In this document: one piece after another, positions 1 through 64,000 of the stretch | Numbering within the stretch: the stretch's first letter is position 1 | Layout: each line of letters starts with the position of its first letter | Virus record (IMG/VR): IMGVR_UViG_3300041411_000178 | Location: 160,005 to 224,004 of that record | Length of the DNA: 64,000 bases | Reading direction: 5' to 3' (one strand) | Position numbers and translations under genes: made by a program | The notes under the pieces: generated by a model | The model's database searches: none | What the model was told of the DNA's origin: nothing | Seen by the model: the letters and a program-made list of their open reading frames with translations, nothing else

Positions 1-1
1 C

Positions 2-109
2 GTCTATCGTCAGGTCATTATCGATACCGTCCATAACACCATCACCAGCGAAGTGCACATGTACAGCGCTGGCAAAACTGTACAATACCTTCACGAAATC
101 AAGGCGTAA
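2..109 (+). CDS. 3' end of a hypothetical protein truncated by the window edge
   Basis: Open frame from nt 2 (VYRQVIIDTV...HEIKA) to TAA at 107-109, 5 nt before the next ATG. Confidence 0.55.
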   Translation, partial: VYRQVIIDTVHNTITSEVHMYSAGKTVQYLHEIKA

Positions 110-114
110 CCAAC

Positions 115-1260
115 ATGATCAAATTGAACCTGCGTGAATTCCTCAATAACGACGGCAACAACATCAACCTCCACAGCATCCGGAATAGCCTTGTAGCAAA
201 AGGCTATTCGCTTCTCGATCTGGTCGACGACATGGAGATCCTCGAGGCCACCCTCGGCGATGCGACCAATCCTGAATGCGGTATGCAGGCAATCGTGACC
301 CGTCTGCGTGAAGGCTACGAGATCGATCTGATCTTCGGCCATCAGAAGGGTGTAGATCCATCGATCGAAGACACCGAGGCCTACACCAGCTGCTGGGCCA
401 ATAGTCGGTTCTACATTGCGTTTGCAGCGCCTCGGCAGAAACGACCCGACCAACAAGGGCTTACCGCGATCGATACCCTGCGTGCGGTTGTCGATGCCGA
501 ATTGGGTGAAGGCACACTGTTCAACATGCTGCCGTGGCTCAATCCAGAAAACGACCGGTTGGCAATCAGCAAGTGGGTCGATAACAAGGTTAAGTCCGAA
601 CTGGCCGAATGCAAGGTTCCTCGTAAAGACCTCAAAGATGTTGATCGTCTGGATGGTCATTATGCTGCCTGGCTGGATACCTTTGTTTCGCATCACCTCG
701 CCAACGTTCTTCCGCACCTTAAAGCGGATGCAATCACCGCGCGTATGTTGGAAGCAATCACGGGCGTTAGTCACCGCGTCCGTTGGTTGAGTGAGCGACT
801 GACTGCCTACGAGCGAGTGTTTGGTTGTGAAGACCTCTCCTTGGAAGAACTCCAGGGTCGTAAACGTCATCCTGTTTCTGATGATGGCGTGGGTAACCGC
901 AGTAAGGCTCAGTTCGATGAGCCCGATGAACCATCGTTGTTTAAAGAAGGAGAAACCGAAGAACTCAACCCACTGTGGGTGCTGTACACCACCAACTATC
1001 ACCGTGGCCTCCTGACTCAGGAACAAGTGGTGAACGTCGGCAACAACCTGCTCAAGCAAATCCAGCAGTGCTCTCCTGAGCGTCTGCAAGAGATTGGCCC
1101 TCGCGGTATTCCCAATGTGCTCACCAAGTTCGGTCATGTGTCTATGGCCTGGGTAATGCACTTCAAGAATGCTCATCAACCAGATCTCAACTTCGGTCAA
1201 ATTACCCGTCTGGGTCACACCGTAGCTGAACAAGTAAAGGCGTACAAACCTCGTGGATAA
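115..1260 (+). CDS. hypothetical protein (381 aa)
   Basis: Long ORF tightly packed in a plus-strand operon, overlapping the next start; no motif recognised. Confidence 0.8.
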   Translation: MIKLNLREFLNNDGNNINLHSIRNSLVAKGYSLLDLVDDMEILEATLGDATNPECGMQAIVTRLREGYEIDLIFGHQKGVDPSIEDTEAYTSCWANSRFYIAFAAPRQKRPDQQGLTAIDTLRAVVDAELGEGTLFNMLPWLNPENDRLAISKWVDNKVKSELAECKVPRKDLKDVDRLDGHYAAWLDTFVSHHLANVLPHLKADAITARMLEAITGVSHRVRWLSERLTAYERVFGCEDLSLEELQGRKRHPVSDDGVGNRSKAQFDEPDEPSLFKEGETEELNPLWVLYTTNYHRGLLTQEQVVNVGNNLLKQIQQCSPERLQEIGPRGIPNVLTKFGHVSMAWVMHFKNAHQPDLNFGQITRLGHTVAEQVKAYKPRG

Positions 1261-2440
1261 AGTCAAGATCATCGATCTCAAAACATACTTCACCCAACCG
1301 TCCCTGTATCCGTCGCAGAGCCGTAAGTTCTGGCAGGAAAACCAAGCGTCGATTCTCGAGTTCATTGGCAGTCTTGAGGACAAGGGCTCGTTCTTAAACA
1401 TGCATGCCTTCATGGCCAGGGTTGACACCGCCATGTCCAACCCGCGTATACCTGGGTCGCGCGAGACTTACTTGATCCTGGGTAAGCCACTTGATATCTC
1501 GGCTCATGATTACGGCGATGCCGAGCTTCAAAAACTGGTAACCGACGAAGTGCTCGCTTCTGTTGACCGGGAATTGTTGTTTGTGGTTGTAAGCGTTCCG
1601 AAGGCGGATGATAAGGCCCAAGGGAGCTACTACAGCGAGCATAGACGCGAATACTCTGATCCGTGGGGGCACGTTACTAACGACATGCTCGCGCATCTCC
1701 TGAGTCATTTCTCGTTGACGCAGATCCATCCGTTCCAACCCCATGGGCAGCGTGTCCAGGTACCGTCTGGTCTTGAGCTGGTGGAACTGATCCAGTCGCG
1801 TCTTATGCCGCCGGACTATCGTGGCGGTCAGCCGTTTGCTGCATTCAACCAGTTCTTCGATCCACGCTTCAGTGGCGGGTTCCGTCCGTTCCCGCGGTGG
1901 TGTAATGGCGGTAATGCAGCCATGAACGGCATGAACATGATGTTCAATGAGATGAATGGGCCACAGGCCAGTAATGGTGCTTATGCACGGCATGCATTCA
2001 CTGGTGCTTGGACCTGGTATCCACACACTGGTGTTTATGCAAACATCATTCTGGATCACAAGGGGGACGACCAAAAACTCACGCTGCAAACTCTGCTCAA
2101 TGAAATCTACAAATTTGTAGCCCGTTACGGCGTAGAGTATGAACCGCACATCACCCGCTTGGTTAAGGAGGTCTGTGTTACGTTCGAACATGACCCTAAA
2201 GCAATGGAACTCCTCAAAGGTTCCAGTGTTACGCTGTTTATCGGCGAGCGCGGTCATATTCAGCCGGTTGTGCGTGAGCGCACTGACAATGCATTCACCA
2301 ACTGGGCGTTGGCGGATGGAGCGTGGGTTCCAGGCAAGGAATACAAGCCGACCAAGGTAATCAACGTTATCGATGGTGTGGCCAAATACATTCCTGGCTA
2401 CGGTAATGAAGGTTTCGGCGGTCGTCCAGGCTGCTGGTAA
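1253..2440 (+). CDS. hypothetical protein (395 aa) with an Asn/Met/Gly-rich low-complexity middle
   Basis: Long ORF coupled to the upstream gene and followed by a terminator. Confidence 0.8.
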   Translation: MDKVKIIDLKTYFTQPSLYPSQSRKFWQENQASILEFIGSLEDKGSFLNMHAFMARVDTAMSNPRIPGSRETYLILGKPLDISAHDYGDAELQKLVTDEVLASVDRELLFVVVSVPKADDKAQGSYYSEHRREYSDPWGHVTNDMLAHLLSHFSLTQIHPFQPHGQRVQVPSGLELVELIQSRLMPPDYRGGQPFAAFNQFFDPRFSGGFRPFPRWCNGGNAAMNGMNMMFNEMNGPQASNGAYARHAFTGAWTWYPHTGVYANIILDHKGDDQKLTLQTLLNEIYKFVARYGVEYEPHITRLVKEVCVTFEHDPKAMELLKGSSVTLFIGERGHIQPVVRERTDNAFTNWALADGAWVPGKEYKPTKVINVIDGVAKYIPGYGNEGFGGRPGCW

Positions 2441-2448
2441 CTAGTACA

Positions 2449-2490
2449 CGGGTTGTGGGGTAATTCCTGCAACCCGCTTTTTATTTATTT
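2449..2490 (+). terminator. intrinsic terminator
   Basis: CGGGTTGTGGG/CCTGCAACCCG stem followed by CTTTTTATTTATTT. Confidence 0.75.
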
Positions 2491-2502
2491 AAGGAAGTAA
2501 TC

Positions 2503-2997
2503 ATGGACCCTATTGAAATCGAAGCAGCTTTGTCTCCAATCGAGCAAGAAAACCAGGTGTTGGCCTATTTCAAAAATAACTTCACCACCAATCCTAAGAA
2601 GCTGTGCAAAATGGCTACTCGGATCTGGAACGACCAACCTGCTTTCATCCAGAAAGGTTTGTTGCAGAACATCCTGGATGCTAAAGACCCGGTCAACATG
2701 CTGCGTGACTTTTTCCAGATGATGGATGAGTGGAAGCAGGTTGTACCTGCTCTGATAGCTGACGGCGCTCACGGTATGATCGTGGACAAGAAGAATACCA
2801 TCTTCGGCGTTGAGATCAAAGCCAACGAGAAGTGGTTGCGTGCAAACGATTTGTGGAACCCCGACCAGGAAGCCGATATCCAGGACGAGGTCATGAAACA
2901 ATGGATGGCTGATCAAGGGTTGAAACATTTCCATGGCAAGATTGTCCTTTTTGACAACTTTGGCTTTAGCGGCATGTGCCGCGAAATATTCCTCTGA
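2503..2997 (+). CDS. hypothetical protein, paralogue family A (copy 1)
   Basis: Shares NFTTNPKKL, IAxGxHG, KWL and FGFSG motifs with 3008-3619 and 6597-7100. Confidence 0.85.
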   Translation: MDPIEIEAALSPIEQENQVLAYFKNNFTTNPKKLCKMATRIWNDQPAFIQKGLLQNILDAKDPVNMLRDFFQMMDEWKQVVPALIADGAHGMIVDKKNTIFGVEIKANEKWLRANDLWNPDQEADIQDEVMKQWMADQGLKHFHGKIVLFDNFGFSGMCREIFL

Positions 2998-3007
2998 GGC
3001 AGACAGC

Positions 3008-3619
3008 ATGGAATACGAATTTGATGAAAGCCTGTCGCCGTTCCGACAGGAGTTGCATGTACTGGATTGGTTCCAACGCAATTTTACAACCAATCCCAAG
3101 AAACTGAAGAAGATGAACGAACGGGTTCGTCCGAAGCTGCCAGACTGGATCCAGAAGAGCCTGTGTGACACCCTGGCGCGTTCTAGCGACCCGGTTGGGT
3201 TCATGCGTCACGCTTTCCGCGATCTCGCCGCCTACCCGGCTATCATGGAGCGTCTGATTGCCGAGGGTAACCACGGCATGATCATGATGGGTCCTCAAGT
3301 GTTCGGTTTCAGTCTCGATACTAACGAGAAGTGGCTGAATGCTGACAAGACCGGCAAGTGGCACAAAGATGATGAAAGCGACATCATCGACAAGGCTCTC
3401 CAACACTGGATGATCAAAGAACGTCGCCGTAAGGTCACGTGTCGCATTACTTTGTTCGCTGAGTTCGGTTTCTCTGGTATCCCGTTCCAAACTACGCACA
3501 GTCTCAGTGACCGTCTGTGGAATGAACTGCTTCCGCACTGGAAGAAAGAAGACGAGGCTCTGGCTAACCTGGAACTTCAGTACCTGCTAAACCCCGAGTT
3601 AAAGGAACAAGAGCAATGA
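3008..3619 (+). CDS. hypothetical protein, paralogue family A (copy 2)
   Basis: Start moved to ATG 3008 (MEYEFDE), which aligns with the family A N-terminus; NFTTNPKKL...FGFSG. Confidence 0.85.
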   Translation: MEYEFDESLSPFRQELHVLDWFQRNFTTNPKKLKKMNERVRPKLPDWIQKSLCDTLARSSDPVGFMRHAFRDLAAYPAIMERLIAEGNHGMIMMGPQVFGFSLDTNEKWLNADKTGKWHKDDESDIIDKALQHWMIKERRRKVTCRITLFAEFGFSGIPFQTTHSLSDRLWNELLPHWKKEDEALANLELQYLLNPELKEQEQ

Positions 3620-3972
3620 CTGATAAGCCACGTTTTGATTATGCAACTGCCGACATCGTAGGCGAGCGTTTGGGTGCTATCTTTAACGGACTCGACAAAG
3701 AGCACGCCATGGCTGCTGTTGAAGAGTTCATTGATGACTACACCAACAGCATCTTTGGGCTGAGCGTGATCGATGCCTTGCGTAAGGTTAAGATGCCTGA
3801 GCAGGGTCGTTCGCAATGCATTCAGACATTGGCTAAAGGTCGTGCTGTATTGGTGTCTGCATACGGCTTTAATGTCAAGACAGACACCAAGTGCAAGTGT
3901 GGGCGGGCTTTCATTGTTCTGGATGAAATGACTCGTGAAGACCGCGATAAAGAAATGGAAAGTCTGGGGTAA
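3616..3972 (+). CDS. hypothetical protein (118 aa)
   Basis: ATGA overlap with the upstream stop. Confidence 0.75.
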   Translation: MTDKPRFDYATADIVGERLGAIFNGLDKEHAMAAVEEFIDDYTNSIFGLSVIDALRKVKMPEQGRSQCIQTLAKGRAVLVSAYGFNVKTDTKCKCGRAFIVLDEMTREDRDKEMESLG

Positions 3973-3977
3973 TAACC

Positions 3978-4205
3978 ATGTCCGGTGCAAAGGTTCTTAA
4001 TCGGGTATGTCTTCCGATCGACTACACCAAGATTGATCCTGACGCGTTAAGCGATAACTTCCAGGACATAGAGAAACGCATGATCCGGGAGTTTATCAAA
4101 GCACACCCTGAAATGGGGCCTATGGAACTCCAGAAGGCTCTTCTTGAAGCTAAGGGCTACGAGGTATCACACCAGGTCATCCGCGTACAACGCGAGAAGG
4201 ACTGA
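3978..4205 (+). CDS. small hypothetical protein, possible winged-helix DNA-binding domain
   Basis: HPEMGPMELQKALLEAKGYEVSHQVIR resembles HTH patterns of the HPxxGxxxIxxxLxxxGxxVS type; function inferred only. Confidence 0.65.
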   Translation: MSGAKVLNRVCLPIDYTKIDPDALSDNFQDIEKRMIREFIKAHPEMGPMELQKALLEAKGYEVSHQVIRVQREKD

Positions 4206-4225
4206 ACAAACAACCGAGGTGTCCA

Positions 4226-4579
4226 ATGAAAAAATCTCTTGAAGAATGCTTTAACGAAGAAATCACCCTTCAGCTTGATTCGGGCAAAACGTATTCTGTA
4301 ACGCCCGTGCCGGTAGCGTCTCCTGATGGGGCTGTGTTTCTGAGCGTCAAGGATCCTGAGGACAAACACCACAGCACGCTGACGACTGTGGTTGTACGGA
4401 TGGAAGAAGGCGGGCTCGAGATGGTCATGGGTAACTTTGAACCGTCCGATGTTAAATATGACATTCCAAAGAACCGTTTTGTTCATTGGACCAATCCATT
4501 TGCTACCCGGGAAGTCCGTAAAGAACTCCTGGGCAAGCTGGCAGACAGCATTAATAAGGAAGACACTGATGAAGCCTGA
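4226..4579 (+). CDS. hypothetical protein (117 aa)
   Basis: GAGG RBS upstream; part of the operon. Confidence 0.8.
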   Translation: MKKSLEECFNEEITLQLDSGKTYSVTPVPVASPDGAVFLSVKDPEDKHHSTLTTVVVRMEEGGLEMVMGNFEPSDVKYDIPKNRFVHWTNPFATREVRKELLGKLADSINKEDTDEA

Positions 4580-5339
4580 AGAACAACCGTTTTACATTCC
4601 TGACGAAGATGAACCCAGTGTCTTTGGTTCTTGTGTAAACGTCAGCACCATGGCTAATGGGCATCTGGCTAGCGGAAGCTTCGACCAGGAGCATTGGTAT
4701 TGGCCGACCTGGCTTAAGGCAAAGAAACGTCGTCAACACCTCGAACGCTGGCGTTCCGCTAATCCTGATGCGCCGGCCCTTCACTACCCGCCGTTCTTTG
4801 ATGCGGACAGTTACGAATCCATCGGTCTTAATTTGATCGTGCGGTTACGTACTGAGCTGAAGGAACCCGATTACCCAGTGTTCGCACCCACTCCTACCAT
4901 GTTCATTGGTGATACTCGCAAGATCAGTCTGCGTTGGGTGCTGCAATATGCGCGGGATAACCAGATGGATCCCAACGAAGCTGTGCTTGTTGCTGAGCAT
5001 GAGCGTGATCTGGGTGGGCTAACGCTTAATAGTCAGCCTGCATGGAAGGGCCAGTGGTGGAAAGAAATCATGGAGCTGCCGGGTATCGGCTACCCTATCT
5101 GGCGCTACAAGGATGGTCACGAAAACGTAGCCATTCCTTACCTACTCATGCCAGGTCCTTTGAGTGAATCGATCGTTATTGTTCGCGTTCACGAGAAGAA
5201 CCCCAACATCTCCTACAAGCTGGTCACCATCAGACAGAAGGGTGGTGAAGTGGTCGGTGAGTTCACCGGTTACGAGGGTTTCGATCGGGTAGAGCTGGAT
5301 GGTCTCCTTAAATCTTTCAGGGCGGGATTCTGGTCATGA
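4569..5339 (+). CDS. hypothetical protein (256 aa)
   Basis: Start moved to ATG 4569 (MKPEEQP), overlapping the upstream stop region; the extension to 4392 overlaps another gene. Confidence 0.75.
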   Translation: MKPEEQPFYIPDEDEPSVFGSCVNVSTMANGHLASGSFDQEHWYWPTWLKAKKRRQHLERWRSANPDAPALHYPPFFDADSYESIGLNLIVRLRTELKEPDYPVFAPTPTMFIGDTRKISLRWVLQYARDNQMDPNEAVLVAEHERDLGGLTLNSQPAWKGQWWKEIMELPGIGYPIWRYKDGHENVAIPYLLMPGPLSESIVIVRVHEKNPNISYKLVTIRQKGGEVVGEFTGYEGFDRVELDGLLKSFRAGFWS

Positions 5340-5491
5340 AAGGTGATGAGGAAAAACTTTCGGACCAACAGACTCAATTGGCTGGCGCGGTCAAGAAGAT
5401 CCGATCCAGTTTGCCGGTAGATCTAATTGAATTCTTGAATAAAGGAAAACGTTTCCATGAAAAAGAAAAGAACGTTCGGGGTAAGTCCTAA
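5336..5491 (+). CDS. small hypothetical protein (51 aa)
   Basis: ATGA overlap with the upstream stop; fills the gap (MKGDEEKLSDQQ...VRGKS); not in the ORF track. Confidence 0.45.
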   Translation: MKGDEEKLSDQQTQLAGAVKKIRSSLPVDLIEFLNKGKRFHEKEKNVRGKS

Positions 5492-6590
5492 GGGTGCACT
5501 CGTTCTTCGTGCCCGTGAAGAAGAGCGTCGTCGCAATCTTCCTCGGGTTCAAGCGACTCCAGAAGGTGGTTTGAAGCGCGTACAGCAAAATCCACTGCTG
5601 GAACTGATGGCGGAGTTTCCAATGCTCCCTCCGATCGACATCGATGTTGTTATCGATCCGAGCGTACACGCTGCGCTCGATCTCGCACTGCTGACCGTAC
5701 GTGGTGGTGCGGTTGCTCGTAATAAGCTGCCGTGGAACCAGCCGTTCACTGGTAAGCATTACATTACCCATCCTGAAAACACAGATCTCCTGAAGCAAGT
5801 GACAGACCATTTGGTCAGTCCATTAAAGGTCTTTGACCCGCAGTGGGAAGGTAAGGTAATCAACGCTCCTGGAGGTGCTCCGGATAAAACGTTCCTCCTG
5901 GATCCGGGTATTACGCTTAACAGCAAGTTCAGTTGTGAACTTATTGAAAGCGATAACCAGCCGGTCAGTAATTGGTTGAACACCTGGTATCCCGGCGGCG
6001 TTTTGGCTGAACCGTTCGAGCAGCCACCGATATCACCTGCGGCGGCTCACCGTTGGAAATTGAGAATGGCCAATGCGCACGCTGAAGTAGGTCCCGATGA
6101 TAACAACTATCGGGACTACCTCGACACGATCCGTTCGTGGTATGCCGGGGATGCACCGCCCCATGAACACCGGATCTACACATCTGAAGCAAAGATGTGC
6201 GAGAATCTGGAGAAGCTTCGGGTGTACTTCCACGACTTCAAAGAGCGTGTCGGTGTTCGCTTGCGTGGCCTTGATATCAAAATCGGTTTCGAAGTTGACG
6301 ACCGGTTTAAGTTGATGGTCACGGAAGTGTTTTACCATGACCAGGCGATGCTGCTGTTGGAGGTTGTTACTACGCTCCCCAATATGCGTCCAATGGGGTT
6401 CGTGCGGTACTTCAAAGATCCTGGCACACTGAAAGCACGTAACGACTCCGAGCATGATATCTCGTGGACGTTTAATACGTTCTTCAGTGACTTCAACGTG
6501 TTCGGTCGTGATCAGTTGGATCAGTTCCTGGACATCGTTGTGTATTGCCTTGATAAAGGCGTTCGTGAAGACATTGCGTATTTCGGGTAG
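5457..6590 (+). CDS. hypothetical protein (377 aa)
   Basis: AAAGGA RBS; long ORF in the operon. Confidence 0.8.
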   Translation: MKKKRTFGVSPKGALVLRAREEERRRNLPRVQATPEGGLKRVQQNPLLELMAEFPMLPPIDIDVVIDPSVHAALDLALLTVRGGAVARNKLPWNQPFTGKHYITHPENTDLLKQVTDHLVSPLKVFDPQWEGKVINAPGGAPDKTFLLDPGITLNSKFSCELIESDNQPVSNWLNTWYPGGVLAEPFEQPPISPAAAHRWKLRMANAHAEVGPDDNNYRDYLDTIRSWYAGDAPPHEHRIYTSEAKMCENLEKLRVYFHDFKERVGVRLRGLDIKIGFEVDDRFKLMVTEVFYHDQAMLLLEVVTTLPNMRPMGFVRYFKDPGTLKARNDSEHDISWTFNTFFSDFNVFGRDQLDQFLDIVVYCLDKGVREDIAYFG

Positions 6591-6596
6591 GTAACC

Positions 6597-7100
6597 ATGC
6601 AACAAGTTCCTGAAGGGGCGTATGAAGACCCCTTTGCTGATGAAGCGGTTATTCTTCAGTACTACAAGGACAACTGGCCAAAGAACCTCAAGAAACTGAA
6701 GTCGATGGCAGTGCAGTTGTCCAAGGTGCCGGGTCAGAAGCGTTATCTGATTGAGGGTATCCTCAATTCCATCCAGCGCTCCTCTCGGCCCGATGAGTAC
6801 TTGAAGGAATGCTTTAAGCAGCACGACGATTATTCTGTTTTGATCCCTGAGTTTATCGCAGAAGGTCATCACGGTATTTTGTTTGTTAATCGTGTGCTGT
6901 ATCCCGTTACGGTCGTGGCCAGTAAGAGCTGGTTGCGTAAAAGCGATAAGTGGGACTTCCAACAGGAACTCGAGATCATGGAGTCCCTGGCTACGGAGTG
7001 GATGAAAGAGAACGGTAAAGTTCGTCTGGACGGGAAGATGTTGTTGTTCCCTGTATTTGGGTTCAGCGGTCTTTATCGCAAACTAACGATGGAATTGTAG
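6597..7100 (+). CDS. hypothetical protein, paralogue family A (copy 3)
   Basis: YYKDNWPKNLKKL, IAEGHHG, SWLR and LLFPVFGFSG match family A. Confidence 0.85.
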   Translation: MQQVPEGAYEDPFADEAVILQYYKDNWPKNLKKLKSMAVQLSKVPGQKRYLIEGILNSIQRSSRPDEYLKECFKQHDDYSVLIPEFIAEGHHGILFVNRVLYPVTVVASKSWLRKSDKWDFQQELEIMESLATEWMKENGKVRLDGKMLLFPVFGFSGLYRKLTMEL

Positions 7101-7110
7101 GAGCAAGACA

Positions 7111-7272
7111 ATGTCCGCAATCAAGAAGGATTACAGTATCCCGTTACCAACCGATCCGATGTGGTGTCTGGCGCGTAAACCACCGGGCATCCGTACCAAA
7201 CCTCGTCCGCGTTACGAAGTACCTCTGGCTGATCCTACCAAGGCTCAGGAAGAGAAGGGGTTGTACCTGTGA
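7111..7272 (+). CDS. small Pro/Arg/Lys-rich peptide (53 aa)
   Basis: AGGAG RBS at about 7099-7103; stop overlaps the next GTG (GTGA); MSAIKKDYSIPLPTDPMWCLARKPPGIRTKPRPRYEVP... Confidence 0.6.
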   Translation: MSAIKKDYSIPLPTDPMWCLARKPPGIRTKPRPRYEVPLADPTKAQEEKGLYL

Positions 7273-7487
7273 ACGAGGAACAGAAAGCCCAGTTTGAAGC
7301 GGTGGTCGAGGAAAAAGCCAAAGAAGTACTTATCGTCGGTGTCGGTATTGCGGTGGGTGCTATCAGGAACATGGTTAAAGACATTAAGTTCCGGATGATG
7401 GACATCGAGGCTAAGGCTCAGGCTATTCCACCTCGCCATAACTCTTACACACGACGTCGTAAGAAAGGACGTAGCCAGCCTTTCTAG
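7269..7487 (+). CDS. small basic protein, tandem paralogue of 7498-7725
   Basis: GTGA coupling; C-terminus SYTRRRKKGRSQPF. Confidence 0.7.
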   Translation: MNEEQKAQFEAVVEEKAKEVLIVGVGIAVGAIRNMVKDIKFRMMDIEAKAQAIPPRHNSYTRRRKKGRSQPF

Positions 7488-7497
7488 GAGGTGCAAC

Positions 7498-7725
7498 ATG
7501 AACGAGAAACTAGAGGACCTAGAGGAAATCGTCGAGTCGGTTGAATCTGCTGAGAAAATACCCCAGAAAATTCTGTTGGTAGGGACTCATCAAGGCGCCA
7601 GTTTGGTAATGGCTAACTTGGCGAAAGATATAAGGGCCTCGATCAAAGAGGTGGTTGGTAAGTTCTCCGAGCGCCCACAGCGTTCCTATCCAAAGAAGGC
7701 CAAGAAGGGGCGCAGCCGTTCATGA
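7498..7725 (+). CDS. small basic protein, tandem paralogue of 7269-7487
   Basis: AGGAGG RBS; C-terminus SYPKKAKKGRSRS. Confidence 0.75.
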   Translation: MNEKLEDLEEIVESVESAEKIPQKILLVGTHQGASLVMANLAKDIRASIKEVVGKFSERPQRSYPKKAKKGRSRS

Positions 7726-7856
7726 ACACGGTATCTGATTCGTTCCCGCCACCCGATCCAAAGGGTGCCAAAAATCCCTATCCTGGGCATTGCTACCGGT
7801 TGCCTCCGCTTCCGGCACCACGTCCGTATCCACCACAAACACGCAAAGATAAGTAA
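7722..7856 (+). CDS. small proline-rich peptide (44 aa, 13 Pro)
   Basis: ATGA overlap with the upstream stop; stop lies just before the RBS of the next gene; ...YRLPPLPAPRPYPPQTRKDK. Confidence 0.55.
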   Translation: MNTVSDSFPPPDPKGAKNPYPGHCYRLPPLPAPRPYPPQTRKDK

Positions 7857-7865
7857 GGAGTAAGC

Positions 7866-8186
7866 GTGGAAACTAAACTACCTCCTTATGACAATGGCTT
7901 CTACGAGATCATGCGGAGTCATACAGACCACCCGTTTAAGCTTGTGAAGTGGCTACTTCAGGAAAGGGGTGTTGATGTTTACCCCAAGTTCGAAGTTGAG
8001 CATGCCTGCGGTGTGTACTACCTCCTGGGTCACTGGATTGCCGATCCTGTTAACTGGCACGCCAATGCCCACAAGGAACTCGAAGCATTTGAAGCAGCCC
8101 GTTGCGAAGAACTCAGGAAAACGGGAACACTAACCGAAAAAGACTTCGAGCATTACGTGGTCTACGACAGCAACAAACACCTTTAG
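7866..8186 (+). CDS. hypothetical protein (106 aa)
   Basis: AAGGAG RBS with a GTG start. Confidence 0.75.
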   Translation: METKLPPYDNGFYEIMRSHTDHPFKLVKWLLQERGVDVYPKFEVEHACGVYYLLGHWIADPVNWHANAHKELEAFEAARCEELRKTGTLTEKDFEHYVVYDSNKHL

Positions 8187-8196
8187 GGGGAACATC

Positions 8197-8493
8197 ATGT
8201 CTGAAGCCGAAAGCAAGCGCCGCGCCGAAGTTACTGCGTGGCTGGAAGGTCGTACAGCACAAGAGTTGTTGGGTCATGCTCAAGCACTCTTCTACACCGC
8301 TGTTGAAACCCAAGGCGGTATCCAGGAAGTGATTGCGACCTATACGACCCCTGAGGGTGAGCGGTCGTCGTTTACGCTCCACGTCAAGGATCACGATCTG
8401 GTAACGATGGAACTGTTCAGTCGGGTAGATACGTTAGTGCAAGAAGTAGAAGCACTGGCTAACCATATCGAGCAAATGACCGATAGCGATTAA
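8197..8493 (+). CDS. hypothetical protein (98 aa)
   Basis: AGGGG RBS; last gene of the operon. Confidence 0.75.
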   Translation: MSEAESKRRAEVTAWLEGRTAQELLGHAQALFYTAVETQGGIQEVIATYTTPEGERSSFTLHVKDHDLVTMELFSRVDTLVQEVEALANHIEQMTDSD

Positions 8494-8504
8494 CTTGTAG
8501 TCCG

Positions 8505-8521
8505 TTTCACGTCTACATTAT
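8505..8521 (+). promoter_or_regulatory. putative early (virion RNAP) promoter motif
   Basis: TTTCACGTCTACATTAT; same motif at 7 intergenic sites; related to the phiKZ early TATTAC element. Confidence 0.65.
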
Positions 8522-8572
8522 TAACGCGTTAATAACACAACCGCTACATTTTGTTTTAATAAGGATACTTTC

Positions 8573-9340
8573 ATGTCCCAGCAACTTTTCGTCACCTTAC
8601 AAGAAGCTCGTCGCGTCAATGCTGTTAAGCACAACCGTCCTCGTGAACTCACCCAGGCGGAACAAATCCTCCTGGCCGGTATCGAGCTGTCGAAGAAACC
8701 GAAGTACGACATCGAGGAACTCAAGGACCTCTGCAAGCTGATGCTCGACACCACCGGCGGTGAACGTCTGGCAGACAAGCTCAAAGAGGCTGTGAACGAC
8801 CCTGTGGCGATGAAGTCGCTGGTTGAGGTCTATCCTCACGTTGAGTTCTACGACGTCATCAAGGAAGGCCCAGACGCCTTCAATCCCTTCGAACGCCTGC
8901 ACTACGCGAACCAGCCTTTCGAAGTGCTCCAGAACAAGGCCGCAACACTCGTCGGGTTCTTCGGATTGCTGGAACAGTTGCCAAAGGGTATCGATACCTA
9001 CATCTACACCCCTTGGACCAACATCCATGCACTGCGGGCCCACTGGGATGGCGACAAGAAACAAACCCGTTGCCTGGGTTATGCGTTGCCGGCAGCATTG
9101 CAGAAAGCAATCACCAGCACTCTCCAAGGGCGCTGGCAGGAAAGCGTGGTGGGCTCCATCATTGCTGACGGCCTGTTCAACAACAAGAACCTGTGGGTTC
9201 GTGCACGCGTCAGCGAACCGAAGTCCGACTTCGTACTGTCGTACCACGAAGATCCGAAGTTCTCTACCTACGGCGATCGCGGTCGTATTGTGAAAGCCAC
9301 CAACAAGAAAACAAACAGCACGTATTACTTCTGCGTGTAA
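8573..9340 (+). CDS. hypothetical protein (255 aa)
   Basis: AAGGA RBS directly downstream of the promoter motif; strongly biased codon usage. Confidence 0.85.
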   Translation: MSQQLFVTLQEARRVNAVKHNRPRELTQAEQILLAGIELSKKPKYDIEELKDLCKLMLDTTGGERLADKLKEAVNDPVAMKSLVEVYPHVEFYDVIKEGPDAFNPFERLHYANQPFEVLQNKAATLVGFFGLLEQLPKGIDTYIYTPWTNIHALRAHWDGDKKQTRCLGYALPAALQKAITSTLQGRWQESVVGSIIADGLFNNKNLWVRARVSEPKSDFVLSYHEDPKFSTYGDRGRIVKATNKKTNSTYYFCV

Positions 9341-9356
9341 CCTAAAGGGTTCGCTC

Positions 9357-9635
9357 ATGTTCAGTCCAGGTAGGCTAGAACACATGGAGTGGCGCCGCAA
9401 GGTGCTGCTCCGTGGCGAACCTGTTCTTACGGTCAAAGGTAAACTCAATCCTGACTGGGTGGACTGGTATCGCGCTACAAACAGAGTATCAGGCAACATC
9501 GCAATAAATGCTGGTAAGAAGTTGATCCGGGAGGCAAAGGCACTTAAACAAGAGCCAGTGGTAACAGAGCCTCCAAAAACATTTCGAAAGATTAACCCTC
9601 ACCACCAACTAATGCTTTATTTCCAAACGGAGTAA
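9357..9635 (+). CDS. hypothetical basic protein (92 aa)
   Basis: ORF in the operon. Confidence 0.7.
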   Translation: MFSPGRLEHMEWRRKVLLRGEPVLTVKGKLNPDWVDWYRATNRVSGNIAINAGKKLIREAKALKQEPVVTEPPKTFRKINPHHQLMLYFQTE

Positions 9636-9639
9636 AACC

Positions 9640-10023
9640 ATGTCAACAATACAACAACTCCAGGCAAGACGTATGGAAGTCCTGGACAAGATGTTTGATC
9701 CCGACACCAAGATCGTTGCTACCCCCAATCCTGATATGGTTGTGGGTATGTCTGGTCTGGCGCTCTACCTGGGTAAGGTAGACGGGATCCTGCGCACAGG
9801 GTACGAGCAAGTCAAGCGCAACGTAATGTTCTTGCAGCACGACCTGCCCACGCCGAACGATCACTTCGAGAGTGCACTCGATGCATTCGACAAGGATGCA
9901 AAGTCGCTGCGCATTCGAACCATCCCTGAAAAGATGGCCTTGAAACAACTGGCTGAGCAACACGAATACCGCCATAACAGCATTATGGACCTTCAGCCGC
10001 TGACCAAGCATTACATGGGCTAA
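9640..10023 (+). CDS. hypothetical protein (127 aa)
   Basis: GGAG RBS. Confidence 0.75.
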   Translation: MSTIQQLQARRMEVLDKMFDPDTKIVATPNPDMVVGMSGLALYLGKVDGILRTGYEQVKRNVMFLQHDLPTPNDHFESALDAFDKDAKSLRIRTIPEKMALKQLAEQHEYRHNSIMDLQPLTKHYMG

Positions 10024-10061
10024 CGGATTTTATACATCGGTTACTCAATAATAATCAGGAG

Positions 10062-10556
10062 ATGTACCGCATGAAAGCAATAAAGCGTATTGGCTTCGTT
10101 TTGGTTTCCGTGATTGCACTGGCGTTTGTTGTAGCGCCTTTGTTCGCGTTGGCTAACAGCAACAACTCCAGCCCCACGTACAACGTCAACGACAAGGAGC
10201 AGAAGTTCGTCTGCGAAGCGTTCACTCGCAACACCATCGACGCTGATGGGAAGTTGACGGACAATGATCCGAAGTATGTCAAGACCACGGTACTGGAAAA
10301 CAAAGAGGGTTTCACCATTAAAGCGGGTGAGGCCTTCAAGGAAAAGGTGGTGCTGGGTAACGGGATGATCGGTCCTGGTAGCAACATGGGTAGTAATAGC
10401 CGGGCTATCTTGCAGAAGCGTAACGAGATCCCGGGTGCCCTCTACTTCATGATCTACACCTTCGACAACGAAAAAGATCCGAAAGACCGCGTTGATCCTG
10501 CTGATTCGCCAATCAAAGATATGGTGGTTCTGGGGCAATGCAAACGCAAGCAGTAA
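10062..10556 (+). CDS. putative exported/periplasmic protein with two Cys
   Basis: Basic-then-hydrophobic N-terminus ending ALA-N (signal-peptide-like); FVCEAF and GQCKRK. Confidence 0.8.
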   Translation: MYRMKAIKRIGFVLVSVIALAFVVAPLFALANSNNSSPTYNVNDKEQKFVCEAFTRNTIDADGKLTDNDPKYVKTTVLENKEGFTIKAGEAFKEKVVLGNGMIGPGSNMGSNSRAILQKRNEIPGALYFMIYTFDNEKDPKDRVDPADSPIKDMVVLGQCKRKQ

Positions 10557-10566
10557 CCTGCTGAAT

Positions 10567-10611
10567 AACCCTACAGATGCCTTAGGGTGTCTGTAGGGTT
10601 ATGGCTATTAG
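10567..10611 (+). terminator. hairpin followed by a TTATGGCT tail
   Basis: AACCCTACAGATGCC/GGTGTCTGTAGGGTT stem then ATGGCTATT. Confidence 0.65.
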
Positions 10612-10666
10612 CCACTTTTTATTAACACTGTGGTACTAATCTAATATACCGTTTGGGAGAATAACG

Positions 10667-11134
10667 ATGTCTAAAGTTGCAGAGCTGGTTATCCGCGAAT
10701 ATCCGATGGAAGTTATTGCCGCTGATACCATGGAAGATCTGTTGGGTCTGTTCGAACAATTGATCCGTTTCGAAGATGCACTCGTTAACCTGGACGTACA
10801 CAAAGATCCTCTCGCTATGGCCACGACCATGGATGAGATCTTGCTTATGGTTGATCGTTGCGCCATGGCTTACATCGGTGATGACCCTGTAGCCTTCCTG
10901 ATGATCGACAAGGGCGAACCTTACGCTATCGGTTCTCTGTTCGTGGCCGAAGAACACCGTGGCCAGGGTATCGGGGAACTGTTGGTCAACATGCTGCGCG
11001 ATTACCACCCCAACAACGACCTCACCGTGAGCTGCCATAAAGGTAACACCCGTGCACTGGCCTTTTACGAGCGCCTGGGTTTCGTGTTCACCGAGACCGA
11101 CCTGATCATGAAAGGTGTGCTCAAAGCAGTTTGA
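10667..11134 (+). CDS. GNAT-family N-acetyltransferase
   Basis: Acetyl-CoA motif LFVAEEHRGQGIG and GNTRALAFYERLGF. Confidence 0.9.
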   Translation: MSKVAELVIREYPMEVIAADTMEDLLGLFEQLIRFEDALVNLDVHKDPLAMATTMDEILLMVDRCAMAYIGDDPVAFLMIDKGEPYAIGSLFVAEEHRGQGIGELLVNMLRDYHPNNDLTVSCHKGNTRALAFYERLGFVFTETDLIMKGVLKAV

Positions 11135-11145
11135 TTTACAGGGTT

Positions 11146-11162
11146 TTTCACATCTACATTAT
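11146..11162 (+). promoter_or_regulatory. putative early promoter motif
   Basis: TTTCACATCTACATTAT followed by TAGTGTG. Confidence 0.65.
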
Positions 11163-11203
11163 TAGTGTGAATTACAATCACTGTTCTTAATGGGAGAACG
11201 ACA

Positions 11204-12859
11204 ATGACTTTGAAATCGACTGGGTACGTACCTCCAATGCCTACACTGGCGATGCTCGCTGATAACGGCGGCATTGTAACTGTCAACCCGGACTGGTGTG
11301 ACTGGTACGAACAAGTGTTTAACGAACCTGCTGGCGCCGGCTATGTCAAAGGGCGCGAGATCATGAACCAGGTTGATCAGTCGTACTCCGAACTGCTCAG
11401 CATCCGTAGCGAGGCCATGAAGAGTGCGATCCACTCGATGATCTCCAATGATCCAAACCGTCCTACCGTGCGCTTCAAAAGCATTGCAGAGGCCGAGAAG
11501 TCGTTCAAACTCTCCGGCAAGCACGCAATGGACTTCGACAAAGAAGAACAAGTGTTCACGTTTGACGGCTACTTCAGCGTCAGTGACATGGAAGCCATCC
11601 TGTTCATCCGTCGTGCGGAAGAACTGATTGACAAAGCCAAGGAACGCTTTCCGGGTTTCTCCGACTGCGCTACTGGGAGCTACAAAGAGCTGGACATCAA
11701 TCAGTTGATGCAGGTCATGCAGCCATCTTTGTCGAGAACGGACATTGATTCCGAGATTTTCGCTACTCCTGTAGCCGAATCGCCAAATCGCGCGTACATG
11801 TTCCCTGACGCCAAAGCCAAAGCTTCTCCGATGGCCGAGCAGTTCAACTCTGTTGTTGAAGCACACGCAACGCTGGCGGAATCCGGTATCCTGCGTCAGA
11901 ACGTGATCCGCACGCCCGGCGTAAACAATCTGGTACTAGACGGGTACTTCACCCCGAAAGATCTGGAAGCGCTGCTGTACCTGTACCGCAACAACGATCC
12001 GATGGTGTTCCCTGAAAAGGATGCCAACGGTCTGCCAAAGGACAGTCCCGCGGGTGATAAGCTGAACCGCAAGACCTTCATGGAACTGCTGGGTGTTACG
12101 CCTGAAACCAGCAGCGACGAAGTTGCGGAGAAACTCCGTGCAGCACGCCTTGTTCTGGAAGCAAATCTTACCGGACCTGTTGCAGGCCAATATTTAGACG
12201 GCCTGGGTAAGTTGTACGACGATGCTCTGGAACACCCAAGTTCGGCTAAAGCTCTTCTTCGTCCTACCGGCGATGATTTTGAGAAGAAGCTGCATGCGGA
12301 GATTGTTGGCGGTAGTCTGCGAGAGATCCCCGACGAACTGCCTACCGGTAACGCTGTCCTCAACCGGTTGATAACGGAAGGCGGCGGTCTGCGTCGTGGT
12401 GAATGGGCGGGTGAAGCTGCTGCCCGTACTGATATCAACCGCACGTCTATCGTGGGCGGTACTCGTATTCACTGCTTCGAAGAGGGTGACGATGACTTCC
12501 CAATGATGACCGCTCTGATCAAGAAGATTGAAACCTTCGAAGAGCAGTTCGGTGGGTTGTCTTTGGCTGACTTCCGCGCGCAAGTAGACGCACCATGGGC
12601 TGAAGGCGGTGTTGCCTACTTCAAGAAGGAAGACGGTCACTTCAGCCTGGTGTTCGAAAAGAACGAGGTGGTCGTCTCGCTGTTCTCGTTCAAAGTGGCT
12701 GAACACTCCAACCCTCCGGGTCAGATTGTCTTGTGCGAACACGCGCCAAGCCTGGTCAACTACACCACTATCTCCAGCTTCTTTGATCTGTTCATCAGCA
12801 TCACGCCTGAGCAGGTAAAGGAAGCTAAAGACCGAGCTATCGAGAAACACGGTCAGTAA
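11204..12859 (+). CDS. hypothetical protein (551 aa) with an internal duplication and a DnaB-like motif fragment
   Basis: GGAG RBS; repeated DGYFxxxDxEAxL; segment PTGNAVLNRLITEGGGLRRGE. Confidence 0.85.
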   Translation: MTLKSTGYVPPMPTLAMLADNGGIVTVNPDWCDWYEQVFNEPAGAGYVKGREIMNQVDQSYSELLSIRSEAMKSAIHSMISNDPNRPTVRFKSIAEAEKSFKLSGKHAMDFDKEEQVFTFDGYFSVSDMEAILFIRRAEELIDKAKERFPGFSDCATGSYKELDINQLMQVMQPSLSRTDIDSEIFATPVAESPNRAYMFPDAKAKASPMAEQFNSVVEAHATLAESGILRQNVIRTPGVNNLVLDGYFTPKDLEALLYLYRNNDPMVFPEKDANGLPKDSPAGDKLNRKTFMELLGVTPETSSDEVAEKLRAARLVLEANLTGPVAGQYLDGLGKLYDDALEHPSSAKALLRPTGDDFEKKLHAEIVGGSLREIPDELPTGNAVLNRLITEGGGLRRGEWAGEAAARTDINRTSIVGGTRIHCFEEGDDDFPMMTALIKKIETFEEQFGGLSLADFRAQVDAPWAEGGVAYFKKEDGHFSLVFEKNEVVVSLFSFKVAEHSNPPGQIVLCEHAPSLVNYTTISSFFDLFISITPEQVKEAKDRAIEKHGQ

Positions 12860-12875
12860 TACCAGCAACACAACT

Positions 12876-12902
12876 GGGTGGAGAATTCTCCACCCTTTCT
12901 TA
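12876..12902 (+). terminator. perfect 20-nt palindrome, probable terminator
   Basis: GGGTGGAGAATTCTCCACCC followed by TTTCTT. Confidence 0.55.
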
Positions 12903-12960
12903 ACGCAATACCCACTTAACAGAATCCACTCTGGTTTCTGAAACTATTGGAGCAATAAGC

Positions 12961-13530
12961 ATGGCTAGTCTTTTCCGTAACCGTACTTTGCTGGACTCTT
13001 TCCCTAACCGCAACGTGGTAGGTGAAAGCACTGGTATTCATACCAATGACGGCAACCTTGTTTTCCGCGTGGGTATCGACTTCGGTATCCAAGGCAAGCT
13101 TACTCGCTACATGACTGTTAAAGCCCTGGGCAATGAGCTGGTAGAAGTCAGCCGGGCGATCAGTGAGTACGAAAGTTCCATCCTGGAGATCATTGACATC
13201 CTGGAGGAAATGCAGCGCTGGGTCCTGGACATTGATTTTGTTCCGGGTGCAATCAGTCCTGTTCGTCACCGTGGTGATCTGGTATTCAACCGCGTGTTGT
13301 GCGAAGAGAACCCACTGATGGTTCACGCAGCGTGGTTCAACAAGAGCATTACCTGCTCGTTGTTCGGCAAAGGTCTGTACGACCTGGAGATCCGCATTCC
13401 AGCGGGTGGTGAACACAATCACCGCATCTTCCAGCTGAAGATCATGTCGATGATCAACGTGTTCCGTGAACATCTGCGTGATGTTGAGAAGCTGCCGGTT
13501 CAACAACTGCTGAAGAAGGGTGCCAACTAA
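12961..13530 (+). CDS. hypothetical protein (189 aa)
   Basis: GGAG RBS; TAATG coupling to the next gene. Confidence 0.8.
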   Translation: MASLFRNRTLLDSFPNRNVVGESTGIHTNDGNLVFRVGIDFGIQGKLTRYMTVKALGNELVEVSRAISEYESSILEIIDILEEMQRWVLDIDFVPGAISPVRHRGDLVFNRVLCEENPLMVHAAWFNKSITCSLFGKGLYDLEIRIPAGGEHNHRIFQLKIMSMINVFREHLRDVEKLPVQQLLKKGAN

Positions 13531-13985
13531 TGCGCTCTGTACTCTTCGCTCTGCTGCTGTTGGTAGGTTCTGCTCAGGCAGATGAAACTCTGATGTGTGG
13601 TCAATATGGCTACACAGACAAGAGTGAAGACTTCCACCAAATGAACCTCCTCCCGTTGATCAGCATTTTTGAGATCGATAAGGAGGAGGCTCGGTTTGGT
13701 AACGAGGTCTTCAAGAAGTTCGATGCTAGCCGCGTCGAGATGGACGGATTGGCTAAGACGTACTTCCAGCCAGAAACTAACAAGTTGCTCTATGTCTACA
13801 CGAATGAGCAGGGTACTCAGGAAGTTGGTATCAGCCTATTGAAGGAGGATACTGACGACCTGTTTGCTGATAAGTCTGTTTTTACTGGCTGCAAGGCAAA
13901 GACGGTTGGGCACGAAGAGGTAGTGGCATCTAAAACCTCTCTTCGTCGCCCACTCGATCCCAACCAACCGCTTTATACCTTCTGA
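13530..13985 (+). CDS. putative exported protein with signal peptide and two Cys
   Basis: MRSVLFALLLLVGSAQA-DE is a classic signal peptidase I site; LMCGQY and FTGCKAK. Confidence 0.8.
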   Translation: MRSVLFALLLLVGSAQADETLMCGQYGYTDKSEDFHQMNLLPLISIFEIDKEEARFGNEVFKKFDASRVEMDGLAKTYFQPETNKLLYVYTNEQGTQEVGISLLKEDTDDLFADKSVFTGCKAKTVGHEEVVASKTSLRRPLDPNQPLYTF

Positions 13986-13995
13986 GGGGAAAGCA

Positions 13996-14382
13996 ATGGC
14001 TAACGGTATTTTCCTGGCTACGGCTATGTTTAATGGCGAACCCACGTTCTTCCAGTACACGATGCGAGAAAATGATCCGGTTGTTATCGTGGAGCTCTAC
14101 AAGCCGCCCAAAGACGATCTGATCCCTAACGCGGTGATGACTACCGAGATCAAGAAAATCAACCCACTGGACTATCCAGAGCCTCTGCGTCAGCATCTCC
14201 TGAGCACCCCTCATCTTGAGCGATCTCTGGCGGATTCCATATCGAAAGAGGTTTCTAGAATCGGTCAAGAACAATGGGGCAAGATGCTTGCTGACCATGA
14301 AGTGAACAAAATTCCTACTCAGGAGGAATGGAACACCAGTGTTAAACGCATCATTAATAACGTGAGGGGGTCGGATGCTTAG
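13996..14382 (+). CDS. hypothetical protein (128 aa)
   Basis: GAGGGG RBS. Confidence 0.75.
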   Translation: MANGIFLATAMFNGEPTFFQYTMRENDPVVIVELYKPPKDDLIPNAVMTTEIKKINPLDYPEPLRQHLLSTPHLERSLADSISKEVSRIGQEQWGKMLADHEVNKIPTQEEWNTSVKRIINNVRGSDA

Positions 14383-15028
14383 TCGTAATAAAGATTGGTT
14401 CGTCCAGTCTAGCTACTGGCGTAACGTCAGTCGCGTGTTGCAACGCATGGGAGGGCCATTCGAAGAACAACTCGAGGTGTCGGTCTCCCCCATCAACTCG
14501 GATGACCATTCATGGCTGACCCTGGGTGAAGTCCGCATTCGCCGTCACGTTACTTACAGTGCGGCAGATGTATTCACCCATCACTTTCCAGAGTACCTGG
14601 AAAATGAGCTGAAAGGGCGGCTGGGTAAAAGTATCGCCGATGCCCTGCTGCACGTTAATCTCCTGAGTGAGATTGACCCGGTTAAAGTCCGGGAAGTAGG
14701 CCGCCATTGGGTATGGGGAGGTGGTATCCCGTTTGTATTGATTGCACGAGACCCTCACAAGTTTCCTGCGTTGATTCAATTCTGGATCGATCACCCTGCC
14801 ACTACCAATCAACAGCTGCTGTTTCTTCCGCTTATTCGTGAGCATGAAGAACTGTTGAAGCGTCCCGTGCTGGATAGAGTCCCTCGTTCTTGGATGGACC
14901 ACTACCTACAACTGATGACCAATATGCAACCTGGCGATCCCAGAACTGCTGAGGTCAAACAATTTCTGGAAGACAATCCGGTTGAGACCATTTGTTTTCC
15001 ACAGGTGCCGCATTCTAACAAGGAATAA
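14375..15028 (+). CDS. hypothetical protein (217 aa)
   Basis: Overlaps the upstream stop; in the operon. Confidence 0.75.
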   Translation: MLSRNKDWFVQSSYWRNVSRVLQRMGGPFEEQLEVSVSPINSDDHSWLTLGEVRIRRHVTYSAADVFTHHFPEYLENELKGRLGKSIADALLHVNLLSEIDPVKVREVGRHWVWGGGIPFVLIARDPHKFPALIQFWIDHPATTNQQLLFLPLIREHEELLKRPVLDRVPRSWMDHYLQLMTNMQPGDPRTAEVKQFLEDNPVETICFPQVPHSNKE

Positions 15029-15030
15029 AC

Positions 15031-15618
15031 ATGAACTGGTATGTGCACGGGAAGACTTCCCGCTGTGTTGGATTTATCCAGGATGGGGGTGTCTGTGAAG
15101 GCGGTAACTGTGAGCACCTGGAAGATGGGGACCAGGCACACGGTTATTGCGGCGAGGCTGATAGCTTCGGCGAAGAACATCACCTGATGTGCCAACCGTG
15201 CTACGAGGTGTTTCTCGAAGAACGGAAGACAGAGCCCGTGGACTGCGAAGACTGCGGGATGGATCACCCCAGAAACGAGGGAATCAGTTACATCCCTTAT
15301 TTCTGCGACGAGTTGCCACGAGAGCGTAACCGCATTTTCGTGTGTAATACCTGTAAGGAACTTCCTGCACACAAGTACCGTCTTGAGCGGGATGAACGTG
15401 ACATGGAAGCCGCTAAACTGGAGGCTGAAATGAACGACGATAAAGCGCACGTCTCGCATGAAGACGGAGTACCGGAACCCCTCGACGATGATGACATCGA
15501 CGTCTATCCGGACCCAATCTTCGAACCGCGGGAGCCTGAGGAAGGCGAAGAGCCCGAGGAGCTGGAACTCGAGGAAGAAGACCACGACATTCCGTTCCCG
15601 GACGAGGAGCGTCATTAA
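15031..15618 (+). CDS. Cys/His-rich (putative zinc-binding) protein with a very acidic C-terminal tail
   Basis: CQPC, CEDC and CNTC pairs; tail EPEEGEEPEELELEEEDHD. Confidence 0.8.
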   Translation: MNWYVHGKTSRCVGFIQDGGVCEGGNCEHLEDGDQAHGYCGEADSFGEEHHLMCQPCYEVFLEERKTEPVDCEDCGMDHPRNEGISYIPYFCDELPRERNRIFVCNTCKELPAHKYRLERDERDMEAAKLEAEMNDDKAHVSHEDGVPEPLDDDDIDVYPDPIFEPREPEEGEEPEELELEEEDHDIPFPDEERH

Positions 15619-15818
15619 TGTGGCTTACCCTCCTGCTGATCGTAGCCGTTGGTATTGCCTTGGCAGGAACCTATATTCCCTGGAGTAGCATCCAGGGAAT
15701 GTCGGATATTCCTCGTAGGGCGGCCTGTGCCATTTATATTGCTAGCTGGATTGTACTGGCTGGTTTTGGCTTCGCGGGTATCGATTTGTTTTATTCTTAC
15801 AAGGAAGCACTGCGATGA
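15618..15818 (+). CDS. small membrane protein (2 predicted TM segments)
   Basis: Two hydrophobic stretches; TAATG coupling. Confidence 0.7.
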   Translation: MWLTLLLIVAVGIALAGTYIPWSSIQGMSDIPRRAACAIYIASWIVLAGFGFAGIDLFYSYKEALR

Positions 15819-16273
15819 GCAATAAACCTTTTCTCTTTACACCTGGCAGCATGGACAAGCTCCAGCACACTGACGTTGCTCAATCCGTCGAAGTGGATGA
15901 AGCGCGCAGTGACCGTATCAGAAACAAGTACGAAAAGCTGGTAGAAAACGGTCTGTACGAGAACAACGATCTGCGTTCGTTCTCTAACACCCTGTGGAAT
16001 GCGATCGTCCACTTCGACGATAAGACACTCTACGTGTTTACGTATCCAATCATCTCCTCTTCTCCGGCCTGCTACATCAAGACCTGCTCCTGCGGCACGG
16101 TAGTCTTCAAAGAACTGCTGGATGACGTCGACTTCAAAGGCGTTCTCGATCTCGAGGACGTTCTCGACGCCATACAACTAACACTGGACTTCGTCGGTGA
16201 CGAGGTTGGTGCCGATCTACCCAAAATCCCGTTCAATCCCCCTTACCTAAAACAAACGAAGGAAGCCGATTAA
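15815..16273 (+). CDS. hypothetical acidic protein (152 aa)
   Basis: ATGA coupling. Confidence 0.75.
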   Translation: MSNKPFLFTPGSMDKLQHTDVAQSVEVDEARSDRIRNKYEKLVENGLYENNDLRSFSNTLWNAIVHFDDKTLYVFTYPIISSSPACYIKTCSCGTVVFKELLDDVDFKGVLDLEDVLDAIQLTLDFVGDEVGADLPKIPFNPPYLKQTKEAD

Positions 16274-16552
16274 ATGGCAACGGTAAAGATTCAACAAAAG
16301 CTCGGTATGGACCTGTTCAAAAAGCTCAGCGCTCAAATGAAAGAAACCGGGCTGCATCTGGTCCGTAGCGACGGCGAAGACAAGCCTGACCGCAAGATCA
16401 CGCAAGAGAACGTGATCTGCAAAGTCAAGCAAGTGTTCAACCTGGGCAAGAAGATGGAAGCCGTAGTGGATGGCGATGTTGTGCTGTCTGGCTATGAGTT
16501 GCGCTTCCAGCAGTTCGAGAACGTTTTCTATCTGGTGCGTAAAGGCATCTGA
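16274..16552 (+). CDS. hypothetical protein (92 aa)
   Basis: Abuts the upstream stop; followed by a terminator. Confidence 0.75.
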   Translation: MATVKIQQKLGMDLFKKLSAQMKETGLHLVRSDGEDKPDRKITQENVICKVKQVFNLGKKMEAVVDGDVVLSGYELRFQQFENVFYLVRKGI

Positions 16553-16567
16553 TTATACGTGCAACAC

Positions 16568-16620
16568 CCTCCCTAGCGAGTCGGGCCAACAGGCTTGCTG
16601 GGGAGGTTTTATTTTTTGTT
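16568..16620 (+). terminator. intrinsic terminator
   Basis: CCTCCCTAGCGAG/CTTGCTGGGGAGG stem then TTTTATTTTTTG. Confidence 0.75.
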
Positions 16621-16637
16621 TAAATTAGGAGTTTGTA

Positions 16638-17279
16638 ATGGATAACTATAAAGACGGAACGATAGCGTTTGACCGTATTACAGTTTTGGGGAAGGACTTT
16701 GTTGCGGGGACGTACAAGGACGACTTGGCTGTCTATCAATATGCCTTTGATGTTAAGCCGTTTGTAGCAGGCGGGAAGAAAAAGAAGAAGAACGCCCCAG
16801 AGAAGTATGACTATCAATGGGAAGGCTTTTTCAACATGATGGTCAACAATACCCGCATTCGACTGCATCCGGTTCTGAATGACTACGGGTTGTTCGAGAT
16901 GGAAAGAAAGCTTGAGCTGCTCAAAGAGAAGATGCAGTTCTTTGTGAAGGAACTCAAGACACGCCGTAAGACACCTGCTAAGGGCGATCGTTACGACAAG
17001 CAGTGGCTGAACAAACCGGATACCCCTTACTCAGGGCATGTGCACCTGACCATGCACAAGGACGGCGGTGGCAACCTTTCGGTAGCCGACTGTCATAAGT
17101 CCATCCACTGGTGGGTGGACTGTTACTTAGATCCGAGTGGCAAACCCGTCTACGACGAGTACTACGAAAAGTCGTTGAAGTCGATTGAAGAGTTTGCACG
17201 TGGGTTAGGCAAGGCTTGCAAGGCAATCCAAGAATTGCGCAAGTTCTTTGCCCGTGAACTCGAAAGCTCTCAAGGTTAA
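16638..17279 (+). CDS. hypothetical protein (213 aa)
   Basis: AGGAG RBS. Confidence 0.8.
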   Translation: MDNYKDGTIAFDRITVLGKDFVAGTYKDDLAVYQYAFDVKPFVAGGKKKKKNAPEKYDYQWEGFFNMMVNNTRIRLHPVLNDYGLFEMERKLELLKEKMQFFVKELKTRRKTPAKGDRYDKQWLNKPDTPYSGHVHLTMHKDGGGNLSVADCHKSIHWWVDCYLDPSGKPVYDEYYEKSLKSIEEFARGLGKACKAIQELRKFFARELESSQG

Positions 17280-17284
17280 GAGAG

Positions 17285-17301
17285 TTTCAAACCTACATTA
17301 T
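17285..17301 (+). promoter_or_regulatory. putative early promoter motif upstream of the chaperonin
   Basis: TTTCAAACCTACATTAT. Confidence 0.65.
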
Positions 17302-17349
17302 TACCCTGAGATACATTGTTTATATCAACCCAGCTACGGAGATTCTTCC

Positions 17350-19020
17350 ATGTACATGCAACTCTCTAATAACCGCAGTCATGGTGATATGCAGGTCCGC
17401 ACTACTCAAGATGTTGTTGAGGATGTAATGACCAACGTCCATGACGCGGTGGTTGCCACCATGGGTCCTAACGGCAAGCTTTCAGCCATTACTATCGGTA
17501 CCTCGGTGAAGGTTACCAAAGACGGTGTAACAGTCGCAAAGTCGCTGAAGTTTGTTAACCCATTCGAAGAAGCTGTAAACCGCATCATTCTGGAACCGGC
17601 AATCAAGACCGATGACGAATGCGGTGACGGTACCACCACCACCATTCTGTTGACCGGTGAACTGTACAGCCTGTACTCGCAGTTCCCTACTTACCGTGAA
17701 CGCAAGTTCATCGACAAGCTGTGCAACAAAACGATCGAAGAACTCAGCCGTATGTCGATCGCTGTGAACAACGACAGTCCAGAGTTGTACAGTCTGGCCC
17801 TGACGTCCTCTAACGGCGATGAGAAGCTGGCTGACGTCATTACCGACATCTATCACCAGGCTGCCGGTAAATACCCTGAGATCGAGCTCAAGGAAGGTCT
17901 GGGCGGGCAAGACCAGGTTGTGCGTTCCAACGGTCTGCCGGTGAACCTGATCTACAGCAACCCGTCGTTCTCCAAGAACGGCAACGGTACTGCGTCGGAA
18001 TTCACGCTCTTCGTCCCAATCGTTATCGATGACAACATCCGTAACGTAGATCCGCAGGTGCTGATCGGTCTGCTGAAAAAGGTAATGGACAGCGTTGGCA
18101 GCGAAGCTACCTTCCTGCTCATTGCTCGTTCGTTCGACAACCCGATCAACAGCCTGATCCTGCAACTGAACAACCAACTGAAACGTCAGGCGTTCATCTG
18201 CGCACAGACCAACTTCGGTGGTTCGGTTGGTACGCTGTTGATGCAGGACCTCTCGATCATGCTGGGCACCAGTATGGTTAAGGTGTTCTCGGACATCGTG
18301 ACCGTCGAACCGCGTTTTTGCGTCGACAAGCTGACCATTGGTTCCACCCGGTCGGTATTCGAAGCGACTTCCCTCGAGACCACTGACCGTATTGCCGCAC
18401 AGGTGAAATCGATCGAAGAAGAACTTAACAGCTACGAGCGTGGTGAGCGTTTCAGCATGCGTGCGCGTTTCAATGAGAAACGTCTGCGTGATCTGAAGGG
18501 CGAACTGATCACCATCTTCGTGGGCGGTGAAACTCAGTCCGAGATCAAGGAACGTATCGACCGTTTCGAAGACGTGTCGAAGGCTGTCAAATCAGCACTG
18601 GTGAACGGCATCCTGCCGGGTGTAGGTACTGCACTGATCACCGCTGGTGTGTTCGCCATGCAAAGTCTGGAAGATGAAATCGATACCGATCCTGTCTACG
18701 ACAAGATCATCAAGGCTTTCATCGAAGTGATCTTTGCACAGTACACCCTCCTGATGGGTCCTCTGATGTCGTTCAAGGGTACCGCCGAAGAAAAGGCTAC
18801 ACTCATGGAAGGTGTCTTGGACATGGACAACCCTGCACCGTTCACTGTTATGAACATGCGGGATAACACCACCGGTACTCCTCGTGACCTGGGGATCTAC
18901 GACACGGCTTACGCCTCTATCACTGCATTGCGTGGTGGCATGCAGACAGCCAAGATCCTCGCCAGCCTCGATAGCATCTTGATCGGGGACAAACTGGCTG
19001 CGGTTCATATCCAGTCTTAA
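17350..19020 (+). CDS. groEL: phage GroEL-like chaperonin (556 aa)
   Basis: TMGPNG, VTKDGVTVAK, DECGDGTTTT (ATP-binding), GGETQSEIKERIDRFED and GILPGVG; start set at ATG 17350 after GGAG; no GGM tail. Confidence 0.93.
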   Translation: MYMQLSNNRSHGDMQVRTTQDVVEDVMTNVHDAVVATMGPNGKLSAITIGTSVKVTKDGVTVAKSLKFVNPFEEAVNRIILEPAIKTDDECGDGTTTTILLTGELYSLYSQFPTYRERKFIDKLCNKTIEELSRMSIAVNNDSPELYSLALTSSNGDEKLADVITDIYHQAAGKYPEIELKEGLGGQDQVVRSNGLPVNLIYSNPSFSKNGNGTASEFTLFVPIVIDDNIRNVDPQVLIGLLKKVMDSVGSEATFLLIARSFDNPINSLILQLNNQLKRQAFICAQTNFGGSVGTLLMQDLSIMLGTSMVKVFSDIVTVEPRFCVDKLTIGSTRSVFEATSLETTDRIAAQVKSIEEELNSYERGERFSMRARFNEKRLRDLKGELITIFVGGETQSEIKERIDRFEDVSKAVKSALVNGILPGVGTALITAGVFAMQSLEDEIDTDPVYDKIIKAFIEVIFAQYTLLMGPLMSFKGTAEEKATLMEGVLDMDNPAPFTVMNMRDNTTGTPRDLGIYDTAYASITALRGGMQTAKILASLDSILIGDKLAAVHIQS

Positions 19021-19036
19021 CGTAACACAAATAATC

Positions 19037-19062
19037 GGGGGCTTCGGCTCCCTTTTATTTTG
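19037..19062 (+). terminator. intrinsic terminator with a UUCG loop
   Basis: GGGGGC-TTCG-GCTCCC then TTTTATTTT. Confidence 0.75.
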
Positions 19063-19077
19063 CCCTGAGGAATAATA

Positions 19078-19281
19078 ATGACGCCAGAAATGCAGCAGCT
19101 CTTTACCGGATCCAACCGGACCATATTGCTTATGTGGACCATCTTGGGAGTAGCAATCGGTAGCAAAACACTTTTAGGCAGTGTGTTAGTGTTGTCGTTT
19201 TTCGTCCTGATTGTAAAGACGAATTCCCATCTGGCCTTCATCGCGTCAATTCTGATTCCATTGGTTTTCATTTGGTTCTGA
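19078..19281 (+). CDS. small, almost entirely hydrophobic membrane protein (67 aa)
   Basis: GAGGA RBS; 2-3 hydrophobic segments. Confidence 0.7.
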   Translation: MTPEMQQLFTGSNRTILLMWTILGVAIGSKTLLGSVLVLSFFVLIVKTNSHLAFIASILIPLVFIWF

Positions 19282-19351
19282 GTAAATTTCTAGGGGATAC
19301 TATGCTGAACGTTTATACGTTTGGTTTTATTCCTTTCCCTGGAGAACCACC

Positions 19352-19948
19352 ATGGCAGCTAAGACGCACATGGCGTTGTTTGTTGAACGGTTTGTTAAGT
19401 TCAACAAGAATCGCTACGCCGGCGACGCCGATTATCTCGCGCTGTTCGAAGGCCTGAAAGAAACCGACCTCCAACTCGGCACTCCTGTCGATGCTGGTGA
19501 CGGCACCTTCAACATGACCATCGCTTCGGCTGGTCGCAACTTCCGCTGTGATCCACTGCAATCGTGGACCCCGGCCGACGCTTCGAAGACTTTGGGGTTG
19601 TATACCCTGAAGAACGTTACACCGCTGGCCGACATCAACGAGCTGGAAGCGCAGACCGAAGCCGGTTTGTATTCCTACACTGATGGCGCCGACACCCTCG
19701 TTGGTGTGGTCATTGCCTCCGACATCGCCGACGGCGGTGAAGAAGCTGCAATCGAAGCGATCGTGAACGCTGGTCTGGTTTACGCCATTCCAACGATCAC
19801 CACCACCGAGGGTGACACCTTCACCCAGCTCATCGGCAGCACGTTCAAGGGTAACCTCGAATGGGTTAAAGGTGCTGTACCGGTCAAGGTGATTCCACCT
19901 ACTGACTACGGCCTCCTGACCGTTGATCAAGACGCACCCGAAGTTTAA
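19352..19948 (+). CDS. probable virion structural protein, paralogue of 38417-39004
   Basis: GGAG RBS; LFVERFVKFNKNRY...WTPAD...TEAGLY aligns with LFLDRFIAYNQDRY...YQPAD...TVQGIY. Confidence 0.8.
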   Translation: MAAKTHMALFVERFVKFNKNRYAGDADYLALFEGLKETDLQLGTPVDAGDGTFNMTIASAGRNFRCDPLQSWTPADASKTLGLYTLKNVTPLADINELEAQTEAGLYSYTDGADTLVGVVIASDIADGGEEAAIEAIVNAGLVYAIPTITTTEGDTFTQLIGSTFKGNLEWVKGAVPVKVIPPTDYGLLTVDQDAPEV

Positions 19949-19972
19949 CCCGCTGGGTTGAGCTGCTCTAGT

Positions 19973-20018
19973 AAAGCCTACCGTTGGGTCATTCCCGCGG
20001 TAGGCTTTATGGCTGCTT
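19973..20018 (+). terminator. hairpin plus TTATGGCTGCTT signal
   Basis: AAAGCCTACCG/CGGTAGGCTTT stem, with the 12-mer at 20007-20018. Confidence 0.65.
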
Positions 20019-20100
20019 TACGCCAGTTAGAATTTAATGTTACACCCACGACTATTATCTACACCCGATAAAAGGTCATTTGTATTAAGGAGTTTTATCC

Positions 20101-20673
20101 ATGACCGCACAATTAAAAGCTGCAATTACAGCACCGGCTGTAATGGACGAAGAAGAGTACGCACTGGTATGTCGCGCACTGGAACCGTCCTTTGTTGACC
20201 ATTTCCATAGCCTGGGGGTTATGAAGAATGTACTGCGTGAGATGGTGTATGGTGTTGATCACCTCACTGACATGCTCAGGATGCCAGAGTGCCCAGTTGG
20301 CAAGACGCTGGTAACCATGGATCTCGAACACTACAAACTGGAATCGTTCTTCCTGTTTGACCAGTTGTTCCGGGCCACGAACAATGACTGCTGGAAGATT
20401 TCACTGCCGACTCCAACAGTCAAGAAAGAACTCGATGAATTCTTTAACCGGAGTTACATCGAAACGTTCCATTTCATTATGGGACGCATGGGAGTGGAAG
20501 AGCTGATGTTCAAGGTCGACCATGAGAGGTACTCGATCGAGTTCAACGAGATCATACCGGACAGCAAGTTGTATATCTTCCACTTCAATAACCTGGACAC
20601 ACGTCAGGGAATTAACCTGCCGTTTGCCCGCCGTCGTACGCAACATTCCTTGAAGGTCAAGCGAAATGATTGA
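20101..20673 (+). CDS. hypothetical protein, paralogue of 20933-21496
   Basis: AAGGAG RBS; FVDxF...ExVYGxDxLT...PxG shared. Confidence 0.8.
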   Translation: MTAQLKAAITAPAVMDEEEYALVCRALEPSFVDHFHSLGVMKNVLREMVYGVDHLTDMLRMPECPVGKTLVTMDLEHYKLESFFLFDQLFRATNNDCWKISLPTPTVKKELDEFFNRSYIETFHFIMGRMGVEELMFKVDHERYSIEFNEIIPDSKLYIFHFNNLDTRQGINLPFARRRTQHSLKVKRND

Positions 20674-20836
20674 TCCAAAAGATTTGCTCGACAAAGACGA
20701 TGATTGGGTCGCTAGTATGGTGGCAGACCCTATCCGTAAACAACAGCTTAAACGTCGCCGTAGGTTCTACACTGTGCTTGGCATTTCTTGCATTATTGCC
20801 GTGTTTATTGGCGCAGTGATTGGCTGGAAGGTGTAG
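20666..20836 (+). CDS. small single-pass membrane protein (56 aa)
   Basis: MIDPKDLL...KRRRRFYTVLGISCIIAVFIGAVIGWKV; overlaps the upstream stop; not in the ORF track. Confidence 0.6.
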   Translation: MIDPKDLLDKDDDWVASMVADPIRKQQLKRRRRFYTVLGISCIIAVFIGAVIGWKV

Positions 20837-20854
20837 ATTTAAGTTAAGGAGGAC

Positions 20855-20870
20855 TTCAGACCTACATTAC
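20855..20870 (+). promoter_or_regulatory. putative early promoter motif
   Basis: CTTCAGACCTACATTAC followed by CTACGTG. Confidence 0.6.
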
Positions 20871-20932
20871 CTACGTGTAACAAAGACGTTCATTAATTGT
20901 GGTCTTCCACGTTAAGTTAATAGGGAAACATC

Positions 20933-21496
20933 ATGAGTGAAGCACTAAGAAAGTTGGAGGCTACCGATGGACTGATAACTAATCTCGCCCAAGTTACTGA
21001 AAGCAAACGCTTGGGTTATTTCAAGCACATCCTGAACGTAGAGTTTGTTGACACCTTCCTCAAATACATCCCCGATGTAAGGAAGCTGCAAGAGTTCGTC
21101 TACGGGATCGATTGCTTGACGGAAATTAGCAGGAGCAGTTCATTCCCATCTGGTCGATTGTTAAACAACATTGATATCAACGAGAAAGCCGCTGGCAAGT
21201 TCAACGAGCTCCGTTGGTTGACTCGCGACCAATCTTTTCTGGGCTGCCAAGTGGGTGCTGAAACCACAGAGTTGATCACCGAGTTTTTCAGTTACGAGTA
21301 TCCACGGTTGTTCGGCGAGTTGTTCGATAAGTCGCGCCTGCCATTCGCGACCTTCGCACTCGACGGTGTTTGGTATCACCTGACTTTTAACCGCAGCTTC
21401 AACAAACTGAGAACGCACTCTGCGATCAAGTTGACCAGCGCGGACAGAAGCAGGGAAGTGTATTTGCCTTTCCTCAGGACTCGAACTGGGGTTTGA
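20933..21496 (+). CDS. hypothetical protein, paralogue of 20101-20673
   Basis: Shared motifs as above; downstream of the promoter motif. Confidence 0.8.
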   Translation: MSEALRKLEATDGLITNLAQVTESKRLGYFKHILNVEFVDTFLKYIPDVRKLQEFVYGIDCLTEISRSSSFPSGRLLNNIDINEKAAGKFNELRWLTRDQSFLGCQVGAETTELITEFFSYEYPRLFGELFDKSRLPFATFALDGVWYHLTFNRSFNKLRTHSAIKLTSADRSREVYLPFLRTRTGV

Positions 21497-21510
21497 CGTA
21501 AGCTCGCCGT

Positions 21511-21560
21511 AATCTCCCGGGCGTTGGTTGCCTGGGGGATTATGGTTTCTTTTTTATTTG
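21511..21560 (+). terminator. intrinsic terminator
   Basis: AATCTCCCGGGC/GCCTGGGGGATT stem then ATGGTTTCTTTTTTATTT. Confidence 0.7.
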
Positions 21561-21602
21561 TACCGCTGTAACTTTGTAAAGACTACTAACAAGGAGTTCC
21601 AC

Positions 21603-23183
21603 ATGAATACCCCAATAAACAAAGAGGCCACTTACATGCCCGGGCCTGTTGGTAAAACCTTCACCGAAGAAGAGATGCTGAAAATAAACCCCCATGTCAG
21701 CAAGCTCGCGCCCAACCTCATGGACGGTTATGTTTTCGTTTGGAACAAAGAGCGCGACCTGTACGAGAACATCGGGACTAAGGCTTCAGTGTTGGGGAGT
21801 AACACCCCACATGAATACATTTGCCCTGTTTCTTTTACCATGAAAGGGAATTGGGAAAGTGATGACCCACTTCCTGAGGAAGACGCACAGGTCGGTGATT
21901 GCTGGATCCGGGAAAAACACTTCTGGGCAAGAACTTCCCAGAATATTTGGAAAGACTACGGGGATGTCAGTAACGTAGGTGCTATCCAGTACTGCTTCCT
22001 GGAAGACAACCCACCACCGGCACCAAAGCCTGTGATTTTCCGCAACGTTGGTAACCACGAACTTACAGCCACCATCATCGGTGATTTCGTCAACCGTGAG
22101 ATCGCCGATGCACATGCTCCCAAAGTTGGCCACGCAGGGGAAGCATATATTGCCGACAACACGGTCTTTCTTTGGGATGTATTTAACGGGACAGGTTGGA
22201 TAGAAAGCGGTAAAGTTGGGGAAATTTGGGAACCGCTTCCTCCGCCTACATCGGGACTTGCTGAACTTTTCAGAACCCTGCCGCGTTCCAGTATGTTAGG
22301 TCATGACCGTCACAAGGATCAACGCTCCAAAGAGCAAATCCTGCAAAGCCATTTCCATGATGATGTCAGAGCCGGGTACGGTGGGACCTTCGATCAATGG
22401 TGCAGTCAGAACGGTGATCTTAATGCCGTTCTTCGCGAAGCGGCTGGCAAAGACCCACAAGGTCTTGAACACCTGGTAGCCGTGCACAATCTCGAAGAGC
22501 AGCGGGTGCGTATGCACCGCCGTGACCTGTTGGCAGACGCCAAGGCTCATCCATCCCTGGACGATGCTGAGAAACTGCTGGCAGGGGCTCTGGAGACGCT
22601 TGAGGGCGAAGAAAGTGATGCTGCTTTCAAGGCTCTCGATGCGTTGAAGAAAGTCAAGAAAGATATGCGTCGTAAGCGTCGTAACTTCTGGCTTTTTGTC
22701 ATCACGTTCTGGGCTATCGTGGGTACGGGTGTTTACTTCCTGGGTAAGTGGTTGTCTACCCAGGTTGTTACCGGTCGCTATACCGTTCCAAAGACGTGCT
22801 CGGCTCCATTCGGCCCCGGCGTTATTCAGGGCATGCGTTACTACGACTACAGCTACAAGTCGTTGTTCGGTGTGCACATGACACTGGAGAGTACTGTCAG
22901 GGAAAGCACGATCGTTACCACGAACGGCCAAGAGTTCTCCATCTTCGGTCTATCGCCTCGTAACGAAGAGTCTGACGTACCCGGAGAGCCGATGGCTGAT
23001 CGAGTGCTGAAGGCTGCTGAGGTGGAAGTAGAAACTGCTCCTAAGCCTCCTAAGGGCAAATGGTGGCGCATGAACATCTGGACCAGCGACAAAGGCACAC
23101 AGCCAATGAAGCCAGCCGAGCTGTATTTGTTCGCGTCTGAGAAGTATACAACCATGGTCGCTTATAAGGACTTCTGTAAATGA
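21603..23183 (+). CDS. single-pass membrane protein (526 aa) with N-terminal tail-fibre-like repeat modules
   Basis: AAGGAG RBS before ATG 21603; RRKRRN then hydrophobic FWLFVITFWAIVGTGVYFLG. Confidence 0.85.
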   Translation: MNTPINKEATYMPGPVGKTFTEEEMLKINPHVSKLAPNLMDGYVFVWNKERDLYENIGTKASVLGSNTPHEYICPVSFTMKGNWESDDPLPEEDAQVGDCWIREKHFWARTSQNIWKDYGDVSNVGAIQYCFLEDNPPPAPKPVIFRNVGNHELTATIIGDFVNREIADAHAPKVGHAGEAYIADNTVFLWDVFNGTGWIESGKVGEIWEPLPPPTSGLAELFRTLPRSSMLGHDRHKDQRSKEQILQSHFHDDVRAGYGGTFDQWCSQNGDLNAVLREAAGKDPQGLEHLVAVHNLEEQRVRMHRRDLLADAKAHPSLDDAEKLLAGALETLEGEESDAAFKALDALKKVKKDMRRKRRNFWLFVITFWAIVGTGVYFLGKWLSTQVVTGRYTVPKTCSAPFGPGVIQGMRYYDYSYKSLFGVHMTLESTVRESTIVTTNGQEFSIFGLSPRNEESDVPGEPMADRVLKAAEVEVETAPKPPKGKWWRMNIWTSDKGTQPMKPAELYLFASEKYTTMVAYKDFCK

Positions 23184-23791
23184 AAAGCATCAAGCATGTA
23201 AACGTAGGGACTGTGGGTCATGTTGACCACGGCCGCATGTTGCAGTACACCGGCAAACGTGGGTACAAAAGCATGGTGGAGAATTATCCCTCCGGCATAC
23301 CGTACCTTACGCGTCGTGTAAATCCATTCGAACCAGAGTGGATCTACTGGTGGGAAGGGTTGATCTACGTGGGCGGTCGGGTTATTCATAACCTGCGCAT
23401 CTACGAAGACAAGAAACCACCTGAAGAAGGAGTGATCTGCGATTCGATCTCTCCGACTGAGGGTCGTTCAAAGGAATACGAGCAGATAAAGAAGATGCTC
23501 GTTTCCAGGATGAACAAAGGTACCTCGGGCAAAGCAATGCCGCCTGAGATTACCTCGGCGATCGAGGACTTCCTCCGACCGACCGGGGTAAAGGTTAACC
23601 CAATACGGATCATGCACGAGTATGAGCGTGACCGTCGTACGGTTATTCCGTCACGTAAGTCGATTCAGTGGGCCATTGAAATGACTCACTGGAAAGACAA
23701 AGATCTTTTCAAAATCCTGGGTATGGATCAACTGTCCCCAGATCAATTAGCTGACCTAAGGTGGAAACGTACAAATGGACAATCGTCTTAA
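23180..23791 (+). CDS. hypothetical protein with an N-terminal EF-Tu G1 (P-loop)-like segment
   Basis: ATGA coupling; residues 6-19 HVNVGTVGHVDHGR versus EF-Tu HVNVGTIGHVDHGK; no other GTPase motifs. Confidence 0.8.
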   Translation: MKSIKHVNVGTVGHVDHGRMLQYTGKRGYKSMVENYPSGIPYLTRRVNPFEPEWIYWWEGLIYVGGRVIHNLRIYEDKKPPEEGVICDSISPTEGRSKEYEQIKKMLVSRMNKGTSGKAMPPEITSAIEDFLRPTGVKVNPIRIMHEYERDRRTVIPSRKSIQWAIEMTHWKDKDLFKILGMDQLSPDQLADLRWKRTNGQSS

Positions 23792-23963
23792 GGAAGAGAT
23801 GGAACACAACATCGCCTTGTACAAGGAGAACGGCCCTAACCCAGGCGATCGCTTTGCCAAAGTGCAAGGTATCGGGTTAGTGGTAATGAAATCCAAAACA
23901 CTGCCTTCGGGCTTGATCATTGAACCTTTTGAAAACGTAAGGAACGAACATGGGCCAGAGTAA
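23775..23963 (+). CDS. small hypothetical protein (62 aa)
   Basis: Overlaps both neighbours in the operon. Confidence 0.6.
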   Translation: MDNRLKEEMEHNIALYKENGPNPGDRFAKVQGIGLVVMKSKTLPSGLIIEPFENVRNEHGPE

Positions 23964-24594
23964 TAAAACCGGCGAGCGTAACCCGAACAATCCGCCGAGC
24001 CCTAACAAAGGACGCAGCATGGTTCCGGTGAATCACAAGCTGAAGTACACCGAAGAAGATATGGTCAAGGCCATGGAATTTGCCAAGCGTAATGCGCGTG
24101 GTAACTTCATGAAAGAACTCGGTCTGACCGAATTGAACTCCGGTATCGGTAGCACGCCGTCTTCGAACTGGTTTGCTAAGGGCGAACTGGAGGAGTTCCC
24201 TGAGCTGGTTAATCGTGATCGTGCAAGCCTGTGTCTGGGTCACCTTACCGATGACGAATTGGCCAGCCTGGTCTTCATGCAGGGTGACATCGATAAAGAC
24301 ACCGACATGCGTTTGTCGATTGCTGCCATGCAGTCTGGACAGCAGTACTACTCGAAGATCGCGGCGGTAACGGGCGGTAAAGAACGCATCCGCTGGCTGT
24401 CACGTCACCTGGAACTGTCCCTTCAACGTCAACGTACACAACGTACCACGATTTGGAACTACATTCTGGATACGTACGGCGAGTGCGGGGGTGAAGCTTC
24501 GATTCTCGAGGCGTGTGAAAAGCTGGGGTTGTCGAAGGAGTACGCGATGGCGCGCATGCATCCAGAACAATCGGTCGTTAAGGAGGCACAATGA
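23950..24594 (+). CDS. hypothetical protein (214 aa)
   Basis: AAGGA RBS; contains LTDDELA...KERIRWLSRHLE. Confidence 0.8.
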   Translation: MGQSNKTGERNPNNPPSPNKGRSMVPVNHKLKYTEEDMVKAMEFAKRNARGNFMKELGLTELNSGIGSTPSSNWFAKGELEEFPELVNRDRASLCLGHLTDDELASLVFMQGDIDKDTDMRLSIAAMQSGQQYYSKIAAVTGGKERIRWLSRHLELSLQRQRTQRTTIWNYILDTYGECGGEASILEACEKLGLSKEYAMARMHPEQSVVKEAQ

Positions 24595-24980
24595 AACTGG
24601 AATGTTTGATGACCGTCTGGCCATCGATCAAAAGGTCTATTGAACTGGCCTTCGCGTCCGGAATGAACTCCGGCGTTGACCCTCGTGGAGGGGAGTGCCG
24701 TGAAAAGATTATTACCGATCTCAAGGCTGAGCTGTTTGGCCATGCAGAGGAAGCCCCAGCGCCACTGGCGACCAAGACAGAAGAAACTCGAGTTCTGAGC
24801 GAAACTGACAAGCAAAAAGCCAAGATCATGTTGCTCCACGGAACACCGGAGCAACAATGGGATGCGCTTACCAGCACAGGAGTTATCCCGCCCACTACGC
24901 CAAAAACTAAGGAGAACTTAGATATGGCCGTAGGGATGGTCCGTGACTTCAAAATGATCTACCATTGCCTAGGAGGTTAA
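24591..24980 (+). CDS. hypothetical protein (129 aa)
   Basis: AAGGAGG RBS; ATGA coupling. Confidence 0.75.
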   Translation: MKLECLMTVWPSIKRSIELAFASGMNSGVDPRGGECREKIITDLKAELFGHAEEAPAPLATKTEETRVLSETDKQKAKIMLLHGTPEQQWDALTSTGVIPPTTPKTKENLDMAVGMVRDFKMIYHCLGG

Positions 24981-24982
24981 CA

Positions 24983-25273
24983 ATGGCCCGTAATACAAAC
25001 AACGAACTTTCAGCACTACCAGGTTTCTTTTACTACCCGCGCTGTAATGACGGGTTAGAAAAGCTTACCGACCGTGAGCGTTACACGCTTCTGCTTAACC
25101 AGGGTAACTACACCGTGGGTCTGAACATGGAAGATCCTGCTCAGTTCGGTGATCTGAACTGTGCCTGCGATAACGGTCGTATCCCAACCCACCGCCGTGA
25201 AGGGGCCGTGATTCCTGAATACGGCAACGTTCCTTTTGATCTGCGCGAAGTTATCGACCTCAAGGGGGAGTAA
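24983..25273 (+). CDS. hypothetical protein (96 aa)
   Basis: AGGAGG RBS before ATG 24983. Confidence 0.75.
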   Translation: MARNTNNELSALPGFFYYPRCNDGLEKLTDRERYTLLLNQGNYTVGLNMEDPAQFGDLNCACDNGRIPTHRREGAVIPEYGNVPFDLREVIDLKGE

Positions 25274-25275
25274 CT

Positions 25276-25569
25276 GTGGACAAGGTCACTGAAATAATCT
25301 TGTCGGTCGATAAAAAGATGCAGGAGTCTTTCGACGATGGGAGAGGCGGGCAAAGTGAATACAGACCGTTCCTCGATAAGAAATCAGAGTTTCTCGGCGG
25401 AGAGGAGTGTCTTGCTCTGAAACTGCATCGTCTCGATATGGGGCGTAAGGTGCTGAAAGCTGCTATTGCGCTGGGTAAACTATCTGAGGCTGATGTTCAA
25501 GAACTAACTGAACTCACCTTTCGCAAAGATGAGAGTGATAGGTTCATGTGCAGATTAAAGGAAAGCTAG
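25276..25569 (+). CDS. hypothetical protein (97 aa)
   Basis: GGGGAG RBS with a GTG start. Confidence 0.7.
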   Translation: MDKVTEIILSVDKKMQESFDDGRGGQSEYRPFLDKKSEFLGGEECLALKLHRLDMGRKVLKAAIALGKLSEADVQELTELTFRKDESDRFMCRLKES

Positions 25570-25570
25570 T

Positions 25571-26104
25571 ATGAAAGTGAATAAGGATAAACATCAGGTA
25601 GTTGTGTCTCGTGAGATGTATGACGATCTGATGCGTCTGGCCGTTATCGGTGATTACGAAAGTAGCGGTAATGGTGAGACGGCGGCTAAAGTTCGTCGGC
25701 ATGTGCGGAAGTACAACAAGCACATGCATGAAGAGCGCCAGGTTGAAGTGGCCAAGGACACAGCTGAGTATCGTCGTCTGCGTTCCAAGGTCATTGCACT
25801 GATCTCCACTCATGGTGGTGAAATGGTGTGGCGTAAATCCAAGACTCCACCACCTCCTGGTCTTTCAGAAGGCTACACCTTCTATCTCGGGTGTAAGGTT
25901 GTGGGTCGCTCTGAGCTGAATAAGCTTTGTGTCAAGGTGCGCAATATGGACGGTACCGGTAACAGCGACATCCACATTGACGCACTGCTCACTGAGCTGC
26001 CAGAAGGCTATGAGTTCGATCCTTCTGGTATGACCAGATTTATTGCTTACGACTCAAGGGTGATGGAGCCCCGTAAACCGTATCAAATCAAAAGGGGGAG
26101 CTGA
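25571..26104 (+). CDS. hypothetical protein (177 aa)
   Basis: AAGGA RBS; TGATG coupling to the next gene. Confidence 0.75.
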   Translation: MKVNKDKHQVVVSREMYDDLMRLAVIGDYESSGNGETAAKVRRHVRKYNKHMHEERQVEVAKDTAEYRRLRSKVIALISTHGGEMVWRKSKTPPPPGLSEGYTFYLGCKVVGRSELNKLCVKVRNMDGTGNSDIHIDALLTELPEGYEFDPSGMTRFIAYDSRVMEPRKPYQIKRGS

Positions 26105-26691
26105 TGATTAAGAAAGGACTTTGTTTTACTGACGACTTTCCATTGCGCAATGCAGGAGAGGCTCAGTTCAGGGTGTCGCGTGAAAAGGGTGAAATCATTA
26201 CCCATTCGGTTCCTTGGCAGCGACGCCAACGCACTATCCTGGTACGTCATGGTTTTCGTGATCCGATTAAGTTCTACGCGGTAACGGAAACAGCTCACGG
26301 TAATCTGATTGCCATGAGTGACGGTCACTACACTCGCTACTACTGGCTCAATGCCATGGGTCGTCGTGACACGTATCTGCTTCAAGGTTCCTCTGCTACC
26401 TTTGAGGAAGCGTGGGAACATCTGTTTGAAGCGCTGGTACTTGATGGACGGGCTCCGTCTATTGGGCTGTACAACCGAATCAGTTTCCTCTTCATCTGGT
26501 ACTTCAATCAGATCGAGGATCAACCGGTTCGTCGTGCCACTGAAGGTTTGTGGCGTGGTGTCAAGAAAGAAGTATTGTTCGAATGGTTACCCGAGATTGG
26601 CAAGCGCGCTGTTCGCGTAACTATTGCTGGTTCCCAACCCGTTGCAGTACCCCTGGCGGACCACCCGCTGGTAGGCTTGCTGCGCAAATAA
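26104..26691 (+). CDS. hypothetical protein, paralogue of 26709-27164
   Basis: EEAWEHLFEALVLDGRAPSIGLYNRISFLFIWYF versus EEAIEQLFKELVMDDREAAINYYNLVSGFFIYYF. Confidence 0.8.
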   Translation: MIKKGLCFTDDFPLRNAGEAQFRVSREKGEIITHSVPWQRRQRTILVRHGFRDPIKFYAVTETAHGNLIAMSDGHYTRYYWLNAMGRRDTYLLQGSSATFEEAWEHLFEALVLDGRAPSIGLYNRISFLFIWYFNQIEDQPVRRATEGLWRGVKKEVLFEWLPEIGKRAVRVTIAGSQPVAVPLADHPLVGLLRK

Positions 26692-26708
26692 GTTAAGAGG
26701 CAAATGAA

Positions 26709-27164
26709 ATGACAAATGCACAACGCCAGTACCACCAACTGTTTACCCTGCGTCTCGACAATGGTCAACAACTTAAAGTGTGTTCTTACGAGCACCAGAC
26801 CTCTTACATCGTGTCGGACACCCCAAACCGTGGCGGTACCATGTACCTCATCCAAAAGCCTTCTCACACGCCTGAGGAAGCTATTGAGCAGTTGTTCAAA
26901 GAACTTGTCATGGATGATCGTGAAGCAGCGATCAACTACTACAACCTGGTTAGCGGTTTCTTCATCTACTACTTCAGTGGGGATGAGGAAGGTAAATTCA
27001 AAGCGACCCTGACCAGTCGCTGGCACAGTCTGTTCCTCCACGTGGATCTGGAACGTCGTCCTGGTCTGGATGGCTCTTTGATGTTCTTCCACATCCATGA
27101 CAAAGAAGTGATGGTGTCTCTGCAAACGCACCCGATTGTGTACATACTGGCTAAACAGCAGTAA
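26709..27164 (+). CDS. hypothetical protein, paralogue of 26104-26691
   Basis: GAGG RBS; shared block as above. Confidence 0.8.
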   Translation: MTNAQRQYHQLFTLRLDNGQQLKVCSYEHQTSYIVSDTPNRGGTMYLIQKPSHTPEEAIEQLFKELVMDDREAAINYYNLVSGFFIYYFSGDEEGKFKATLTSRWHSLFLHVDLERRPGLDGSLMFFHIHDKEVMVSLQTHPIVYILAKQQ

Positions 27165-27218
27165 CCACAATCTTACGCTTGAAATAAAAACGCCAGCAGC
27201 TATGTAAGGGGACAAAGC

Positions 27219-27413
27219 ATGCCAGTAGTAGAGATGACTATCGAAGAACGCATTGGCGAGATCACCCGCGAATGTACCAAGCAGTTGTTGGGTTTGGTGT
27301 TGGAGTACGACCCCACAGAGGAAATCTGGACCGGTTACTTCGACGACAGTCCTGAAATAAAGGGTACTCTCGAAGAAGTTATCGAAGGACTCGAAGCTGA
27401 GTTGAATCTCTAA
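27219..27413 (+). CDS. small acidic hypothetical protein (64 aa)
   Basis: AAGGGG RBS; last gene before the convergent terminator. Confidence 0.7.
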   Translation: MPVVEMTIEERIGEITRECTKQLLGLVLEYDPTEEIWTGYFDDSPEIKGTLEEVIEGLEAELNL

Positions 27414-27480
27414 GCAGCTATAACTACCTCCTACCCTTTGCGGGGTAGGAGGTAGTTAGCCTGTTTCTTTATTTTTTGTT
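27412..27480. terminator. bidirectional terminator at a convergent junction
   Basis: TAACTACCTCCTACCC/GGGTAGGAGGTAGTTA stem; T-rich run on plus, TTATAGCTGCTT tail on minus. Confidence 0.75.
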
Positions 27481-27493
27481 TTAACCAATTGCA

Positions 27494-27952
27494 TTAAGCA
27501 GCCATGGCCACTGGCTTCGGTTCGGTTGGGTTATTTACAAGTCGGTGTATTGTTACACCCGCCATGATAACCTTCTTCTTCCACGGCGTAACATTGAGCA
27601 CGTCCATGGATTCTTTCAGGATGGCGTCGATCTGTTTGCGTGTTACTTTCACCTGGATAGGCTTGCCGTTTACCACCTGGATAATCTTGTAAGTCGTACA
27701 GAGCTTATCGTGCAGTGTGGTGCACTGGGTGTATTCACCGATAGGGGGAAGAAGCCACCACAACCAGCGTGGAATAGTCGCCCCATCAGTTTTGAAGTTG
27801 GTCTCCACATCTACGTAACGAGTGGAGTTCTCCTCGCCGATGTAATAACGAAACCCAGGAATGGTATCCCAGATATCCTTGTTATTAAGCACACTGGCGG
27901 TTTTATCATAACGCAGTTGTTCTTCGGCGCTGAAACGCGTGAATGTGCTCAT
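27494..27952 (-). CDS. DUF1353-family protein
   Basis: FKTDGATIPRWLW...PIGEYTQCTTLHD...RKQIDAILKESM..LNV..WK matches the DUF1353 pattern. Confidence 0.85.
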   Translation of the reverse strand: MSTFTRFSAEEQLRYDKTASVLNNKDIWDTIPGFRYYIGEENSTRYVDVETNFKTDGATIPRWLWWLLPPIGEYTQCTTLHDKLCTTYKIIQVVNGKPIQVKVTRKQIDAILKESMDVLNVTPWKKKVIMAGVTIHRLVNNPTEPKPVAMAA

Positions 27953-27963
27953 GGAGATCCTCT

Positions 27964-28689
27964 CTAGAACGGCACTGGAGTATAAGGGTGAATGTACCGG
28001 GCGTAATCACTGAACCGAATACGACCGATGTTTGAAATTGCGGCTGGAGCTACCGTACTCAGCCAGCCAAGACGGATGGTATTAAGTTTACCCATGCCCG
28101 CTTCTTTGTTAAAGCTATTTCTTGTAACCTGGTTAGCTGCACCGCCAACAATGTTCCAGTTAGTAACCTTTTGCGGAACTCCGTCTTTAAAGACAAAAAT
28201 CACACCTTGCCTACAAACTAGAGCCATGCGCTGGAGAATCCCAACTGTACTTTGTTTGGTACCAGGAATACGCCAAAAATCAGCTTCGTTTGTACCAACC
28301 CCAGCTATGTTTTGCAGCTGGCTGCCATAACCGGCGTCAGTCCAACGAGAAACCAGCCACTTACTTGCGGTGGTGCTGCATCGTATCTCGCCGTCATAAC
28401 GAGTAGCCTGGTACGCAGAACCCATACGCGACCATTCGAGTGTCCAATCGTTTGCATCCAACTCAAGAGGAGTCGGTATGGTGATCAGCATGTAACTCGT
28501 TATGGAAGGCAGTTTGGTCGTTGGGAATCCGTCAATTAAATATGTTGTGTCCACTGTCGCGCCGGAGACCGTAACCGAGGCGTTGTTATTTATTAGGTCG
28601 GTGCGTGTCTCATGGTCGAACAAAAACACACCTGGCAAATCGGGAGGTTGTTCCGCGACTTGTGTAGTCGTTAACAATGTTTCTATCAT
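27964..28689 (-). CDS. LamG/concanavalin-A-like tail-fibre-associated protein
   Basis: DWTLEW...MALVCRQGVIFVFKDG...IRFSDYARY beta-sandwich pattern; located in the tail-fibre operon. Confidence 0.7.
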   Translation of the reverse strand: MIETLLTTTQVAEQPPDLPGVFLFDHETRTDLINNNASVTVSGATVDTTYLIDGFPTTKLPSITSYMLITIPTPLELDANDWTLEWSRMGSAYQATRYDGEIRCSTTASKWLVSRWTDAGYGSQLQNIAGVGTNEADFWRIPGTKQSTVGILQRMALVCRQGVIFVFKDGVPQKVTNWNIVGGAANQVTRNSFNKEAGMGKLNTIRLGWLSTVAPAAISNIGRIRFSDYARYIHPYTPVPF

Positions 28690-28707
28690 TTTGTCCCACC
28701 GATTAAG

Positions 28708-28735
28708 TAACCCTCCCTCCGAAGAGGGAGGTTAA
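28708..28735 (-). terminator. intra-operon UUCG hairpin without a U-tract
   Basis: Minus strand AACCTCCCTC-TTCG-GAGGGAGG(G)TT between two co-directional genes. Confidence 0.55.
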
Positions 28736-28738
28736 CGC

Positions 28739-29395
28739 TTACGCAGTAAAGAAGTCTTCTGCGGTTGGCAGGGTTGGGAGGTCTTCGATAGTCGTCGCGG
28801 CATCAGCGCCGTCTTTGACATCCCAGGTCTTCTTGTAGCCAACGGTGGAGGCAACGAACGCAGCATCAGCCACAGCTACCATCTCAGCAGCGTTGATCGA
28901 AACCACGGCGTTCTCGTAGACACGGAACTCGAAGGTCATATCGCCACCGGCCGCGATCACTTCCTTGGCAACGGTACGGAGACCGAGCAGGTTCGAGCGG
29001 TCAGTGTTACGGATCTGGACGTGGTAAATGTTCTCACCGAAGGTGTGTGGGAAACCGCGCTCGAACTGAGAGATCCGCAAGGTTTCCGCCTGGGCTTGCA
29101 GAGTTGCCTTGGCATTTGCCAGACGTTCAGCCAGCTCTACTTCGCCATAGCTGCGAGAGATCCAGGTCTGGGTCCACTCACCGTCGATTTCTTCAGGAGG
29201 CCCTTCCGAAACAACGTCGTTAACTGGAGCCGGGACTTCCTTAACGACTTCGATACCGAATTCGATCAGGGTTTCAGCATCGGTAGTAGGACCGAATGCG
29301 GTGTGTGGTGCGTATTTGGCCAGGCTGTCCATGAAGAGTGGGTACGTGCCGGACTCAGCATGGATCAGACGGGTTTGACGAGTTACTGTTGTCAT
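28739..29395 (-). CDS. DUF4376-like tail-fibre assembly protein
   Basis: N-terminal EGPPEEIDGEWTQTW; C-terminal DRSNL...FRVYEN...SINAAEMVAVA...W..KD...AATTIEDL. Confidence 0.7.
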   Translation of the reverse strand: MTTVTRQTRLIHAESGTYPLFMDSLAKYAPHTAFGPTTDAETLIEFGIEVVKEVPAPVNDVVSEGPPEEIDGEWTQTWISRSYGEVELAERLANAKATLQAQAETLRISQFERGFPHTFGENIYHVQIRNTDRSNLLGLRTVAKEVIAAGGDMTFEFRVYENAVVSINAAEMVAVADAAFVASTVGYKKTWDVKDGADAATTIEDLPTLPTAEDFFTA

Positions 29396-29404
29396 GATGA
29401 TTCC

Positions 29405-30310
29405 TTACAGAACGAGTTCGAAAAGAGGACGCCAGCCGTGGCTGGGGTGAGTCGCGGCAGTTGTCAGGCTGACGTTCAGTGCGTCAGGGTTAGTACCACT
29501 GCCGCGGTTAATACAAACGTTGTTTTGCAGATCGGTGGAGAAGGTGATCCAGCTACCATTGATCAGATCATCCACGGATTTAATCCCCAGCGCCTCTGGA
29601 AAGCTACGGATCTGGAACGCGTATGGAAGGATAAGGTCGTACTCGCCCCCAATCTGATCTGCCGCAACCGCGCTGGTGCTCGACATCACCGCACGAGACG
29701 TTGGTACCCGCATGATGAGCTGGTGATCGCCTTTATTAACTGTCTTGGCCTGTGCGATGGTACCAAAGGTAGTCTTGGCATACGGTGCCCAGTCAGCACT
29801 TGGGAAGTTACCGTAGATAACGCCCGCGCGATACAACAATTCCCAGTTAATGTTAGAGTACAGCGCCTGGCTTGCGATAAAGAGGATTTTTCCTTTATAC
29901 ACAAACTTCAGCCACCCCAAGTCAGCGGCCGTGTTCTCAGTGTTTCCCGCTACGATAGTGCCGACAAAGTTTTTGCACTCTTGAGTACTGAACAGGTCAG
30001 ACATCGGCATTTTGCCAAAGTACCCGAAGTTCCAGTCGCCCCGCAACAGCGCTTGAGGACCAGGACCGGTATAAGGCATGTAAGCCAATACCTTGTTAGG
30101 CGTCAACGCTACTTCAGTGCCCTTGCGAGAGGCCACACGATAGTAGTACACCTGGTTACGCACAGCGGTGTTATCGGTGTAGGTCAATGTCCCGCCCGGA
30201 ACTACCGCTAACGATGCAGGGAGCGCGGCGTCAGCGATAGGTGTGACTGAGCGATAGATCGTGTAATCGTCCGCCGAGTTAGGGTCGGACCAATCAATTT
30301 TGATGGGCAT
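29405..30310 (-). CDS. tail-associated paralogue 5: FN3-like N-domain plus WxPVLEL-type domain
   Basis: PGPQALLRGDWNFGYFG, WLKFVYKGKILFIA, LYRAGVIYG and GWRPLFEL; resembles the phiKZ gp131-135-type family. Confidence 0.8.
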   Translation of the reverse strand: MPIKIDWSDPNSADDYTIYRSVTPIADAALPASLAVVPGGTLTYTDNTAVRNQVYYYRVASRKGTEVALTPNKVLAYMPYTGPGPQALLRGDWNFGYFGKMPMSDLFSTQECKNFVGTIVAGNTENTAADLGWLKFVYKGKILFIASQALYSNINWELLYRAGVIYGNFPSADWAPYAKTTFGTIAQAKTVNKGDHQLIMRVPTSRAVMSSTSAVAADQIGGEYDLILPYAFQIRSFPEALGIKSVDDLINGSWITFSTDLQNNVCINRGSGTNPDALNVSLTTAATHPSHGWRPLFELVL

Positions 30311-30321
30311 TTAACCCTCCG

Positions 30322-31266
30322 TTAAGCAGGAATTAATTCAAGAACAGGGACCCAAGAAATCCAGGCCCCAGCGGCAGAACCGGTAATCGCACGACCGAAG
30401 ACGTCAGACCAGTTAGAGTTACTGACCGACATGTTGCTAGTTCCACTGAAGTGCTGAGTGGCCATTAGTGGATAAGGAACACCAGAGGCGTCGCCCCACT
30501 TGAATGGCTGTAGCAGCGGGACGTCGGCGGCCAGGATTGCGGTGGTCATGGAGCACATCAACTCACACCACTCACTGCCTTTAAAGGTTGTGCGGTCCGG
30601 AACGTTTTGATCGGTTGGCAACGTACTGTTCTTGGGGATACGAACCAAGAAGCTATCGCTACCCACAGTGACAACCTTTTTCTGGTTGACCAAGGTGTTA
30701 ATGGCAGGCTGAGCACCCACAGCGGTAAGGTTAAACGGAGCAGCCCCAGGACCGTCGACACCATAAACTAAACCGGCGTTGTAGATCTGAGACCAGGTAG
30801 CCCCACCCTGCGCTGTAAAGGGTGCGTTAGGGAAGAACAGGATCTTTCCCTTAAACACGAACTTGTACCAACCTGTCATGGTGCCATCAGCAGGCGCACC
30901 GCCAATAGATGGAGAGCCAACGGCCGCACGTAAACCGGATATGGTGAACATCTGAGCGGCAGGAATGAAGCCCATGTAACCAGCATTCCAATCACCACGT
31001 AGTACCGTGTTGTTACCGGGACCCGTTTTGGAGAAGTTGCCGTACTGCATGCACTGGCTGTATTGTGTGGTAGCTCCGGCCTTCACTGCTTCCAGCATGT
31101 AGTAACGGACGCTTCTGTCTGGGACAGTAGTGTCCGTATACGTCACATCCGAAGCACCCAGCGTTACGGTGTTAGCAGGAAGCGTGTTCCAGGTGAATGG
31201 TGAGTCTGACCAGTACAGCGTCAGGGAGTCAACAGACATTGGAGACCAATCGATTTTGATAGACAT
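30322..31266 (-). CDS. tail-associated paralogue 4
   Basis: GPGNNTVLRGDWNAGYMG, WYKFVFKGKILF, YNAGLVYG and SWVPVLEL. Confidence 0.8.
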   Translation of the reverse strand: MSIKIDWSPMSVDSLTLYWSDSPFTWNTLPANTVTLGASDVTYTDTTVPDRSVRYYMLEAVKAGATTQYSQCMQYGNFSKTGPGNNTVLRGDWNAGYMGFIPAAQMFTISGLRAAVGSPSIGGAPADGTMTGWYKFVFKGKILFFPNAPFTAQGGATWSQIYNAGLVYGVDGPGAAPFNLTAVGAQPAINTLVNQKKVVTVGSDSFLVRIPKNSTLPTDQNVPDRTTFKGSEWCELMCSMTTAILAADVPLLQPFKWGDASGVPYPLMATQHFSGTSNMSVSNSNWSDVFGRAITGSAAGAWISWVPVLELIPA

Positions 31267-31275
31267 GGAATCCCC

Positions 31276-32220
31276 TTAGACTTCAATCAGCTCCAGCACA
31301 GGCCACCAGCCGTAGTTCAGGCCGTTCCAAGTAGCGGCGTTACGGTTGGCAATGCCGGTACGGTTAGCAGCAGTGTTTCCGCGAACAAGGTTGTTGGCAG
31401 TGTTACCCGCTGCAACACGTTCTTGAACAATGCTGCCGGTGGTAACACCTGTGGACGCCATGTACAGATCTGCGACCGTGGCTTGTTGAACGTTGGCCAT
31501 ACGCTGTAGATCGGGGCAATACATGGAAAGCGGGTACGCCAGGTCGTTCCACTCATTTGGCCACAGTTCGGTTGGTTCGGTTGCGGCAGGAGTACCAGGA
31601 TAGCGGACCAAGGTGTCATCAAAGCCCGTCATGCAGCGTACACGGAACTGTTCGCCACCGATAGTTACCTTGGCACTCTGATTAACGTTAGCGCCGGCGT
31701 TGGAAGGTCCTGGACCGTCTACGCCGTATACTAACCCGAGGTCATAAAGCACTTTCCAGCTGAGACTGCCACACAGCGGGCCGTTAGGAACGTACAGAAC
31801 CTTGCCATTACGGATCCACTTATGCCAGATAGGACCTTGTTGGTTGACCACTCCAACGGTGAGACCAACTGCTGTACGAAGATCGTTGGTATTGATCAGT
31901 TCGCCAGAAGACATCGAACCGAAATAGCCGTAAGAGAAGTCACCGATCTGGATAGTAGTGGGCCCAGGGCCTTTCCGTGGTACAGCACGGATAGGGATGT
32001 TTGGAGTGCTTTGTTTGTCGGCACCCACGATGGTTTCAATCACGTAGTAATACAACGTGTCACGAACCGTAGTGGTATCGGTATAGGTGTTTTCACCCGC
32101 CGAGAGAGTGGCGATTGGGTTAGCGAGGTTAGCCCGATCGAGCGGAGCAGTCCCGCGATAGATTTTCGTTACGAACGTTCCTGGAGCACCCAGGTTAGTC
32201 CAGTTTAATACTGTATCCAT
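31276..32220 (-). CDS. tail-associated paralogue 3
   Basis: GPGPTTIQIGDFSYGYFG, WHKWIRNGKVLY, LYDLGLVYG and GWWPVLEL. Confidence 0.8.
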   Translation of the reverse strand: MDTVLNWTNLGAPGTFVTKIYRGTAPLDRANLANPIATLSAGENTYTDTTTVRDTLYYYVIETIVGADKQSTPNIPIRAVPRKGPGPTTIQIGDFSYGYFGSMSSGELINTNDLRTAVGLTVGVVNQQGPIWHKWIRNGKVLYVPNGPLCGSLSWKVLYDLGLVYGVDGPGPSNAGANVNQSAKVTIGGEQFRVRCMTGFDDTLVRYPGTPAATEPTELWPNEWNDLAYPLSMYCPDLQRMANVQQATVADLYMASTGVTTGSIVQERVAAGNTANNLVRGNTAANRTGIANRNAATWNGLNYGWWPVLELIEV

Positions 32221-32231
32221 TGTTCAATTCC

Positions 32232-33245
32232 TTAGGCGACGTATGAGCCAGTAATTGTGAATGCTTTAAGCGTTGGGCTTTCGTTTGTCCCCCTGACCCC
32301 GGCCGCTCTCATGGCCTGGCCAGAAAAGCTATACTGAACCTGAGGAAGCTGATAGGCCCAATTCTTCTGTCGTACGTTCTGCGCTCTCTGAGCGACCGTA
32401 ACGCCTGTCCATTGACGGACGTCCGTAATGACAGGGGCAAATGGACCGGGTGTTCTGTAAAGTAGTTGATAGGGATCTTTGGCTTCTGTGTCCGGAATAA
32501 GTTCTAGGACGGGTCTCCAGAAGTGTTGGTTAAAGCTGCCTGATATACGGTCAGTCTTGAGGGCGACTCGATACGCGCCCATGATCTGTCCGCTACCGCC
32601 ATCACCGCGGATGATCGTCTGGTTGACGTTAGTGGAAACCGTCTCCATTACAATCGAATCAGGACTTGAGTTAGTCCAGCCCAGAGGAGCGTAACCGAAG
32701 GTTGCAAATTTGGGAGTGATACCTCCATCTGTTGCAACACTACAACGACCTAGCAGTTGGCTCCACTCACCGGCATGAATGTTGGTACTGCCGCTGTTGG
32801 TAACGGGGTCAACATCGTAACCTTTGACCAGTCGAGGTTTGAGCACCCACAGCTTCTCTCCCTCGTACTTCGGCATCTGAATAAACTGATGCTTAGGTGT
32901 GGCGAGAGGATACTTGCCGTTATCCCGAGTGCCGTATACCAAACCAGCCGCATACAGATCCGCCCACGAAATATTGGTCCGGAAAGGTCGCTTGGCAATA
33001 TAGATGATCTTGCCATTCCAGATAAACTTTAACCAGTGGTTAGCACCCTGAGTAAGCCCGCTATTGTCATCACCCTGGTACAGCCCGGCAGCACCTGCTA
33101 CTTGAGAAATGCCAAACAACTGTGTGTCTGTTACTTCGCCAAAGTAACCCAAGGTCTCATCACCGCCAATCAGCGCCTTAGGACCAGGCCCTGAGTTGTT
33201 GATGTAAATCGTTTTACCCCCCGTAGAGAGTAGTGCTTCATTCAT
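32232..33245 (-). CDS. tail-associated paralogue 2
   Basis: Start moved to ATG 33245 (MNEALLST) after GAGGTG, paralleling MNEAMLAT of the upstream gene; PGPKALIGGDETLGYFG...FWRPVLEL. Confidence 0.8.
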   Translation of the reverse strand: MNEALLSTGGKTIYINNSGPGPKALIGGDETLGYFGEVTDTQLFGISQVAGAAGLYQGDDNSGLTQGANHWLKFIWNGKIIYIAKRPFRTNISWADLYAAGLVYGTRDNGKYPLATPKHQFIQMPKYEGEKLWVLKPRLVKGYDVDPVTNSGSTNIHAGEWSQLLGRCSVATDGGITPKFATFGYAPLGWTNSSPDSIVMETVSTNVNQTIIRGDGGSGQIMGAYRVALKTDRISGSFNQHFWRPVLELIPDTEAKDPYQLLYRTPGPFAPVITDVRQWTGVTVAQRAQNVRQKNWAYQLPQVQYSFSGQAMRAAGVRGTNESPTLKAFTITGSYVA

Positions 33246-33257
33246 AACGTTCACCTC

Positions 33258-33285
33258 TGGCATACAAACCTCCCCGGAGGGAGGT
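33258..33285 (-). terminator. intra-operon hairpin with a TTGTATGCC tail
   Basis: Minus strand ACCTCCC-TCCG-GGGAGGT then TTGTATGCCAG. Confidence 0.5.
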
Positions 33286-33300
33286 GAGTATGTTTAACAG

Positions 33301-34560
33301 TTAAGGTGCTGGTCCGATAAGCTCTAGTACCGGTCTCCAGCCGTAGCCACCGTGTGTGGATCCCGGAGCCTGATACCAAAGTCCGTTGAAGCCAGGATAC
33401 CCGCGAGTCAATGGTCCGTTACCAGCCCAGTGTTCTTGGCAAAGTGTGAGCTCGCCGTTACCAGTACTGTTGTTCCAATAAACATCTGCGTTGCTGTAGT
33501 TGGCCCACCGATCATTAGCCGAGCCCTGATAGTTAACGGTCACACGAGCAAAGTACGCATCGTATTCACCGCCAGCAGCGCTCGCTGGATCCGGACCGTT
33601 ACCGCCCGTCATGAGACGGACCTTATAAAGGTTCCCGGCGATCTCGATGGTCTTGGTGCCTTTAGCAGCACCCATGGCATCGAGCGTCTCCCACAACACG
33701 GCTGTGCGCATTGGCTTCATCGCGATGTAGAACGTTTTACCGTTATCAATAAACTTCAACCAGCTTGGATTATCGTCTGGCGGTGTAATGCCGGTGATAC
33801 CCAGTTCTGTTGCTAAAGCGTTGGCCGTGATGAGATCCGCACCTGCTACCTCACCTTTAAACGGACTCGGTGGAATGCTGGACTTCTTAACCAGCATCGG
33901 TCTCCAGCCGTAATACGTTTGCGGGTTGTTAGCCGGCATGTTCCAGATACCCATGATCGGGTGGTTACCGCTGGAGTTCTGCCAGTCGTTGCCGCGCAAG
34001 CAAAAACCGTTGGCGAGCTGCTCTGCACAGATGGTAAAAACACCATCACTCAGGTCAGTACCGCCAGGAGCACCAAGACCCAGCATTGTCCGGGTGTAAT
34101 CACCCCAGATAGGTGCTGACTCGATACCTACACGATCCGTGTTGTCGTATATCGCATACATGTAACGGTTCCAGTTACCGCCGGCGTTTGAAGGCACAGA
34201 GGAACCTGAAGGAGAGATTGCACCGGTCATTAACTGACAGATGTAAACTTCGCCTTGAATCGTTACTTCTTTTGCACCACCATTGGTAGCAGCGGCAATG
34301 GCTTCGTAAGTGGTGGCGTAACGAATAGGCTTCTTAGCAATGTACAGCTCAAGCCCACTCTCTTCAATGAAATGTAACCAACCACCGTCGACGTTCATTG
34401 GAGCGCCGGTGTCCAGTCCAACCAGTCCAGCCAGCGTATCCCCGTAAGTAAAGTCTGCCGACTTCGTTATTCCTTTAAACGGAGTCCCCTCTGGGAAAGG
34501 GATGTCAGAGTTGTCATTGGCTCCTGTCTTATATGCCGTTGCAAGCATCGCTTCATTCAT
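33301..34560 (-). CDS. tail-associated paralogue 1 (two tandem WRP-type domains)
   Basis: Two copies of P-F-KG...WLxFI...YIAxKPxR...YxxxLMTG...GWRP(M/V)L. Confidence 0.8.
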   Translation of the reverse strand: MNEAMLATAYKTGANDNSDIPFPEGTPFKGITKSADFTYGDTLAGLVGLDTGAPMNVDGGWLHFIEESGLELYIAKKPIRYATTYEAIAAATNGGAKEVTIQGEVYICQLMTGAISPSGSSVPSNAGGNWNRYMYAIYDNTDRVGIESAPIWGDYTRTMLGLGAPGGTDLSDGVFTICAEQLANGFCLRGNDWQNSSGNHPIMGIWNMPANNPQTYYGWRPMLVKKSSIPPSPFKGEVAGADLITANALATELGITGITPPDDNPSWLKFIDNGKTFYIAMKPMRTAVLWETLDAMGAAKGTKTIEIAGNLYKVRLMTGGNGPDPASAAGGEYDAYFARVTVNYQGSANDRWANYSNADVYWNNSTGNGELTLCQEHWAGNGPLTRGYPGFNGLWYQAPGSTHGGYGWRPVLELIGPAP

Positions 34561-34576
34561 TTCACGATCCTTTAAT

Positions 34577-34620
34577 GAAAAAGTAACACAAGGAACCTCC
34601 CCGAAAGGAGGCCCCTGTGT
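34577..34620 (-). terminator. intrinsic terminator/attenuator after the tail-fibre gene
   Basis: Minus strand CACAGGGGCCTCC-TTTCG-GGGAGGTTCCTTGTG then TTACTTTTTC. Confidence 0.6.
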
Positions 34621-34627
34621 TCAGCGG

Positions 34628-37600
34628 TTAAGGTACTACCGCACCCGAAGCGCCAACCCACTCAACACCGTCCCAGAAGAACGTGAGGATGGTACGGCTA
34701 CCGGTCAGGCTTGGAGGAGCACCTGTGTTCCAGACCAGCACAGTAGCGCCAGTTGGAGCAAAGGTGATTGCCCCGGCAGCACCGTTGACTTTCACCACCA
34801 GGGTTTGAGCCCGAGCCGGAGCTTTAGGACCATCACCGAGGGTAATCGTCTTGGCGGTTGCACCAGTGTTGTTGACAATCAATGTACCAGTGGTCAGTGG
34901 ATCTACCGAGCCCGTAGCTGCGAGTGTCTGAATCGACAGATCGTAGCGGTTGAACTCGATCCACTGCGTGCCTTTGTAAACGTACGTTTTACCGTCGTTC
35001 GCAGGACCCGAGATGCCAGGAGTAGGTGCGGTGTAAACCACCCACGTCTTGTCACCTTTACGCAGGTACAGGTTGGTGTCCGCTGGGACATCAGCAAAAC
35101 CAGGTACGAATGCAGTGATCTGCGCCTGGATCTTGCCGAAGGCCGTGAGGACCGTGTCAGCAGCAGTGATAGCACCACCGGTGGCAAAGCTGATACCCGC
35201 CAGCGGAGTAGACCGTGTACGAGCCGGAGTGTAGTAGAGGTTGGTAGTCCCTTCCACCACCGCATCGGTAGTACCCGGGGAGGCTACCAGACCAACGTAA
35301 ACAGTACCCGACCAGCGGAACTGAGCATTGGTTGCGAGGGAGATGTAGATCTTCCCTGCTTCACCAGTTGCTGGGAAAGCCGCTTGGTTAGCAAACTCCA
35401 CCACGTCATCAACGTAGCTCGGCAGTTGACCTGCCGGAACGGTACCGTTAACCAGCGTTGCAACCGTCTGGCCCAGTGCTGCGAGAGGAACACCACCCAG
35501 GCTACCGATCGTAGGGGCATTGTACGCACCCCAGGAACCGACGTCCTGACCGTTGAGACGCACACGCATGTACGGCTGGTTGTCAGCAGGTGGTTCGTCG
35601 AACTGAGGAGGAAACTCCAGCTCTACCCACTCGCCTTCGTTGGTTTCGCTACCTTCAACCAGTTGGCGAACGTAAACCTTACCAGCAATCATGGCAGGGG
35701 CTTCATCAACCGGCAGCATGACCCACTCGTTGCCGAGACGGACTACTTTACCAGCAGACAGTTCTGGCGAGTTAACATCACCCGCAACCAGTTGACCCCA
35801 GTACACCCAACCCGACACAGCCGACTTGTAGTAAACCTTGAAGCTGTCGGAAACAGCCCAGTCACCCACGTTACCGGTAAAGCCAGCGCTTGGAGCATCC
35901 ACACCAGCAGGCAGAGTAATCCAGGACGAACCTTTCTCACCCTTGTCACCTTTCTTGCCGATACCGACAGGACCAGGAACACCCTGGATACCCTGAGGAC
36001 CGCGAACCAGACCGATGTCGATCCACTCACCGCCGTTAGCGGTAGTCCAGATGGCCAGGTTGTTACCAACCAGATAACCATCACCCAGCGAACCGGTAGG
36101 GACCGCAGTTTCCAGCGCAGCCAGCGTTGGGTAAGCACCCAGGATGTTGATCGAGGTACCTGCTTCACCCTTCTCACCATCGTTACCCTGAGGACCAGGC
36201 AGACCCGTGATGTCGTACGGACCATCCCACTCACCATCGGTCAAGACATACAGCATCTTGTCGTTGGAAGTGAACCAGCCGTCGCCTTCTTCAGAGTTAG
36301 CCGGCAGAGGCAGATAGGTAGGGCCTGCAACAGTACCACGCAGCTTCAGACCGATACCTTGGATACCACGCTCACCAGGAGCGCCCACTGGACCGCAATC
36401 GACCCACACGCCGCCCAGAGAGATCTGGAGGTGCTTGTCCAGGTCAACGTAGGCTTTACCGCCGTTGAGGAGTGGATCAGGTACGTTGGCATCTTCAGCG
36501 GTCAGGATCTTGATGATCGTGATCGAGGAACCGTTGGCGCCCGGAGCACCGTCGCTACCGTCTTCACCTTTGAACTGACCCAGATTCACCCATGCAGCAC
36601 CGATGTGGGCATACAGAGTGTTGGTATCACGGACAGCGTAGACGTCCTGTTCTTCCGGAGAGGCCGGCAGGGAGCCGTAAGTGGATACCGAACCCTTGAT
36701 GATGATGTTGGTACCGTTAGTACCGTTGGTACCTACCAGGCTGGAAAGGAACTCGAGTTCCGAACCACTGTGGCCGTTATCCAGCCAGAGCTGGTAAGTC
36801 GATTGACCACGGAAAGGACCCACGTCCACCCAAACAGCATCAGTGAGGATGTGCAGGTGACCGTCGTCAGCAGTGACGTAACCGTCTTGCTCTTCTGGGT
36901 TTTGGATATTGCCCAGTTGAGGAGCGTTAGCCACGGTGCCTTTAACGGTGAGGTTCTTACCACGAGGACCTTCAGGACCTGGCACAGTGGACTTCAACGA
37001 AAGCAACCACTGTTGCAGGGTGCCGCCGTAGCCGTCTTCAACAGCCAGATCGTAAGCCGACAGACCACCTACCGAGCCGAGGTCAACGTATTGCTCAGCG
37101 TCAGTCACCCAAACGTACAGGTGGCTACCGACGTACCAGGCTTCAGTTGCAACACCTGGGGTTGGCAGCAGCGCTTCGGTATCTTTGGCACCCATCACTT
37201 CGAAAGGCGAACGAGGAGGACCTTCAGGACCTGGGTCACCAGGAGTGGTCGACTTCAGGGAAGCAACGAACTCGGCTTCAGTACCGGTGTTACCGATGTT
37301 CAGCCAGGATTGATAAGCGGACTTACCTACCAGGCTGGCCAGCCATTGTGCCTGAGTACCCGCGAAGCCGTCAGCCTGAGCAACCTGGAACGCCGACTTA
37401 CCTTCTGGACCTTCCAGACCAATCGAACTCCAGACTGGATCAGCATCAGGATCGCTACCGTCACCACCCGGTACCAGCAACCAAAGGTCGCTCTTCCAGA
37501 TATACGCGTCACCGATCGATACAGCGTTAACCGGAGGAAGTGCTTGTGCATCGGGCCAGGTACCCAAAAGGGTCACACCGCGGTCGCCCAACAGGGAACC

Positions 37601-38377
37601 CGAGTCGGACCAATCCACACCGTTCCAGACACGCAGGGAGCCGGTCACGAAGTAAGCGGTACCTTCAGCCAGGCCTTCGGTAGGAATAGCGTCCAGTTCG
37701 GCTTGGCTGTTCAGCGTACCGATAACCTTAACCGAACCCACAGAACCGGCAGCGCCTTTAAGGCTCAGCAGGAAGTCCGCCTCGGTACCGGTGTTACCCT
37801 GATCCAACCAGATCTGGTAAGTGCTCTTGCCGACCAGGCTGGTCAGCCACTGGGATTGGTTACCCTGGAAACCACCGTCTTGAGCGATTTCGAAAGCCGA
37901 CTTGCCCGCATCGCCTTTCAGGCCGATGGTGACCCAGCCGTCAGGCTGAGGGATGAGCAGCCAGATGTCGCTCTTCCAGATGTAGGCATCACCCACTTCA
38001 TTCAGCGTGTGATCCGGGAGCGGCTGGTTATCGGGCCAGGTGCCGAGCAGGGTAATACCCCGTGGACCCAGCAGTAGACCAGAGCTGATCCATTCGGTCA
38101 GGTTCCAGACAACCAGCGAACCTTCAACGAAGTAGGCGTCGCCTTTGGCGAGGTCTTCAGTTGGCAGTGCGTCCAGATCGGTCTGGGAAATGTTGCCGAT
38201 CACATTCAGACCGCCAACTACCAGAGCCTGGAATTGATCGAGCAGATAACGGGTACGGTTCGCCAGCAGAATTGCTGCACGGTTATCCGGACCATCCGGA
38301 CCACCACGGACCGGTTCCCCTGTTTCAATAAGGGGGATGTCTTCGGGAAATTCACTTACTTCTTCAATGTTAGCCAT
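34628..38377 (-). CDS. long tail fibre protein with collagen-like G-X-Y stretches (1249 aa)
   Basis: N-terminal ETGEPVRGGPDG...LANRTRYL attachment-type motif; many GPxGxxG runs; repeated GKSAYQxWL and LP...GDAY...W modules; PxDxxxYxR motifs near the C-terminus. Confidence 0.88.
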   Translation of the reverse strand: MANIEEVSEFPEDIPLIETGEPVRGGPDGPDNRAAILLANRTRYLLDQFQALVVGGLNVIGNISQTDLDALPTEDLAKGDAYFVEGSLVVWNLTEWISSGLLLGPRGITLLGTWPDNQPLPDHTLNEVGDAYIWKSDIWLLIPQPDGWVTIGLKGDAGKSAFEIAQDGGFQGNQSQWLTSLVGKSTYQIWLDQGNTGTEADFLLSLKGAAGSVGSVKVIGTLNSQAELDAIPTEGLAEGTAYFVTGSLRVWNGVDWSDSGSLLGDRGVTLLGTWPDAQALPPVNAVSIGDAYIWKSDLWLLVPGGDGSDPDADPVWSSIGLEGPEGKSAFQVAQADGFAGTQAQWLASLVGKSAYQSWLNIGNTGTEAEFVASLKSTTPGDPGPEGPPRSPFEVMGAKDTEALLPTPGVATEAWYVGSHLYVWVTDAEQYVDLGSVGGLSAYDLAVEDGYGGTLQQWLLSLKSTVPGPEGPRGKNLTVKGTVANAPQLGNIQNPEEQDGYVTADDGHLHILTDAVWVDVGPFRGQSTYQLWLDNGHSGSELEFLSSLVGTNGTNGTNIIIKGSVSTYGSLPASPEEQDVYAVRDTNTLYAHIGAAWVNLGQFKGEDGSDGAPGANGSSITIIKILTAEDANVPDPLLNGGKAYVDLDKHLQISLGGVWVDCGPVGAPGERGIQGIGLKLRGTVAGPTYLPLPANSEEGDGWFTSNDKMLYVLTDGEWDGPYDITGLPGPQGNDGEKGEAGTSINILGAYPTLAALETAVPTGSLGDGYLVGNNLAIWTTANGGEWIDIGLVRGPQGIQGVPGPVGIGKKGDKGEKGSSWITLPAGVDAPSAGFTGNVGDWAVSDSFKVYYKSAVSGWVYWGQLVAGDVNSPELSAGKVVRLGNEWVMLPVDEAPAMIAGKVYVRQLVEGSETNEGEWVELEFPPQFDEPPADNQPYMRVRLNGQDVGSWGAYNAPTIGSLGGVPLAALGQTVATLVNGTVPAGQLPSYVDDVVEFANQAAFPATGEAGKIYISLATNAQFRWSGTVYVGLVASPGTTDAVVEGTTNLYYTPARTRSTPLAGISFATGGAITAADTVLTAFGKIQAQITAFVPGFADVPADTNLYLRKGDKTWVVYTAPTPGISGPANDGKTYVYKGTQWIEFNRYDLSIQTLAATGSVDPLTTGTLIVNNTGATAKTITLGDGPKAPARAQTLVVKVNGAAGAITFAPTGATVLVWNTGAPPSLTGSRTILTFFWDGVEWVGASGAVVP

Positions 38378-38416
38378 GACTCGTCCCTTCAGGAAATGAG
38401 TTTAAAATAGTGGTCC

Positions 38417-39004
38417 TTACTGGTAGGTAAGAGTCCCATCGTGCAGATACGTGCCGTCGTGGATAGCGTCGGTGATAACACCACCGTTGCTTTCAACAAT
38501 CGTCAGCGTACCTACAACGGTGTGTGAATCGATGGTGGCCAAGGTCACCTGTTGGTCAATCGTGATTTCTTCATCAACCAGCACGTACTTGCAGCTGTTC
38601 TTGATGATTTGCAACACTGTTTCGGCGTTTTTGGAACCCTTACTCACCAAAACTGCCCCCGACACACTATCACCCTCTCCTGACAGAAGGTAAATGCCCT
38701 GTACCGTTTTTGCCTGAAGATCAGCAAGGGCCAGCGGGGTGGGTTCAATGAGGTTGGCCGGTCCGTTGGCAGTGTAGTCGGCCGGCTGATACTTCTGGTC
38801 GACTCCCGTGAAAAGGGCTGGTGAATCAACATCGACCAGGTAGGTGATGACGCCCGCATTGTCCGCTTTGCGGAAATTCGAGAAAGTGACTTGGCCGAGG
38901 GTCAGGGCGGTGAGTGCATTTACGAAGGTCGGTTCATCCTTATAGCGGTCTTGGTTATAAGCGATAAACCTGTCCAAAAACAGTTGTTCGTTTGGAGAGG
39001 CCAT
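38417..39004 (-). CDS. virion structural protein heading the tail-fibre operon
   Basis: ATG 39004 (MASPNEQ); paralogue of 19352-19948; C-terminal HDGTYLHDGTLTYQ. Confidence 0.75.
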   Translation of the reverse strand: MASPNEQLFLDRFIAYNQDRYKDEPTFVNALTALTLGQVTFSNFRKADNAGVITYLVDVDSPALFTGVDQKYQPADYTANGPANLIEPTPLALADLQAKTVQGIYLLSGEGDSVSGAVLVSKGSKNAETVLQIIKNSCKYVLVDEEITIDQQVTLATIDSHTVVGTLTIVESNGGVITDAIHDGTYLHDGTLTYQ

Positions 39005-39087
39005 ATTTAGTTCCACAGTAGGGTCAGGGGGCTTGGAGCATAAAATTGCAAAATAAGATAGTCAGTGTGATTTCATTTATAATAAAA

Positions 39088-39103
39088 CTCAAACCTACAT
39101 TAT
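39088..39103 (+). promoter_or_regulatory. putative early promoter motif
   Basis: CTCAAACCTACATTAT in an AT-rich divergent intergenic region. Confidence 0.65.
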
Positions 39104-39147
39104 TTATCCGGAACTCCATTTCTTTTCAAACTTTTGCAGGGGCGTTT

Positions 39148-39261
39148 ATGCGCAGCAGACCTGTTAACAAGCAAGCCTTGATTATCCTGTTGATTCAAGT
39201 GCTTGGGCCCTTTGTTGCTATCGGGATTGTACTCCTGATCAAACCTTTTATTAATTCGTAA
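39148..39261 (+). CDS. small membrane peptide (37 aa)
   Basis: AGGGG RBS; MRSRPVNKQALIILLIQVLGPFVAIGIVLLIKPFINS. Confidence 0.55.
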   Translation: MRSRPVNKQALIILLIQVLGPFVAIGIVLLIKPFINS

Positions 39262-39278
39262 CGGATAAGGAATTTATC

Positions 39279-39710
39279 ATGAACGACAAACAGAAAGCCA
39301 AGGTCGTCATTCGTCCTAATGAAGACGGCATCGACGTCAACTATGGTCCTTTGGTTGCTGGTAACTTGGACGGTATTCCGTTCGTTGCTGAGGACTGGTA
39401 CTTGGACATGCTCAAGCTGCCGTACGTGATCATGGACAAGATCCCTGAATTCCTCATGGATTTCAAGTTGGATGTGGAACTCAGTGTGGAGAGTGGTCGC
39501 AAGATCATCGTTCATATCCTGGACAAGGCTGACATTCGCCAACTGGCGGTGGCGTTCTCCAAGGTAGGTGGTGGTCGTTGGGTTGGCGTTCACCACAAGT
39601 GCCGTTGGTTGGAGACCTTCGAGAACGGTCATGTTGTCAACGGTCATCAGACCATTGATGAGTTCTACACGGGCATGACGGCAGAGCAGATCGAACACTC
39701 CAAGTACTGA
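39279..39710 (+). CDS. hypothetical protein, paralogue of 40369-40686
   Basis: AAGGA RBS; GPLVAGNLDGIPF versus GRLVNTNLDGISF. Confidence 0.8.
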   Translation: MNDKQKAKVVIRPNEDGIDVNYGPLVAGNLDGIPFVAEDWYLDMLKLPYVIMDKIPEFLMDFKLDVELSVESGRKIIVHILDKADIRQLAVAFSKVGGGRWVGVHHKCRWLETFENGHVVNGHQTIDEFYTGMTAEQIEHSKY

Positions 39711-39723
39711 CGGGGGTAATGCG

Positions 39724-39969
39724 ATGGGCAGTCAACTAGGTATCGGCAAACTTAACGGCGGGCTGTTCATCGCAGATCAGGATACACTGATCAGACTAAA
39801 GGTTTGCTTCAGACCTTACAAGGCCAAGTACGAGTACAAGACTTTTAATGTTCCAACTGTGTACGCGATGACTCGCGGCTGCGAAAAGCTGTTGGTTGCG
39901 CACTTTAATAAACATCACCTTGACGTACGCGTTATGCTTGAGTATAGCGCACGCAAGAGACCTCTTTAG
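39724..39969 (+). CDS. hypothetical basic protein (81 aa)
   Basis: ORF in the operon. Confidence 0.65.
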   Translation: MGSQLGIGKLNGGLFIADQDTLIRLKVCFRPYKAKYEYKTFNVPTVYAMTRGCEKLLVAHFNKHHLDVRVMLEYSARKRPL

Positions 39970-39977
39970 GAATAAAC

Positions 39978-40355
39978 ATGGCTACTAGCTTACACATCGT
40001 CCTGCTCACCAAAGAACAGTTTGCAAATCAGTACCAGCGTGAAAAGTTGGAAGATGGAGGTTCGACTGACTTCAGCAACGTTGTTCACGAAGGCTACGAA
40101 AACTTCTGGATCGGCCCGCGTCTTTGGTTCCATGAAGAGTTCATGGCCAAGCCTTTCGTTTGGGGCATGAGCAGGATCATCACCAAAGATGAGTTACTGA
40201 AGATGTTGCCCCCGGCTCGGGAGTATATTAACAGCCCCGAAGAGAGTTTTGAAGCTGATGTAGTTGCTAGCGTGCTCAGTGACTACCAGGAGTTGGAGGA
40301 TAAACTGAACGTCCTCAATGAAGAGACTCATGTTCTTATCGGGCACGCGGTTTAG
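39978..40355 (+). CDS. hypothetical protein (125 aa)
   Basis: AGGA RBS. Confidence 0.75.
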   Translation: MATSLHIVLLTKEQFANQYQREKLEDGGSTDFSNVVHEGYENFWIGPRLWFHEEFMAKPFVWGMSRIITKDELLKMLPPAREYINSPEESFEADVVASVLSDYQELEDKLNVLNEETHVLIGHAV

Positions 40356-40368
40356 TCATTAGGAGAAA

Positions 40369-40686
40369 ATGATGCCTGCTCCTAAGGAACCTAAGTCGGT
40401 CTTGTTAAAAGACACGGCTGGCGTGGAAAGAGACTGGGGACGTTTGGTTAATACCAACCTCGACGGTATCTCGTTTACGGGCGACTTTTACGACATGTCC
40501 GTGTTTGATATTGCGTACAAAGTAACAGTCGTCAAACCATTTTTAATCAATAAGGCAATCAGGGTCTTCTGCCCACTGAGGCATTACACAGGTGTTTTCT
40601 ATGTTTTCGAGGATCGGGACGTAGAAGAAGTTGTGGGGTTCTTCAAGGCAAAGGGCGATTACATTGTTGACGTCGTGGAGTTATAG
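40369..40686 (+). CDS. hypothetical protein, paralogue of 39279-39710
   Basis: AGGAG RBS; shared NLDGIxF block. Confidence 0.75.
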   Translation: MMPAPKEPKSVLLKDTAGVERDWGRLVNTNLDGISFTGDFYDMSVFDIAYKVTVVKPFLINKAIRVFCPLRHYTGVFYVFEDRDVEEVVGFFKAKGDYIVDVVEL

Positions 40687-40689
40687 TTC

Positions 40690-40932
40690 ATGGGCGAAGT
40701 AATTAACATGTCGTTGTGGAAACACCGTCGTGCCGGCATACGACCTACCAGGATCTACACGGTTGGCAACACTGCAAAGACATTGGTTGTTGCGACGCTC
40801 GAGTCGCAACTTAAAACACAGCGGTCTATTTTGAATACTAGCGGTAGCGTTTACGAGCGTGAAACCGCCGCAATCAAAATAGGCGAGTTGCAAATAAAAC
40901 TCCGGAGCATCAAGGAGAAAGGCAATGGGTGA
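40690..40932 (+). CDS. hypothetical protein (80 aa), coiled-coil-like C-terminus
   Basis: GGAG RBS; begins MGEVINM. Confidence 0.7.
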   Translation: MGEVINMSLWKHRRAGIRPTRIYTVGNTAKTLVVATLESQLKTQRSILNTSGSVYERETAAIKIGELQIKLRSIKEKGNG

Positions 40933-41350
40933 AGTAGTCAGTCTCGGCGAGCACAGGGCTCGTAAGTTGGGGTTCCCTGATCACGTTGCCACGGGAAGTT
41001 ACACCGACGCCAAGGGTAACAAGTGCGTGCGTCTGGAACCCAAGGCCGGTTCTAACGCCAAACCTGTCCAAGCGGTTACGTATGCTGCCCGGGTTAAAGA
41101 AGATAAAGCCTTTAAGTACGTTAAAGGCGAGACAGAACAACAGGTGCTGAAAATCCAGGAGCTCCTGCAATCGTCGATCGACATCATGTCTTACATGCCT
41201 CAGCTCAGATCTGTCACGGCGCGGGAACAAGCTGTGATTGACTCGATGAAGATCCGTGAAAAGGCTGATCAACTGGCTGCCTCTAACGGCTGGGTTATCC
41301 GTAAAGGTGATGAAGGCCAATTCATTATCAGTCCAAAGGAGAGCCTGTAA
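40925..41350 (+). CDS. hypothetical protein (141 aa)
   Basis: AAGGAG RBS; begins MGEVVSL. Confidence 0.75.
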   Translation: MGEVVSLGEHRARKLGFPDHVATGSYTDAKGNKCVRLEPKAGSNAKPVQAVTYAARVKEDKAFKYVKGETEQQVLKIQELLQSSIDIMSYMPQLRSVTAREQAVIDSMKIREKADQLAASNGWVIRKGDEGQFIISPKESL

Positions 41351-41868
41351 TGGCCAAGGCATATCGGCGACTAGCAAGACTCATCGCGGAGTTCCACCCC
41401 ATCGAGGGGATGACTCCAAAGATGATGAATGACAACATCATCCATTGGCGCGACTTCAAAGGTCAATTGGACGACAACACTTACCTGCGAGAGCAGCACG
41501 AATACTTCGGACGCATGCTCAATGGGTACTTCCATCGCCGTCGTTGTCATGAACCGGGAGTTCCCTTTAACAGGCGTGCTCCATTGGTGCAGATGCACAT
41601 GGGGTGGTCCAAAGACGATCCGTTCAAACACAACGACATTGTTCTGGGTCGTGTAGATGACGACATCACCTACTACGTTGTCTTCGAGAAAGCGGATGGG
41701 CGTGGCAAGGATCGGTTCTTTATCGGTTACCAACCAGCGCTTAGTTATTACACTCACCTTATCAGTGCTGGCACACATTCGGACGGACTCCTGAACACGC
41801 CGTATCAATGGCGGACTCTGGAAGAACTACGATCTGCGTGGGCAGGTGGAGCAAAGTATGGAAAATGA
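41350..41868 (+). CDS. hypothetical protein (172 aa)
   Basis: TAATG coupling; AAGGAG upstream. Confidence 0.75.
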   Translation: MAKAYRRLARLIAEFHPIEGMTPKMMNDNIIHWRDFKGQLDDNTYLREQHEYFGRMLNGYFHRRRCHEPGVPFNRRAPLVQMHMGWSKDDPFKHNDIVLGRVDDDITYYVVFEKADGRGKDRFFIGYQPALSYYTHLISAGTHSDGLLNTPYQWRTLEELRSAWAGGAKYGK

Positions 41869-42058
41869 TGAAGGCGAAGGACTGGGGTATCACGTCACTT
41901 GGCCTGGGCTGGCCAGCACGGTGTTGTTTCTGGTGATGTGGGTGGTCGGCTGGATACTCGCCAAAGGGTTCTGGAGCACGTTCTTCGCTGTGCTCTTCTT
42001 TCCTTGGGGCTGGTACTTGGCGATCGAGAAAATAATGATGGCATGGGGGTGGTTGTAA
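41858..42058 (+). CDS. small membrane protein
   Basis: GGAG RBS before ATG 41858; WVVGWILAKGFWSTFFAVLFFPWGWYL. Confidence 0.75.
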   Translation: MENDEGEGLGYHVTWPGLASTVLFLVMWVVGWILAKGFWSTFFAVLFFPWGWYLAIEKIMMAWGWL

Positions 42059-42723
42059 TGGCTGGTAATCTGATTCCTTCTGGTGGTCTCTTCTTTTACG
42101 TAATCGAAGTGAGCTGGAGTAACGAGAATTCGCAGTTTAACCATCTCGCTAAGACTACCCTGAAGTCCACCAACGGACCGATGAGTGTCTACGCAGTGTT
42201 CAGTGATGTTGACATGAACCCTGCGGCAAATGGTCGTTTCTTTACCAAGCAAATAGAAGCGAAGAAGTTCTTTGACGTCGTGTGTGATGATATCAAGCGG
42301 TATGGTAATCCGCTAATCAATGGCATGACCCTGGAAGAAACCCATGCATGGGCGGATGCATTAACCCCGTCGGAATATCGGCGGATAGTTAATCCAACCG
42401 ATTATGGCCAGGATGTTGTTTACCGAGAATACGCCGGCGTTCAAGTAGTAGGGGAACGTAATTCTTTCGAACTCCTCGAGCTTGACGAGGGCGAAGAAGA
42501 ACTACCTCTTTACAAAAAGAATCATGACGACTATTTTTGCATCCGGGTGGACCTCACCGAACACCAGGACGAAAATGTGCTGGCCTTCCTGTACATGAAG
42601 GAGCGGGATAGTGTTGTCCCTGTAATGGACGAGCTGCTCGATACCTTTATCAACGTTGAGGTTGTGGTAAGTAGCGTCGAAAGGCTCAAAGCTCTGATGG
42701 GCATTCCTGTAGACCAGGATTAA
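42058..42723 (+). CDS. hypothetical acidic protein (221 aa)
   Basis: Start moved to ATG 42058 (TAATG coupling). Confidence 0.75.
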   Translation: MAGNLIPSGGLFFYVIEVSWSNENSQFNHLAKTTLKSTNGPMSVYAVFSDVDMNPAANGRFFTKQIEAKKFFDVVCDDIKRYGNPLINGMTLEETHAWADALTPSEYRRIVNPTDYGQDVVYREYAGVQVVGERNSFELLELDEGEEELPLYKKNHDDYFCIRVDLTEHQDENVLAFLYMKERDSVVPVMDELLDTFINVEVVVSSVERLKALMGIPVDQD

Positions 42724-42733
42724 CACCGATACA

Positions 42734-42778
42734 CCCTCTCCTTCGGGAGAGGGATTATTTAAGATACATTCTTTTTTG
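42734..42778 (+). terminator. UUCG hairpin terminator
   Basis: CCCTCTCC-TTCG-GGAGAGGG then an AT/T-rich run. Confidence 0.65.
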
Positions 42779-42790
42779 GACCTATATTAC
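42776..42790 (+). promoter_or_regulatory. putative early promoter motif (phiKZ-like TATATTAC variant)
   Basis: TTTGGACCTATATTAC followed by CAATGTG. Confidence 0.65.
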
Positions 42791-42840
42791 CAATGTGATT
42801 AAGACAATTAAGTCTTTCACCAACGTAAAAGGATTCCGCC

Positions 42841-43212
42841 ATGTCTAATGAATTGAATACCCCTATCCGTCGTCGTGTTGTTGCAACCATGACCCGTGGT
42901 AAGTCCAAAGAAGTGATCATGGTTCGTCACTTCAGCTACTTCGATACTGCAATGCCTCGCATGTTGCAGCTGGCCATCAGCTACTGCAACGAAGGTGACT
43001 TCATCGAATTCGCCAGTACCGAGATCGGTCACCAGCTCGGCGTGCTGCACATCCGCAAAGGCGGTCGCTTTGAAATGGAGATGAGTCCTCTGGTTAAGTC
43101 CAGCCCATCCCTGCTCAAGTTGATGACCGAAGACAACAGCAAACAGAACAGTCTGGTAACGGCCGCCCTGAACAAGGCCAAGAACACTCACCATTCGCGT
43201 TCCATTCACTAA
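42841..43212 (+). CDS. hypothetical protein (123 aa)
   Basis: AAGGA RBS; first gene after the promoter motif. Confidence 0.8.
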   Translation: MSNELNTPIRRRVVATMTRGKSKEVIMVRHFSYFDTAMPRMLQLAISYCNEGDFIEFASTEIGHQLGVLHIRKGGRFEMEMSPLVKSSPSLLKLMTEDNSKQNSLVTAALNKAKNTHHSRSIH

Positions 43213-43222
43213 GGATTATTCC

Positions 43223-43828
43223 ATGCAACTGCATTCCAAAGCTCGTGCTGTAGGTGAAATCGTTTTCCCTGAATTCTCCGGGGCACACGTTTACATGGCT
43301 CGCAACCTTGTGGGTCATCCGCTGGAAGGCGTTCCTGAAGCCTATCACGGCATCGTCAGCAACATGCTCCAGCAAGCAGGTATCCCAGAACACACCGGGT
43401 TCTACGTGACCATCGATGAGCAGTTCCTGAAGGCTTCCAACAAGCTTCGCCGGGGCGGTGTGCATATCGACGGCAACTACCTGTTCAGTTGGGGCAGTAG
43501 CGGTGGTTGGTTGAACGGTACCCCTGGTCGTATGCTGACCGAGGATCAACACCGTCTGCAATACCAGTCGGAACTCGGCGGGGTTGTCATGGCAAGTAGC
43601 TTTGTTGCTTGCGAAGGTTTCCTCGGGACTGTCAACGGTGCAGCAGGACACGGGGGTGATTGTGAACACCTGCGCGATGAGCTGACCAAGCTGGAAAGTT
43701 TCTGGTTGAAAGAGAACGTGGTTTACCTCGGTAACTCCACGTTTGTTCACGAAGGCCATGTGGTCAGCAAAGACACCAATCGTCAGCTGATTCGCATTAC
43801 GCTCGACACAACGTATCAATATCAATAG
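43223..43828 (+). CDS. 2-oxoglutarate/Fe(II)-dependent oxygenase-like protein
   Basis: GVHIDG (HxD), distal FVHEG (His) and RQLIRIT (Arg on a terminal strand). Confidence 0.7.
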   Translation: MQLHSKARAVGEIVFPEFSGAHVYMARNLVGHPLEGVPEAYHGIVSNMLQQAGIPEHTGFYVTIDEQFLKASNKLRRGGVHIDGNYLFSWGSSGGWLNGTPGRMLTEDQHRLQYQSELGGVVMASSFVACEGFLGTVNGAAGHGGDCEHLRDELTKLESFWLKENVVYLGNSTFVHEGHVVSKDTNRQLIRITLDTTYQYQ

Positions 43829-43852
43829 CGTCACTTAAAAGGAGTAAGCGTC

Positions 43853-44116
43853 ATGGGTCAGGTCGTTCAATTGTTTCCTCAGAAAGCCACTTACGTCCGT
43901 GGGCTGAAAGCTATCGAGCTGGACAGAAAGCTTAAGCTGTACCGTCGGATTGAAGAAATGGAATTCACGAAGAAAGTATTTGTCGACCTGATCACCCAGC
44001 TGGAGAATCCTAAAGATTCTTTCTTGGCTCGGCAGATGGCGGCAGAAACTCAACGTGACATTGACAAAGCTGTAGCAGAGTTTACCGGTCTCTACGGTTC
44101 ACTCGATAACTGGTAA
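43853..44116 (+). CDS. hypothetical protein (87 aa)
   Basis: AAGGAG RBS; begins MGQVVQLF. Confidence 0.75.
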   Translation: MGQVVQLFPQKATYVRGLKAIELDRKLKLYRRIEEMEFTKKVFVDLITQLENPKDSFLARQMAAETQRDIDKAVAEFTGLYGSLDNW

Positions 44117-44190
44117 GCGGCTATACTCCTCCTAACCCATTTGGGTTAGGAGGAGTACACTGTCTATCAATTTTCTTTTGTTTTTACAAC
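44115..44190. terminator. bidirectional terminator at a convergent junction
   Basis: TACTCCTCCTAACCCA/TGGGTTAGGAGGAGTA stem; T-rich on plus, GTATAGCCGCTT tail on minus. Confidence 0.75.
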
Positions 44191-45165
44191 GCAGGACTCG
44201 ATACCCTTGGCGATCTCGCTGAGGCATTCGCGCGTTCTTTCTGCGATCTTGACCACTGTCACGATAGTTGCCATGTTGCGCTTGAGCTCGGTGATCTCTT
44301 CGATCAGCTCTTGCTTGGTGTACTGAGTGCCCCGGCCACCGTGGTCGATCTTTTGCTGAATGTCCTTGATGGCATGTTCGTGTTCGCCCTTCATCGCCTT
44401 GATGGTCAACAGACTGTTGTCTGTGGCTTCGAGGCAACGCTTAGCGTAAGCCACCCAGGCCTTGGCTTCAGCCAAACCTTTAGTCGGCTCCTTGATGCCT
44501 GTGAAGCCGTTCAAGAAGTGTTCGATGGCATGACCCAGTGACTCACGATCACCCTTGCCCTTTTTGTACTCTTCCTGACGTGCTTTCAGGTCTTCGTAGA
44601 GCTTGTTGAACTCCTTGGTCAGGGCGTTCATCCGTGGCTTGTCAGTCAGGCTCGCGTCGAAGACTTCTTTGACCAATGCCGTAGCGGTCTGCTTGGCCTT
44701 GGCCGGTTCAGCGATTTTGGCGTCAGCAACTTTCTTCTTGAGTTCCTTTTTCTTCGGACCCTCCGGAAGCTTGTCGACTTTCTTCTCAACGTTAGCAACG
44801 ACCGCTTTGACGTTGGCTTCAGTCACCTGTGGGGACTCAACATCCTTGAGAGCTTCTTCAGCGCCTTTGACAGACGCCTTGGCGGCTTCCGAGTCTTCCT
44901 TGTTCTTCTTGCCGAAGAAGAAGTCCCAGATGGAGGTGAACATTTTCTTCACGAACTCCCAGGCTTTCGCGAGACCATCACCGATGTCGCTCAGGAGGCC
45001 CTCAGTGCCCGTTACAGACGAACGCGTTACGTCATTGCTGTCGAGTACGGCAATCAGATAACGTTGCGCAGCGGAGAGGTCAAGGCTTTCAGTGCCCTTC
45101 AACGTATCGAGCATGCCGTCCAGCATGGTTTCAACGTGACTTGCTTCCGGAATAGTGTCGTACAT
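44167..45165 (-). CDS. virion head (inner-body/ejection-type) protein
   Basis: Acidic N-terminal region, G-T-E site, then amphipathic GLLSDIGDGLAKAWEFVKKMFTSIWDFFFG and a Lys/Glu-rich helical body, as in phiKZ-like head proteins. Confidence 0.75.
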   Translation of the reverse strand: MYDTIPEASHVETMLDGMLDTLKGTESLDLSAAQRYLIAVLDSNDVTRSSVTGTEGLLSDIGDGLAKAWEFVKKMFTSIWDFFFGKKNKEDSEAAKASVKGAEEALKDVESPQVTEANVKAVVANVEKKVDKLPEGPKKKELKKKVADAKIAEPAKAKQTATALVKEVFDASLTDKPRMNALTKEFNKLYEDLKARQEEYKKGKGDRESLGHAIEHFLNGFTGIKEPTKGLAEAKAWVAYAKRCLEATDNSLLTIKAMKGEHEHAIKDIQQKIDHGGRGTQYTKQELIEEITELKRNMATIVTVVKIAERTRECLSEIAKGIESCVVKTKEN

Positions 45166-45185
45166 GGTGTAACTTCCTTTAAAGG

Positions 45186-48029
45186 TTAGAAAAGGGAAAG
45201 AACGCTGTTGGTCAGTTTAAGCGGTCGCCCGGTTGGTTCTTCGCTGATATCGAGACACTCTTCACCCGTTACGTTAGCAAACGCCACGTGACCGTCCATA
45301 CGACCCATCAGAGCATCCACCTGTTCTTTACTCCAGGCCAAGATGTCCAGACTGCGTGTGGTGATGTTGAGTTTGTCGCCTGTGTCCATGTCGAGCATCC
45401 GGAAGAAGCATTGAGATGCATCCTGTCCGGTACGCCAGATACGACCTTTTACTTGTCGCAGTTCATGTTCCCGGAATGGGGAATCCAGCCCGATGATTTG
45501 GTTGGCCATTAGCAACGGATAACCTTCTTTCAAGCTGTTATACACAGCCACCAGTGGGTTGGTCCGTTCGTCATCGGCAAACTGCTTGATGGTTGGCTCA
45601 CGATCACTGCTGTTCTCACCGAACACCGATACAGGCTTGTAACCCTGAGCGGTTAAGTAATCAACCGACAGTTTCAAGGCTTCAACGTAAGAGGTAAAGA
45701 TGACTGTCTTCTTCTCTACGTCGTCGATGTACTTAGGCAGTTCAGCATGTTCGATCAGCGACTTGATCGCATTGATTCGAGCACGACCCAGTACGTTACC
45801 CAATGCTTCACCACGGATCTTTAATGCCAGGTACTTAACAGCCGATTTCACGTTACGGAACTCAGCCAACTCTGGGCCTTTCAAACCACGCTCGATATCC
45901 TCCTCTACAGCCTTACAGAAGGCGCTGTCAGCAGCGTCCGTAAAGTTGTTGTACCCTTGGGTGCGGAACCGATTAACGATCGCCTTGTAGCGCTGTAGCG
46001 CGGCCAGCTCTTTAGGGTGCTTGAGAACGGTGTATTCATAGCGTTGAACCACATCGTTATAGAACACGATGAACTCTGCCATGTGTGCATTGTAGAAACG
46101 AACCCGCTCCACGATGTACGTCTGCATTGCCAAACGAATGGCTTCCAAGGTGTATTGTTCCCCATTGGGGATTTTAACCTTGATGATTTCAAACGGAGGA
46201 GGGTCCCCCATACCGGCCAGTTCAGGGATTGAGAACTTACCACGACCAATGCGGTTAGCCAACAGCGAGATCAGCGCAGGGCGGTTACGACCATAGCTCG
46301 CCATGAAGAACTCTCTGGCGTACTTGTCGAAGTGTTTGTCGATGATGCAGGTGATGGGATAGATCTCGCTCCCAAGTGCCTTCAGCGGTGTCCCAGACAT
46401 CGGTAGAGACTCTTCGAACAACCCGTCATCCGCCAGTTCTACCAAGCGACGTGTCTGCTTAGACTTCATGTCGCTGAAGTTGTGAGACTCGTCGACAATC
46501 AGGTTGAACTGTTTCTTGTTGCGCTTCTTGGCTTCGTTGAACCATTTACGCAAGTGGTCGTAGTGATTACCCTGGAGGAACTCGTAGTGGATGACGTAGT
46601 AGTCGTAATCGTCAGTCAACAAGCGACCCGACGTAGACGTCCACACACGAGGAGGTTCTTTGAACTTGCCCTTAAAGGTACCAAGCCAAACTTCCTCCAC
46701 GAGGTTCAGAGGGCAGATGATAATGCACTTGTTATCGTTCACCAACATCGACCACATTAGCGACGTTAGCGTGTTGTGGGTTACGATCCAGTTATCAACA
46801 ATGTAGAGGTGATCTTCACTGTCAATACTGATGCACGCTGTTTCGATCTGAGGCTGTTGCTGGATGGCGACTAGCTTCAGCTTGAGTTTCATGAACTGAG
46901 TAACGTCGAGGATATCACCCAACGACAGGTTCACCAAACTGTCCACCAACCAGACCATATCACGGTGTTTGAAGTCCACCTTGAACATGTTCCCGAAAGC
47001 TTCCAGCGAAGCGATGCCACCCAGACTCCACATTAGCTTCTGGAAGTTGCTTGCGCCGTAAAGGTTGTCCATGACTGCGCAGACGCCGAACTCCGATACA
47101 TGGCAGGCTGACAGTTCGATCATGTGCTTGGCAATCTGCCGACGATCGACGTAGGAAAGTTCTGTCACTGGGTCAGCCATATGTATACCGGCACTCAGCA
47201 ACTTGGTGGCGATCTCCAACAGGTCCAGTTCAGAGGGTTCTACTTCCTCACCCACATCACCCACCAAAGGGATGTGGTAACTGAACTGATCGAAGTGGTT
47301 AACGATGTCCTTGGTCGTGGTGACGTACGTCTGACCAACAGCATGACCGTCTTGGTTCACACCAGCTTCTGCCACTTCCCACAAGTGCAGCGGATGGGAG
47401 TCAGCGGTACGACCGTCTTCAAAGGTAAAACGGAAACTCTCTGTTACGCCCTGAGGGAAGTAGCCGGTGATATTGGCAACGTTCCCCTTGGGTCCTATCA
47501 CCTGATCACCTATCTTAAGGTCACCTAGGCGCTTCCAGCCACCGGGTACTTTGACCTGTGTGCTGAGCGGCATTGCCTTACCACTACCCACCGCAGCATC
47601 CAGCAGCAATCCTTTAAGGTGATAGCTTGGGGTGATGATGGGGTATTGCTCCAAGAACTCACGTTGCTTGGGGAACGGTGTGACGTTAAGACGCTCCAGC
47701 TTCTTGAAGTCGAACTGTCTTTTGATGGGATTGACGGTGTCTTTAATCCAGGTTTCAGTTTCCAGCAGGTGTTTTAATTCTGCCAGCTCTCTACGACGGC
47801 TACGGAGGTTACGAACTTTAAGCAGTTCACCCAGGGCAAGGTGTAGTTCCACCAAAAAGAAGTTATGAACCTTGATGGAGTCCCAGGTCTCTCTACGGAT
47901 CTGCCATTTGGTGATCAGTGAGCTGCTGTAGAACTTTTCGATGTCTCGTGCCAGTGCGCCGTATGAAACTCCTGTGATATGTACAAAGACCCCAGTTTGC
48001 TTTACAGCAACTGAAAATAAGTTAAACAT
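45186..48029 (-). CDS. SF2 (SNF2-like) DExH helicase containing an intein (947-aa precursor)
   Basis: Walker A DAAVGSGK|T, LIVDESH, MSGTP, VIFTSY and QVKGRIWRTGQ; start set at ATG 48029. Confidence 0.88.
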   Translation of the reverse strand: MFNLFSVAVKQTGVFVHITGVSYGALARDIEKFYSSSLITKWQIRRETWDSIKVHNFFLVELHLALGELLKVRNLRSRRRELAELKHLLETETWIKDTVNPIKRQFDFKKLERLNVTPFPKQREFLEQYPIITPSYHLKGLLLDAAVGSGKAMPLSTQVKVPGGWKRLGDLKIGDQVIGPKGNVANITGYFPQGVTESFRFTFEDGRTADSHPLHLWEVAEAGVNQDGHAVGQTYVTTTKDIVNHFDQFSYHIPLVGDVGEEVEPSELDLLEIATKLLSAGIHMADPVTELSYVDRRQIAKHMIELSACHVSEFGVCAVMDNLYGASNFQKLMWSLGGIASLEAFGNMFKVDFKHRDMVWLVDSLVNLSLGDILDVTQFMKLKLKLVAIQQQPQIETACISIDSEDHLYIVDNWIVTHNTLTSLMWSMLVNDNKCIIICPLNLVEEVWLGTFKGKFKEPPRVWTSTSGRLLTDDYDYYVIHYEFLQGNHYDHLRKWFNEAKKRNKKQFNLIVDESHNFSDMKSKQTRRLVELADDGLFEESLPMSGTPLKALGSEIYPITCIIDKHFDKYAREFFMASYGRNRPALISLLANRIGRGKFSIPELAGMGDPPPFEIIKVKIPNGEQYTLEAIRLAMQTYIVERVRFYNAHMAEFIVFYNDVVQRYEYTVLKHPKELAALQRYKAIVNRFRTQGYNNFTDAADSAFCKAVEEDIERGLKGPELAEFRNVKSAVKYLALKIRGEALGNVLGRARINAIKSLIEHAELPKYIDDVEKKTVIFTSYVEALKLSVDYLTAQGYKPVSVFGENSSDREPTIKQFADDERTNPLVAVYNSLKEGYPLLMANQIIGLDSPFREHELRQVKGRIWRTGQDASQCFFRMLDMDTGDKLNITTRSLDILAWSKEQVDALMGRMDGHVAFANVTGEECLDISEEPTGRPLKLTNSVLSLF
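46773..47576 (-). mobile_element. class-3 (Ala1, WCT) intein with a degenerate LAGLIDADG domain, 268 aa
   Basis: GK|AMPLSTQVKVPGGWKRLGDLKIGD...HPLHLW...TACISIDSEDHLYIVDNWIVTHN|T. Confidence 0.9.
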
Positions 48030-48070
48030 GAACTGCCTCCGATGGCACCCATTTAAAAAGAGGGAAAGTG

Positions 48071-49816
48071 ATGAGCGAAGAAAAGAAAGGTGAAGCCAGC
48101 GGTATTCCTGTGGATCTGACGGACTGGAACAGCCACATGGACCTCCTAAGCGATGTCGTTCAATTGCCCATCGGTCCGGATGACGGAGCCAAGGACGTAG
48201 CACTCGCCGGTTATGTTGCTCCTACCTACGAAAATGGCGTAGCGAACGGCTTCGTTGGCACCGAGGAAGAATGGAACGAACTGGTAGCCAAGCATCGTGC
48301 CGAGGCTCCGAAAGAAGGTTACATCGAGCAGATGGTTGTTGAAACCCACACCCCGGAAAGCTTCGGGGAACTGCTGAAAGAAATGACCACTCCAAAAGAG
48401 GGCGAAGATACCGCCACGCTTGCAGTGGGAACGATCACCGCCATCTCCCCGGAAGAACAAGGTGTTGCCATTGCCAAAGCGGCGCTGGGTGAACCTTGTA
48501 TCGGTCACTTTCTGTTGCTGGATGAAGACGGCAAACCGGCTGAGGTGGAAAGCTTTGCCAGCAGCACCAAAGAAGCCAACCTGGCCAGCAAATTCAGCAG
48601 TGCGCTGTCGGGTATGACGAGCCTGGATCAGATCTTCCCGATTCGCACCGCGCACCCCAACGACCCACTGCCGGGTTGGGCTCAGTCGCTGATCAAGTTC
48701 TATAACTTGGCGGTCTCTGACTTCCAGAGTGACAAACTGACGGTTGATCCTCGTACCGGTCTGTCATTCCCAAGCGACCTACAGATCTTCCGCTACGCTG
48801 GCATGGACGGTGATCAAGAAGTCACCTGGTTCCGCTTTCAGCTGGGTGATCAGTCTCGGTCGTTTGTTGTGCTGTCCAAAGATGTGCCTACGTTCCTCGG
48901 TCAGATGACCGAAGAGAATCCAATGGAATGGACTCACAAACGTCGTGCTTCGGCGAAAGGTTTTGGCCTGAATGTAACCCAAGCGCCTATAGAGTTGCCT
49001 CTGAGCTTCTTCCCGTTCAGCTTCGCCAAAGACCCAATCGACGACCTGTTCGATGGTGACTTTACTCAAGTCAAAGAAGTCTGCGAACGTCTGAACGAAG
49101 ACCTCCGTGGCCGTCTGGGTGAACTCAACCGTATCGCCCTGAAACTGGCAGATCTGATCCCGCAAAAGGACCATGACCTGTACCTCAGCTTCAAAGGCGT
49201 TAACGGTCTCAAGGAAATGAACGTAGCGCTGGATCGTGTCTATCCAAAGCTGCCTGAGTCCGGTGAGATCGTTCTCGGTGATGAGCCGATCAACATCTTC
49301 GAATGGTCTGCGTACAGCAAGGTCGTTCAGGTGAACGTCAAGCGCATCAGCCACGGCACTCGCCAGATCAATCGCATGTTCGACAAGTACCGTGCACTGA
49401 TCAACCCGCATCCGATGATCCAGGAAATCTTTGATACCAACCTCAAAGAACAACTGATGGCATCTAGCCACTTCCTCAACCGTGTGTACGGCTTCTCTGC
49501 TGCATACGGCGTGAAGTACATGGAAGAAGTCGCCAACGAAGTGATCAGCAAGTTGAACGCTCACGGCGGTAACATCGGCCTGGATCTGAATGAGTGGGTT
49601 GTTTACGAATACCACGAAGAAGGTCGTCCAACTCCAATCGAAAGTGAAGAGCTGGACTTCAAGAAGCAGATCCTCAACAGCTACACGCAGAGCTTCGTAG
49701 ACGCCCTCTACGGTTACCTGCTCGACGTGCAGAACCCGTACATCAAACCCTACACTTACCGTACGGTAGTGGAAGGCGATGACGGTATTGAAGTCGGTAC
49801 GATTCGTCAGGTGTAA
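48071..49816 (+). CDS. large acidic hypothetical protein (581 aa)
   Basis: GAGGG RBS; long ORF with strong phage codon bias; divergent from the helicase. Confidence 0.85.
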   Translation: MSEEKKGEASGIPVDLTDWNSHMDLLSDVVQLPIGPDDGAKDVALAGYVAPTYENGVANGFVGTEEEWNELVAKHRAEAPKEGYIEQMVVETHTPESFGELLKEMTTPKEGEDTATLAVGTITAISPEEQGVAIAKAALGEPCIGHFLLLDEDGKPAEVESFASSTKEANLASKFSSALSGMTSLDQIFPIRTAHPNDPLPGWAQSLIKFYNLAVSDFQSDKLTVDPRTGLSFPSDLQIFRYAGMDGDQEVTWFRFQLGDQSRSFVVLSKDVPTFLGQMTEENPMEWTHKRRASAKGFGLNVTQAPIELPLSFFPFSFAKDPIDDLFDGDFTQVKEVCERLNEDLRGRLGELNRIALKLADLIPQKDHDLYLSFKGVNGLKEMNVALDRVYPKLPESGEIVLGDEPINIFEWSAYSKVVQVNVKRISHGTRQINRMFDKYRALINPHPMIQEIFDTNLKEQLMASSHFLNRVYGFSAAYGVKYMEEVANEVISKLNAHGGNIGLDLNEWVVYEYHEEGRPTPIESEELDFKKQILNSYTQSFVDALYGYLLDVQNPYIKPYTYRTVVEGDDGIEVGTIRQV

Positions 49817-49827
49817 ACCACGACTAA

Positions 49828-49873
49828 CCTCTAGCAGCCCCCGCAAGGGCTGCTAGAGGCGTTATGGCTGCTT
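49828..49873 (+). terminator. hairpin plus TTATGGCTGCTT signal at a convergent junction
   Basis: CCTCTAGCAGCCC/GGGCTGCTAGAGG stem, with the 12-mer at 49862-49873. Confidence 0.7.
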
Positions 49874-50613
49874 CAGGGCACTGGGATGGGTGGCAGACCA
49901 GCCGCAACCAATGCTTCGTTAGCGCTAGCAAGAGCCGCTTGAGTTGCAGTGAGTTTCGTCTGTGCTTCAGCCAGAGTGGTTTTGGTACCGATAAGATCGG
50001 ATTCCAACTTAGCGATGTACACATCTTTGTTCGCTGCTTGCTGGGTCAGCGCACGTACCTTGGCTACATCGTTGCTGGCATCAGTGATCAAACCCTTACG
50101 GGTGTTCTCATAGGCATCAGCTTGATCCTGACTGACGTAGCCCACAGTTGGGATGGTTCCCAGTCTGACGGACACAACAACACCCAGGGTAGCCTTGATG
50201 TACTGCTTCGTGTGATCCAACACTTGCTGCATGGCCTGAGCCATTGAAGGTGGTACAGGACCCAGGTCAGCGATCATGCACATACGTTCATACGACACAC
50301 CATCAACCAACGGAAACGACGTCAGGTAGGTGGTGGGTACATAAACAGGAGCGCCATTACGGTCCAGCAGTGCACAGATGATAGCGCCGGCATCTTTGGC
50401 ACGTTTCAGTACGGTTGGGAAATCTTCAACAGTTACCCCAACCGGTGCAAACACCAGCGAGTACAAGTCCAGCTTGGCACCTTCCATCTCGTGGATAGTG
50501 CGTGTGGCTTCTACCGTGTAGTAGGTGGACTCGTTTACAACCGCGTTAAACGGAGCTGCCGCTTCGAAGCGACCCGCGGCATTAATAGCCGGGATCATGT
50601 TTTGATCAGCCAT
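49873..50613 (-). CDS. conserved phiKZ-like protein (probable virion component) with a C-terminal coiled coil
   Basis: Adjacent to and co-directional with the gp157-like gene; heptad-rich C-terminus. Confidence 0.75.
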   Translation of the reverse strand: MADQNMIPAINAAGRFEAAAPFNAVVNESTYYTVEATRTIHEMEGAKLDLYSLVFAPVGVTVEDFPTVLKRAKDAGAIICALLDRNGAPVYVPTTYLTSFPLVDGVSYERMCMIADLGPVPPSMAQAMQQVLDHTKQYIKATLGVVVSVRLGTIPTVGYVSQDQADAYENTRKGLITDASNDVAKVRALTQQAANKDVYIAKLESDLIGTKTTLAEAQTKLTATQAALASANEALVAAGLPPIPVP

Positions 50614-50615
50614 GG

Positions 50616-51959
50616 TTATTCACTCACTACACCGTCCTGCAACATTTGATACTTCGTCAGTACCAGGATTTTAACCTTGCCGATACGACGGGCTACGTAG
50701 GTTTGACCGAAACGCACAACACGAGTGATACCCTGCGGAGGCAGACTGATCGGAGTAACCGTTTCAGCAGCAGCCAGCAGACCTTCCATTTGGAAGATGA
50801 AGTTCATCGTGGTCGGATCCATCAGATCAACGTCCGAATCATCCGACGAGATCAGCGAGTAATCCGGGAACAACGCGGTGATCTTTTCCATGCCCGCTCG
50901 GTTGTTCAGCTTAGCCACGAAGGCACAGTTGAGCGACTTATAAAGGAAAGGAACTTCCTGCATGGATTTTATGACGTGGTCACTCGTCATGTTCGGAGTC
51001 AGATACTTGTCAACCAACACCATCATGGTTTCACGATCGGTGATTGGCGAGTACTGTCGGGCGCCATTGGTCTTGTTTCTCAGGCCATAGCGATCGAAGT
51101 TCGGAATGACGTAGAACTCGAGTGGGTTGAACAGGTCAGGGATCTTCTCTTCCCAGCGGCTGCGAGGAAATTCGGAGTTGTCGAGAATCTCTTGTTGCAG
51201 TTGATCGAACAGCTGATCTTCCGCATCTTTGCCATTGCCCCACCAGATGTAGGTCCAGCTGCCGACGTTGAAGCTTGGGGTGTTAACGAGGTCCATGATC
51301 TGGAATTCGAGAACATCACGGTCGGTATAGGGCCAGGCGCTTTGGCTATTGAGAGTTTTGAGACGGTCTTCAATAACCTTCGGAGTTTCCAACAGCAGGC
51401 GTGCTTCGATCTGCTTGTAGTTGGCTTCCATCAGGAAGTCCATCTCCGCCAACGGGAGTGGATGTACAGCGGTGAACTTGACGCGTGGGAACTGATCCTG
51501 GAAGTAAGCGTCAGCAAACCACAGGTAGAACTCTTGACGCTCGCCGTTTACGATATGGGCGCCTTGAACGAAGCTTGGCATCCAGATCGCATTGTCGGTA
51601 ACCATTTCGCCCACATCGGTAATATCGATGGCGTTCGAAAAGTTCGCTTTCAAAAGCGCTAGCGTATTGGGACGGCTGCTGGTAATGTTACCCAACTTTG
51701 CCTGCGCATAGAGCCAATCGCTGATACCAATTTGCACCAGCGCAATACTGGCCGGCATCTTGGTTTCAACTTCATCCGTCAGGGTGAGGAAGTTAACCAA
51801 CTCAGTAACCGTAGCTACGTCAGTACGGGTAAAGGTACCAGGGTCTTTCTGATAGCTCCTGGATTTGTTCGAGAGTTCGCCCAGTGGTGCGGCATTCTCA
51901 GGATTGTTGTTATAAAGTGGTGAAATACTACCAAAAGACAAATACATTACAACGCTCAT
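50616..51959 (-). CDS. virion structural protein (phiKZ gp157-like by recollection and synteny)
   Basis: N-terminal YLSFGSI...NN....APLGELSNKSRSY pattern; IPDLFNPLEFYVIP; position next to the RNase H-like gene. Confidence 0.7.
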   Translation of the reverse strand: MSVVMYLSFGSISPLYNNNPENAAPLGELSNKSRSYQKDPGTFTRTDVATVTELVNFLTLTDEVETKMPASIALVQIGISDWLYAQAKLGNITSSRPNTLALLKANFSNAIDITDVGEMVTDNAIWMPSFVQGAHIVNGERQEFYLWFADAYFQDQFPRVKFTAVHPLPLAEMDFLMEANYKQIEARLLLETPKVIEDRLKTLNSQSAWPYTDRDVLEFQIMDLVNTPSFNVGSWTYIWWGNGKDAEDQLFDQLQQEILDNSEFPRSRWEEKIPDLFNPLEFYVIPNFDRYGLRNKTNGARQYSPITDRETMMVLVDKYLTPNMTSDHVIKSMQEVPFLYKSLNCAFVAKLNNRAGMEKITALFPDYSLISSDDSDVDLMDPTTMNFIFQMEGLLAAAETVTPISLPPQGITRVVRFGQTYVARRIGKVKILVLTKYQMLQDGVVSE

Positions 51960-51990
51960 AAACTCTCACCTCTTCAGTAAGGATGGTCCC

Positions 51991-52443
51991 ATGTTAGCGG
52001 TCTTTAGAGAGCTAACCAACAGATCTATAGAATTTGTACTCTCGTTGACAAAGGGTGAAACACTTGAAGAGCAATTGACATCGGCACTGAAGACTTCTAT
52101 CTTCTTGATTACAGTACTTATGTTTACGGTGACCAGTCTTTTGATTGCTAACTACAACATGCGTATTGAACGCTTGGATCTAGAGGTGGGTATTTCTAAG
52201 GTAAACCTTTTGTTCGATGGGGATAACGGTGGGCCTATTAAAGGGTTCATCCGCATCAACGACATGCTAGCAGCGCAGAACAATGCACTGAAGCAAGAAA
52301 ATATCCTTTTCCTCAAGACCAACGCTCGTCTGTTTGAACAAAACCACTGGTTGCGTTTACAGCTTCTACAGACTCTGGACGAGAACAACATCTTGCGGGA
52401 AAACAACAAAGCGCTGTTGAATAAAGTTCTTCGACGTCCGTAA
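51991..52443 (+). CDS. membrane protein with a C-terminal coiled coil
   Basis: Single hydrophobic segment SIFLITVLMFTVTSLLIA followed by heptad repeats. Confidence 0.75.
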   Translation: MLAVFRELTNRSIEFVLSLTKGETLEEQLTSALKTSIFLITVLMFTVTSLLIANYNMRIERLDLEVGISKVNLLFDGDNGGPIKGFIRINDMLAAQNNALKQENILFLKTNARLFEQNHWLRLQLLQTLDENNILRENNKALLNKVLRRP

Positions 52444-52503
52444 TGTGATTCTTCACCCTGGAGCTCATTAATGTGTAACTACACCTTTTGAGAGCACCTC
52501 ACA

Positions 52504-54021
52504 ATGGACGAAATCATTCCAACGATAAACATGGTGGTTTATCTCACTGCAAATGCCTTAGAGCCCAAGGAAGGTCGTCGTAAACATCATTACTACCTGG
52601 GTGGTCATGGTTACACCTACGATGTAAAAGAAGAAGGCAAGAAGAAGCTCGCCAAAGACGTAGCCACCTCGACTGGTTATTACACTGGCAACAAACAAAA
52701 ACCGAACACCGTTGTGGTGGTACAGGATATCGTCAGTCTGACTGTTCCGAATGCGAGCAGTTTGATTGACAGTTTGATGAAGGGATTCCTGGAGGTTCTG
52801 AAAGTTGCAAACGAACGGGGTCAAAAGAATCTGTGGATCGTAACACCCCACAGAGAACTGGAGCTCCTCAGTAAGCTGCAAGAACCCGCATGGAAGGTAG
52901 TATCCGGACAGGAAGTAAAGGTCGGCAAACACGTACTGACCCCGGAAGAAACGAAGACTGGTTTGGAGCTTTACGAACAGCTGGAGATCCTCAAGAACAA
53001 CAAGGAACGTAAGTTGTTTTTCGATCTTCCAGGTTCTGCTGAGGGTGGGATGGGAAACCGACTTGCTCACAAGCAGATGGAAATTGCTGAGATTTCTAGC
53101 GTATGGGGTCATGAGCAGAAGCCGGATGTTTCGGTAATGTCTCGTAAGGAATACGAGAACCCAGAGACGGATTTTAACAAGATAGTCAGCGCCAGCCGTT
53201 GGTACTTCGAAACCGGTCAGTCTGAAACGTTCTATGATCTCTTCAATGGGTATCGGGTCTACAGCTTCGGTAAAGTAGAGCCTGATAAAAACTACTACGG
53301 CAAGATTACGCCTGACGTCACCTACTCGAAGTTGTACACCTTGACTCCAATCACGTTGTTGGACAAGATGTTCGAGTTTACCGCCAAGAAGATTGCGAAC
53401 CCAGATGGGTACCTGTCAGCGGGAACACTCAACAACCTCACGAGCAAAGACGTGTCGCGCATGCTGGACGGGATTCCTGCTATTAAGGAAGACAACAACC
53501 TGGTCTCGCCTGTTACTAAAGGCAATGGTAAACCGGTACTGATCGAACTGATCTCTCCGGTCCTGATGTCGTATCGCATCCGTGAGTTCTTGGATGGCAT
53601 GGATATTGTGCTGGAGTCCTTTCTCAAGAAGGATGAGAACAATGTCTTTGGTCACACCAAGTTCTATGACATTACGGATTTGGTCTACGTCAAGGAAGCC
53701 AATGGCAAGGGTGTTGTCAAGTTGAAGTTGCATCCTGAGTTCAACCAACTCAAGACAGTGTTTAAGGTTCCGGTCGAACATCGCAATGCGGTTAAGCCAG
53801 TGCCACTCACAGTGTCTGTGGGGTACGACATTCCAGAGCGTAACGCGTTTAACTCGGTTGAAGATCCTGATGTAGAGGTGTGGGTAGCGGTTGATACCCG
53901 TAACGAGCAAGGTATGCGTTACTGCACGCTGGTGAAGACTAACGACTTCATTTACGTGCACACCAGTGCAGGGGCTAATCTTCGAGTGTTGTCAGAAGCT
54001 GAGCTGGGTAGAAAGTCATAA
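52504..54021 (+). CDS. RNase H-like protein (phiKZ gp155-like), apparently lacking catalytic Asp residues
   Basis: Synteny with UvsX; YxxGGHGYTY and GNRLAH correspond to RNase H-fold motifs. Confidence 0.6.
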   Translation: MDEIIPTINMVVYLTANALEPKEGRRKHHYYLGGHGYTYDVKEEGKKKLAKDVATSTGYYTGNKQKPNTVVVVQDIVSLTVPNASSLIDSLMKGFLEVLKVANERGQKNLWIVTPHRELELLSKLQEPAWKVVSGQEVKVGKHVLTPEETKTGLELYEQLEILKNNKERKLFFDLPGSAEGGMGNRLAHKQMEIAEISSVWGHEQKPDVSVMSRKEYENPETDFNKIVSASRWYFETGQSETFYDLFNGYRVYSFGKVEPDKNYYGKITPDVTYSKLYTLTPITLLDKMFEFTAKKIANPDGYLSAGTLNNLTSKDVSRMLDGIPAIKEDNNLVSPVTKGNGKPVLIELISPVLMSYRIREFLDGMDIVLESFLKKDENNVFGHTKFYDITDLVYVKEANGKGVVKLKLHPEFNQLKTVFKVPVEHRNAVKPVPLTVSVGYDIPERNAFNSVEDPDVEVWVAVDTRNEQGMRYCTLVKTNDFIYVHTSAGANLRVLSEAELGRKS

Positions 54022-54029
54022 AGCACTTA

Positions 54030-54079
54030 CTAACTACAGGAGCCCCACAAGGCTCCTGTAGTTAGGTTTATGGCTGCTT
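54030..54079 (+). terminator. hairpin plus TTATGGCTGCTT signal at a convergent junction
   Basis: CTAACTACAGGAGCC/GGCTCCTGTAGTTAG stem, with the 12-mer at 54068-54079. Confidence 0.7.
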
Positions 54080-54080
54080 G

Positions 54081-54902
54081 TTAACGCAGGGCGGAGATAG
54101 TCTTGACTTGTTCGTTGAACACTGCTGTGAGGTCGTTCAGGAGCACCAGGATGGCACCCGACAGGTTCACCAGGCCAACAAACTTGTTGATGATGGTTTC
54201 GATGTCGTCGATGCCTTGTTCGTTGATGACCAGATCGTTCGACTGGATCTTGTGCGTCAGCAGTTGGCCCAGTTCATAGACGTTGTTCAGCTCTTTGGCC
54301 AGCATTTCGATATCGCGGGCACCCAGGGTCTGTACAGTGTCGTTGAAGGTGTCAACGCAGGCGAAGAACTCGTCGAAGTTGAAGTACACTTGACCCAGGG
54401 AGAACTTCAGTTTACGGCTACCGGTGGGCAGTTGGCGTACGAAGTTTTCGGTCTTGCTCAGTGCATTGTCGAAGTCGCGGATGCTCCAGCCGAAACTGCG
54501 ATCGATACGACCATTACGAATGACTTGTTTCAGCCAATCATATAGTCTCGACGCTTCGGTTTTCAAACTGCACACGATGTAGATGCCATCGGTCACCGCT
54601 TTGGTATGGGCCATCATGTTACCCATGCCCACAGAGTAACCTTCTGGAGCGAGGATCTCTACGCCGGTGTTCTTCACGTACATCACTTTGTTGGCGGTGA
54701 TGTTGTGTTGTGCTGGAGACGCGTCCACCTTGTGGATCGACTTGCTCAGCATGGCCATGCGGTTGTCGATCGAGGAAGTGAACTCTTTAAAGAACAGCTT
54801 AAGGTTTTCACCGATACTCAGGGCTTCGAAGCCTTGAACGGTAAAGGGTTCTGGTTTCTGAACCAGCGCCAAGTAGTTCGGGGTGTCGGTGGATTGTTCC
54901 AT
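54081..54902 (-). CDS. virion head protein (phiKZ gp153-like by synteny)
   Basis: Opposite strand, between the RNase H-like and UvsX genes; candidate G-F-E processing site. Confidence 0.7.
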   Translation of the reverse strand: MEQSTDTPNYLALVQKPEPFTVQGFEALSIGENLKLFFKEFTSSIDNRMAMLSKSIHKVDASPAQHNITANKVMYVKNTGVEILAPEGYSVGMGNMMAHTKAVTDGIYIVCSLKTEASRLYDWLKQVIRNGRIDRSFGWSIRDFDNALSKTENFVRQLPTGSRKLKFSLGQVYFNFDEFFACVDTFNDTVQTLGARDIEMLAKELNNVYELGQLLTHKIQSNDLVINEQGIDDIETIINKFVGLVNLSGAILVLLNDLTAVFNEQVKTISALR

Positions 54903-55005
54903 TACTGACCTCTGTATTTCTATAGTTTGGGGGAGGGCAGCTGCCCAGTAATAATTGGGCGGATTGGCCCTGGATTGAATTCATAACATTATCAGGAAGG
55001 TTGCA

Positions 55006-56499
55006 ATGGCGAGTACAAGTCCGTTTTCTTTTGTTGAGGCGATCAAATCATCGGATTCACTGATTCCAGCTTATAACGTATCGCCGATCAACGACATGGT
55101 CAACGGCGAACACGTGATCGGCCCGAACGGTATCACGTACCTCAACGGCGGTGCATGCCGTAACAACGCAGTGTGTGGCGGTAACAACACACAGAAGACT
55201 GGTGAAGCCGTACTGCAAATCGTGCGCATGCTGTTCCGTATTCCAACGTCACTCGCGTTCATCATGGATATCGAGGCCACGTTGTCGATCAAACGTATGG
55301 CCGACATGTACGACCGGGAATGTGGGATTCCGGGCTACTTCATGGAACACGTTCTCAACAAACGTCTGTTCTACTTCAACCGTAACGACCACAAAGCCAA
55401 CCCATTCGGCCGGCATGATCCAAAGGCTGAGATCGCTGGTGTTGATGGCACCTGGGTGCATAACTTCTTCAAAGACCTGAACGTCAAGGTTAAAGAGGAC
55501 ATCAAAGCCAAGAAAGACATTTACATCGAAACCCCGTACTTGGGTAACGACGGTTTGCCAATCAAGCTGATCACTCCGATCATTACCTTTGTGGACTCGA
55601 TCTCCGAGATGCACTTCCACAAGGTGTCGGCACACTTCCAAGACGGTGACGTCGACGAAGGCGGTGAGAAGCGTACCCGTGACATGGCCATCGGCAACAT
55701 GAAGCGCATCGTCTATGAAGACGCTGACGTACTCGGTGGTGAAGTGGGCTGCGTGCAGTTCTGGACTGCTCAGGTTGTTGAGACCATCAACATGTCCGGC
55801 CGCCCCCAGGAAAAGGAATCGGTCTTCATCCGTCCTGGTAAGAAACTCAAGGGACCTAAGTCTCTGATGCGTATCCCACAAGTAGGCTGGGAGATCATCA
55901 AAGGTTCCGCTCTGAAAAGTGGCCAGGAATGGCTGTACCCTAATCCTTATGGACGCGACATTGTTCTCGATGCAGATGCTAAAGAAAACCCTGACCTTCT
56001 GTTTTACCCATTCACTGCTTATCGTAACAAGAGTGGTTCTAGTGGTGGCAGCTTCTTCTTTATTGGTTCCCAAAGTTTAGGGATCCAGGAAGGCCTGACC
56101 ATGTATCATGCTATGAAAACGAACGGCATGTTTGGTCTTGAAGGCTCGGCGATCAGCCACGTTTGCGTTCTGTATCCGGAATGTAAGCTGGGTCGCACCA
56201 CTGTCTGGGAAAAGACCCTGACCGATGCCAAGCTGGAGCGCGCGCTAACGATCTGCTACCAGATGCTGCACATGCAAGCCTTCTGGCTGGATACACCAAA
56301 GCGTTACCGTTTGACCCCACAAGAGCTCTATACTAAAATCAAAGAGCAGGGGTATAGCTGGGACGACATTCTGGAAAACACCGTGTACTACTGGCACACG
56401 AACCCAGAGATCAAGAAGCACACCGTCTCGACTATGGAGCTGCTGAAAATCGCCATTGGCGAACGTAAACCGTACTGGCTGGAAAAAGCCGCTAAGTAA
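55006..56499 (+). CDS. uvsX: UvsX/RecA-like recombinase (phiKZ gp152-like)
   Basis: Walker A-like VCGGNNTQKT, FIMDIEAT, Walker B ITFVDSISE, FWTAQV and AYRNKSGSSG; synteny. Confidence 0.75.
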   Translation: MASTSPFSFVEAIKSSDSLIPAYNVSPINDMVNGEHVIGPNGITYLNGGACRNNAVCGGNNTQKTGEAVLQIVRMLFRIPTSLAFIMDIEATLSIKRMADMYDRECGIPGYFMEHVLNKRLFYFNRNDHKANPFGRHDPKAEIAGVDGTWVHNFFKDLNVKVKEDIKAKKDIYIETPYLGNDGLPIKLITPIITFVDSISEMHFHKVSAHFQDGDVDEGGEKRTRDMAIGNMKRIVYEDADVLGGEVGCVQFWTAQVVETINMSGRPQEKESVFIRPGKKLKGPKSLMRIPQVGWEIIKGSALKSGQEWLYPNPYGRDIVLDADAKENPDLLFYPFTAYRNKSGSSGGSFFFIGSQSLGIQEGLTMYHAMKTNGMFGLEGSAISHVCVLYPECKLGRTTVWEKTLTDAKLERALTICYQMLHMQAFWLDTPKRYRLTPQELYTKIKEQGYSWDDILENTVYYWHTNPEIKKHTVSTMELLKIAIGERKPYWLEKAAK

Positions 56500-56514
56500 T
56501 GCGGCAATGTATAG

Positions 56515-56547
56515 GGGACTCAATTCATCGAGTCCCTTTTCTTATTT
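56515..56547 (+). terminator. intrinsic terminator
   Basis: GGGACTC/GAGTCCC stem then TTTTCTTATTT. Confidence 0.6.
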
Positions 56548-56562
56548 AGGGGATTGGAGCAA

Positions 56563-56937
56563 ATGGATACTCAACAATGTGGCAATGTCGTACTCGTGGT
56601 TGTCGACAGTAACTTCATCAATCTGTGCGCAGACCCTTTTGGTTACATGGCTCGTTTGAAAGCCAAACTGACCGAACAGTCCGCTGATCAAGGTCTTACC
56701 ATGTTCACTGTTTCTGGTAAGTACGGACTGAGCAACATTGACGATTCGATCGGGGTTATTCCGGTCGATGACAAGAACAAGACTGTGTTTGGTCAAACGT
56801 TGGAAAACGTAACCATGCTGTTCGATAAGCTGGTAACCATCACGATCGCCCAGAACGATCCCTTCCTCTCGATGGCCTGTGAGGTGGTGACCAACGCCAA
56901 CAAGCCTTACACCAAGTACGGGTACCAGAGGAAGTAA
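56563..56937 (+). CDS. hypothetical protein (124 aa)
   Basis: GGAG RBS before ATG 56563. Confidence 0.75.
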   Translation: MDTQQCGNVVLVVVDSNFINLCADPFGYMARLKAKLTEQSADQGLTMFTVSGKYGLSNIDDSIGVIPVDDKNKTVFGQTLENVTMLFDKLVTITIAQNDPFLSMACEVVTNANKPYTKYGYQRK

Positions 56938-56940
56938 ACC

Positions 56941-57621
56941 ATGTCAAAGAACCGTAAGGGATTCGAGGACTTTATCCTGACGTTTATGGGTAAGGTCACG
57001 AAGGGCGGTGGTAACCGTGTTATCTACGAGCGGTTATTCAAAGCCCTGAACGATAAACAGTTTGACGAGTTCATGGTCAAGCTGGAAGAAATCGGTGTGT
57101 TGGCCATCTGGGGGAGTAACGATAACCCCGATGAGATGATCGATTGGGAAAACCTGAAGAAGCTGGCCAAGGAGTACAACGTCTCCCTGGAACAGCGTCT
57201 GGTCATCTACGACGAGGAAACGGGCATCAAGTCGATGACACCGTACACCGCGATCGTGGGTACCGATGTGCTGCGTAAACAACGTCAGATGTGGGTAAAA
57301 AAGTTCTCCGCTGCCAAAGACGACACAGCCATCGACGACCTCACAGGGCAGGTCATGGGTGACAGCCGTTCCACGGGCATTAGCCAACCTGAGATTACTG
57401 TTCTTCGTAACCTCGGGCTGACCATCATGGCCAACGAACTGTATAACGTCAAGGGTGGTGATCAGCAAGCCCTGCGTGCGTACAAGAACGACATCCTCAC
57501 CACGGGTAAAACCAACACCAACTCCAGCCTGGCTCGGGGTGACATCGCCAAGGTGTTGAAAACTGCGTACCACTGGCTACGCGCTCGTGGTATCGACAAC
57601 AACATGAACTCCCGGAGTTAA
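56941..57621 (+). CDS. virion RNA polymerase beta subunit, C-terminal fragment (phiKZ gp149-like)
   Basis: TGQVMGDSRSTGISQPEITVLRNLGLTIMANELYNVKGGD parallels RpoB [43 protein letters not shown]; synteny with UvsX. Confidence 0.8.
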   Translation: MSKNRKGFEDFILTFMGKVTKGGGNRVIYERLFKALNDKQFDEFMVKLEEIGVLAIWGSNDNPDEMIDWENLKKLAKEYNVSLEQRLVIYDEETGIKSMTPYTAIVGTDVLRKQRQMWVKKFSAAKDDTAIDDLTGQVMGDSRSTGISQPEITVLRNLGLTIMANELYNVKGGDQQALRAYKNDILTTGKTNTNSSLARGDIAKVLKTAYHWLRARGIDNNMNSRS

Positions 57622-57629
57622 GGTGTACC

Positions 57630-58058
57630 ATGGATGACATGAATGACCTGTTACACCTTAAGCTGGTGATCAACAATGCTTTAATCGATCTACAGCCTAA
57701 GGAGATTCCCAAGCTGAAGATCCCGCTGTCGACTATCTTCCTGGTGCCGTTGGTGCGGTTCGGTGAAGCCTATGACTCGTTCTTTAAGGGCGTAGGTGGT
57801 GATGGCGAGGCTTACGACGCTTGGATCAACTTCCAGATGCAAGTACTCACTGACCTGGGTGCCGCACGTGAAGATCTGATCGAGAAGTTCGAGAAGCTGC
57901 TGACCAACGTAATTGCCGGCACACCAGGCGGCGAAGCGGCGAAGTTGCATGACGACCGCGGTGCTCTGTCTTACCTCATTCTGCTGGCTACCCGCGTGTA
58001 TGGCGATGCCATGAAGCTGGAAGTGCCCGAGCCAGTCGAGAAGGATGAGAAGAAATGA
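57630..58058 (+). CDS. hypothetical protein (142 aa)
   Basis: AAGG RBS; in the operon. Confidence 0.75.
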   Translation: MDDMNDLLHLKLVINNALIDLQPKEIPKLKIPLSTIFLVPLVRFGEAYDSFFKGVGGDGEAYDAWINFQMQVLTDLGAAREDLIEKFEKLLTNVIAGTPGGEAAKLHDDRGALSYLILLATRVYGDAMKLEVPEPVEKDEKK

Positions 58059-58792
58059 ACAAGGTCCTGGAAGTCTACACGGAACTGGATTGCATCTACG
58101 ATCCCCGTCGTGGGTTGCTCAGTCTGCTGATGACGGAAGGCATTGAAGATGATGCCAAACGTAAAGCAGAAGGCAATCGTCTCTGGGACCTGCACGTGGC
58201 CGATAACTACAAAGCTCGTGAGATGGACACCTTCAGCTTCCCGTTCTTCAACATCGATCGGGAGAAGTATGAAGAGGCGTGGAAGAATCGTTCGATCAGT
58301 TCGTGGCTGATGTATTACCCGTCTAACTTCTACAATGAATTTATCCGCACTGTGGTGGGTTTGGAGCAGTTGGACGAGAAGCCGCTGGCGATCAAGACGG
58401 TTAACCTCAACGTCAACATCTACCCTTACGAACTTGACCAGGAAATGATCGATGAGTTTGTCCTTCATTGCCGCGGTGCGTTCAAAGGGCTGGTAACGGT
58501 CAAGACGTTCAGCAGTGATCCGTCGAAGATGACCGCTCAGTATTACAAGCAGTTCCGCTACGTGTTCAAGTACGACTCGTTGATCGGCGAGAACTCCAAG
58601 CTGCTGATGGAGTCTTTGAAAGACAACCCGATTCCGAAAACAGCGTTTATCGTGCCGGATATCCTGGCCAAGAAACTCGACACCTTTACCGGTAGTGTTT
58701 CTGACCTGATCTTCAGTATGAGTATGGCCTTGGGTACGTCCATCACCCTGGTGCCGATTAAGCATCAGTTCTTTGATTATGCGGAAAAATAA
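58055..58792 (+). CDS. conserved phiKZ-like hypothetical protein (245 aa)
   Basis: ATGA coupling; YTELDCIYDPRRG and NVNIYPY. Confidence 0.8.
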   Translation: MNKVLEVYTELDCIYDPRRGLLSLLMTEGIEDDAKRKAEGNRLWDLHVADNYKAREMDTFSFPFFNIDREKYEEAWKNRSISSWLMYYPSNFYNEFIRTVVGLEQLDEKPLAIKTVNLNVNIYPYELDQEMIDEFVLHCRGAFKGLVTVKTFSSDPSKMTAQYYKQFRYVFKYDSLIGENSKLLMESLKDNPIPKTAFIVPDILAKKLDTFTGSVSDLIFSMSMALGTSITLVPIKHQFFDYAEK

Positions 58793-58801
58793 TCCTGCTA
58801 A

Positions 58802-58842
58802 CTAGAGTGGAGGCATTGCCTCCACTCTAGCCTTTATGCTGT
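58802..58842 (+). terminator. long palindromic hairpin with a TTTATGCTG tail at a convergent junction
   Basis: CTAGAGTGGAGGCA-T-TGCCTCCACTCTAG then CCTTTATGCTGTT. Confidence 0.7.
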
Positions 58843-58851
58843 TAAATGTTT

Positions 58852-59421
58852 TTACACCGTGTTGCCATCTATATCGACAATCGAGTTACCCTGTACCAAT
58901 TCTTCCGGCTTGATAGGGGCTACGTCTTTATTGCCTTCCAGCAAGGACTTGCTCGGATCCAGCAAGAAGTTCGATACGTCGAACACCGGCAAGGCAACTG
59001 CGCCGCTGCTGATGGTCTTCATGGCTTCCAGCATTTGGTTGAACGCCAGTACGTTGGTTTCGCCTTCTTTCTTTTTCGCCTTCTCTTTGCGGTTATCACG
59101 GACAACCTTTTCCATGTGACCGAGCAGAGAGGAGACGCCTTCCAGCAGAGATGCACTGCTAGGTTTACTGAGGTATTGCTGCATGGCGTACTTCAGCATC
59201 AGCGCACGACTGTTCTGGATGGCTTCAACCAGTTTGTTCTGGTCTTCATCTTCCAAGTCGGCGATCAGTGACTTACGCAAGAGTTCCATTGCAGCAGCAG
59301 CTTCGTCGTCTTCGGTCTGGTGCTTCTTATCCAGGTCGGACAGCTTGTCTGCAAAGGGAGAGATTTCTTTGGGTGGTGGTGTCGGCTCTACTGGTTTTAC
59401 TGCTTCTTCTGTGGTGTCCAT
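58852..59421 (-). CDS. conserved hypothetical (possibly virion) protein (189 aa)
   Basis: Clean ORF between a hairpin and a divergent promoter; helical. Confidence 0.75.
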   Translation of the reverse strand: MDTTEEAVKPVEPTPPPKEISPFADKLSDLDKKHQTEDDEAAAAMELLRKSLIADLEDEDQNKLVEAIQNSRALMLKYAMQQYLSKPSSASLLEGVSSLLGHMEKVVRDNRKEKAKKKEGETNVLAFNQMLEAMKTISSGAVALPVFDVSNFLLDPSKSLLEGNKDVAPIKPEELVQGNSIVDIDGNTV

Positions 59422-59425
59422 AATT

Positions 59426-59442
59426 TTTTAAACCTATATTAC
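59426..59442 (+). promoter_or_regulatory. putative early promoter motif
   Basis: TTTTAAACCTATATTAC followed by TAGTCTG. Confidence 0.6.
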
Positions 59443-59472
59443 TAGTCTGAGAACAGTAAGGGGCATGAGTTC

Positions 59473-60099
59473 ATGATACTCACCAAGCGGTCCATGTTGC
59501 AGGTACTCGGCAAGTTTCCGATTGTAGGGAAATGGGCGCAACTGGAACACTATTCCCAGTTGCTGAATCAATTCGATGAGGTTCAGAGAGGTTACGGTAC
59601 CGCAAGGGTCCGTTTTATTGACTCTGTGACACTTCTATACGATGCGTTGCTACAACTCACTACCGTTGAGCTGACGGAAGATTTCGACTGGTTCTATACC
59701 CTAGAGTTAAGTGTTTACACGCGGACCTCTGGGGATGCTTACAAGCTGTTAGAAGGGCTGTTACGCGGTAACCCCGTCAAGGTGGAAGATGCTTTCCGTA
59801 GTTTTGGCGTGGGCAGTAAGGTACCATTCATGGACTGGTACAGCAGTGGTTATACAACAGAACTCTTCTTTACGCATGGGGTTAACCTGGTCAAGCGGTA
59901 CTGCGAGCACCACACAGCAGAACTGTCACCTGAGCAGGCTAAGGCTAAGCAGAGTTCCTTCAACCCACCACTCGATGCATTTTTGACGAGCAAGCACTTC
60001 AAAATGTTAACTGAAGATCTTATCGCCATTGCTCGGTTAATTGTGCAATCACAGCTAAGGGTGCTCAATGGAGAAGCCAAAGAAAAACCTACGGGCTAA
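59473..60099 (+). CDS. hypothetical protein (208 aa)
   Basis: Downstream of the promoter motif; overlaps the next gene. Confidence 0.75.
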   Translation: MILTKRSMLQVLGKFPIVGKWAQLEHYSQLLNQFDEVQRGYGTARVRFIDSVTLLYDALLQLTTVELTEDFDWFYTLELSVYTRTSGDAYKLLEGLLRGNPVKVEDAFRSFGVGSKVPFMDWYSSGYTTELFFTHGVNLVKRYCEHHTAELSPEQAKAKQSSFNPPLDAFLTSKHFKMLTEDLIAIARLIVQSQLRVLNGEAKEKPTG

Positions 60100-60511
60100 C
60101 CAACTCGACAGTATCTCGCACAAATATGTAGACGACGACCAACTACAGGACACTCCTGCGCGGTTGTTTCGTAAGCTGTTGCGCAAGATGGATATGAACC
60201 CACGCAAGTGGGTTAGTTATCTCCGGGATTACCTGGACTGGCGGGTAACGACCGAAGATCCTGATAAAGCAAAAGAGGAACGCACCACTCGAACTGGCAA
60301 TATCAAGGACACGTACTTCCAGAAGCCTGGTCTTACATTCAGCAAGTTTCTGGAAGGACTTTCAATTTTAAGGATGTCCAAGGTAGAGATTATCTTCAGG
60401 GTAACTGACACCGAAGGCAAGGTATATGAAGTATCGGAAGTACAGCGCATTGTGGGTAAAGACCGCAGCTCGCTTCTTCCGGTACGCGATGACGAACCTG
60501 AAAGTTCTTGA
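60068..60511 (+). CDS. conserved phiKZ-like hypothetical protein (147 aa)
   Basis: RLFRKLL...RTGNI...LTFSKFLEGLSIL; followed by a terminator. Confidence 0.75.
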   Translation: MEKPKKNLRANQLDSISHKYVDDDQLQDTPARLFRKLLRKMDMNPRKWVSYLRDYLDWRVTTEDPDKAKEERTTRTGNIKDTYFQKPGLTFSKFLEGLSILRMSKVEIIFRVTDTEGKVYEVSEVQRIVGKDRSSLLPVRDDEPESS

Positions 60512-60523
60512 CCGGTACGGTAT

Positions 60524-60565
60524 AGGTGGGGGAATTCCCCCACCTCAACCTCCTTTATTTTTTGT
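60524..60565 (+). terminator. perfect 22-nt palindrome plus T-rich tail
   Basis: AGGTGGGGGAATTCCCCCACCT then CAACCTCCTTTATTTTTTG. Confidence 0.6.
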
Positions 60566-60581
60566 TTATCGGAGACACTCC

Positions 60582-61685
60582 ATGGACTTATTCAGCGGAC
60601 TGGATCTCAATCCATCTGTCACCAGTTTCCAAAGCAACACCAATACCGCCATGAAGTCGGTCAAGGAATCCTCCCTCACACCGGCTGACGTTACTACAGC
60701 GAACCAGAAACAGGGTGTGGCGTTAAAAACCAGTCGTGACACTGGTGTAATGGGGACCATCTCTGAGTACCGCTCTACGGCCGTAGAACAACTGAACGGC
60801 ATTATTGGTTCTCTGTCGGGCGGTACGCTTAACCTGAAGGACCTGACCAAAAGTATCCGCATGGGACCTGACGGGATCACCTTCAGTGACAACGCGATCA
60901 TCTCGGCAGTATCGGGTGCAGCGGGTTACAAGGTTAGTGGGCAAAGCGGGGCTGCTCGTGCACTGTCTGCTTCCTTGGCGGCAGAGTTCAAGAAGATCAC
61001 TGGCTTGAACATCGGCAATATCTTGACCACGAATGGCACTAAGTTCCGGGTCAATGATAACTGGCGTGGACAGTTGGGTAAACAAACCCTGAACATGCTC
61101 GGTAAGGCGGCAGGACTGGATGACTTGCTGGACGTCAGTGTTAAGGGGGCGTTCTACAACAGCGTCCTGAAGAATGCGACGATATTCGGTATGTCGGACA
61201 GCTACCGCAAGATCTGGGATTCTTATCCGAAAGGGTTTGACCTGATCAAGCGAGATGCGGCCATTGAAGCCATGGAGAACGTGATTACAAATGGTGACGT
61301 TGAATCCATGGATGCGATGCTGAAGTTGTTTGACACGCAGACCAAGAACGTACTGCTGGGTAAGTATCCGCGATTCGTTTCTATTCTGTTCAGTAACTTC
61401 CGTTTTGACAAGACGGCTATCCCGGAAGAGTATCCAATCATCCGGGCTAAACTGTTGGCGATCCTGGAAGACTTGATTGGACCTGAGTGGTACATGAAAC
61501 AGACTTACTTCGGTAAGGTTCTGGATCTGGGTCTGATGAACAACGCCAGTCCTGATCTGAAGACCCTGCTGCAACCAGTGGACGATTTGGTTCCTCTGTT
61601 GTGCACAGCAGGTATGTTCCACGATGCTTCGGCATTGGGTCAACTGCGGGGTCAATTCCCGGGTGCTGCAAAGTACGCTTTCTAA
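60582..61685 (+). CDS. probable virion structural protein (367 aa)
   Basis: GGAG RBS before ATG 60582; Ser/Thr/Gly-rich N-half typical of phiKZ-like structural proteins. Confidence 0.7.
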   Translation: MDLFSGLDLNPSVTSFQSNTNTAMKSVKESSLTPADVTTANQKQGVALKTSRDTGVMGTISEYRSTAVEQLNGIIGSLSGGTLNLKDLTKSIRMGPDGITFSDNAIISAVSGAAGYKVSGQSGAARALSASLAAEFKKITGLNIGNILTTNGTKFRVNDNWRGQLGKQTLNMLGKAAGLDDLLDVSVKGAFYNSVLKNATIFGMSDSYRKIWDSYPKGFDLIKRDAAIEAMENVITNGDVESMDAMLKLFDTQTKNVLLGKYPRFVSILFSNFRFDKTAIPEEYPIIRAKLLAILEDLIGPEWYMKQTYFGKVLDLGLMNNASPDLKTLLQPVDDLVPLLCTAGMFHDASALGQLRGQFPGAAKYAF

Positions 61686-61691
61686 AACACC

Positions 61692-61735
61692 CTATAACCC
61701 CTCCTACCCCGCAAAGGGTAGGAGGGGTTATAGTT
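61692..61735. terminator. bidirectional hairpin at a convergent junction
   Basis: CTATAACCCCTCCTACC/GGTAGGAGGGGTTATAG; the 26-nt core is identical to the reverse complement of 27427-27452. Confidence 0.7.
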
Positions 61736-61748
61736 ACCACTAAGTTTT

Positions 61749-63920
61749 TTATCGCGCTACAGGACGAACAAAGATGCGAGCCAGGTCACCAATGATCGAG
61801 TCGTTCACCTTGGCTGCAATGTTGTCAGCCCGGATGCTCTGTTTCATGTCAAGGGTGATACCTGTCAGGTTACGGTTGAGGCGAGCGTACTTCATGACTG
61901 TATCGAGGTAATCAACACCGGTCAGACGCGACAGGTAGTTGTTGTAGGCTGTGTCGTCGTTAAACAGACGGTTAGCCACCTGTGATGGGTTAGTCAGATC
62001 CAGCAGGCTGATAGAGCGGTCAATTGGAACAGTGATGATTGGTTCCAGGTCAACAATGGTAAAGTCGATCTTGATGTTCAGAGGACGACGATCCAGTGTC
62101 CAGCCACCATCACCTGAACCCAGGGTAAAGCTCAGGGTTTCCATCATCCCGGTACGGATAATCGAACGCGACTTACAGAAAGCCTTCAGCATGAACGGCG
62201 AGGTGTAAGTAGAACCACCCGCTGTGTTCGGTGCTACCATCGGAAGGAACAACGACAGCAATACCCAGATCTTCATGATCTGTTCATACGGGTGAGCGTA
62301 GTTACAGTGCGACGAGATGGAATAGCTTTCTTTGTGCAGGTTGGTCGTCGAACCATCCCAGTGGTCAGCAATCTTCACGTAGCTGTTGTTTACCAACGCC
62401 AATGGGATGTTACCAATCACAGTGCCCGACAACGCACCAATTGCGCCTTCCTTGATGGTGTTCACAACGGAGTCGATAATACCGATACCGGTTGCACCAC
62501 CGGCTACGTCAAAGCGGAAGTCGTTCGCGGCTTTAACCACGGAGTTGAACTTCTCAGCCATAGGCGAAGGAGAGTGGCTGTTGGAGAAGCTATCCGTTAC
62601 AGGACCAGCACCGCCATCTACTCGGAACGTAATCGCATCAAGACCACCGGAGAATGCGGTCTGCACCAAGTCGGCTACGTCGCCTGCCCAGGTACGGTCA
62701 TTCGGGTTGTCTTCATACGAGATGGTCTGGCCGCTTGCAATGGCTGCATTACCACCGGTCTGCGAAGAAGCGGGTTGAGGACGGGTCGACTGCTGGTTGG
62801 GGTTGATCCCCGGTGTAGCCCCAGGAGCGCCTGCACTCGAAGGCTCCATGCCAGACGCTGTACCTCCCCCACCGGCTGCTGAGGATTGGTCCACACCAAA
62901 GGAAGCCAAGCCTTGATCAGCGTTGTTGATGTTGGTGTAAGCCGATTCGTTAGCATACGCGCTGTCCTGCTCAACGAACTTGCCTTCATCATCACCGCGA
63001 TACTTACCGACCGAACCGAACTCTTTCTCGATGAACTGCTGAGTAGGATCACCCGCCCAAACCGTATCGTCGAAACTAACTTCTTCCATGAGTTGTTGTG
63101 CCCGGAGTAGTTTCTCATCCGGTGTGGTTAAAGCCTCGTTATCCATCTGAGCCAGTTTGTTCAACATGACCCGATGTTTACGCGTGCCCTTCATAATCAA
63201 CCGCATCAGGTCGATCGTGCCATCCTGGTTAATGACGTCGGGCATCAGCAGGCTGAGGTCTTGCACTGCCTTGCTGTTATCGTAGTCAGGCTTACGACCG
63301 TAGAGACCGTCAGTTTGCTCCTGGTTACGTTTAGGCAGCACAGGGTCAATGTAACCCAGCTTAACCATCAAGTCGTTCAGGATACCCGTAGAGGCCATGG
63401 TGTAAGCACCCATCGCCGGCTTACAGGTCCAGAAGTTGTTCTTGGGGGAATCTGCCAGGAACGACAGGAACTGAATACCGATGCTGATCAGCTGCATCGG
63501 CCAGAAGGCAATCGCAGTGGCTGCTTGTCCCATGTAGAAAGCCAATCCTGGAGCACGACCTTTGTTTGCAATGATCGCAGCCGTAGGACTGAACATGTTG
63601 GTGATAAAGCTGAGCAAGCCCGCAAACTGGGGCACACTCGGTGTCAGGGTCAAGAGGGTGACGTTGTTTTCGTATACCTCTTTGTACATGCTCCCCATGC
63701 CGCCTTCAGACGAATTCAAGAATCGACTGTAACGCGGATCGGTAGCTGGGCTTGATTGAGGAATCGGGTTAACGTAGCGGTTGTCACCTGTTGCACTGCT
63801 AAACACGTTGAAGTAACGGTCCCAGTCCATTTGCTGTAGCAGGTCGCTGGGTTGAACACCACGTGTAAGCAATCGAAACGACTTGGTGATAATGTCGCGG
63901 TCTCGAATTGTTACGGCCAT
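61749..63920 (-). CDS. conserved virion structural (baseplate/tail-related) protein (723 aa)
   Basis: ATG 63920 (MAVTIRDRD); GGMGSMYKEVYE, VPQFAGL, YTSPF...FCK...IRTGM motifs recalled from phiKZ-like structural proteins; Gly/Ser/Ala-rich linker. Confidence 0.7.
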   Translation of the reverse strand: MAVTIRDRDIITKSFRLLTRGVQPSDLLQQMDWDRYFNVFSSATGDNRYVNPIPQSSPATDPRYSRFLNSSEGGMGSMYKEVYENNVTLLTLTPSVPQFAGLLSFITNMFSPTAAIIANKGRAPGLAFYMGQAATAIAFWPMQLISIGIQFLSFLADSPKNNFWTCKPAMGAYTMASTGILNDLMVKLGYIDPVLPKRNQEQTDGLYGRKPDYDNSKAVQDLSLLMPDVINQDGTIDLMRLIMKGTRKHRVMLNKLAQMDNEALTTPDEKLLRAQQLMEEVSFDDTVWAGDPTQQFIEKEFGSVGKYRGDDEGKFVEQDSAYANESAYTNINNADQGLASFGVDQSSAAGGGGTASGMEPSSAGAPGATPGINPNQQSTRPQPASSQTGGNAAIASGQTISYEDNPNDRTWAGDVADLVQTAFSGGLDAITFRVDGGAGPVTDSFSNSHSPSPMAEKFNSVVKAANDFRFDVAGGATGIGIIDSVVNTIKEGAIGALSGTVIGNIPLALVNNSYVKIADHWDGSTTNLHKESYSISSHCNYAHPYEQIMKIWVLLSLFLPMVAPNTAGGSTYTSPFMLKAFCKSRSIIRTGMMETLSFTLGSGDGGWTLDRRPLNIKIDFTIVDLEPIITVPIDRSISLLDLTNPSQVANRLFNDDTAYNNYLSRLTGVDYLDTVMKYARLNRNLTGITLDMKQSIRADNIAAKVNDSIIGDLARIFVRPVAR

Positions 63921-63940
63921 TGATAAATACCTGGTTTGTG

Positions 63941-63978
63941 TAAAGAAAAAAGCGGAAGTGGGTGTGACCCCACCTCCG
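63941..63978 (-). terminator. intrinsic terminator upstream of the 63920 gene
   Basis: Minus strand CGGAGGTGGG/CCCACTTCCG stem then CTTTTTTCTTT. Confidence 0.65.
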
Positions 63979-64000
63979 TACAATCAGATGGTGACAGCAG

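What the first reader, a model, noticed from the sequence alone, without database searches (positions are those of the whole stretch)
21723..22220. Tail-fibre repeat modules reused in the cytoplasmic part of a membrane protein
Seen: the 526-aa membrane protein carries three segments resembling repeat modules of the tail fibre 13 kb away. DGYVFVWNKERDLYENIG resembles GSHLYVWVTDAEQYVDLG. KGNWESDDPLPEEDAQVGDCWIREKHFW resembles LGTWPDNQPLPDHTLNEVGDAYIWKSDIW. IIGDFVNREIADAHAPKVGHAGEAYIADNTVFLW...GWIESGKVG resembles ILGAYPTLAALETAVPTGSLGDGYLVGNNLAIW...EWIDIGLVRG. The collagen G-X-Y linkers are absent. RRKRRN before the single hydrophobic segment suggests N-in topology (positive-inside rule), leaving a two-Cys C-domain outside. 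Inference: it could be a membrane scaffold or chaperone for fibre assembly, a trimerising membrane protein built from fibre parts, or a decoy for defences that sense tail proteins.
Basis: partly seen in the sequence, partly recalled or inferred. Interest (0 to 1): 0.65.

Follow-up and report, generated by a model that had tools for sequence, protein, structure and literature searches.

The report
Tail-fibre modules in phage membrane protein
A soil jumbo phage related to Pseudomonas phage EL encodes a single-pass inner-membrane protein of an uncharacterised family, and the part of it facing the cell interior is built from at least two small domains that otherwise occur, in this genome, only in the shaft of the phage's collagen-like tail fibre; what the protein does is still unknown.

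Summary
A profile built only from the 11 repeats of the window's tail fibre (34628-38377, minus strand) hits the membrane protein (21603-23183, 526 aa) at E 4e-6 against all 1,234 ORFs of the 224-kb genome. Nothing else scores. Segment 1 is not significant against the fibre (510 of 3000 shuffles score as well), but it folds like segment 3 and aligns to it (hhalign 77%). A fourth fibre-type motif (AGYGGTFDQW) is marginal.

The protein belongs to an unannotated family of at least 168 clusters that includes EL gp149 and Noxifer gp238. All members share a basic stretch, one membrane helix and a roughly 110-145-aa beta-sandwich with two invariant cysteines. The N-in topology is supported in 139 of 145 members. 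The fibre-type arm is an accessory present in 29 of 164 members, varies in module number, and is under purifying selection.

Function is unknown. I favour an envelope-acting, possibly lysis-related, protein with an adaptor arm (about 30%) over a fibre scaffold (about 20%). The trimer prediction gave no verdict.

The parts
21603..23183 (+). Gene for the 526-aa bitopic membrane protein (P0002), stop codon included
   Evidence: ORF list and translation. AAGGAG at 21591-21596. 19 close homologues and 168 clusters of distant ones.
21506..21556 (+). Terminator-like hairpin (18 pairs) with a T-run, between the upstream 187-aa gene and the target. It contains the spurious TTG start at 21528.
21651..21800 (+). 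It is folded, but its link to the fibre is only indirect.
   Evidence: pLDDT about 80 with strand-helix-3 strands. Not significant against the fibre HMM. hhalign to M3 77%, E 2e-5. dN/dS 0.14-0.25.
21822..21977 (+). It is a 'WPD/PLP...GD.(Y/W)I' type fibre bead.
   Evidence: Fibre HMM domain at 78-121. 0 of 3000 shuffles reach its score. The family profile hits the fibre at E 6e-14, at fibre residues 109-139 and 269-299. phrog_3904 (tail fibre) matches residues 79-126 at E 4.8e-4.
22038..22238 (+). It is an 'IIG...helix...GEAY...W..W..G' type fibre bead.
   Evidence: Fibre HMM domain at 178-205. 0 of 3000 shuffles reach its score. The family profile hits the fibre at E 3.7e-17, best at fibre residues 740-791 (iE 3e-8). 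pLDDT 74-87.
22332..22427 (+). Fourth fibre-type motif (residues 244-275, AGYGGTFDQW). It resembles the fibre's YGGT..QW..SL repeats. Support is marginal.
   Evidence: Family profile against fibre residues 443-457 gives E 0.01-0.03. hhalign 66%. 9 of 3000 shuffles reach its score. The same motif type occurs in the Noxifer gp238 arm.
22428..22685 (+). Conserved cytoplasmic helices ending in the basic stretch RRKRRN (residues 356-361)
   Evidence: Helices 263-386 in the models. Invariant K314, H316, P317, S318 and the DAAFKALDALKKV block.
22686..22754 (+). Single transmembrane helix (residues 362-384)
   Evidence: Hydropathy peak found in every family member. The positive-inside rule gives N-in in 139 of 145 members.
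22755..23180 (+). Periplasmic beta-sandwich domain (residues 385-526) with invariant C399 (22797-22799) and C525 (23175-23177)
   Evidence: AF2 model of residues 335-526 with 93 sequences: pLDDT 88.4. The two cysteines are invariant in 93 aligned members. dN/dS 0.04-0.09. No clear PDB or Atlas fold match.
34628..38377 (-). Collagen-like tail fibre gene (P0001, 1249 aa), the only other carrier of the modules in the genome
   Evidence: phrog_3904 tail fibre at E 1.4e-164. 11 bead repeats and 12 G-X-Y runs. Whole-genome scan.
37907..38056 (-). Fibre repeat A2 (residues 108-157), the counterpart of M2. A second copy, A4 (residues 268-326), lies at 37400-37576.
35993..36154 (-). Fibre repeat A10 (residues 742-795), the best counterpart of M3
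17248..19020 (+). Phage chaperonin (GroEL/Cpn60) gene heading the conserved gene cluster in which the target lies
   Evidence: phrog_5725 at E 1.7e-121. Synteny Cpn60 ... 187-aa gene - target holds in EL and in five metagenomic relatives, including ones with no arm.

Best explanation
Shown:
- The gene encodes a single-pass inner-membrane protein, N-terminus in the cytoplasm and C-terminus in the periplasm. It belongs to an unannotated family found in jumbo phages, with phage EL gp149 and Noxifer gp238 as cultured members.
- The family's constant core is a cytoplasmic amphipathic helix, a basic stretch, one membrane helix and a 110-145-residue periplasmic beta-sandwich closed by two invariant cysteines.
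- In this phage's lineage the cytoplasmic N-terminus has grown by adding small 'bead' domains of the type that alternate with collagen triplets in the shaft of the phage's own tail fibre. There are two clear copies, one diverged copy and a marginal fourth motif, all without the collagen linkers.
- These domains are folded and under purifying selection. Their number and order change between close relatives while the periplasmic domain barely changes.

Inferred:
- The core acts in the envelope. The arm is an accessory protein-binding or self-association module that tunes or localises that activity. It is not a part needed for fibre assembly.
- My favoured concrete mechanism, at about 30%, is a lysis-related role: a class-III-holin-like protein or a lysis regulator whose cytoplasmic arm is the regulatory side, as in phiKZ gp142.
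- The overall confidence below refers to the anatomy and the add-on reading, not to the lysis role.
For: Module homology:
- Fibre-only HMM gives E 1e-6 to 4e-6, with no other ORF in the genome scoring.
- Reciprocal profiles give E 6e-14 and 3.7e-17.
- Shuffle controls give 0 of 3000.
- The Foldseek BFVD search of the model returns mainly phage tail-fibre and collagen-like proteins at E down to 1.5e-7.

Core family:
- 168 clusters at E <= 1e-3. In nearly all of the 144 representatives examined there is one membrane helix followed by a C-domain with two cysteines at fixed places.
- EL gp149 matches only residues 362-525.

Topology: 139 of 145 members follow the positive-inside rule.

Add-on reading:
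- Only 29 of 164 members carry modules.
- Syntenic orthologues with a 70-80-residue N-terminus and no module sit in the same Cpn60 cluster.
- Modules are gained, lost or duplicated among 20 close homologues.
- dN/dS is 0.05-0.29 in the modules, 0.62 in the linker and 0.04-0.09 in the C-domain.

Lysis lean:
- The N-in/C-out single helix with soluble domains on both sides is the topology of T4 T and of the experimentally shown phiKZ holin gp142 (PMC12894885).
- The genome has an endolysin (genome 14130-15026) and a spanin pair (genome 131247-132111) but no recognisable holin, and no homologue of phiKZ gp142-144.
- The gene lies in a deeply conserved cluster headed by the phage chaperonin, whose reported client in EL is the endolysin gp188 (PMC7185714). 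Three membrane proteins lie in that cluster.
Against: - There is no experimental datum on any family member.
- The periplasmic domain has no significant fold match, including none to the T4 T periplasmic domain. It has no Pfam, PHROG, NCBIfam or PADLOC hit.
- Noxifer carries both a gp142-type holin (used in PMC12894885) and a member of this family, so the family is probably not the primary holin there.
- The gene is not next to the endolysin or spanins in any genome examined.
- 526 aa is very large for a holin.
- Segment 1 is not significantly fibre-like by sequence.
- The synteny with the chaperonin may simply reflect conserved genome order.
Confidence: 0.6

Rival explanations
1. Membrane-anchored platform or chaperone for the tail fibre or virion. 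The cytoplasmic bead modules bind like modules of nascent fibre chains, or the fibre's chaperone, and hold fibre or tail assembly at the inner membrane.
For: The modules are homologous to those of the cognate fibre and occur in no other protein of the genome. The gene lies 4-13 kb from the tail-fibre gene block: chaperone at 27494-27952, five virion-protein paralogues and the fibre. The modules are under purifying selection. Capsid assembly at the inner membrane is known for nucleus-forming phages (general knowledge, not tested here).
Against: 135 of 164 family members, including syntenic orthologues and EL gp149, lack the modules. Arm composition varies among close phages whose fibres keep the same architecture at 68-76% identity. 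The module-to-fibre identity is only about 27%, so there was no recent exchange. There are no collagen linkers to register with a triple helix. This reading gives no reason for a strongly conserved periplasmic domain.
Confidence: 0.2
2. Superinfection-exclusion or envelope-remodelling protein. The periplasmic beta-sandwich blocks entry of, or signals about, other phages. The arm only oligomerises or stabilises the protein.
For: It is a bitopic protein with a conserved periplasmic domain, as in known exclusion proteins (HK97 gp15 and T4 Imm/Sp, from general knowledge). The family is absent from phiKZ but present in EL, Noxifer, Lu11, DT01 and HRDY3. The N-terminal region is highly plastic.
Against: The gene is single-copy, syntenic and present in every EL-like genome examined, which looks like a core gene rather than an accessory one. 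There is no similarity to any known exclusion protein or PADLOC model.
Confidence: 0.15
3. Decoy or sponge for a host defence that recognises tail-fibre modules.
For: Fibre-like domains are made without being part of the virion architecture. Module content turns over quickly.
Against: There is no direct evidence. A decoy needs neither a membrane anchor nor a conserved periplasmic domain. The modules are only about 27% identical to the fibre's, which makes for poor mimicry. Purifying selection, not diversifying selection, acts on the modules.
Confidence: 0.04
4. Virion protein: a short fibre whose hydrophobic helix inserts into the host membrane during infection, with the C-terminal beta-sandwich as its tip.
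For: The order of parts (bead modules, long helices, beta-sandwich tip) resembles a fibre. A BFVD structural hit is a 246-aa Noxifer protein labelled 'virion structural protein', the same length as Noxifer gp238.
Against: Minimal family members of 165-190 aa have nothing fibre-like. The basic stretch plus a 20-23-residue hydrophobic helix is a standard signal-anchor in 139 of 145 members. The gene lies in the plus-strand non-structural cluster, separated by hairpins from the structural block. The RefSeq label of Noxifer gp238 is 'hypothetical protein'.
Confidence: 0.05

Closest known systems
Pseudomonas phage EL gp149 (YP_418182, 294 aa, hypothetical protein) and its Elvirus orthologues
   Same: Same gene position (chaperonin gp146, gp147, gp148, gp149). 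Same juxtamembrane helix, basic stretch, membrane helix and two-cysteine C-domain. 35% identity over residues 362-525, profile E 2.9e-53.
   Different: The EL gp149 N-terminus (about 160 aa) has no fibre-type module in its sequence and gives no PHROG hit. The window's protein has about 240 extra residues of bead modules.
Bead (non-collagen) repeats of collagen-like phage tail fibres (phrog_3904 type; fibres of Cronobacter GAP31, Ralstonia RP12, Erwinia Rebecca, PhiPA3)
   Same: Sequence profile matches for M2 and M3. The model's best structural matches in BFVD are these fibres.
   Different: There are no G-X-Y linkers, no fibre N-terminal attachment region and no receptor-binding end. The modules are placed on the cytoplasmic side of a membrane protein.
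Class III holins: T4 gpt (T) and phiKZ gp142 (PMC12894885)
   Same: One membrane helix, N-in/C-out, with soluble domains used for regulation. T has a periplasmic globular domain with one disulfide (general knowledge). gp142 has a cytoplasmic regulatory domain.
   Different: No sequence or fold similarity was detected. The protein is much larger and is not in a lysis cassette. Noxifer has both a gp142-type holin and a member of this family.
Noxifer gp238 (YP_009609219, 246 aa)
   Same: A family member (profile E 1.6e-34) whose cytoplasmic N-terminus carries a fibre-type 'GF.G.EE.W..FL' motif hitting phrog_35690, a family that the window's fibre matches at E 1e-32.
   Different: It has only the short helical motif and no bead module.

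Membership tests
EL gp149 family of bitopic jumbo-phage membrane proteins (unannotated; defined here) | Profile similarity over the juxtamembrane helix, membrane helix and C-domain | tested here: met
   tblastn to nine Elvirus-type phage records (EL, held under two accessions, among them) at E 1e-14 to 7e-20. The profile of the C-half finds 168 clusters. The profile hits EL, DT01 and Noxifer at E 3e-53 to 2e-34.
EL gp149 family of bitopic jumbo-phage membrane proteins (unannotated; defined here) | Single membrane helix preceded by a basic stretch (N-in) | tested here: met
   RRKRRN followed by residues 362-384. 139 of 145 members have more K+R before the helix than after it. This is a prediction only, with no experiment.
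EL gp149 family of bitopic jumbo-phage membrane proteins (unannotated; defined here) | C-terminal beta-rich domain with two invariant cysteines, one 12-26 residues after the helix and one at the penultimate position | tested here: met
   C399 and C525 are invariant in alignments A1, A2 and A3. Model pLDDT 88.
EL gp149 family of bitopic jumbo-phage membrane proteins (unannotated; defined here) | Position downstream of the phage chaperonin cluster | tested here: met
Collagen-like tail fibre (phrog_3904) | Bead repeat modules matching the fibre-repeat profile | tested here: met
   M2 and M3 match. M1 does not match by sequence.
Collagen-like tail fibre (phrog_3904) | G-X-Y collagen runs between the modules | tested here: not met
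   0 runs of at least 3 triplets, against 12 in the fibre
Collagen-like tail fibre (phrog_3904) | Fibre N-terminal attachment region and C-terminal distal domains | tested here: not met
   BLASTP and profile matches are confined to the repeats
Collagen-like tail fibre (phrog_3904) | Trimeric assembly | tested here: inconclusive
   The prediction with three copies of residues 17-212 gave no verdict
Class III holin | One TMD, N-in/C-out | tested here: met
   (prediction)
Class III holin | Homology to T4 gpt or phiKZ gp142 | tested here: not met
   No Pfam hit at E <= 1 other than a weak HRDC match. gp142 finds nothing in the genome. No fold match.
Class III holin | Gene within a lysis cassette with endolysin and spanins | tested here: not met
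   Endolysin homologue at genome 14130-15026 and spanins at genome 131247-132111. The target is at genome 181607-183187.
Class III holin | Timed, uncoupler-triggerable lethality that releases endolysin | not testable with these tools
   Needs expression assays like those in PMC12894885
i-spanin | N-terminal TMD, coiled-coil periplasmic domain, partner lipoprotein gene | tested here: not met
   The periplasmic domain is a beta-sandwich. The downstream gene has no lipobox. A separate spanin pair with lipobox LLTSGC exists elsewhere in the genome.
Tail fibre assembly chaperone | Similarity to phrog_1158 / DUF1353-type chaperones | tested here: not met
   That family is matched by a different gene, 27494-27952

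The most novel reading that the evidence does not exclude
The arm is a sensor that couples an envelope event, most plausibly the timing of lysis, to the state of tail-fibre assembly. Free fibre chains or their chaperone bind the membrane-tethered bead modules and hold the core inactive. When the fibre pool has been built into virions the core is released. This would be an assembly checkpoint for lysis in nucleus-forming jumbo phages, built by copying fibre domains onto a membrane protein.
Probability: 0.06. Interest if true: 0.85.

Novelty: new variant of a known kind. Interest (0 to 1): 0.5.

Why it matters
- Tail-fibre repeat domains are thought of as parts of the virion. Here they sit, folded and under selection, on the cytoplasmic side of a conserved membrane protein. 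This shows that these modules are general-purpose building blocks that phages move into non-virion proteins.
- The work also defines a sizeable family, at least 168 sequence clusters, with a confident model of its periplasmic domain. The family has no name in Pfam, PHROGs or NCBIfam. It sits in a fixed place next to the phage chaperonin in EL-like jumbo phages.
- These phages have no identified holin and few known membrane proteins, so the family is a concrete candidate for envelope or lysis control. It can be tested in the cultured phage EL (gp149).

Tried and rejected
- Trimer prediction of residues 17-212 with three copies: score 0.00, no verdict. This is not evidence either way.
- Foldseek against PDB with the whole model and with the C-half model: nothing at E <= 0.001.
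- VIA-align wide search: only generic long-helix matches. For the beta-sandwich the best were weak (DUF3244 3d33_B, Z 6.4, 79 residues; PmoD 6cpd_B, Z 6.0).
- ESM Atlas by fold (TM below 0.5) and by features (scores below 0.9): no lead.
- PDB sequence search with the fibre and with the family profile: nothing.
- Pfam, NCBIfam and PADLOC on the protein and on long or short relatives: nothing. PHROGs gave only the tail-fibre hit on the arm.
- Fibre 'B' repeat HMM against the protein: not significant on its own (E 2.5).
- Search for a conserved partner gene next to distant family members: none was found. Only the EL-like synteny holds.
- phiKZ gp142, gp143 and gp144 and the PG_binding_1 family against the own genome: no hit.
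- The complementary-distribution argument for a holin role was dropped, because Noxifer has both gene types.
- Whole-record search of ENA and Logan contigs through their loci is not possible. IMG/VR relatives were used instead.
- Megablast of the region against 50,697 phage genomes: no match.
- Literature: no paper mentions EL gp149 or YP_418182.
- Sequencing runs: the stretch is found in soil and rhizosphere metagenomes. No RNA holder is on record, so expression was not examined and read laying was not used.
Full report
**What is at the locus**

The finding lies in a 526-aa ORF, window 21603-23183 on the plus strand (P0002).
- Its ATG follows an AAGGAG at 21591-21596.
- A longer TTG-initiated reading (21528) starts inside an 18-pair hairpin with a T-run (21506-21556) that separates the gene from the upstream 187-aa gene, so I discard it.
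It matches the PHROG tail-fibre family phrog_3904 at E 1.4e-164.
- The window is the last 64 kb of a 224,004-bp IMG/VR virus record with direct terminal repeats.
- Its only cultured relatives for this gene are Pseudomonas phage EL and other Elvirus members of the Chimalliviridae.
- The DNA occurs in soil and rhizosphere metagenomes.

**Checking the observation**

The fibre contains 11 copies of a module of about 50 residues. These alternate with 12 runs of three or more G-X-Y triplets, plus six copies of a 26-residue 'YGGT..QW..SL' motif.

- It scores P0002 at E 1.1e-6 among 386 six-frame ORFs of the window, and at 4.1e-6 among 1,234 ORFs of the whole genome.
- No other ORF scores better than E 0.25.
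- In 3000 shuffles of each segment none reaches the real score.

I then ran the reciprocal test with profiles built from 19 homologues of the membrane protein, with no fibre sequence in them.
- The profile of segment 2 hits the fibre at E 6e-14, at residues 109-139 and 269-299.
- The profile of segment 3 hits it at E 3.7e-17, best at residues 740-791.
- Profile-profile probabilities are 94.7% and 95.8%.

Segment 1 fails these tests: E 0.36, hhalign 2%, and 510 of 3000 shuffles score as well. It is nevertheless predicted as a folded unit with the same strand-helix-three-strand order as segment 3 (pLDDT about 80). Its family profile aligns in register with that of segment 3 (77%, E 2e-5). I take it as a diverged copy, moderately supported.

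Support is marginal: reciprocal E 0.01-0.03, and 9 of 3000 shuffles score as well.

P0002 has no collagen run, only G-X-Y doublets such as GPVGKT directly before module 1. These resemble the GPRGIT and GDRGVT that precede fibre modules.

A Foldseek search of the AlphaFold model against predicted viral structures returns mainly phage tail fibres and collagen-like proteins as top hits, at E down to 1.5e-7.

Verdict on the observation: real for two modules, indirect for the third. The similarity is old (26-27% identity) rather than a recent copy.

**What the protein is**

Only the C-terminal third of P0002 has relatives among 50,697 phage genomes. EL gp149 (294 aa, hypothetical) and its orthologues match residues 362-525.

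A word search found 19 closer homologues on metagenomic contigs of 215-232 kb.
- Their alignment shows a near-invariant C-terminal half from about residue 314: helices, RRKRRN, one hydrophobic helix and a 142-residue domain.
- The N-terminal half is a mosaic. Modules 1, 2, 3 and the short motif are present, absent, duplicated or reordered from one phage to the next.

A profile of the C-half, searched against 1.84 billion representative proteins, finds 168 clusters.
- In nearly all of the 144 representatives examined (a few are fragments) there is one hydrophobic helix.
- Behind it lie 110-145 residues with exactly two cysteines, one 12-26 residues after the helix and one at or next to the penultimate residue.
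- The N-terminus before the helix ranges from about 25 to 587 residues.
- The positive-inside rule gives N-in for 139 of 145 members, with mean K+R of 5.8 before the helix and 1.8 after it.
- With 93 diverse sequences the C-half folds confidently (pLDDT 88.4) as a long helix followed by a beta-sandwich.
- The invariant cysteine pair at the two ends of the sandwich fits a periplasmic disulfide.
- No solved or Atlas structure matches it convincingly. No Pfam, PHROG, NCBIfam or PADLOC model matches the core.

**The arm is an add-on**
- Only 29 of 164 family members carry fibre-type modules. These are the close group plus ten distant clusters, some with an estimated eight copies by eye.
- Noxifer gp238 carries only the short fibre motif.
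- Orthologues with a 70-80-residue N-terminus and no module occupy the same genomic slot: chaperonin, a small membrane protein, genes of about 196 aa and 190 aa, another small membrane protein, a 187-aa gene, then this gene.
- EL gp149 has a low-complexity N-terminus instead.
- Against three relatives, dN/dS is 0.05-0.29 in the modules, 0.62 in the linker after them and 0.04-0.09 in the periplasmic domain. The modules are therefore functional, but evolve two to three times faster than the core.
- The fibres of five related complete genomes stay 68-76% identical to P0001 over their whole length. The arm's make-up does not track the fibre.

**How it might work**

Nothing here measures function, so this part is inference. 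The core must act at the envelope, because minimal members consist of little else.

Points in favour of a lysis-related role:
- The topology is that of class III holins. The one holin shown experimentally in a chimallivirus, phiKZ gp142, is of this class and uses its cytoplasmic domain to bind a regulator (PMC12894885).
- The present genome has an endolysin (homologue of EL gp188, genome 14130-15026) and an i-spanin/o-spanin pair (genome 131247-132111, lipobox LLTSGC). It has no recognisable holin and no homologue of phiKZ gp142-144.
- The gene lies in a deeply conserved cluster headed by the phage chaperonin, whose reported client in EL is the endolysin (PMC7185714).

Points against it:
- Noxifer has both a gp142-type holin and a member of this family.
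- The gene is never adjacent to the endolysin or spanins.
- There is no fold similarity to T4 T.
- The protein is very large for a holin.

I put a lysis-related role (holin-like or regulator) at about 30%, a fibre or virion docking platform at about 20%, superinfection exclusion or envelope remodelling at about 15%, a virion component at about 5% and a decoy at about 4%. The rest is unassigned. The homotrimer prediction returned no verdict and is not used.

**Comparison with the known, and novelty**

Shuffling of fibre modules between virion proteins is familiar. I found no report of them in the cytoplasmic part of a membrane protein, and no paper on EL gp149.
- The protein fails the defining features of a tail fibre: it has no collagen, no attachment end and no distal end.
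- It also fails those of a spanin and of a fibre chaperone.
- It meets only the topological feature of class III holins.
- It is best filed as a member of a new, unnamed family with a lineage-specific arm of fibre domains. I rate this a new variant of a known kind (phage bitopic envelope proteins with soluble regulatory domains), of moderate interest.

The decisive experiments are feasible in phage EL and are listed under next steps.

Noticed in passing
window 20666-20836 (+): A small ORF (56 aa) between the 190-aa and 187-aa genes ends in KRRRRF followed by a 22-residue hydrophobic tail, so it looks like a tail-anchored membrane protein. A 57-62-aa gene sits at the same place in all syntenic relatives.
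   Followed up: partly
window 19078-19281 (+) and 15618-15818 (+): Two more small multi-helix membrane ORFs (67 aa and 66 aa) flank the chaperonin gene. A 69-81-aa gene follows Cpn60 in every relative examined. They are candidate holin-type proteins in a genome with no annotated holin.
   Followed up: partly
window 20101-20673 and 20933-21496 (+): The 190-aa and 187-aa genes upstream of the target are paralogues (26% identity, E 8e-8). Both match EL gp148. They have no PHROG family.
   Followed up: partly
window 29405-34560 (-): Five tandem paralogues (301-419 aa) of phrog_1062/phrog_3589 'virion structural protein' lie between a tail assembly chaperone (27494-27952) and the fibre. The equivalent genes in relatives carry Kelch-type beta-propeller Pfam hits.
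   Followed up: no
window 27421-27458: A perfect 17-pair hairpin sits at the junction of the plus-strand cluster and the minus-strand structural block. It is probably a bidirectional terminator.
   Followed up: no
own genome G000:C1:131247-132111 (-), outside the window: An i-spanin-like ORF (182 aa, N-terminal membrane helix) overlaps an out-of-frame ORF with a lipobox (LLTSGC). This looks like a spanin pair standing apart from the endolysin homologue at G000:C1:14130-15026.
   Followed up: partly
L011 (Noxifer) 4653-5393; L012 (pPa_SNUABM_DT01) 4650-5489: Cultured jumbo phages Noxifer, DT01, Lu11 and HRDY3, and a phage recorded as a Bacillus phage (AgentSmith), each hold one member of the family. 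phiKZ holds none. The match in the phage recorded as infecting Bacillus would be odd for a protein with a periplasmic disulfide.
   Followed up: partly
P0036, P0047, P0049, P0068, P0169 (distant family members): Another set of long family members carries a different, unannotated N-terminal region with a recurring PMPPVK motif and an 'EHRGDGYFVL' block instead of fibre modules.
   Followed up: no

Follow-up and report, generated by a model that had tools for sequence, protein, structure and literature searches.

An EF-Tu-like peptide in a non-GTPase protein family of EL-like jumbo phages: a possible mimic of host translational GTPases

Introduction

Why should a small phage protein that lacks every hallmark of a GTPase carry, close to its N-terminus, an almost exact copy of a segment of elongation factor Tu? 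EF-Tu is a recurrent target or cofactor of defence and toxin systems, as seen for Lit/Gol, type IV Thoeris, Avs7, Doc and the T6SS toxin TreTu. A preliminary description of the locus presented the protein as an orphan and a candidate EF-Tu decoy, translationally coupled to a membrane protein. Here, we analyse this gene within its window (the whole 64-kb stretch of DNA studied), together with its relatives and with other proteins that carry the same peptide.

The features of the locus are as follows:

21603..23183, + strand: upstream partner gene (open reading frame listed from 21528; likely ATG at 21603, with GGAG just 5')
23180..23183, + strand: ATGA start/stop overlap of the upstream gene and the motif gene, 4 nt
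23180..23791, + strand: motif-carrying CDS, ATG start, 203 aa, pI 9.5; small jumbo-phage family
23195..23236, + strand: motif A, HVNVGTVGHVDHGR, residues 6-19, preceded by MKSIK and corresponding to EF-Tu residues 11-24
23198-23227, + strand: motif A core, VNVGTVGH.D (ten residues), invariant in the window family
23231..23254, + strand: motif B, GRMLQYTG, similar to the last residues of helix A in EF-G
23255..23395, + strand: conserved body blocks RGY..(D/N)Y....PY.T and NPF.PEWIYWW.GLIYVGGRVIH
23624..23767, + strand: conserved basic C-terminal block, ERDRRTVIPSRK.IQWAIEM..WKDKDLFKILGM

Results

The peptide matches EF-Tu, and the protein is not a GTPase

Residues 11-24 of E. coli TufA (NC_000913.3) read HVNVGTIGHVDHGK; motif A is identical to them at 12 of 14 positions, as had been described, including N13, G15, T16, G18, H19 and D21, and differs by I to V and K to R. 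It thus covers the beta1 strand and the P-loop of EF-Tu, with the Walker lysine replaced by arginine. When an EF-Tu HMM was run against all six frames of the 64-kb window, its sole match was to residues 4-19 of this reading frame (E 5.7e-5), and the back-translated motif A core matched once in the window and in none of 100 shuffles. Profile matches to PDB entries span only EF-Tu residues ~10-26.

Beyond this segment we found no trace of a GTPase. The Walker A (G1) pattern GxxxxGK[ST] is absent from the window protein, which reads GHVDHGRM (Lys-Thr having become Arg-Met), and from the 17 aligned homologues; a regex scan of the window protein for G2 (RGITI), G3 (DxxG / DxPGH) and G4 ([NT]KxD) returned no match, and neither DxPGH nor [NT]KxD occurs in any of the 17 homologues. 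Pfam PF00009 scored 12.4 bits (E 0.12) against a cut-off of 26.5, and the NCBIfam models (TIGR00485) 16-17.5 bits against cut-offs of 449-522. The EF-Tu HMM detected neither the remaining G domain nor the beta-barrel domains II/III in the window protein, and no GTPase-like sequence elsewhere in the protein or in the six frames of the window. A hidden G domain was considered and rejected: hhalign against the EF-Tu profile gave 95.8% with the motif and 0.1% for the body alone. By these measures the window protein is a non-GTPase, as the preliminary description had held.

Little else is recognizable in the 203-aa protein. Pfam and NCBIfam returned nothing besides the match in the motif region, and PHROGs matches were likewise confined to the motif; PADLOC gave only a weak AbiEi match (E 0.014), and the ESM Atlas only small clusters of EF-Tu fragments with scores <=0.69. 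The C-terminal block is predicted, with low confidence, to be helical, and it could be placed in no family. Flank composition carried no clear disorder-like signal (0.56 vs 0.51). AlphaFold2 models, built on shallow alignments, were unusable, with a mean pLDDT of 40.8 for the window family and 54.9 for the 109-aa family described below (~24 and ~45, respectively, at the motif).

A second peptide resembles EF-G

The MLQ that had been seen after motif A is indeed present, and it continues as RMLQYTG, directly 3' of motif A, which resembles ERILFYTG, the stretch that closes helix A of EF-G (E. coli FusA residues 28-35; 5 of 8 residues shared with GRMLQYTG). This EF-G-like peptide is a new observation. 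The likeness is also visible in relatives, which read ERVLFYTG, ERILYYTG or ERILQYTG, and of the 17 aligned homologues 16 carry motif B, which either precedes motif A or follows it immediately. The arrangement nevertheless differs from that of EF-G: a single residue separates motif B from the P-loop in the window protein, compared with about six in EF-G; in relatives, unlike in EF-G, motif B may precede motif A; and the window protein has no further EF-G feature.

The peptides are conserved while the body diverges and their position shifts

The protein proved to be no orphan, as some 20 homologues with 38-100% identity were found on soil and wastewater contigs of 214-233 kb, which represent jumbo phages related to Pseudomonas phage EL. 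NVGT[VI]GH.D is retained in every full-length homologue. In an alignment of 17 homologues, the most distant at 38% identity, columns are on average 46% identical, yet V7-H14 and D16 are invariant. When 1.84 billion proteins were searched exhaustively with a profile, distant members (P0019-P0021 and P0023) were added, and these keep both motifs. Hence, the selective conservation of the motif over a varying body, proposed as a check in the preliminary description, was observed, and the drift that would have spoken against the proposed role was not seen within the window family. The conserved core is, however, the buried beta1 strand with the first half of the P-loop and does not take in the entire P-loop.

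At the nucleotide level, every motif codon occurs in 2-4 synonymous variants, and pairwise differences in motif codons amount to 102 synonymous changes vs 18 conservative I/V exchanges, counted on loci that had been retrieved via the motif pattern itself. Judged from these substitution patterns, the module is shown to be under strong purifying selection at the amino-acid level.

Motif A begins at residue 6 in short forms of the protein and at about residue 61 in long forms, the ATGA-coupled start being common to both. Since the motif is internal in the long forms, it must be translated there; moreover, Met20 of the window protein, which had been raised as a possible true start, is replaced by Val in many homologues. 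The comparison thus supports translation of motif A from Met1 and contradicts a start at Met20. The two motifs are found in either order, relatives showing motif B followed by motif A after 7, 35 or 70 aa, and indels directly flank motif A. In L041 and L024 motif A forms the extreme C-terminus. In a syntenic sister family (L054-type), judged homologous to the window family from synteny and a weak profile match (E 0.0024), motif A is missing from the N-terminal slot and lies ~165 residues in, near the C-terminus; the body blocks at 23255..23395 are common to both families. Translation, amino-acid conservation, changing position and loss of the Walker lysine together indicate that the motif is a translated, selected, position-independent peptide module and not, to judge from its residues, a nucleotide binder.

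The overlap with the upstream gene is real and is kept in three related contigs (L003, L027, L071), and homologues of the upstream gene lie 5' of the motif gene in related contigs too. Its product, described earlier as a membrane protein, has one strongly hydrophobic segment (~22680-22750). Relatives at 90-95% identity also appear in wastewater 'RNA-Seq' runs, which are probably DNA and therefore provide no evidence of transcription.

The same peptide recurs in other phages

In IMG/VR, the EF-Tu peptide is found in ~40 non-GTPase open reading frames, where a rough estimate gives ~0.25 expected by chance. Its carriers include SPN3US-like jumbo phages, lambdoid nin regions and a Mu-like terminase. 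The Walker lysine is kept in none of 16 copies on contigs >=180 kb, compared with all 28 genuine EF-Tu genes. When 185,579 bacterial species genomes were scanned more narrowly, for the motif with D-x-G and then Arg/Ser, only 6 places were identified, mostly tuf fragments or paralogues. Some lambdoid and Mu-like reading frames open with the whole EF-Tu N-terminus from Met1, and the lambdoid copies are either flanked by NinB and RusA/NinG/Q in the nin region or form fusions with YbcO or TerL. Among cultivable phages the motif is carried by Erwinia phages ChrisDB and Machina, Aggregatibacter phage Aaphi23 and Vibrio phage 150E35-1, and Salmonella phage SPN3US has a degraded copy.

A second jumbo-phage lineage is formed by the small 'putative elongation factor Tu' proteins of SPN3US-like phages (phrog_12626; Erwinia phages ChrisDB, Machina and Huxley; pEa_SNUABM_9 QVW55748.1; SPN3US gp074). 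They share the peptide with the window protein, have likewise lost the Walker lysine (H[GS]R) and lack a GTPase body. Apart from the peptide the two groups show no relationship (hhalign 1.2% with the motif masked; PHROG match to residues 1-19 only), and in phrog_12626, unlike in the window protein, the motif lies at residue 35 of 109 and the EF-Tu-like stretch runs on through helix alpha1 (EF-Tu model positions 3-38, E 6e-7). Whereas GH.D keeps its His and Asp throughout the window family, these residues drift in other families: H to Q or A and D to E in the 109-aa family, and D to N or A in the L054 family, while SPN3US gp074 has lost GHVDH altogether. A scan for the host variant VNIGTIGHVD retrieved 20 genuine EF-Tu genes out of 20 and no non-GTPase reading frame; it was uninformative, and nothing in it indicates that the motif follows host EF-Tu variants.

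Within the SPN3US clade, the neighbours of the peptide gene, encoding a macro-domain protein and an acetyltransferase, are conserved. The 64-kb window yielded just one distant, weak acetyltransferase-like match (10640-11131, E 3e-4) and no homologue of the macro-domain protein, and therefore no general link to ADP-ribosylation.

Discussion

The lack of a GTPase, the varying position of the peptide and its recurrence in unrelated phage proteins give it the look of a recognition tag imitating host translation factors, and we consider mimicry of host translational GTPases the best reading of these comparisons, with a probability of roughly 0.4. The gene product would then be a non-enzymatic accessory protein of an EL-like soil jumbo phage, whose N-terminal module, derived from translational GTPases, would join the EF-Tu beta1/P-loop (VNVGTVGH.D) to the end of an EF-G-type helix A (R.L.YTG). 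This module may serve as a short recognition peptide resembling the N-terminal G1 segment of host translational GTPases, and its putative partner would be a factor that recognises the corresponding segment of EF-Tu or EF-G as well, for which the peptide would be a decoy, a pseudosubstrate or a docking handle. The peptide shows the features of a linear motif, being conserved while its flanks and the body diverge and relocating among homologues.

Eukaryotic viruses are known to mimic short linear motifs, using host-derived peptides of ~10 residues that are conserved in a fast-evolving protein and able to relocate. The window peptide shares these traits, as it is short, conserved in a diverging protein and found at changing positions; unlike those mimics, it copies a segment that is a buried strand in the host protein. 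To our knowledge, such mimicry has not been described for phages or for translation GTPases. Mimicry also meets real difficulties: since beta1 (NVGT[IV]G), the best-conserved part, is buried, a partner that reads the peptide on native EF-Tu is hard to picture, and the extreme abundance of EF-Tu makes simple competition implausible. Moreover, the 109-aa proteins, SPN3US gp074 and the L054 proteins depart from GH.D at His, at Asp or at both. Extending the reading, so that the module (EF-Tu beta1/G1, optionally joined by the EF-G helix-A end) would be a general linear-motif mimic of jumbo, lambdoid and Mu-like phages that engages a putative host or defence reader of EF-Tu G1, is doubtful in our view; such a reader might be an enzyme that modifies the P-loop, a chaperone of nascent EF-Tu or the ribosomal GTPase centre.

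The known EF-Tu-directed systems offer few partners. Lit cuts EF-Tu at G59/I60, the type IV Thoeris caspase cleaves it at R45/R59, Avs7 binds domains II-III and Doc phosphorylates T382; none of them reads EF-Tu residues 11-24, the segment copied in the window protein, so that Lit and Doc, which the preliminary description had named as examples, act outside the motif. The Lit and Thoeris sites are absent from the window protein, as is the Doc region around T382. Of the known activities directed at EF-Tu, just one falls within the motif: ADP-ribosylation of Asp21 of the type carried out by TreTu (PMC9825190); this residue corresponds to D16 of the window protein, which is invariant in the window family. 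TreTu requires EF-Tu in its GTP form and, in a modelled complex, also docks on helix D (PMC9825190), which makes the bare peptide an unlikely substrate.

D21 is a signature residue of translational GTPases; it points outward and contacts the pocket of the sarcin-ricin loop (PMC9825190; PMC5084732), formed on the ribosome by G2655/C2658/G2659 (PMC9825190). Possibly, then, the protein is a pseudo-GTPase that inserts its GH.D loop into the sarcin-ricin loop or GTPase-associated centre of the 50S subunit, holds rRNA with its basic C-terminal half and modulates or shields the binding of translation factors during infection. The invariance of H14 and D16 (EF-Tu H19 and D21) in the window family after loss of the nucleotide-binding Lys/Thr would fit, as would the basic character of the protein (pI 9.5), the ~1000-fold drop in ribosome-stimulated GTPase activity caused by D21A (PMC5084732) and the jumbo-phage precedent of phiKZ gp014, an early accessory protein that turns to the host translation machinery by binding 5S rRNA and the 50S subunit (PMC10914614). 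We nonetheless judge ribosome docking improbable: other peptide-bearing phage families do not keep H and D, translation factors need a whole G domain to bind the sarcin-ricin loop, and the phiKZ paper mentions no GTPase-like peptide or motif (PMC10914614).

A structural relic is the more serious rival to mimicry, although on balance we think it unlikely. The phage gene would have arisen from the N-terminus of a translational GTPase, and beta1-loop-helix would persist solely as a nucleus of folding or oligomerisation in a new small domain, involving neither mimicry nor a shared partner. The best-conserved residues do form the hydrophobic strand NVGT[IV]G, which belongs to the core in G domains, motif B is likewise the end of a core helix, and in the 109-aa family the similarity extends through helix alpha1, like a true beta-loop-alpha unit. 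The drift of H and D in two families also agrees with a relic, and even the inverted motif order could be accommodated, as helix-then-strand could pack like strand-then-helix. However, families that are otherwise unrelated all keep N, G, T, G and H, whereas V/I/L and polar exchanges would be tolerated in a strand of purely structural role; the motif moves among homologous proteins, as far as the extreme C-terminus in L041 and L024, with indels directly at its borders; and AlphaFold shows, on shallow alignments, no domain around it.

The remaining explanations are already contradicted by the data. A tuf piece kept at the DNA or RNA level, as a site of recombination or integration (attP), an antisense or target site or a strong translation-initiation region, could account for the lambdoid and Mu-like reading frames that start like EF-Tu, and SXT-type elements, which rebuild the 5' end of prfC, would be a model for attP. 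Synonymous sites vary freely in all families, however, which led us to reject a function at this level, and the jumbo-phage motif is internal or C-terminal, without an EF-Tu start. An attP origin was rejected as well: the lambdoid copies sit in the nin region or in fusions with no integrase nearby, and neither nucleotide identity to host tuf nor an adjacent integrase was found. We regard such an element as very improbable, and neutral debris, that is, chance similarity or a recent functionless tuf fragment, as scarcely credible; the weak Pfam score would allow it, whereas the absence of the pattern from the shuffles, its invariance among homologues down to 38% identity with synonymous change saturated, and its recurrence in ~40 phage reading frames speak against it.

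Our findings bear on annotation, because several GenBank records wrongly name these small proteins 'elongation factor Tu' or 'GTPase'. Since the motif is present in cultivable phages, the mimicry reading can be tested at the bench now. Our literature searches found no paper on an EF-Tu peptide in phages; if mimicry is true, this would be, as far as those searches reach, the first linear-motif mimic of a translation factor in phages, and the peptide would provide a bait for a reader of the EF-Tu N-terminal segment, be it a defence effector, a toxin or a host process.

An EF-Tu-like peptide in a phage protein that is not a GTPase

The ORF at 23180-23791 (plus strand) encodes a 203-aa protein that begins with MKSIK followed by HVNVGTVGHVDHGR. 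This EF-Tu-like peptide (motif A), which comprises the beta1 strand and the start of the P-loop, is identical at 12 of 14 positions to residues 11-24 of E. coli TufA (HVNVGTIGHVDHGK; NC_000913.3), bearing out the near-exact EF-Tu P-loop copy reported in the preliminary description. The sole match of the EF-Tu HMM in the six-frame translated window was to residues 4-19 of this ORF (E 5.7e-5), and the back-translated core pattern of motif A occurred once in the window and in 0 of 100 shuffles. That the protein is not a GTPase, as previously proposed, was also confirmed: a G1 (GxxxxGK[ST]), G2, G3 or G4 motif was not found in it, G1, DxPGH and NKxD were absent from all 17 aligned relatives, and scores against Pfam GTP_EFTU (12.4 bits, cut-off 26.5) and the NCBIfam EF-Tu models (16-17.5 bits, cut-offs 449-522) remained below the cut-offs. 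Moreover, the profile of its homologues (the window family) aligned in the PDB with EF-Tu residues ~10-26 only, and the body is unrelated, matching the EF-Tu profile with 0.1% probability once the N-terminal 25 residues were removed.

Immediately after motif A, the protein carries RMLQYTG (motif B), overlooked previously, for which the relatives have ERVLFYTG, ERILQYTG, ERILYYTG or EKVLYYTG; it resembles residues 28-35 of E. coli EF-G (ERILFYTG), located shortly after the EF-G P-loop. Among all sequences collected to that point, the motif B pattern was confined to proteins that also possess motif A. Motif B directly follows motif A in the short forms, and precedes it by 7 residues in loci L006 and L077 and protein P0020, by ~35 residues in the long forms and P0023, and by ~70 residues in L035 and L060.

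Conservation and relocation of motif A

The protein had been regarded as an orphan; a word-indexed search revealed 17 homologues (38-100% identity, mainly on 224-229 kb contigs), and only a few more (P0018-P0023) emerged when 1.84 billion representatives were searched exhaustively with an HMM. As anticipated for a conserved motif in a variable body, V7-H14 and D16 are invariant in the family alignment, at a mean column identity of 46%, and the distant members P0019-P0021 and P0023 retain NVGT[VI]GH.D; hence, the homologues do not drift at this segment. Nor does translation start at Met20, leaving the segment untranslated: this position is Val in many homologues, and in five of them 60 additional N-terminal residues render motif A internal, the extension in L003 beginning where its gene overlaps the upstream one by the same 4 nt, ATGA.

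Every motif A codon occurs in 2-4 synonymous variants, and pairwise comparisons gave 102 synonymous differences plus 18 conservative exchanges between I and V, for loci that were retrieved via the motif pattern itself; free of this ascertainment are the protein-level conservation in the family alignment and the index-free search. Since the codons vary synonymously, selection on motif A acts on the peptide, not on DNA or RNA.

Syntenic sister proteins of 208-261 aa (the L054 family: L054, P0040-P0045), encoded in the same variable region of related contigs, share with the window family the N-terminal blocks RGY..DY..N.PY.T and EW..L.VAG.RV (a weak hhalign match, E 0.0024 once motif A had been masked; alignment A5). 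Their N-terminal motif slot is vacant, and NVGT[IV]GHI lies ~165 residues in, near the C-terminus; two members contain a second, degenerate copy. In L041 and L024, motif A is found at the extreme C-terminus, 3-4 residues before the stop. These alignments indicate that motif A relocates within homologous proteins.

Genomic neighbourhood

The source of the window is a jumbo phage. The encoded helicase (45186-48203, minus strand) shares 55% identity with its counterpart in Pseudomonas phage EL; like phage EL, which is known for such a gene, the window also encodes a GroEL-like chaperonin. No near-identical relative was found among GenBank phages; soil and rhizosphere metagenomes contain identical DNA. 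The source contig, IMGVR_UViG_3300041411_000178, is 224,004 bp long.

17248-19020, plus strand: chaperonin gene of the GroEL type (match to phrog_5725, E 1.7e-121), ~4 kb upstream of the motif gene
23775-23963, plus strand: 62-aa ORF, overlapping the motif-gene end by 17 nt
29405-34560, minus strand: five tandem paralogous genes (301, 314, 314, 343 and 419 aa; 23-35% mutual identity)
34502-38377, both strands: 1249-aa ORF (minus) and antisense 1191-aa ORF (plus), overlapping almost fully

The motif gene is operon-coupled to a membrane-protein gene, as the preliminary description stated: the upstream product has a single strongly hydrophobic segment, and in L003, L027 and L071 its gene likewise lies ahead of the motif gene, overlapping it by the same 4 nt. 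The 62-aa ORF is probably a real small gene, given its conservation in L003, L010, L027 and L071 (52-72% identity). Arrays similar to the five paralogues are present in related contigs. At 34502-38377, GC is raised (0.55-0.57), and the plus-strand 1191-aa ORF looks like a shadow ORF.

Recurrence in other phages and in bacteria

Scanning IMG/VR with the degenerate pattern VNVGT[IV]GH[VIM]D yielded 76 loci. Of these, 28 are genuine EF-Tu genes, a few are pieces of tuf lying where contigs end, and ~40 are non-GTPase ORFs in ~20 sequence clusters, among them the jumbo-phage, lambdoid, Mu-like and Vibrio-phage ORFs described below; residue frequencies and database size give, as a rough estimate, a chance expectation well under one for the non-GTPase ORFs. 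The Walker lysine is present in none of 16 copies on contigs of at least 180 kb versus 28 of 28 true EF-Tu genes. SPN3US-like jumbo phages encode a 109-aa family with the peptide, which GenBank records annotate as 'putative elongation factor Tu' or 'GTPase'. In SPN3US (L087, 170595-175774) and pEa_SNUABM_9 (L001), its gene lies between acetyltransferase and macro-domain genes, the latter ~1.2 kb downstream, an arrangement kept in both.

In temperate phages, EF-Tu residues ~1-26 are copied from Met1 onwards, albeit with substitutions at some positions. Lambdoid nin-region ORFs begin with the entire EF-Tu N-terminus and either stand alone or are joined to a YbcO nuclease, and ORFs of 60-77 aa lie between NinB and RusA/NinG (Aaphi23 ORF27, Aggregatibacter phage S1249). 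A Mu-like large terminase carries a shorter EF-Tu-like piece at its N-terminus, TVNVGTIGHVDNGKTTL, which lacks the EF-Tu Met1 start.

YbcO-nuclease fusion, 60-77 aa ORFs and Mu-like terminase loci:
L026, 3050-3634, minus strand
L011, 1213-1419, plus strand
L080, 2498-2677, plus strand
L056, 3543-5219, minus strand

EF-Tu-like N-terminus in Vibrio phage 150E35-1:
L079, 2504-3223, plus strand: CAH9016584.1, 239 aa

In CAH9016584.1, the GxxxxGKS loop is intact and a G2-like piece, EQERGITIS (RGITI-like), stands isolated; G3 and G4 motifs are absent. Full-length EF-Tu genes with a ...TLTAAILAVQ... signature occur on 370-533 kb IMG/VR contigs (L007, L009, L039, L053, L055, L058) and on many smaller viral contigs, and may represent either translation factors carried by phages or host DNA. 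Among 185,579 bacterial species (one genome each), a narrower pattern (motif A with D-x-G followed by Arg or Ser) was found in only six places, mostly tuf fragments or paralogues. A tuf-like frame of Nocardia aurantiaca (NZ_WMBB01000013.1, L081) has Arg for the Walker Lys, keeps G2-G4 and diverges past the G domain; a 151-aa ORF of Streptomyces sp. NPDC001903 (L086) ends with the EF-Tu peptide.

Discussion

Motif A is a translated, strongly selected, position-independent module from translational GTPases, carried by a non-GTPase accessory protein. Chance similarity is contradicted by the shuffles and the ~40 non-GTPase phage ORFs, and a DNA-level explanation by the synonymous codon variation. 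We found no published description of this peptide in phage proteins in our literature searches.

Doc phosphorylates EF-Tu at T382. The cleavage sites are G59/I60 for Lit and R45/R59 for the type IV Thoeris caspase (bioRxiv 2024.10.24.620036), while Avs7 binds domains II-III (PMC13581612). All these activities lie outside residues 11-24, so Lit and Doc, previously invoked as precedents, do not fit. The sole activity among those compared that maps inside motif A is that of TreTu, a Salmonella T6SS toxin that ADP-ribosylates D21, requires GTP-form EF-Tu and, in the modelled complex, also contacts helix D (PMC9825190). D21 points outward and on the ribosome occupies the 23S rRNA pocket G2655/C2658/G2659 (PMC9825190); D21A lowers ribosome-stimulated GTPase activity ~1000-fold (PMC5084732). 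Docking of the module on the ribosomal sarcin-ricin loop, a special case, seems improbable to us. Within the window family, neither the His nor the Asp of GH.D varies; the 109-aa family has Q/A in place of His and E in place of Asp, both residues being lost in SPN3US gp074, and in the L054 family Asp becomes N or A.

This residue drift limits the mimicry reading, and the core common to all families is the beta1 strand NVGT[IV]G, which is buried in folded EF-Tu. G18/H19 of EF-Tu are anchored to helix C (PMC4286738). AlphaFold2 gave no confident model for the window family (pLDDT 40.8; ~24 over residues 1-30) or the 109-aa family (pLDDT 54.9), and the composition of the flanks showed no clear sign of disorder. 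The main rival is a structural beta-loop-helix relic without mimicry, which we consider rather unlikely. Tentatively, with a probability of about 0.4, we infer that the module is a recognition peptide that mimics host translation factors at their G1 segment and would serve as a decoy, a pseudosubstrate or a docking handle.

What the first reader, a model, noticed from the sequence alone, without database searches (positions are those of the whole stretch)
29405..34560. Array of five paralogues (six domains) with a C-type-lectin-like terminal motif and hypervariable tips: duplication-based receptor-binding repertoire
Seen: five consecutive genes share PGP...GD...GYFG, WLKF...GKI(L/I)(F/Y), LYxAGLVYG and a terminal RG...(G/S/F)W(R/W/V)P(V/M/L)(L/F)EL motif. 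The sequence between RG and W-x-P differs completely in every copy (e.g. RGNTAANRTGIANRNAATWNGLNY, RGYPGFNGLWYQAPGSTHGGY, RGSGTNPDALNVSLTTAATHPSH). Three copies have an N-terminal FN3-like domain and one has two tandem domains. Established: CLec/FGE-type folds end in an RG...G(F/W)R signature, and the intervening segment is the ligand-binding variable region in DGR targets such as Mtd; phiKZ has a related tail paralogue cluster (gp131-135). Inference: a multi-specificity adhesin set diversified by duplication rather than by retroelement.
Basis: partly seen in the sequence, partly recalled or inferred. Interest (0 to 1): 0.62.

Follow-up and report, generated by a model that had tools for sequence, protein, structure and literature searches.

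The report
Lectin-like virion protein cassette, jumbo phage
Five neighbouring genes of a 224-kb phiKZ-like jumbo phage encode six copies of a divergent C-type-lectin-like domain; they belong to a known but unexplained family of virion proteins, sit behind a fibre gene as an ancient fixed-order cassette, and most likely bind host surface molecules without any retroelement diversifying them.

Summary
Five adjacent minus-strand genes (29405-34560) encode six copies of one roughly 220-residue domain. Three copies carry an N-terminal FN3 domain and one protein has two tandem copies. The loop before the conserved W-x-P-V-L-E-L strand cannot be aligned between paralogues.

An AlphaFold2 model of the domain (pLDDT 92.8) matches almost only C-type-lectin/FGE-fold structures, including Lcl, TvpA, PvdO and Mtd. 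The scores are modest (Z 4-7). The genome has no reverse transcriptase and no template repeat, so this is not a DGR.

The repertoire reading needs correction:
- Genes B-C-D-E form an ancient four-slot cassette kept in fixed order in about 18 related jumbo phages, including the cultured phage Noxifer.
- Each slot forms its own clade on the tree.
- Relatives multiply whole cassettes rather than single genes.
- The tips are the fastest-evolving segment, but they are 72-79% identical among close relatives (57% in slot B), so they are not hypervariable.

The family is the "paralog family B" of Salmonella phage SPN3US, not phiKZ gp131-135. SPN3US proteomics places that family on tailless particles, which conflicts with the tail-fibre gene context seen here.

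Best reading: non-redundant, fibre-associated lectin-like binding subunits on the virion surface. This is a new member of a known kind, with a fold assignment I did not find in the papers searched.

The parts
38417..39016 (-). 199-aa protein ('up199') at the head of the fibre operon; candidate anchor or adaptor domain
   Evidence: It matches phrog_21620 positions 1-187, and that same PHROG matches the lectin-like domains at positions 192-389. It is homologous to the N-terminal 155-186 residues of RisingSun gp197 and gp201, which are the first genes of that phage's cassettes. It is syntenic upstream of the fibre gene in relatives. It shows no profile similarity to DUF7941.
34628..38377 (-). 1249-aa fibre protein with collagen-like G-X-Y runs and internal repeats
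   Evidence: It matches phrog_3904 'tail fiber protein' with E 1.4e-164. Its N-terminal 55 residues resemble BcepMu-type tail-fibre N-termini, and its repeat module resembles phiKZ gp146. Its Noxifer counterpart, NOXIFER_138, is annotated as a putative tail fibre.
33301..34560 (-). Gene A: two tandem lectin-like domains (residues 28-223 and 216-415); variable loops at 33907-33990 and 33340-33399
   Evidence: HMM domain calls. It is 60% identical to the N-terminal part of NOXIFER_78. In relatives this slot carries extra C-terminal modules: a 696-aa Kelch beta-propeller form in L003, and 666-751 aa forms in L012, L015, L027 and L030. L006 and L007 lack the gene altogether.
32232..33263 (-). Gene B (slot 1): lectin-like domain without FN3, plus an 87-aa C-terminal extension; variable loop at 32520-32603
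   Evidence: The slot-1 clade has support 98. The extension is conserved in close relatives at 48-71% identity.
31276..32220 (-). Gene C (slot 2): FN3 plus lectin-like domain; loop at 31309-31377 with a conserved RG..R..G..R pattern
   Evidence: The slot-2 clade has support 100. R280, G281 and R287 are invariant across 20 orthologues.
30322..31266 (-). Gene D (slot 3): FN3 plus lectin-like domain; loop at 30355-30426, with no RG motif
   Evidence: The slot-3 clade has support 89.
29405..30310 (-). Gene E (slot 4): FN3 (residues 1-77) plus lectin-like domain (78-301); loop at 29435-29500
   Evidence: AlphaFold2 models have pLDDT 91.2 for the full protein and 92.8 for the domain alone. The slot-4 clade has support 99.
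28739..29395 (-). 218-aa DUF4376 protein, 9 bp downstream of E
   Evidence: It matches Pfam PF14301 with E 2.4e-10. It is syntenic in about 30 related loci, placed either before or after the cassette.
27964..28689 (-). 241-aa protein homologous to the C-terminus of long A-type proteins in relatives
   Evidence: BLASTP aligns it to L029 and L031 (674-aa proteins, residues 512-674) and to L038 (1346-aa protein, residues 952-1166), each of which starts with tandem lectin-like domains.
27494..27952 (-). 152-aa DUF1353 protein, in a PHROG annotated as tail assembly chaperone; last gene of the operon
   Evidence: It matches phrog_1158 with E 1.1e-33. PF07087 is recorded for its orthologues.
27421..27458 (.). 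17-bp-stem hairpin between convergent genes; likely terminator of the operon

Best explanation
The array is the lectin-like part of a virion-surface fibre module of a phiKZ-like jumbo phage.

Anatomy. Each protein carries a divergent C-type-lectin/FGE-type domain. Its conserved framework runs from the N-terminal PGP..GD..GYFG strand, through W.KF..GK, to the C-terminal W-x-P-V-L-E-L strand. This framework holds a fast-evolving, indel-rich loop. By position, that loop corresponds to the C-terminal, ligand-binding part of Mtd-type lectin domains.

Organisation. Genes B, C, D and E are four non-redundant orthologous subunits. They are tightly spaced (9-11 bp gaps), so I infer that they are made in similar amounts from one transcript. 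I also infer that they assemble together onto the product of the upstream fibre gene or onto an adaptor such as the 199-aa protein. In that position they would give the virion several different low-affinity binding sites for host surface glycans or proteins during first, reversible adsorption. Gene A, a tandem-domain protein, occupies a more exchangeable slot; in relatives it carries other distal binding modules such as Kelch propellers.

Evolution. Diversity arises by slow divergence, by swapping the A module, and by duplicating whole cassettes. It does not arise by mutagenic retrohoming.

Shown: paralogy, predicted fold, absence of a DGR, cassette conservation, slot orthology, synteny with fibre genes, and virion presence of homologues in other phages. 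Inferred: ligand binding, hetero-assembly, and attachment to the fibre rather than to the head.
For: Fold:
- The domain model has pLDDT 92.8.
- All 50 best matches among 48,161 PDB representatives have the C-type-lectin/FGE fold: Lcl C-terminal domain Z 7.1, TvpA 6.2, PvdO 6.2, Bd2740 6.1, Mtd 5.6, TaqVP 4.6, and many animal lectin domains.
- Foldseek's own top hits are TvpA, EgtB, CarF and PvdO. A re-alignment of Foldseek's candidates gives the same list.

No DGR.

Cassette:
- The fixed B-C-D-E order recurs in about 18 related 220-320 kb phages and in cultured Noxifer (genes 136 to 133, behind putative tail fibre gene 138).
- An 80-domain tree splits into four 20-member slot clades with support 98, 100, 89 and 99.
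- Whole cassettes are duplicated in L013, L019, L026, RisingSun and SPN3US.

Links by domain fusion:
- The stand-alone 199-aa protein is fused to the first cassette protein in RisingSun.
- The stand-alone 241-aa protein is fused to A-type proteins in L029, L031 and L038.

Tail context in small phages: the domain sits directly after tail-fibre or tail-tip genes in L045, L048 and Clostridium phage phi8074-B1 (gp17).

Virion presence: the GenBank record notes 201phi2-1 gp452 and gp456 as detected by mass spectrometry. RisingSun gp196, gp200 and gp204 were detected in a crude lysate. The SPN3US family was detected in purified particles.

Loop evolution: across 20 orthologues the loop is 15-31% identical against 40-51% for the rest of the domain, while the following strand is 64-87% identical.
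Against: - Fold scores are modest (best Z 7.1; Foldseek E 0.038 or worse) and rest on a predicted model. No sequence-level link to any lectin or FGE family was found.
- SPN3US proteomics found the homologous family in tailless particles and assigned it to the head or neck. phiKZ gp83 is annotated as a head protein.
- In A-type proteins the lectin-like domains are N-terminal, which is where fibre proteins usually anchor rather than bind.
- Polar residues conserved across all paralogues (R13, K58, Q110, R124, E146 and D171 of the domain) could mark a shared partner site rather than diverse ligands.
- No ligand, host or binding datum exists for any member.
Confidence: 0.5

Rival explanations
1. 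Head or neck decoration. The proteins sit on the capsid or neck surface, as FN3/Ig-bearing decoration proteins such as Hoc do, and bind environmental or host glycans from there. They are not part of a tail fibre.
For: SPN3US paralog family B (gp138-154) includes the lectin-like cassettes gp145-153. It was detected in purified tailless 64_112(am27) particles and assigned to the head or neck. phiKZ gp83 is annotated as a structural head protein. FN3 domains are present in C, D and E.
Against: Here, in Noxifer, and in three small phages, the genes lie directly behind tail-fibre or tail-tip genes and next to a DUF1353 protein that matches a PHROG annotated as tail assembly chaperone. The first gene of each SPN3US cassette starts with a DUF7941 N-terminal domain. 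The Goslar preprint places that family at the peripheral baseplate, and phiKZ gp127 of that family is modelled in the baseplate map.
Confidence: 0.25
2. Structural or assembly role without ligand binding. The domain is a building block or chaperone of the fibre or filament apparatus, and the variable loop simply tolerates change.
For: The four slots are fixed and non-redundant. dN/dS is 0.15 or less wherever dS could be estimated. Slot C has a conserved loop motif. In long A-type proteins the domains are N-terminal, with other distal modules such as Kelch at the C-terminus. Genes directly downstream of fibre genes often encode assembly factors (general phage knowledge).
Against: Homologues are present in mature particles or lysates at appreciable levels. 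The fold is typically a binding scaffold in phage and bacterial surface proteins such as Mtd, TvpA, Lcl, invasin and Bd2740. Separate chaperone-like proteins (DUF4376, DUF1353) are already encoded in the operon.
Confidence: 0.15
3. A DGR-type variable protein set whose retroelement lies elsewhere or has been lost.
For: The fold matches include the DGR targets TvpA, Mtd and TaqVP. Five of the six copies have an RG...W-x-P pattern at the C-terminus.
Against: The genome is complete (direct terminal repeats, 100% completeness estimate) and has no RVT_1 match at E <= 1. A word-size-7 blastn of the array against the whole genome finds no second copy of any tip. Tips are 72-79% identical among relatives in slots C-E, and the differences include indels rather than adenine-site substitutions.
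Confidence: 0.02
4. FGE-like enzymes (formylglycine-generating or sulfoxide-synthase type).
For: FGE, EgtB, SenA and PvdO are among the fold matches.
Against: No Cys or His is among the invariant or nearly invariant columns of the 60-sequence domain alignment. No Pfam FGE-sulfatase match appears even at E <= 1. The proteins are virion components.
Confidence: 0.02

Closest known systems
SPN3US 'Paralog family B' (gp83, gp138-154, gp161, gp237; Thomas et al. 2016, PMC5105663; 2017, PMC5694885), together with the 'virion structural proteins' of Noxifer, RisingSun, 201phi2-1 (gp452, gp456) and PhiPA3
   Same: The domain family is the same. The profile hits SPN3US gp145-153 with E down to 5e-41, Noxifer genes 133-136, 78 and 79, RisingSun gp196-204, and 201phi2-1 gp452 and gp456. 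The cassette logic of three or four genes is also the same.
   Different: The window has a single four-gene cassette plus a tandem-domain gene. Its first cassette protein lacks the DUF7941 N-terminal domain seen in SPN3US and the up199-like N-terminal domain seen in RisingSun. The published work gives no fold or function and assigns the family to the head.
Bordetella phage BPP-1 Mtd and other DGR variable proteins (TvpA, TaqVP)
   Same: The predicted C-type-lectin/FGE-type fold matches: Mtd Z 5.6-5.8 over 114 residues spanning its whole lectin domain, and TvpA Z 6.2 over 146 residues. The variable segment lies near the C-terminus, ahead of a conserved final strand.
   Different: There is no reverse transcriptase, no template repeat and no adenine-directed variation. 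There is no sequence similarity. Diversity comes from paralogy and cassette duplication. Mtd's homotrimeric assembly was not tested here.
DUF7941 'fiber cloud' proteins of Chimalliviridae (Goslar preprint, doi 10.64898/2026.04.21.720040)
   Same: In SPN3US the two families are adjacent, and in SPN3US gp145 they are fused: DUF7941 N-terminal domain at residues 1-150, then the lectin-like domain. A 472-aa ESM Atlas cluster carrying DUF7941 matches the model with TM 0.78. A host-recognition role has been proposed for the DUF7941 proteins.
   Different: The lectin-like domain is not DUF7941 (hhalign probability 1.3%). The window's genome shows no DUF7941 match at all.
phiKZ gp131-135 tail-fibre paralogues
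   Same: Only the idea is shared: a cluster of paralogous fibre-associated genes.
   Different: They are not homologous. The profile search of phiKZ hits only gp83. gp131 has a helical N-terminus and a seven-bladed propeller.
Legionella Lcl C-terminal domain and Bdellovibrio Bd2740 fibre tip
   Same: These are among the best structural matches (Z 7.1 and 6.1). From my own recall, both are lectin-like adhesin tips on fibrous or collagen-like stalks. Here a collagen-like fibre is encoded directly upstream.
   Different: In those proteins the lectin domain is fused to the stalk. Here the lectin-like proteins are separate polypeptides, and no association with the fibre has been shown.

Membership tests
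C-type-lectin-like / FGE-type fold superfamily | Alpha/beta lectin-like fold spanning the whole domain, with the N- and C-terminal ends both matched | tested here: met
   All 50 best of 48,161 PDB representatives have this fold, with Z 4.0-7.1 and alignments spanning model residues about 1-224. The same picture comes from Foldseek's candidates. The scores are modest and the query is a predicted model.
C-type-lectin-like / FGE-type fold superfamily | Detectable sequence homology to a curated lectin_C or FGE-sulfatase family | tested here: not met
   No such Pfam hit at E <= 1. Profile searches of PDB sequences found nothing relevant.
Canonical Ca2+-dependent carbohydrate-recognition domain | EPN/QPD and WND calcium and sugar-binding motifs in the long-loop region, plus conserved disulfides | not testable with these tools
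   Model coordinates and residue-level structural alignments were not available. No cysteine is conserved in the domain alignment, so the canonical disulfides are absent.
Diversity-generating retroelement target (Mtd/TvpA type) | A reverse transcriptase encoded in the same genome | tested here: not met
   No PF00078 match at E <= 1 in the complete 224-kb genome. The control genomes did give matches.
Diversity-generating retroelement target (Mtd/TvpA type) | A template repeat nearly identical to the variable region, differing at adenines | tested here: not met
   A blastn with word size 7 of the array against the whole genome gave only the self-hit and chance-level matches of 57 bases or fewer.
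SPN3US paralog family B / jumbo-phage 'virion structural protein' family (phrog_1062, 3589, 16120, 21620) | Significant sequence similarity to the family's members | tested here: met
   PHROG E-values range from 1e-9 to 1e-128. The domain profile hits SPN3US gp145-153, Noxifer, RisingSun and 201phi2-1 members.
SPN3US paralog family B / jumbo-phage 'virion structural protein' family | Presence of the protein in virions | not testable with these tools
   This is shown only for homologues: 201phi2-1 gp452 and gp456 (record annotation), RisingSun gp196, gp200 and gp204 in a lysate, and SPN3US. The window comes from an uncultured metagenomic virus.
phiKZ gp131-135 paralogue family | Homology to the gp131-type N-terminal segment or the beta-propeller | tested here: not met
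   The profile search of the phiKZ genome hits only gp83. The gp131 architecture is described.
DUF7941 (PF25613) | Match to the Pfam model or to a profile of SPN3US members | tested here: not met
   No Pfam hit. No hit in the phage's own genome. hhalign probability is 1.3%.
Fibronectin type III domain (N-termini of C, D and E) | FN3 beta-sandwich fold | tested here: met
   Residues 1-78 of E match many FN3 structures with Z 8-10 and rmsd 1.7-2.5. C and D align with this region but were not folded.

The most novel reading that the evidence does not exclude
B, C, D and E are obligate subunits of one hetero-oligomeric lectin-like adhesin. This would be a pseudo-symmetric complex in which ancient paralogues replace the identical chains of an Mtd-like homo-oligomer. 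Jumbo phages would then widen or switch host recognition by duplicating or exchanging the whole cassette, which would be a retroelement-free, cassette-based way of diversifying C-type-lectin receptor binders. It would also give a function to the largest unexplained paralogue family of chimallivirus virions.
Probability: 0.2. Interest if true: 0.65.

Novelty: new member of a known kind. Interest (0 to 1): 0.45.

Why it matters
phiKZ-like jumbo phages are candidates for phage therapy, and how they recognise hosts is poorly understood. The family described here makes up 9 of the 20 members of SPN3US's unexplained paralog family B.

A published genomic survey reported no C-type-lectin (FGE-type) domains in jumbo phages (PMC7824862). 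Assigning this family a lectin-like fold, and showing that it comes as fixed three- or four-gene cassettes linked to fibre genes and to DUF7941 filament proteins, turns an unknown family into a testable hypothesis. The cultured phages Noxifer, RisingSun and SPN3US all offer systems for adsorption, localisation and deletion tests.

The array also shows that a lectin-fold binder of the kind DGRs diversify can be diversified without a retroelement.

Tried and rejected
- Co-folding of C, D and E with per-slot alignments (complex prediction) scored 0.01 against a mark of 0.32. The tool returned no verdict, so this is not evidence either way.
- Megablast of the array against GenBank phages found nothing. 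Relatives were reachable only at the protein level.
- Pfam gave no hit for any of the five proteins. Profile searches of PDB sequences gave only chance hits.
- Foldseek and VIA searches with the full-length E model returned only FN3 matches. The lectin-like domain had to be folded alone.
- dN/dS was uninformative about positive selection. dS is saturated among the available relatives (undefined for all of slot B and much of slot D) and dN/dS is 0.15 or less where it could be estimated.
- The idea that up199 is a divergent DUF7941 N-terminal domain was rejected (hhalign probability 0.4%). The idea that DUF7941 and the lectin-like domain are homologous was also rejected.
- The fibre proteins of small phages L045 and L048 show no significant pairwise similarity to the window's fibre. 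Only the gene order is shared.
- DUF6273 was suggested by the Atlas searches, with a feature score of 0.82 and structural TM of about 0.6. It gave no hit in the phage's own genome.
- The DGR and FGE-enzyme readings were rejected; see the rival explanations.
- The costly representative-protein search, the sequencing-run search and read mapping were not used. The family scans and word search had already placed the protein.

Full report
**What is there.** The window is the last 64 kb of a complete 224,004-bp virus record with direct terminal repeats. The finding covers five adjacent minus-strand genes:

| Gene | Coordinates | Length |
|---|---|---|
| A | 33301-34560 | 419 aa |
| B | 32232-33263 | 343 aa |
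| C | 31276-32220 | 314 aa |
| D | 30322-31266 | 314 aa |
| E | 29405-30310 | 301 aa |

- They align with each other at 16-31% identity.
- A profile of the six domains finds exactly six copies in the genome, all in this array, with E 1e-58 to 1e-129.
- HMM domain calls give two tandem domains in A and one each in B-E.
- C, D and E begin with a ~78-residue domain. In the model of E it is an FN3 sandwich, with Z 8-10 against many FN3 structures.
- B has no FN3 domain but has an 87-residue C-terminal extension.
Copy D lacks the RG.

**Fold.**
- Pfam finds nothing in the five proteins. PHROGs place them in families 1062, 3589, 16120 and 21620, annotated "virion structural protein" or unknown.
- A word search gave 57 homologues of E.
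- With those homologues, AlphaFold2 modelled E at pLDDT 91.2. The domain alone (E residues 78-301, 60-row alignment) reached pLDDT 92.8 and pTM 0.90.
- Against 48,161 PDB representatives, all 50 best matches have the C-type-lectin/FGE fold. These include Legionella Lcl C-terminal domain (Z 7.1, 116 residues), TvpA (6.2), PvdO (6.2), Bdellovibrio Bd2740 tip (6.1), Mtd (5.6; model 7-224 against Mtd 173-379), CarF, SenA, EgtB, TaqVP, invasin-family adhesins and dozens of animal lectin domains.
- Foldseek's own best hits are TvpA, EgtB, CarF and PvdO, at weak E-values of 0.04-0.5. Re-aligning Foldseek's candidates gives the same families, including all five Mtd variants at Z 5.6-5.8.
- Individually the scores are modest, and there is no sequence-level link to these families. 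The uniformity of the list makes a divergent lectin-like fold the clear reading.
- No Cys or His is conserved in the domain alignment, which argues against an FGE-type enzyme.

**No retroelement.** The complete genome has no RVT_1 match at E <= 1. A sensitive blastn of the array against the whole genome finds no second copy of any tip. The paralogues themselves barely align at the DNA level, which shows that the duplications are old.

**The array is an ancient fixed-order cassette.**
- Related loci were fetched from assemblies and IMG/VR and scanned with the domain HMM.
- The order [quoted passage not shown] recurs in about 18 related 220-320 kb phages.
- It also recurs in cultured Pseudomonas phage Noxifer, as genes 136 to 133, downstream of putative tail fibre gene 138.
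- A tree of 80 domains splits into four clades of exactly 20, one per slot, with support 98, 100, 89 and 99.
- Phages with more copies have whole extra cassettes:

| Phage or locus | Cassettes |
|---|---|
| L013, L019 | 2 x 4 genes |
| L026 | 2 x 3 genes |
| Erwinia phage RisingSun | 2 x 4 genes (gp197-204) |
| Salmonella phage SPN3US | 3 x 3 genes (gp145-153) |

- In the window the gaps between B, C, D, E and the next gene are 9-11 bp, each with a Shine-Dalgarno-like motif.
- Gene A's slot is the changeable one. It is 417-419 aa here and in L010 and L011. It is 696 aa with a Kelch propeller in L003, and 666-751 aa in L012, L015, L027 and L030. L006 and L007 lack the gene.
- The copies are therefore non-redundant slots, which suggests a hetero-assembly. 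A co-folding test of C, D and E returned no verdict and counts for nothing.

**How variable are the tips?**

| Comparison | Tip identity | Rest of the lectin domain | Following strand |
|---|---|---|---|
| Six closest phages, slots C, D, E | 72-79% | 77-83% | 93-96% |
| Six closest phages, slot B | 57% | 73% | 100% |
| 20 orthologues per slot | 15-31%, with indels | 40-51% | 64-87% |

- dN in the tips is 1.2-1.9 times that of the rest of the domain. dN/dS is 0.15 or less wherever dS is not saturated.
- Slot C keeps an RG..R..G..R pattern, with R280, G281 and R287 invariant.
- In E, two other patches (about residues 111-130 and 231-250) vary as much as the tip.
- The tip is therefore the fastest-evolving, indel-tolerant loop on a conserved frame, as expected for a binding loop. 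It is not hypervariable.

**Context.**
- The operon on the minus strand reads: 199-aa protein, 1249-aa fibre (phrog_3904 "tail fiber protein", E 1e-164), A, B, C, D, E, DUF4376 protein, 241-aa protein, DUF1353 protein (phrog_1158 "tail assembly chaperone"). It ends at a 17-bp-stem hairpin at 27421-27458.
- Two domain fusions tie the flanking genes to the lectin-like proteins. The 199-aa protein is homologous to the N-terminus of RisingSun's first cassette proteins (gp197, gp201) and to positions 1-187 of phrog_21620, whose positions 192-389 match the lectin-like domain. The 241-aa protein is homologous to the C-terminus of long A-type proteins in L029, L031 and L038.
- In three small phages the same domain is encoded directly behind tail-fibre or tail-tip genes. 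These are L045 (after baseplate wedge and tail fibre genes), L048 (after tape measure, a tail/adsorption protein and tail fibre genes, and just upstream of the lysis genes), and Clostridium phage phi8074-B1 gp17 (after the tape measure and tail proteins).

**What is known about the family.**
- The profile hits SPN3US gp145-153. These genes belong to the "Paralog family B" of Thomas and colleagues, which has 20 members (gp83, gp138-154, gp161, gp237).
- The family was detected in purified tailless particles and was therefore assigned to the head or neck. Its function is unknown (PMC5105663, PMC5694885).
- SPN3US gp138-144 are full DUF7941 proteins. SPN3US gp145 is a DUF7941 N-terminal domain followed by the lectin-like domain.
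[quoted passage not shown] It suggests they are anchored at the peripheral baseplate and carry carbohydrate-binding domains. phiKZ gp127, one of them, is modelled in the phiKZ baseplate.
- The lectin-like domain itself is not DUF7941.
- The GenBank record notes 201phi2-1 gp452 and gp456 as virion proteins detected by mass spectrometry. RisingSun gp196, gp200 and gp204 were detected in a lysate.
- BFVD holds 33 clear structural relatives. Every one that carries an organism name comes from a phiKZ-like jumbo phage.
Only the N-terminus of gp83 matches.
- A 2021 survey stated that no C-type-lectin (FGE-type) domains were found in jumbo phages. I found no earlier statement of the fold assignment in the papers I searched.

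**Verdict.**
- Most likely (about 0.5), these are virion-surface, fibre-associated, lectin-like binding subunits. Four are non-redundant cassette proteins and one is a tandem-domain protein in an exchangeable slot. They would serve first contact with the host envelope.
- The main rival (about 0.25) keeps the binding role but places the proteins on the head or neck, as the SPN3US proteomics suggests. A purely structural or assembly role (about 0.15) is not excluded. The DGR and enzyme readings are rejected.
- The window's array is a new member of a known but unexplained family. What this analysis adds is the fold, the cassette and slot structure, and the links to the fibre and DUF7941 modules.
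- Interest is moderate (0.45). It is not a new kind of system, but it makes an open question about jumbo-phage virions directly testable in cultured phages.

Noticed in passing
window 17248-19020 (+): A 590-aa GroEL-like chaperonin gene (phrog_5725, E 1.7e-121). From my own recall, a phage-encoded GroEL is known from Pseudomonas phage EL.
   Followed up: no
window 27421-27458; 34591-34616; 33268-33285: There is a 17-bp-stem hairpin between the convergent DUF1353 gene and a plus-strand ORF. It is probably a bidirectional terminator. Smaller hairpins lie just after the fibre gene and between A and B. They may tune expression of the fibre, A, and the tightly spaced B-E block.
   Followed up: partly
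window 34502-38077 (+) and 29021-30211 (+): Very long antisense ORFs (1191 aa and 396 aa) overlap the fibre gene and gene E. They have no support, and I took them as artefacts of the GC-rich, repeat-rich coding strand.
   Followed up: partly
L045:8485-9642; L048:8917-10173; L055 (phi8074-B1 gp17):6806-9484: The same lectin-like domain occurs in 39-48 kb phages, directly behind tail-fibre or tail-tip genes. One of them is a Clostridium siphophage. The family is therefore not restricted to jumbo phages.
   Followed up: partly
L054 (SPN3US 115393-133154): SPN3US gp138-144 are full-length DUF7941 proteins. gp145 and gp154 (both scanned) have a DUF7941 N-terminal domain followed by another domain; in gp145 that second domain is the lectin-like one. 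The published 'paralog family B' therefore joins two structurally different modules through these fusion proteins.
   Followed up: partly
window 34628-38377 (-): The fibre protein has internal repeats of about 95 residues (residues 54-147 against 213-307, 63% identical) and several collagen-like G-X-Y runs. Its first 55 residues resemble BcepMu-type tail-fibre N-termini.
   Followed up: partly
L003:12854-14194; L009:10750-12087; L011:11694-13106: Close relatives carry a second tandem-domain (A-type) gene of about 445-470 aa downstream of the DUF1353 gene. The window lacks it.
   Followed up: no
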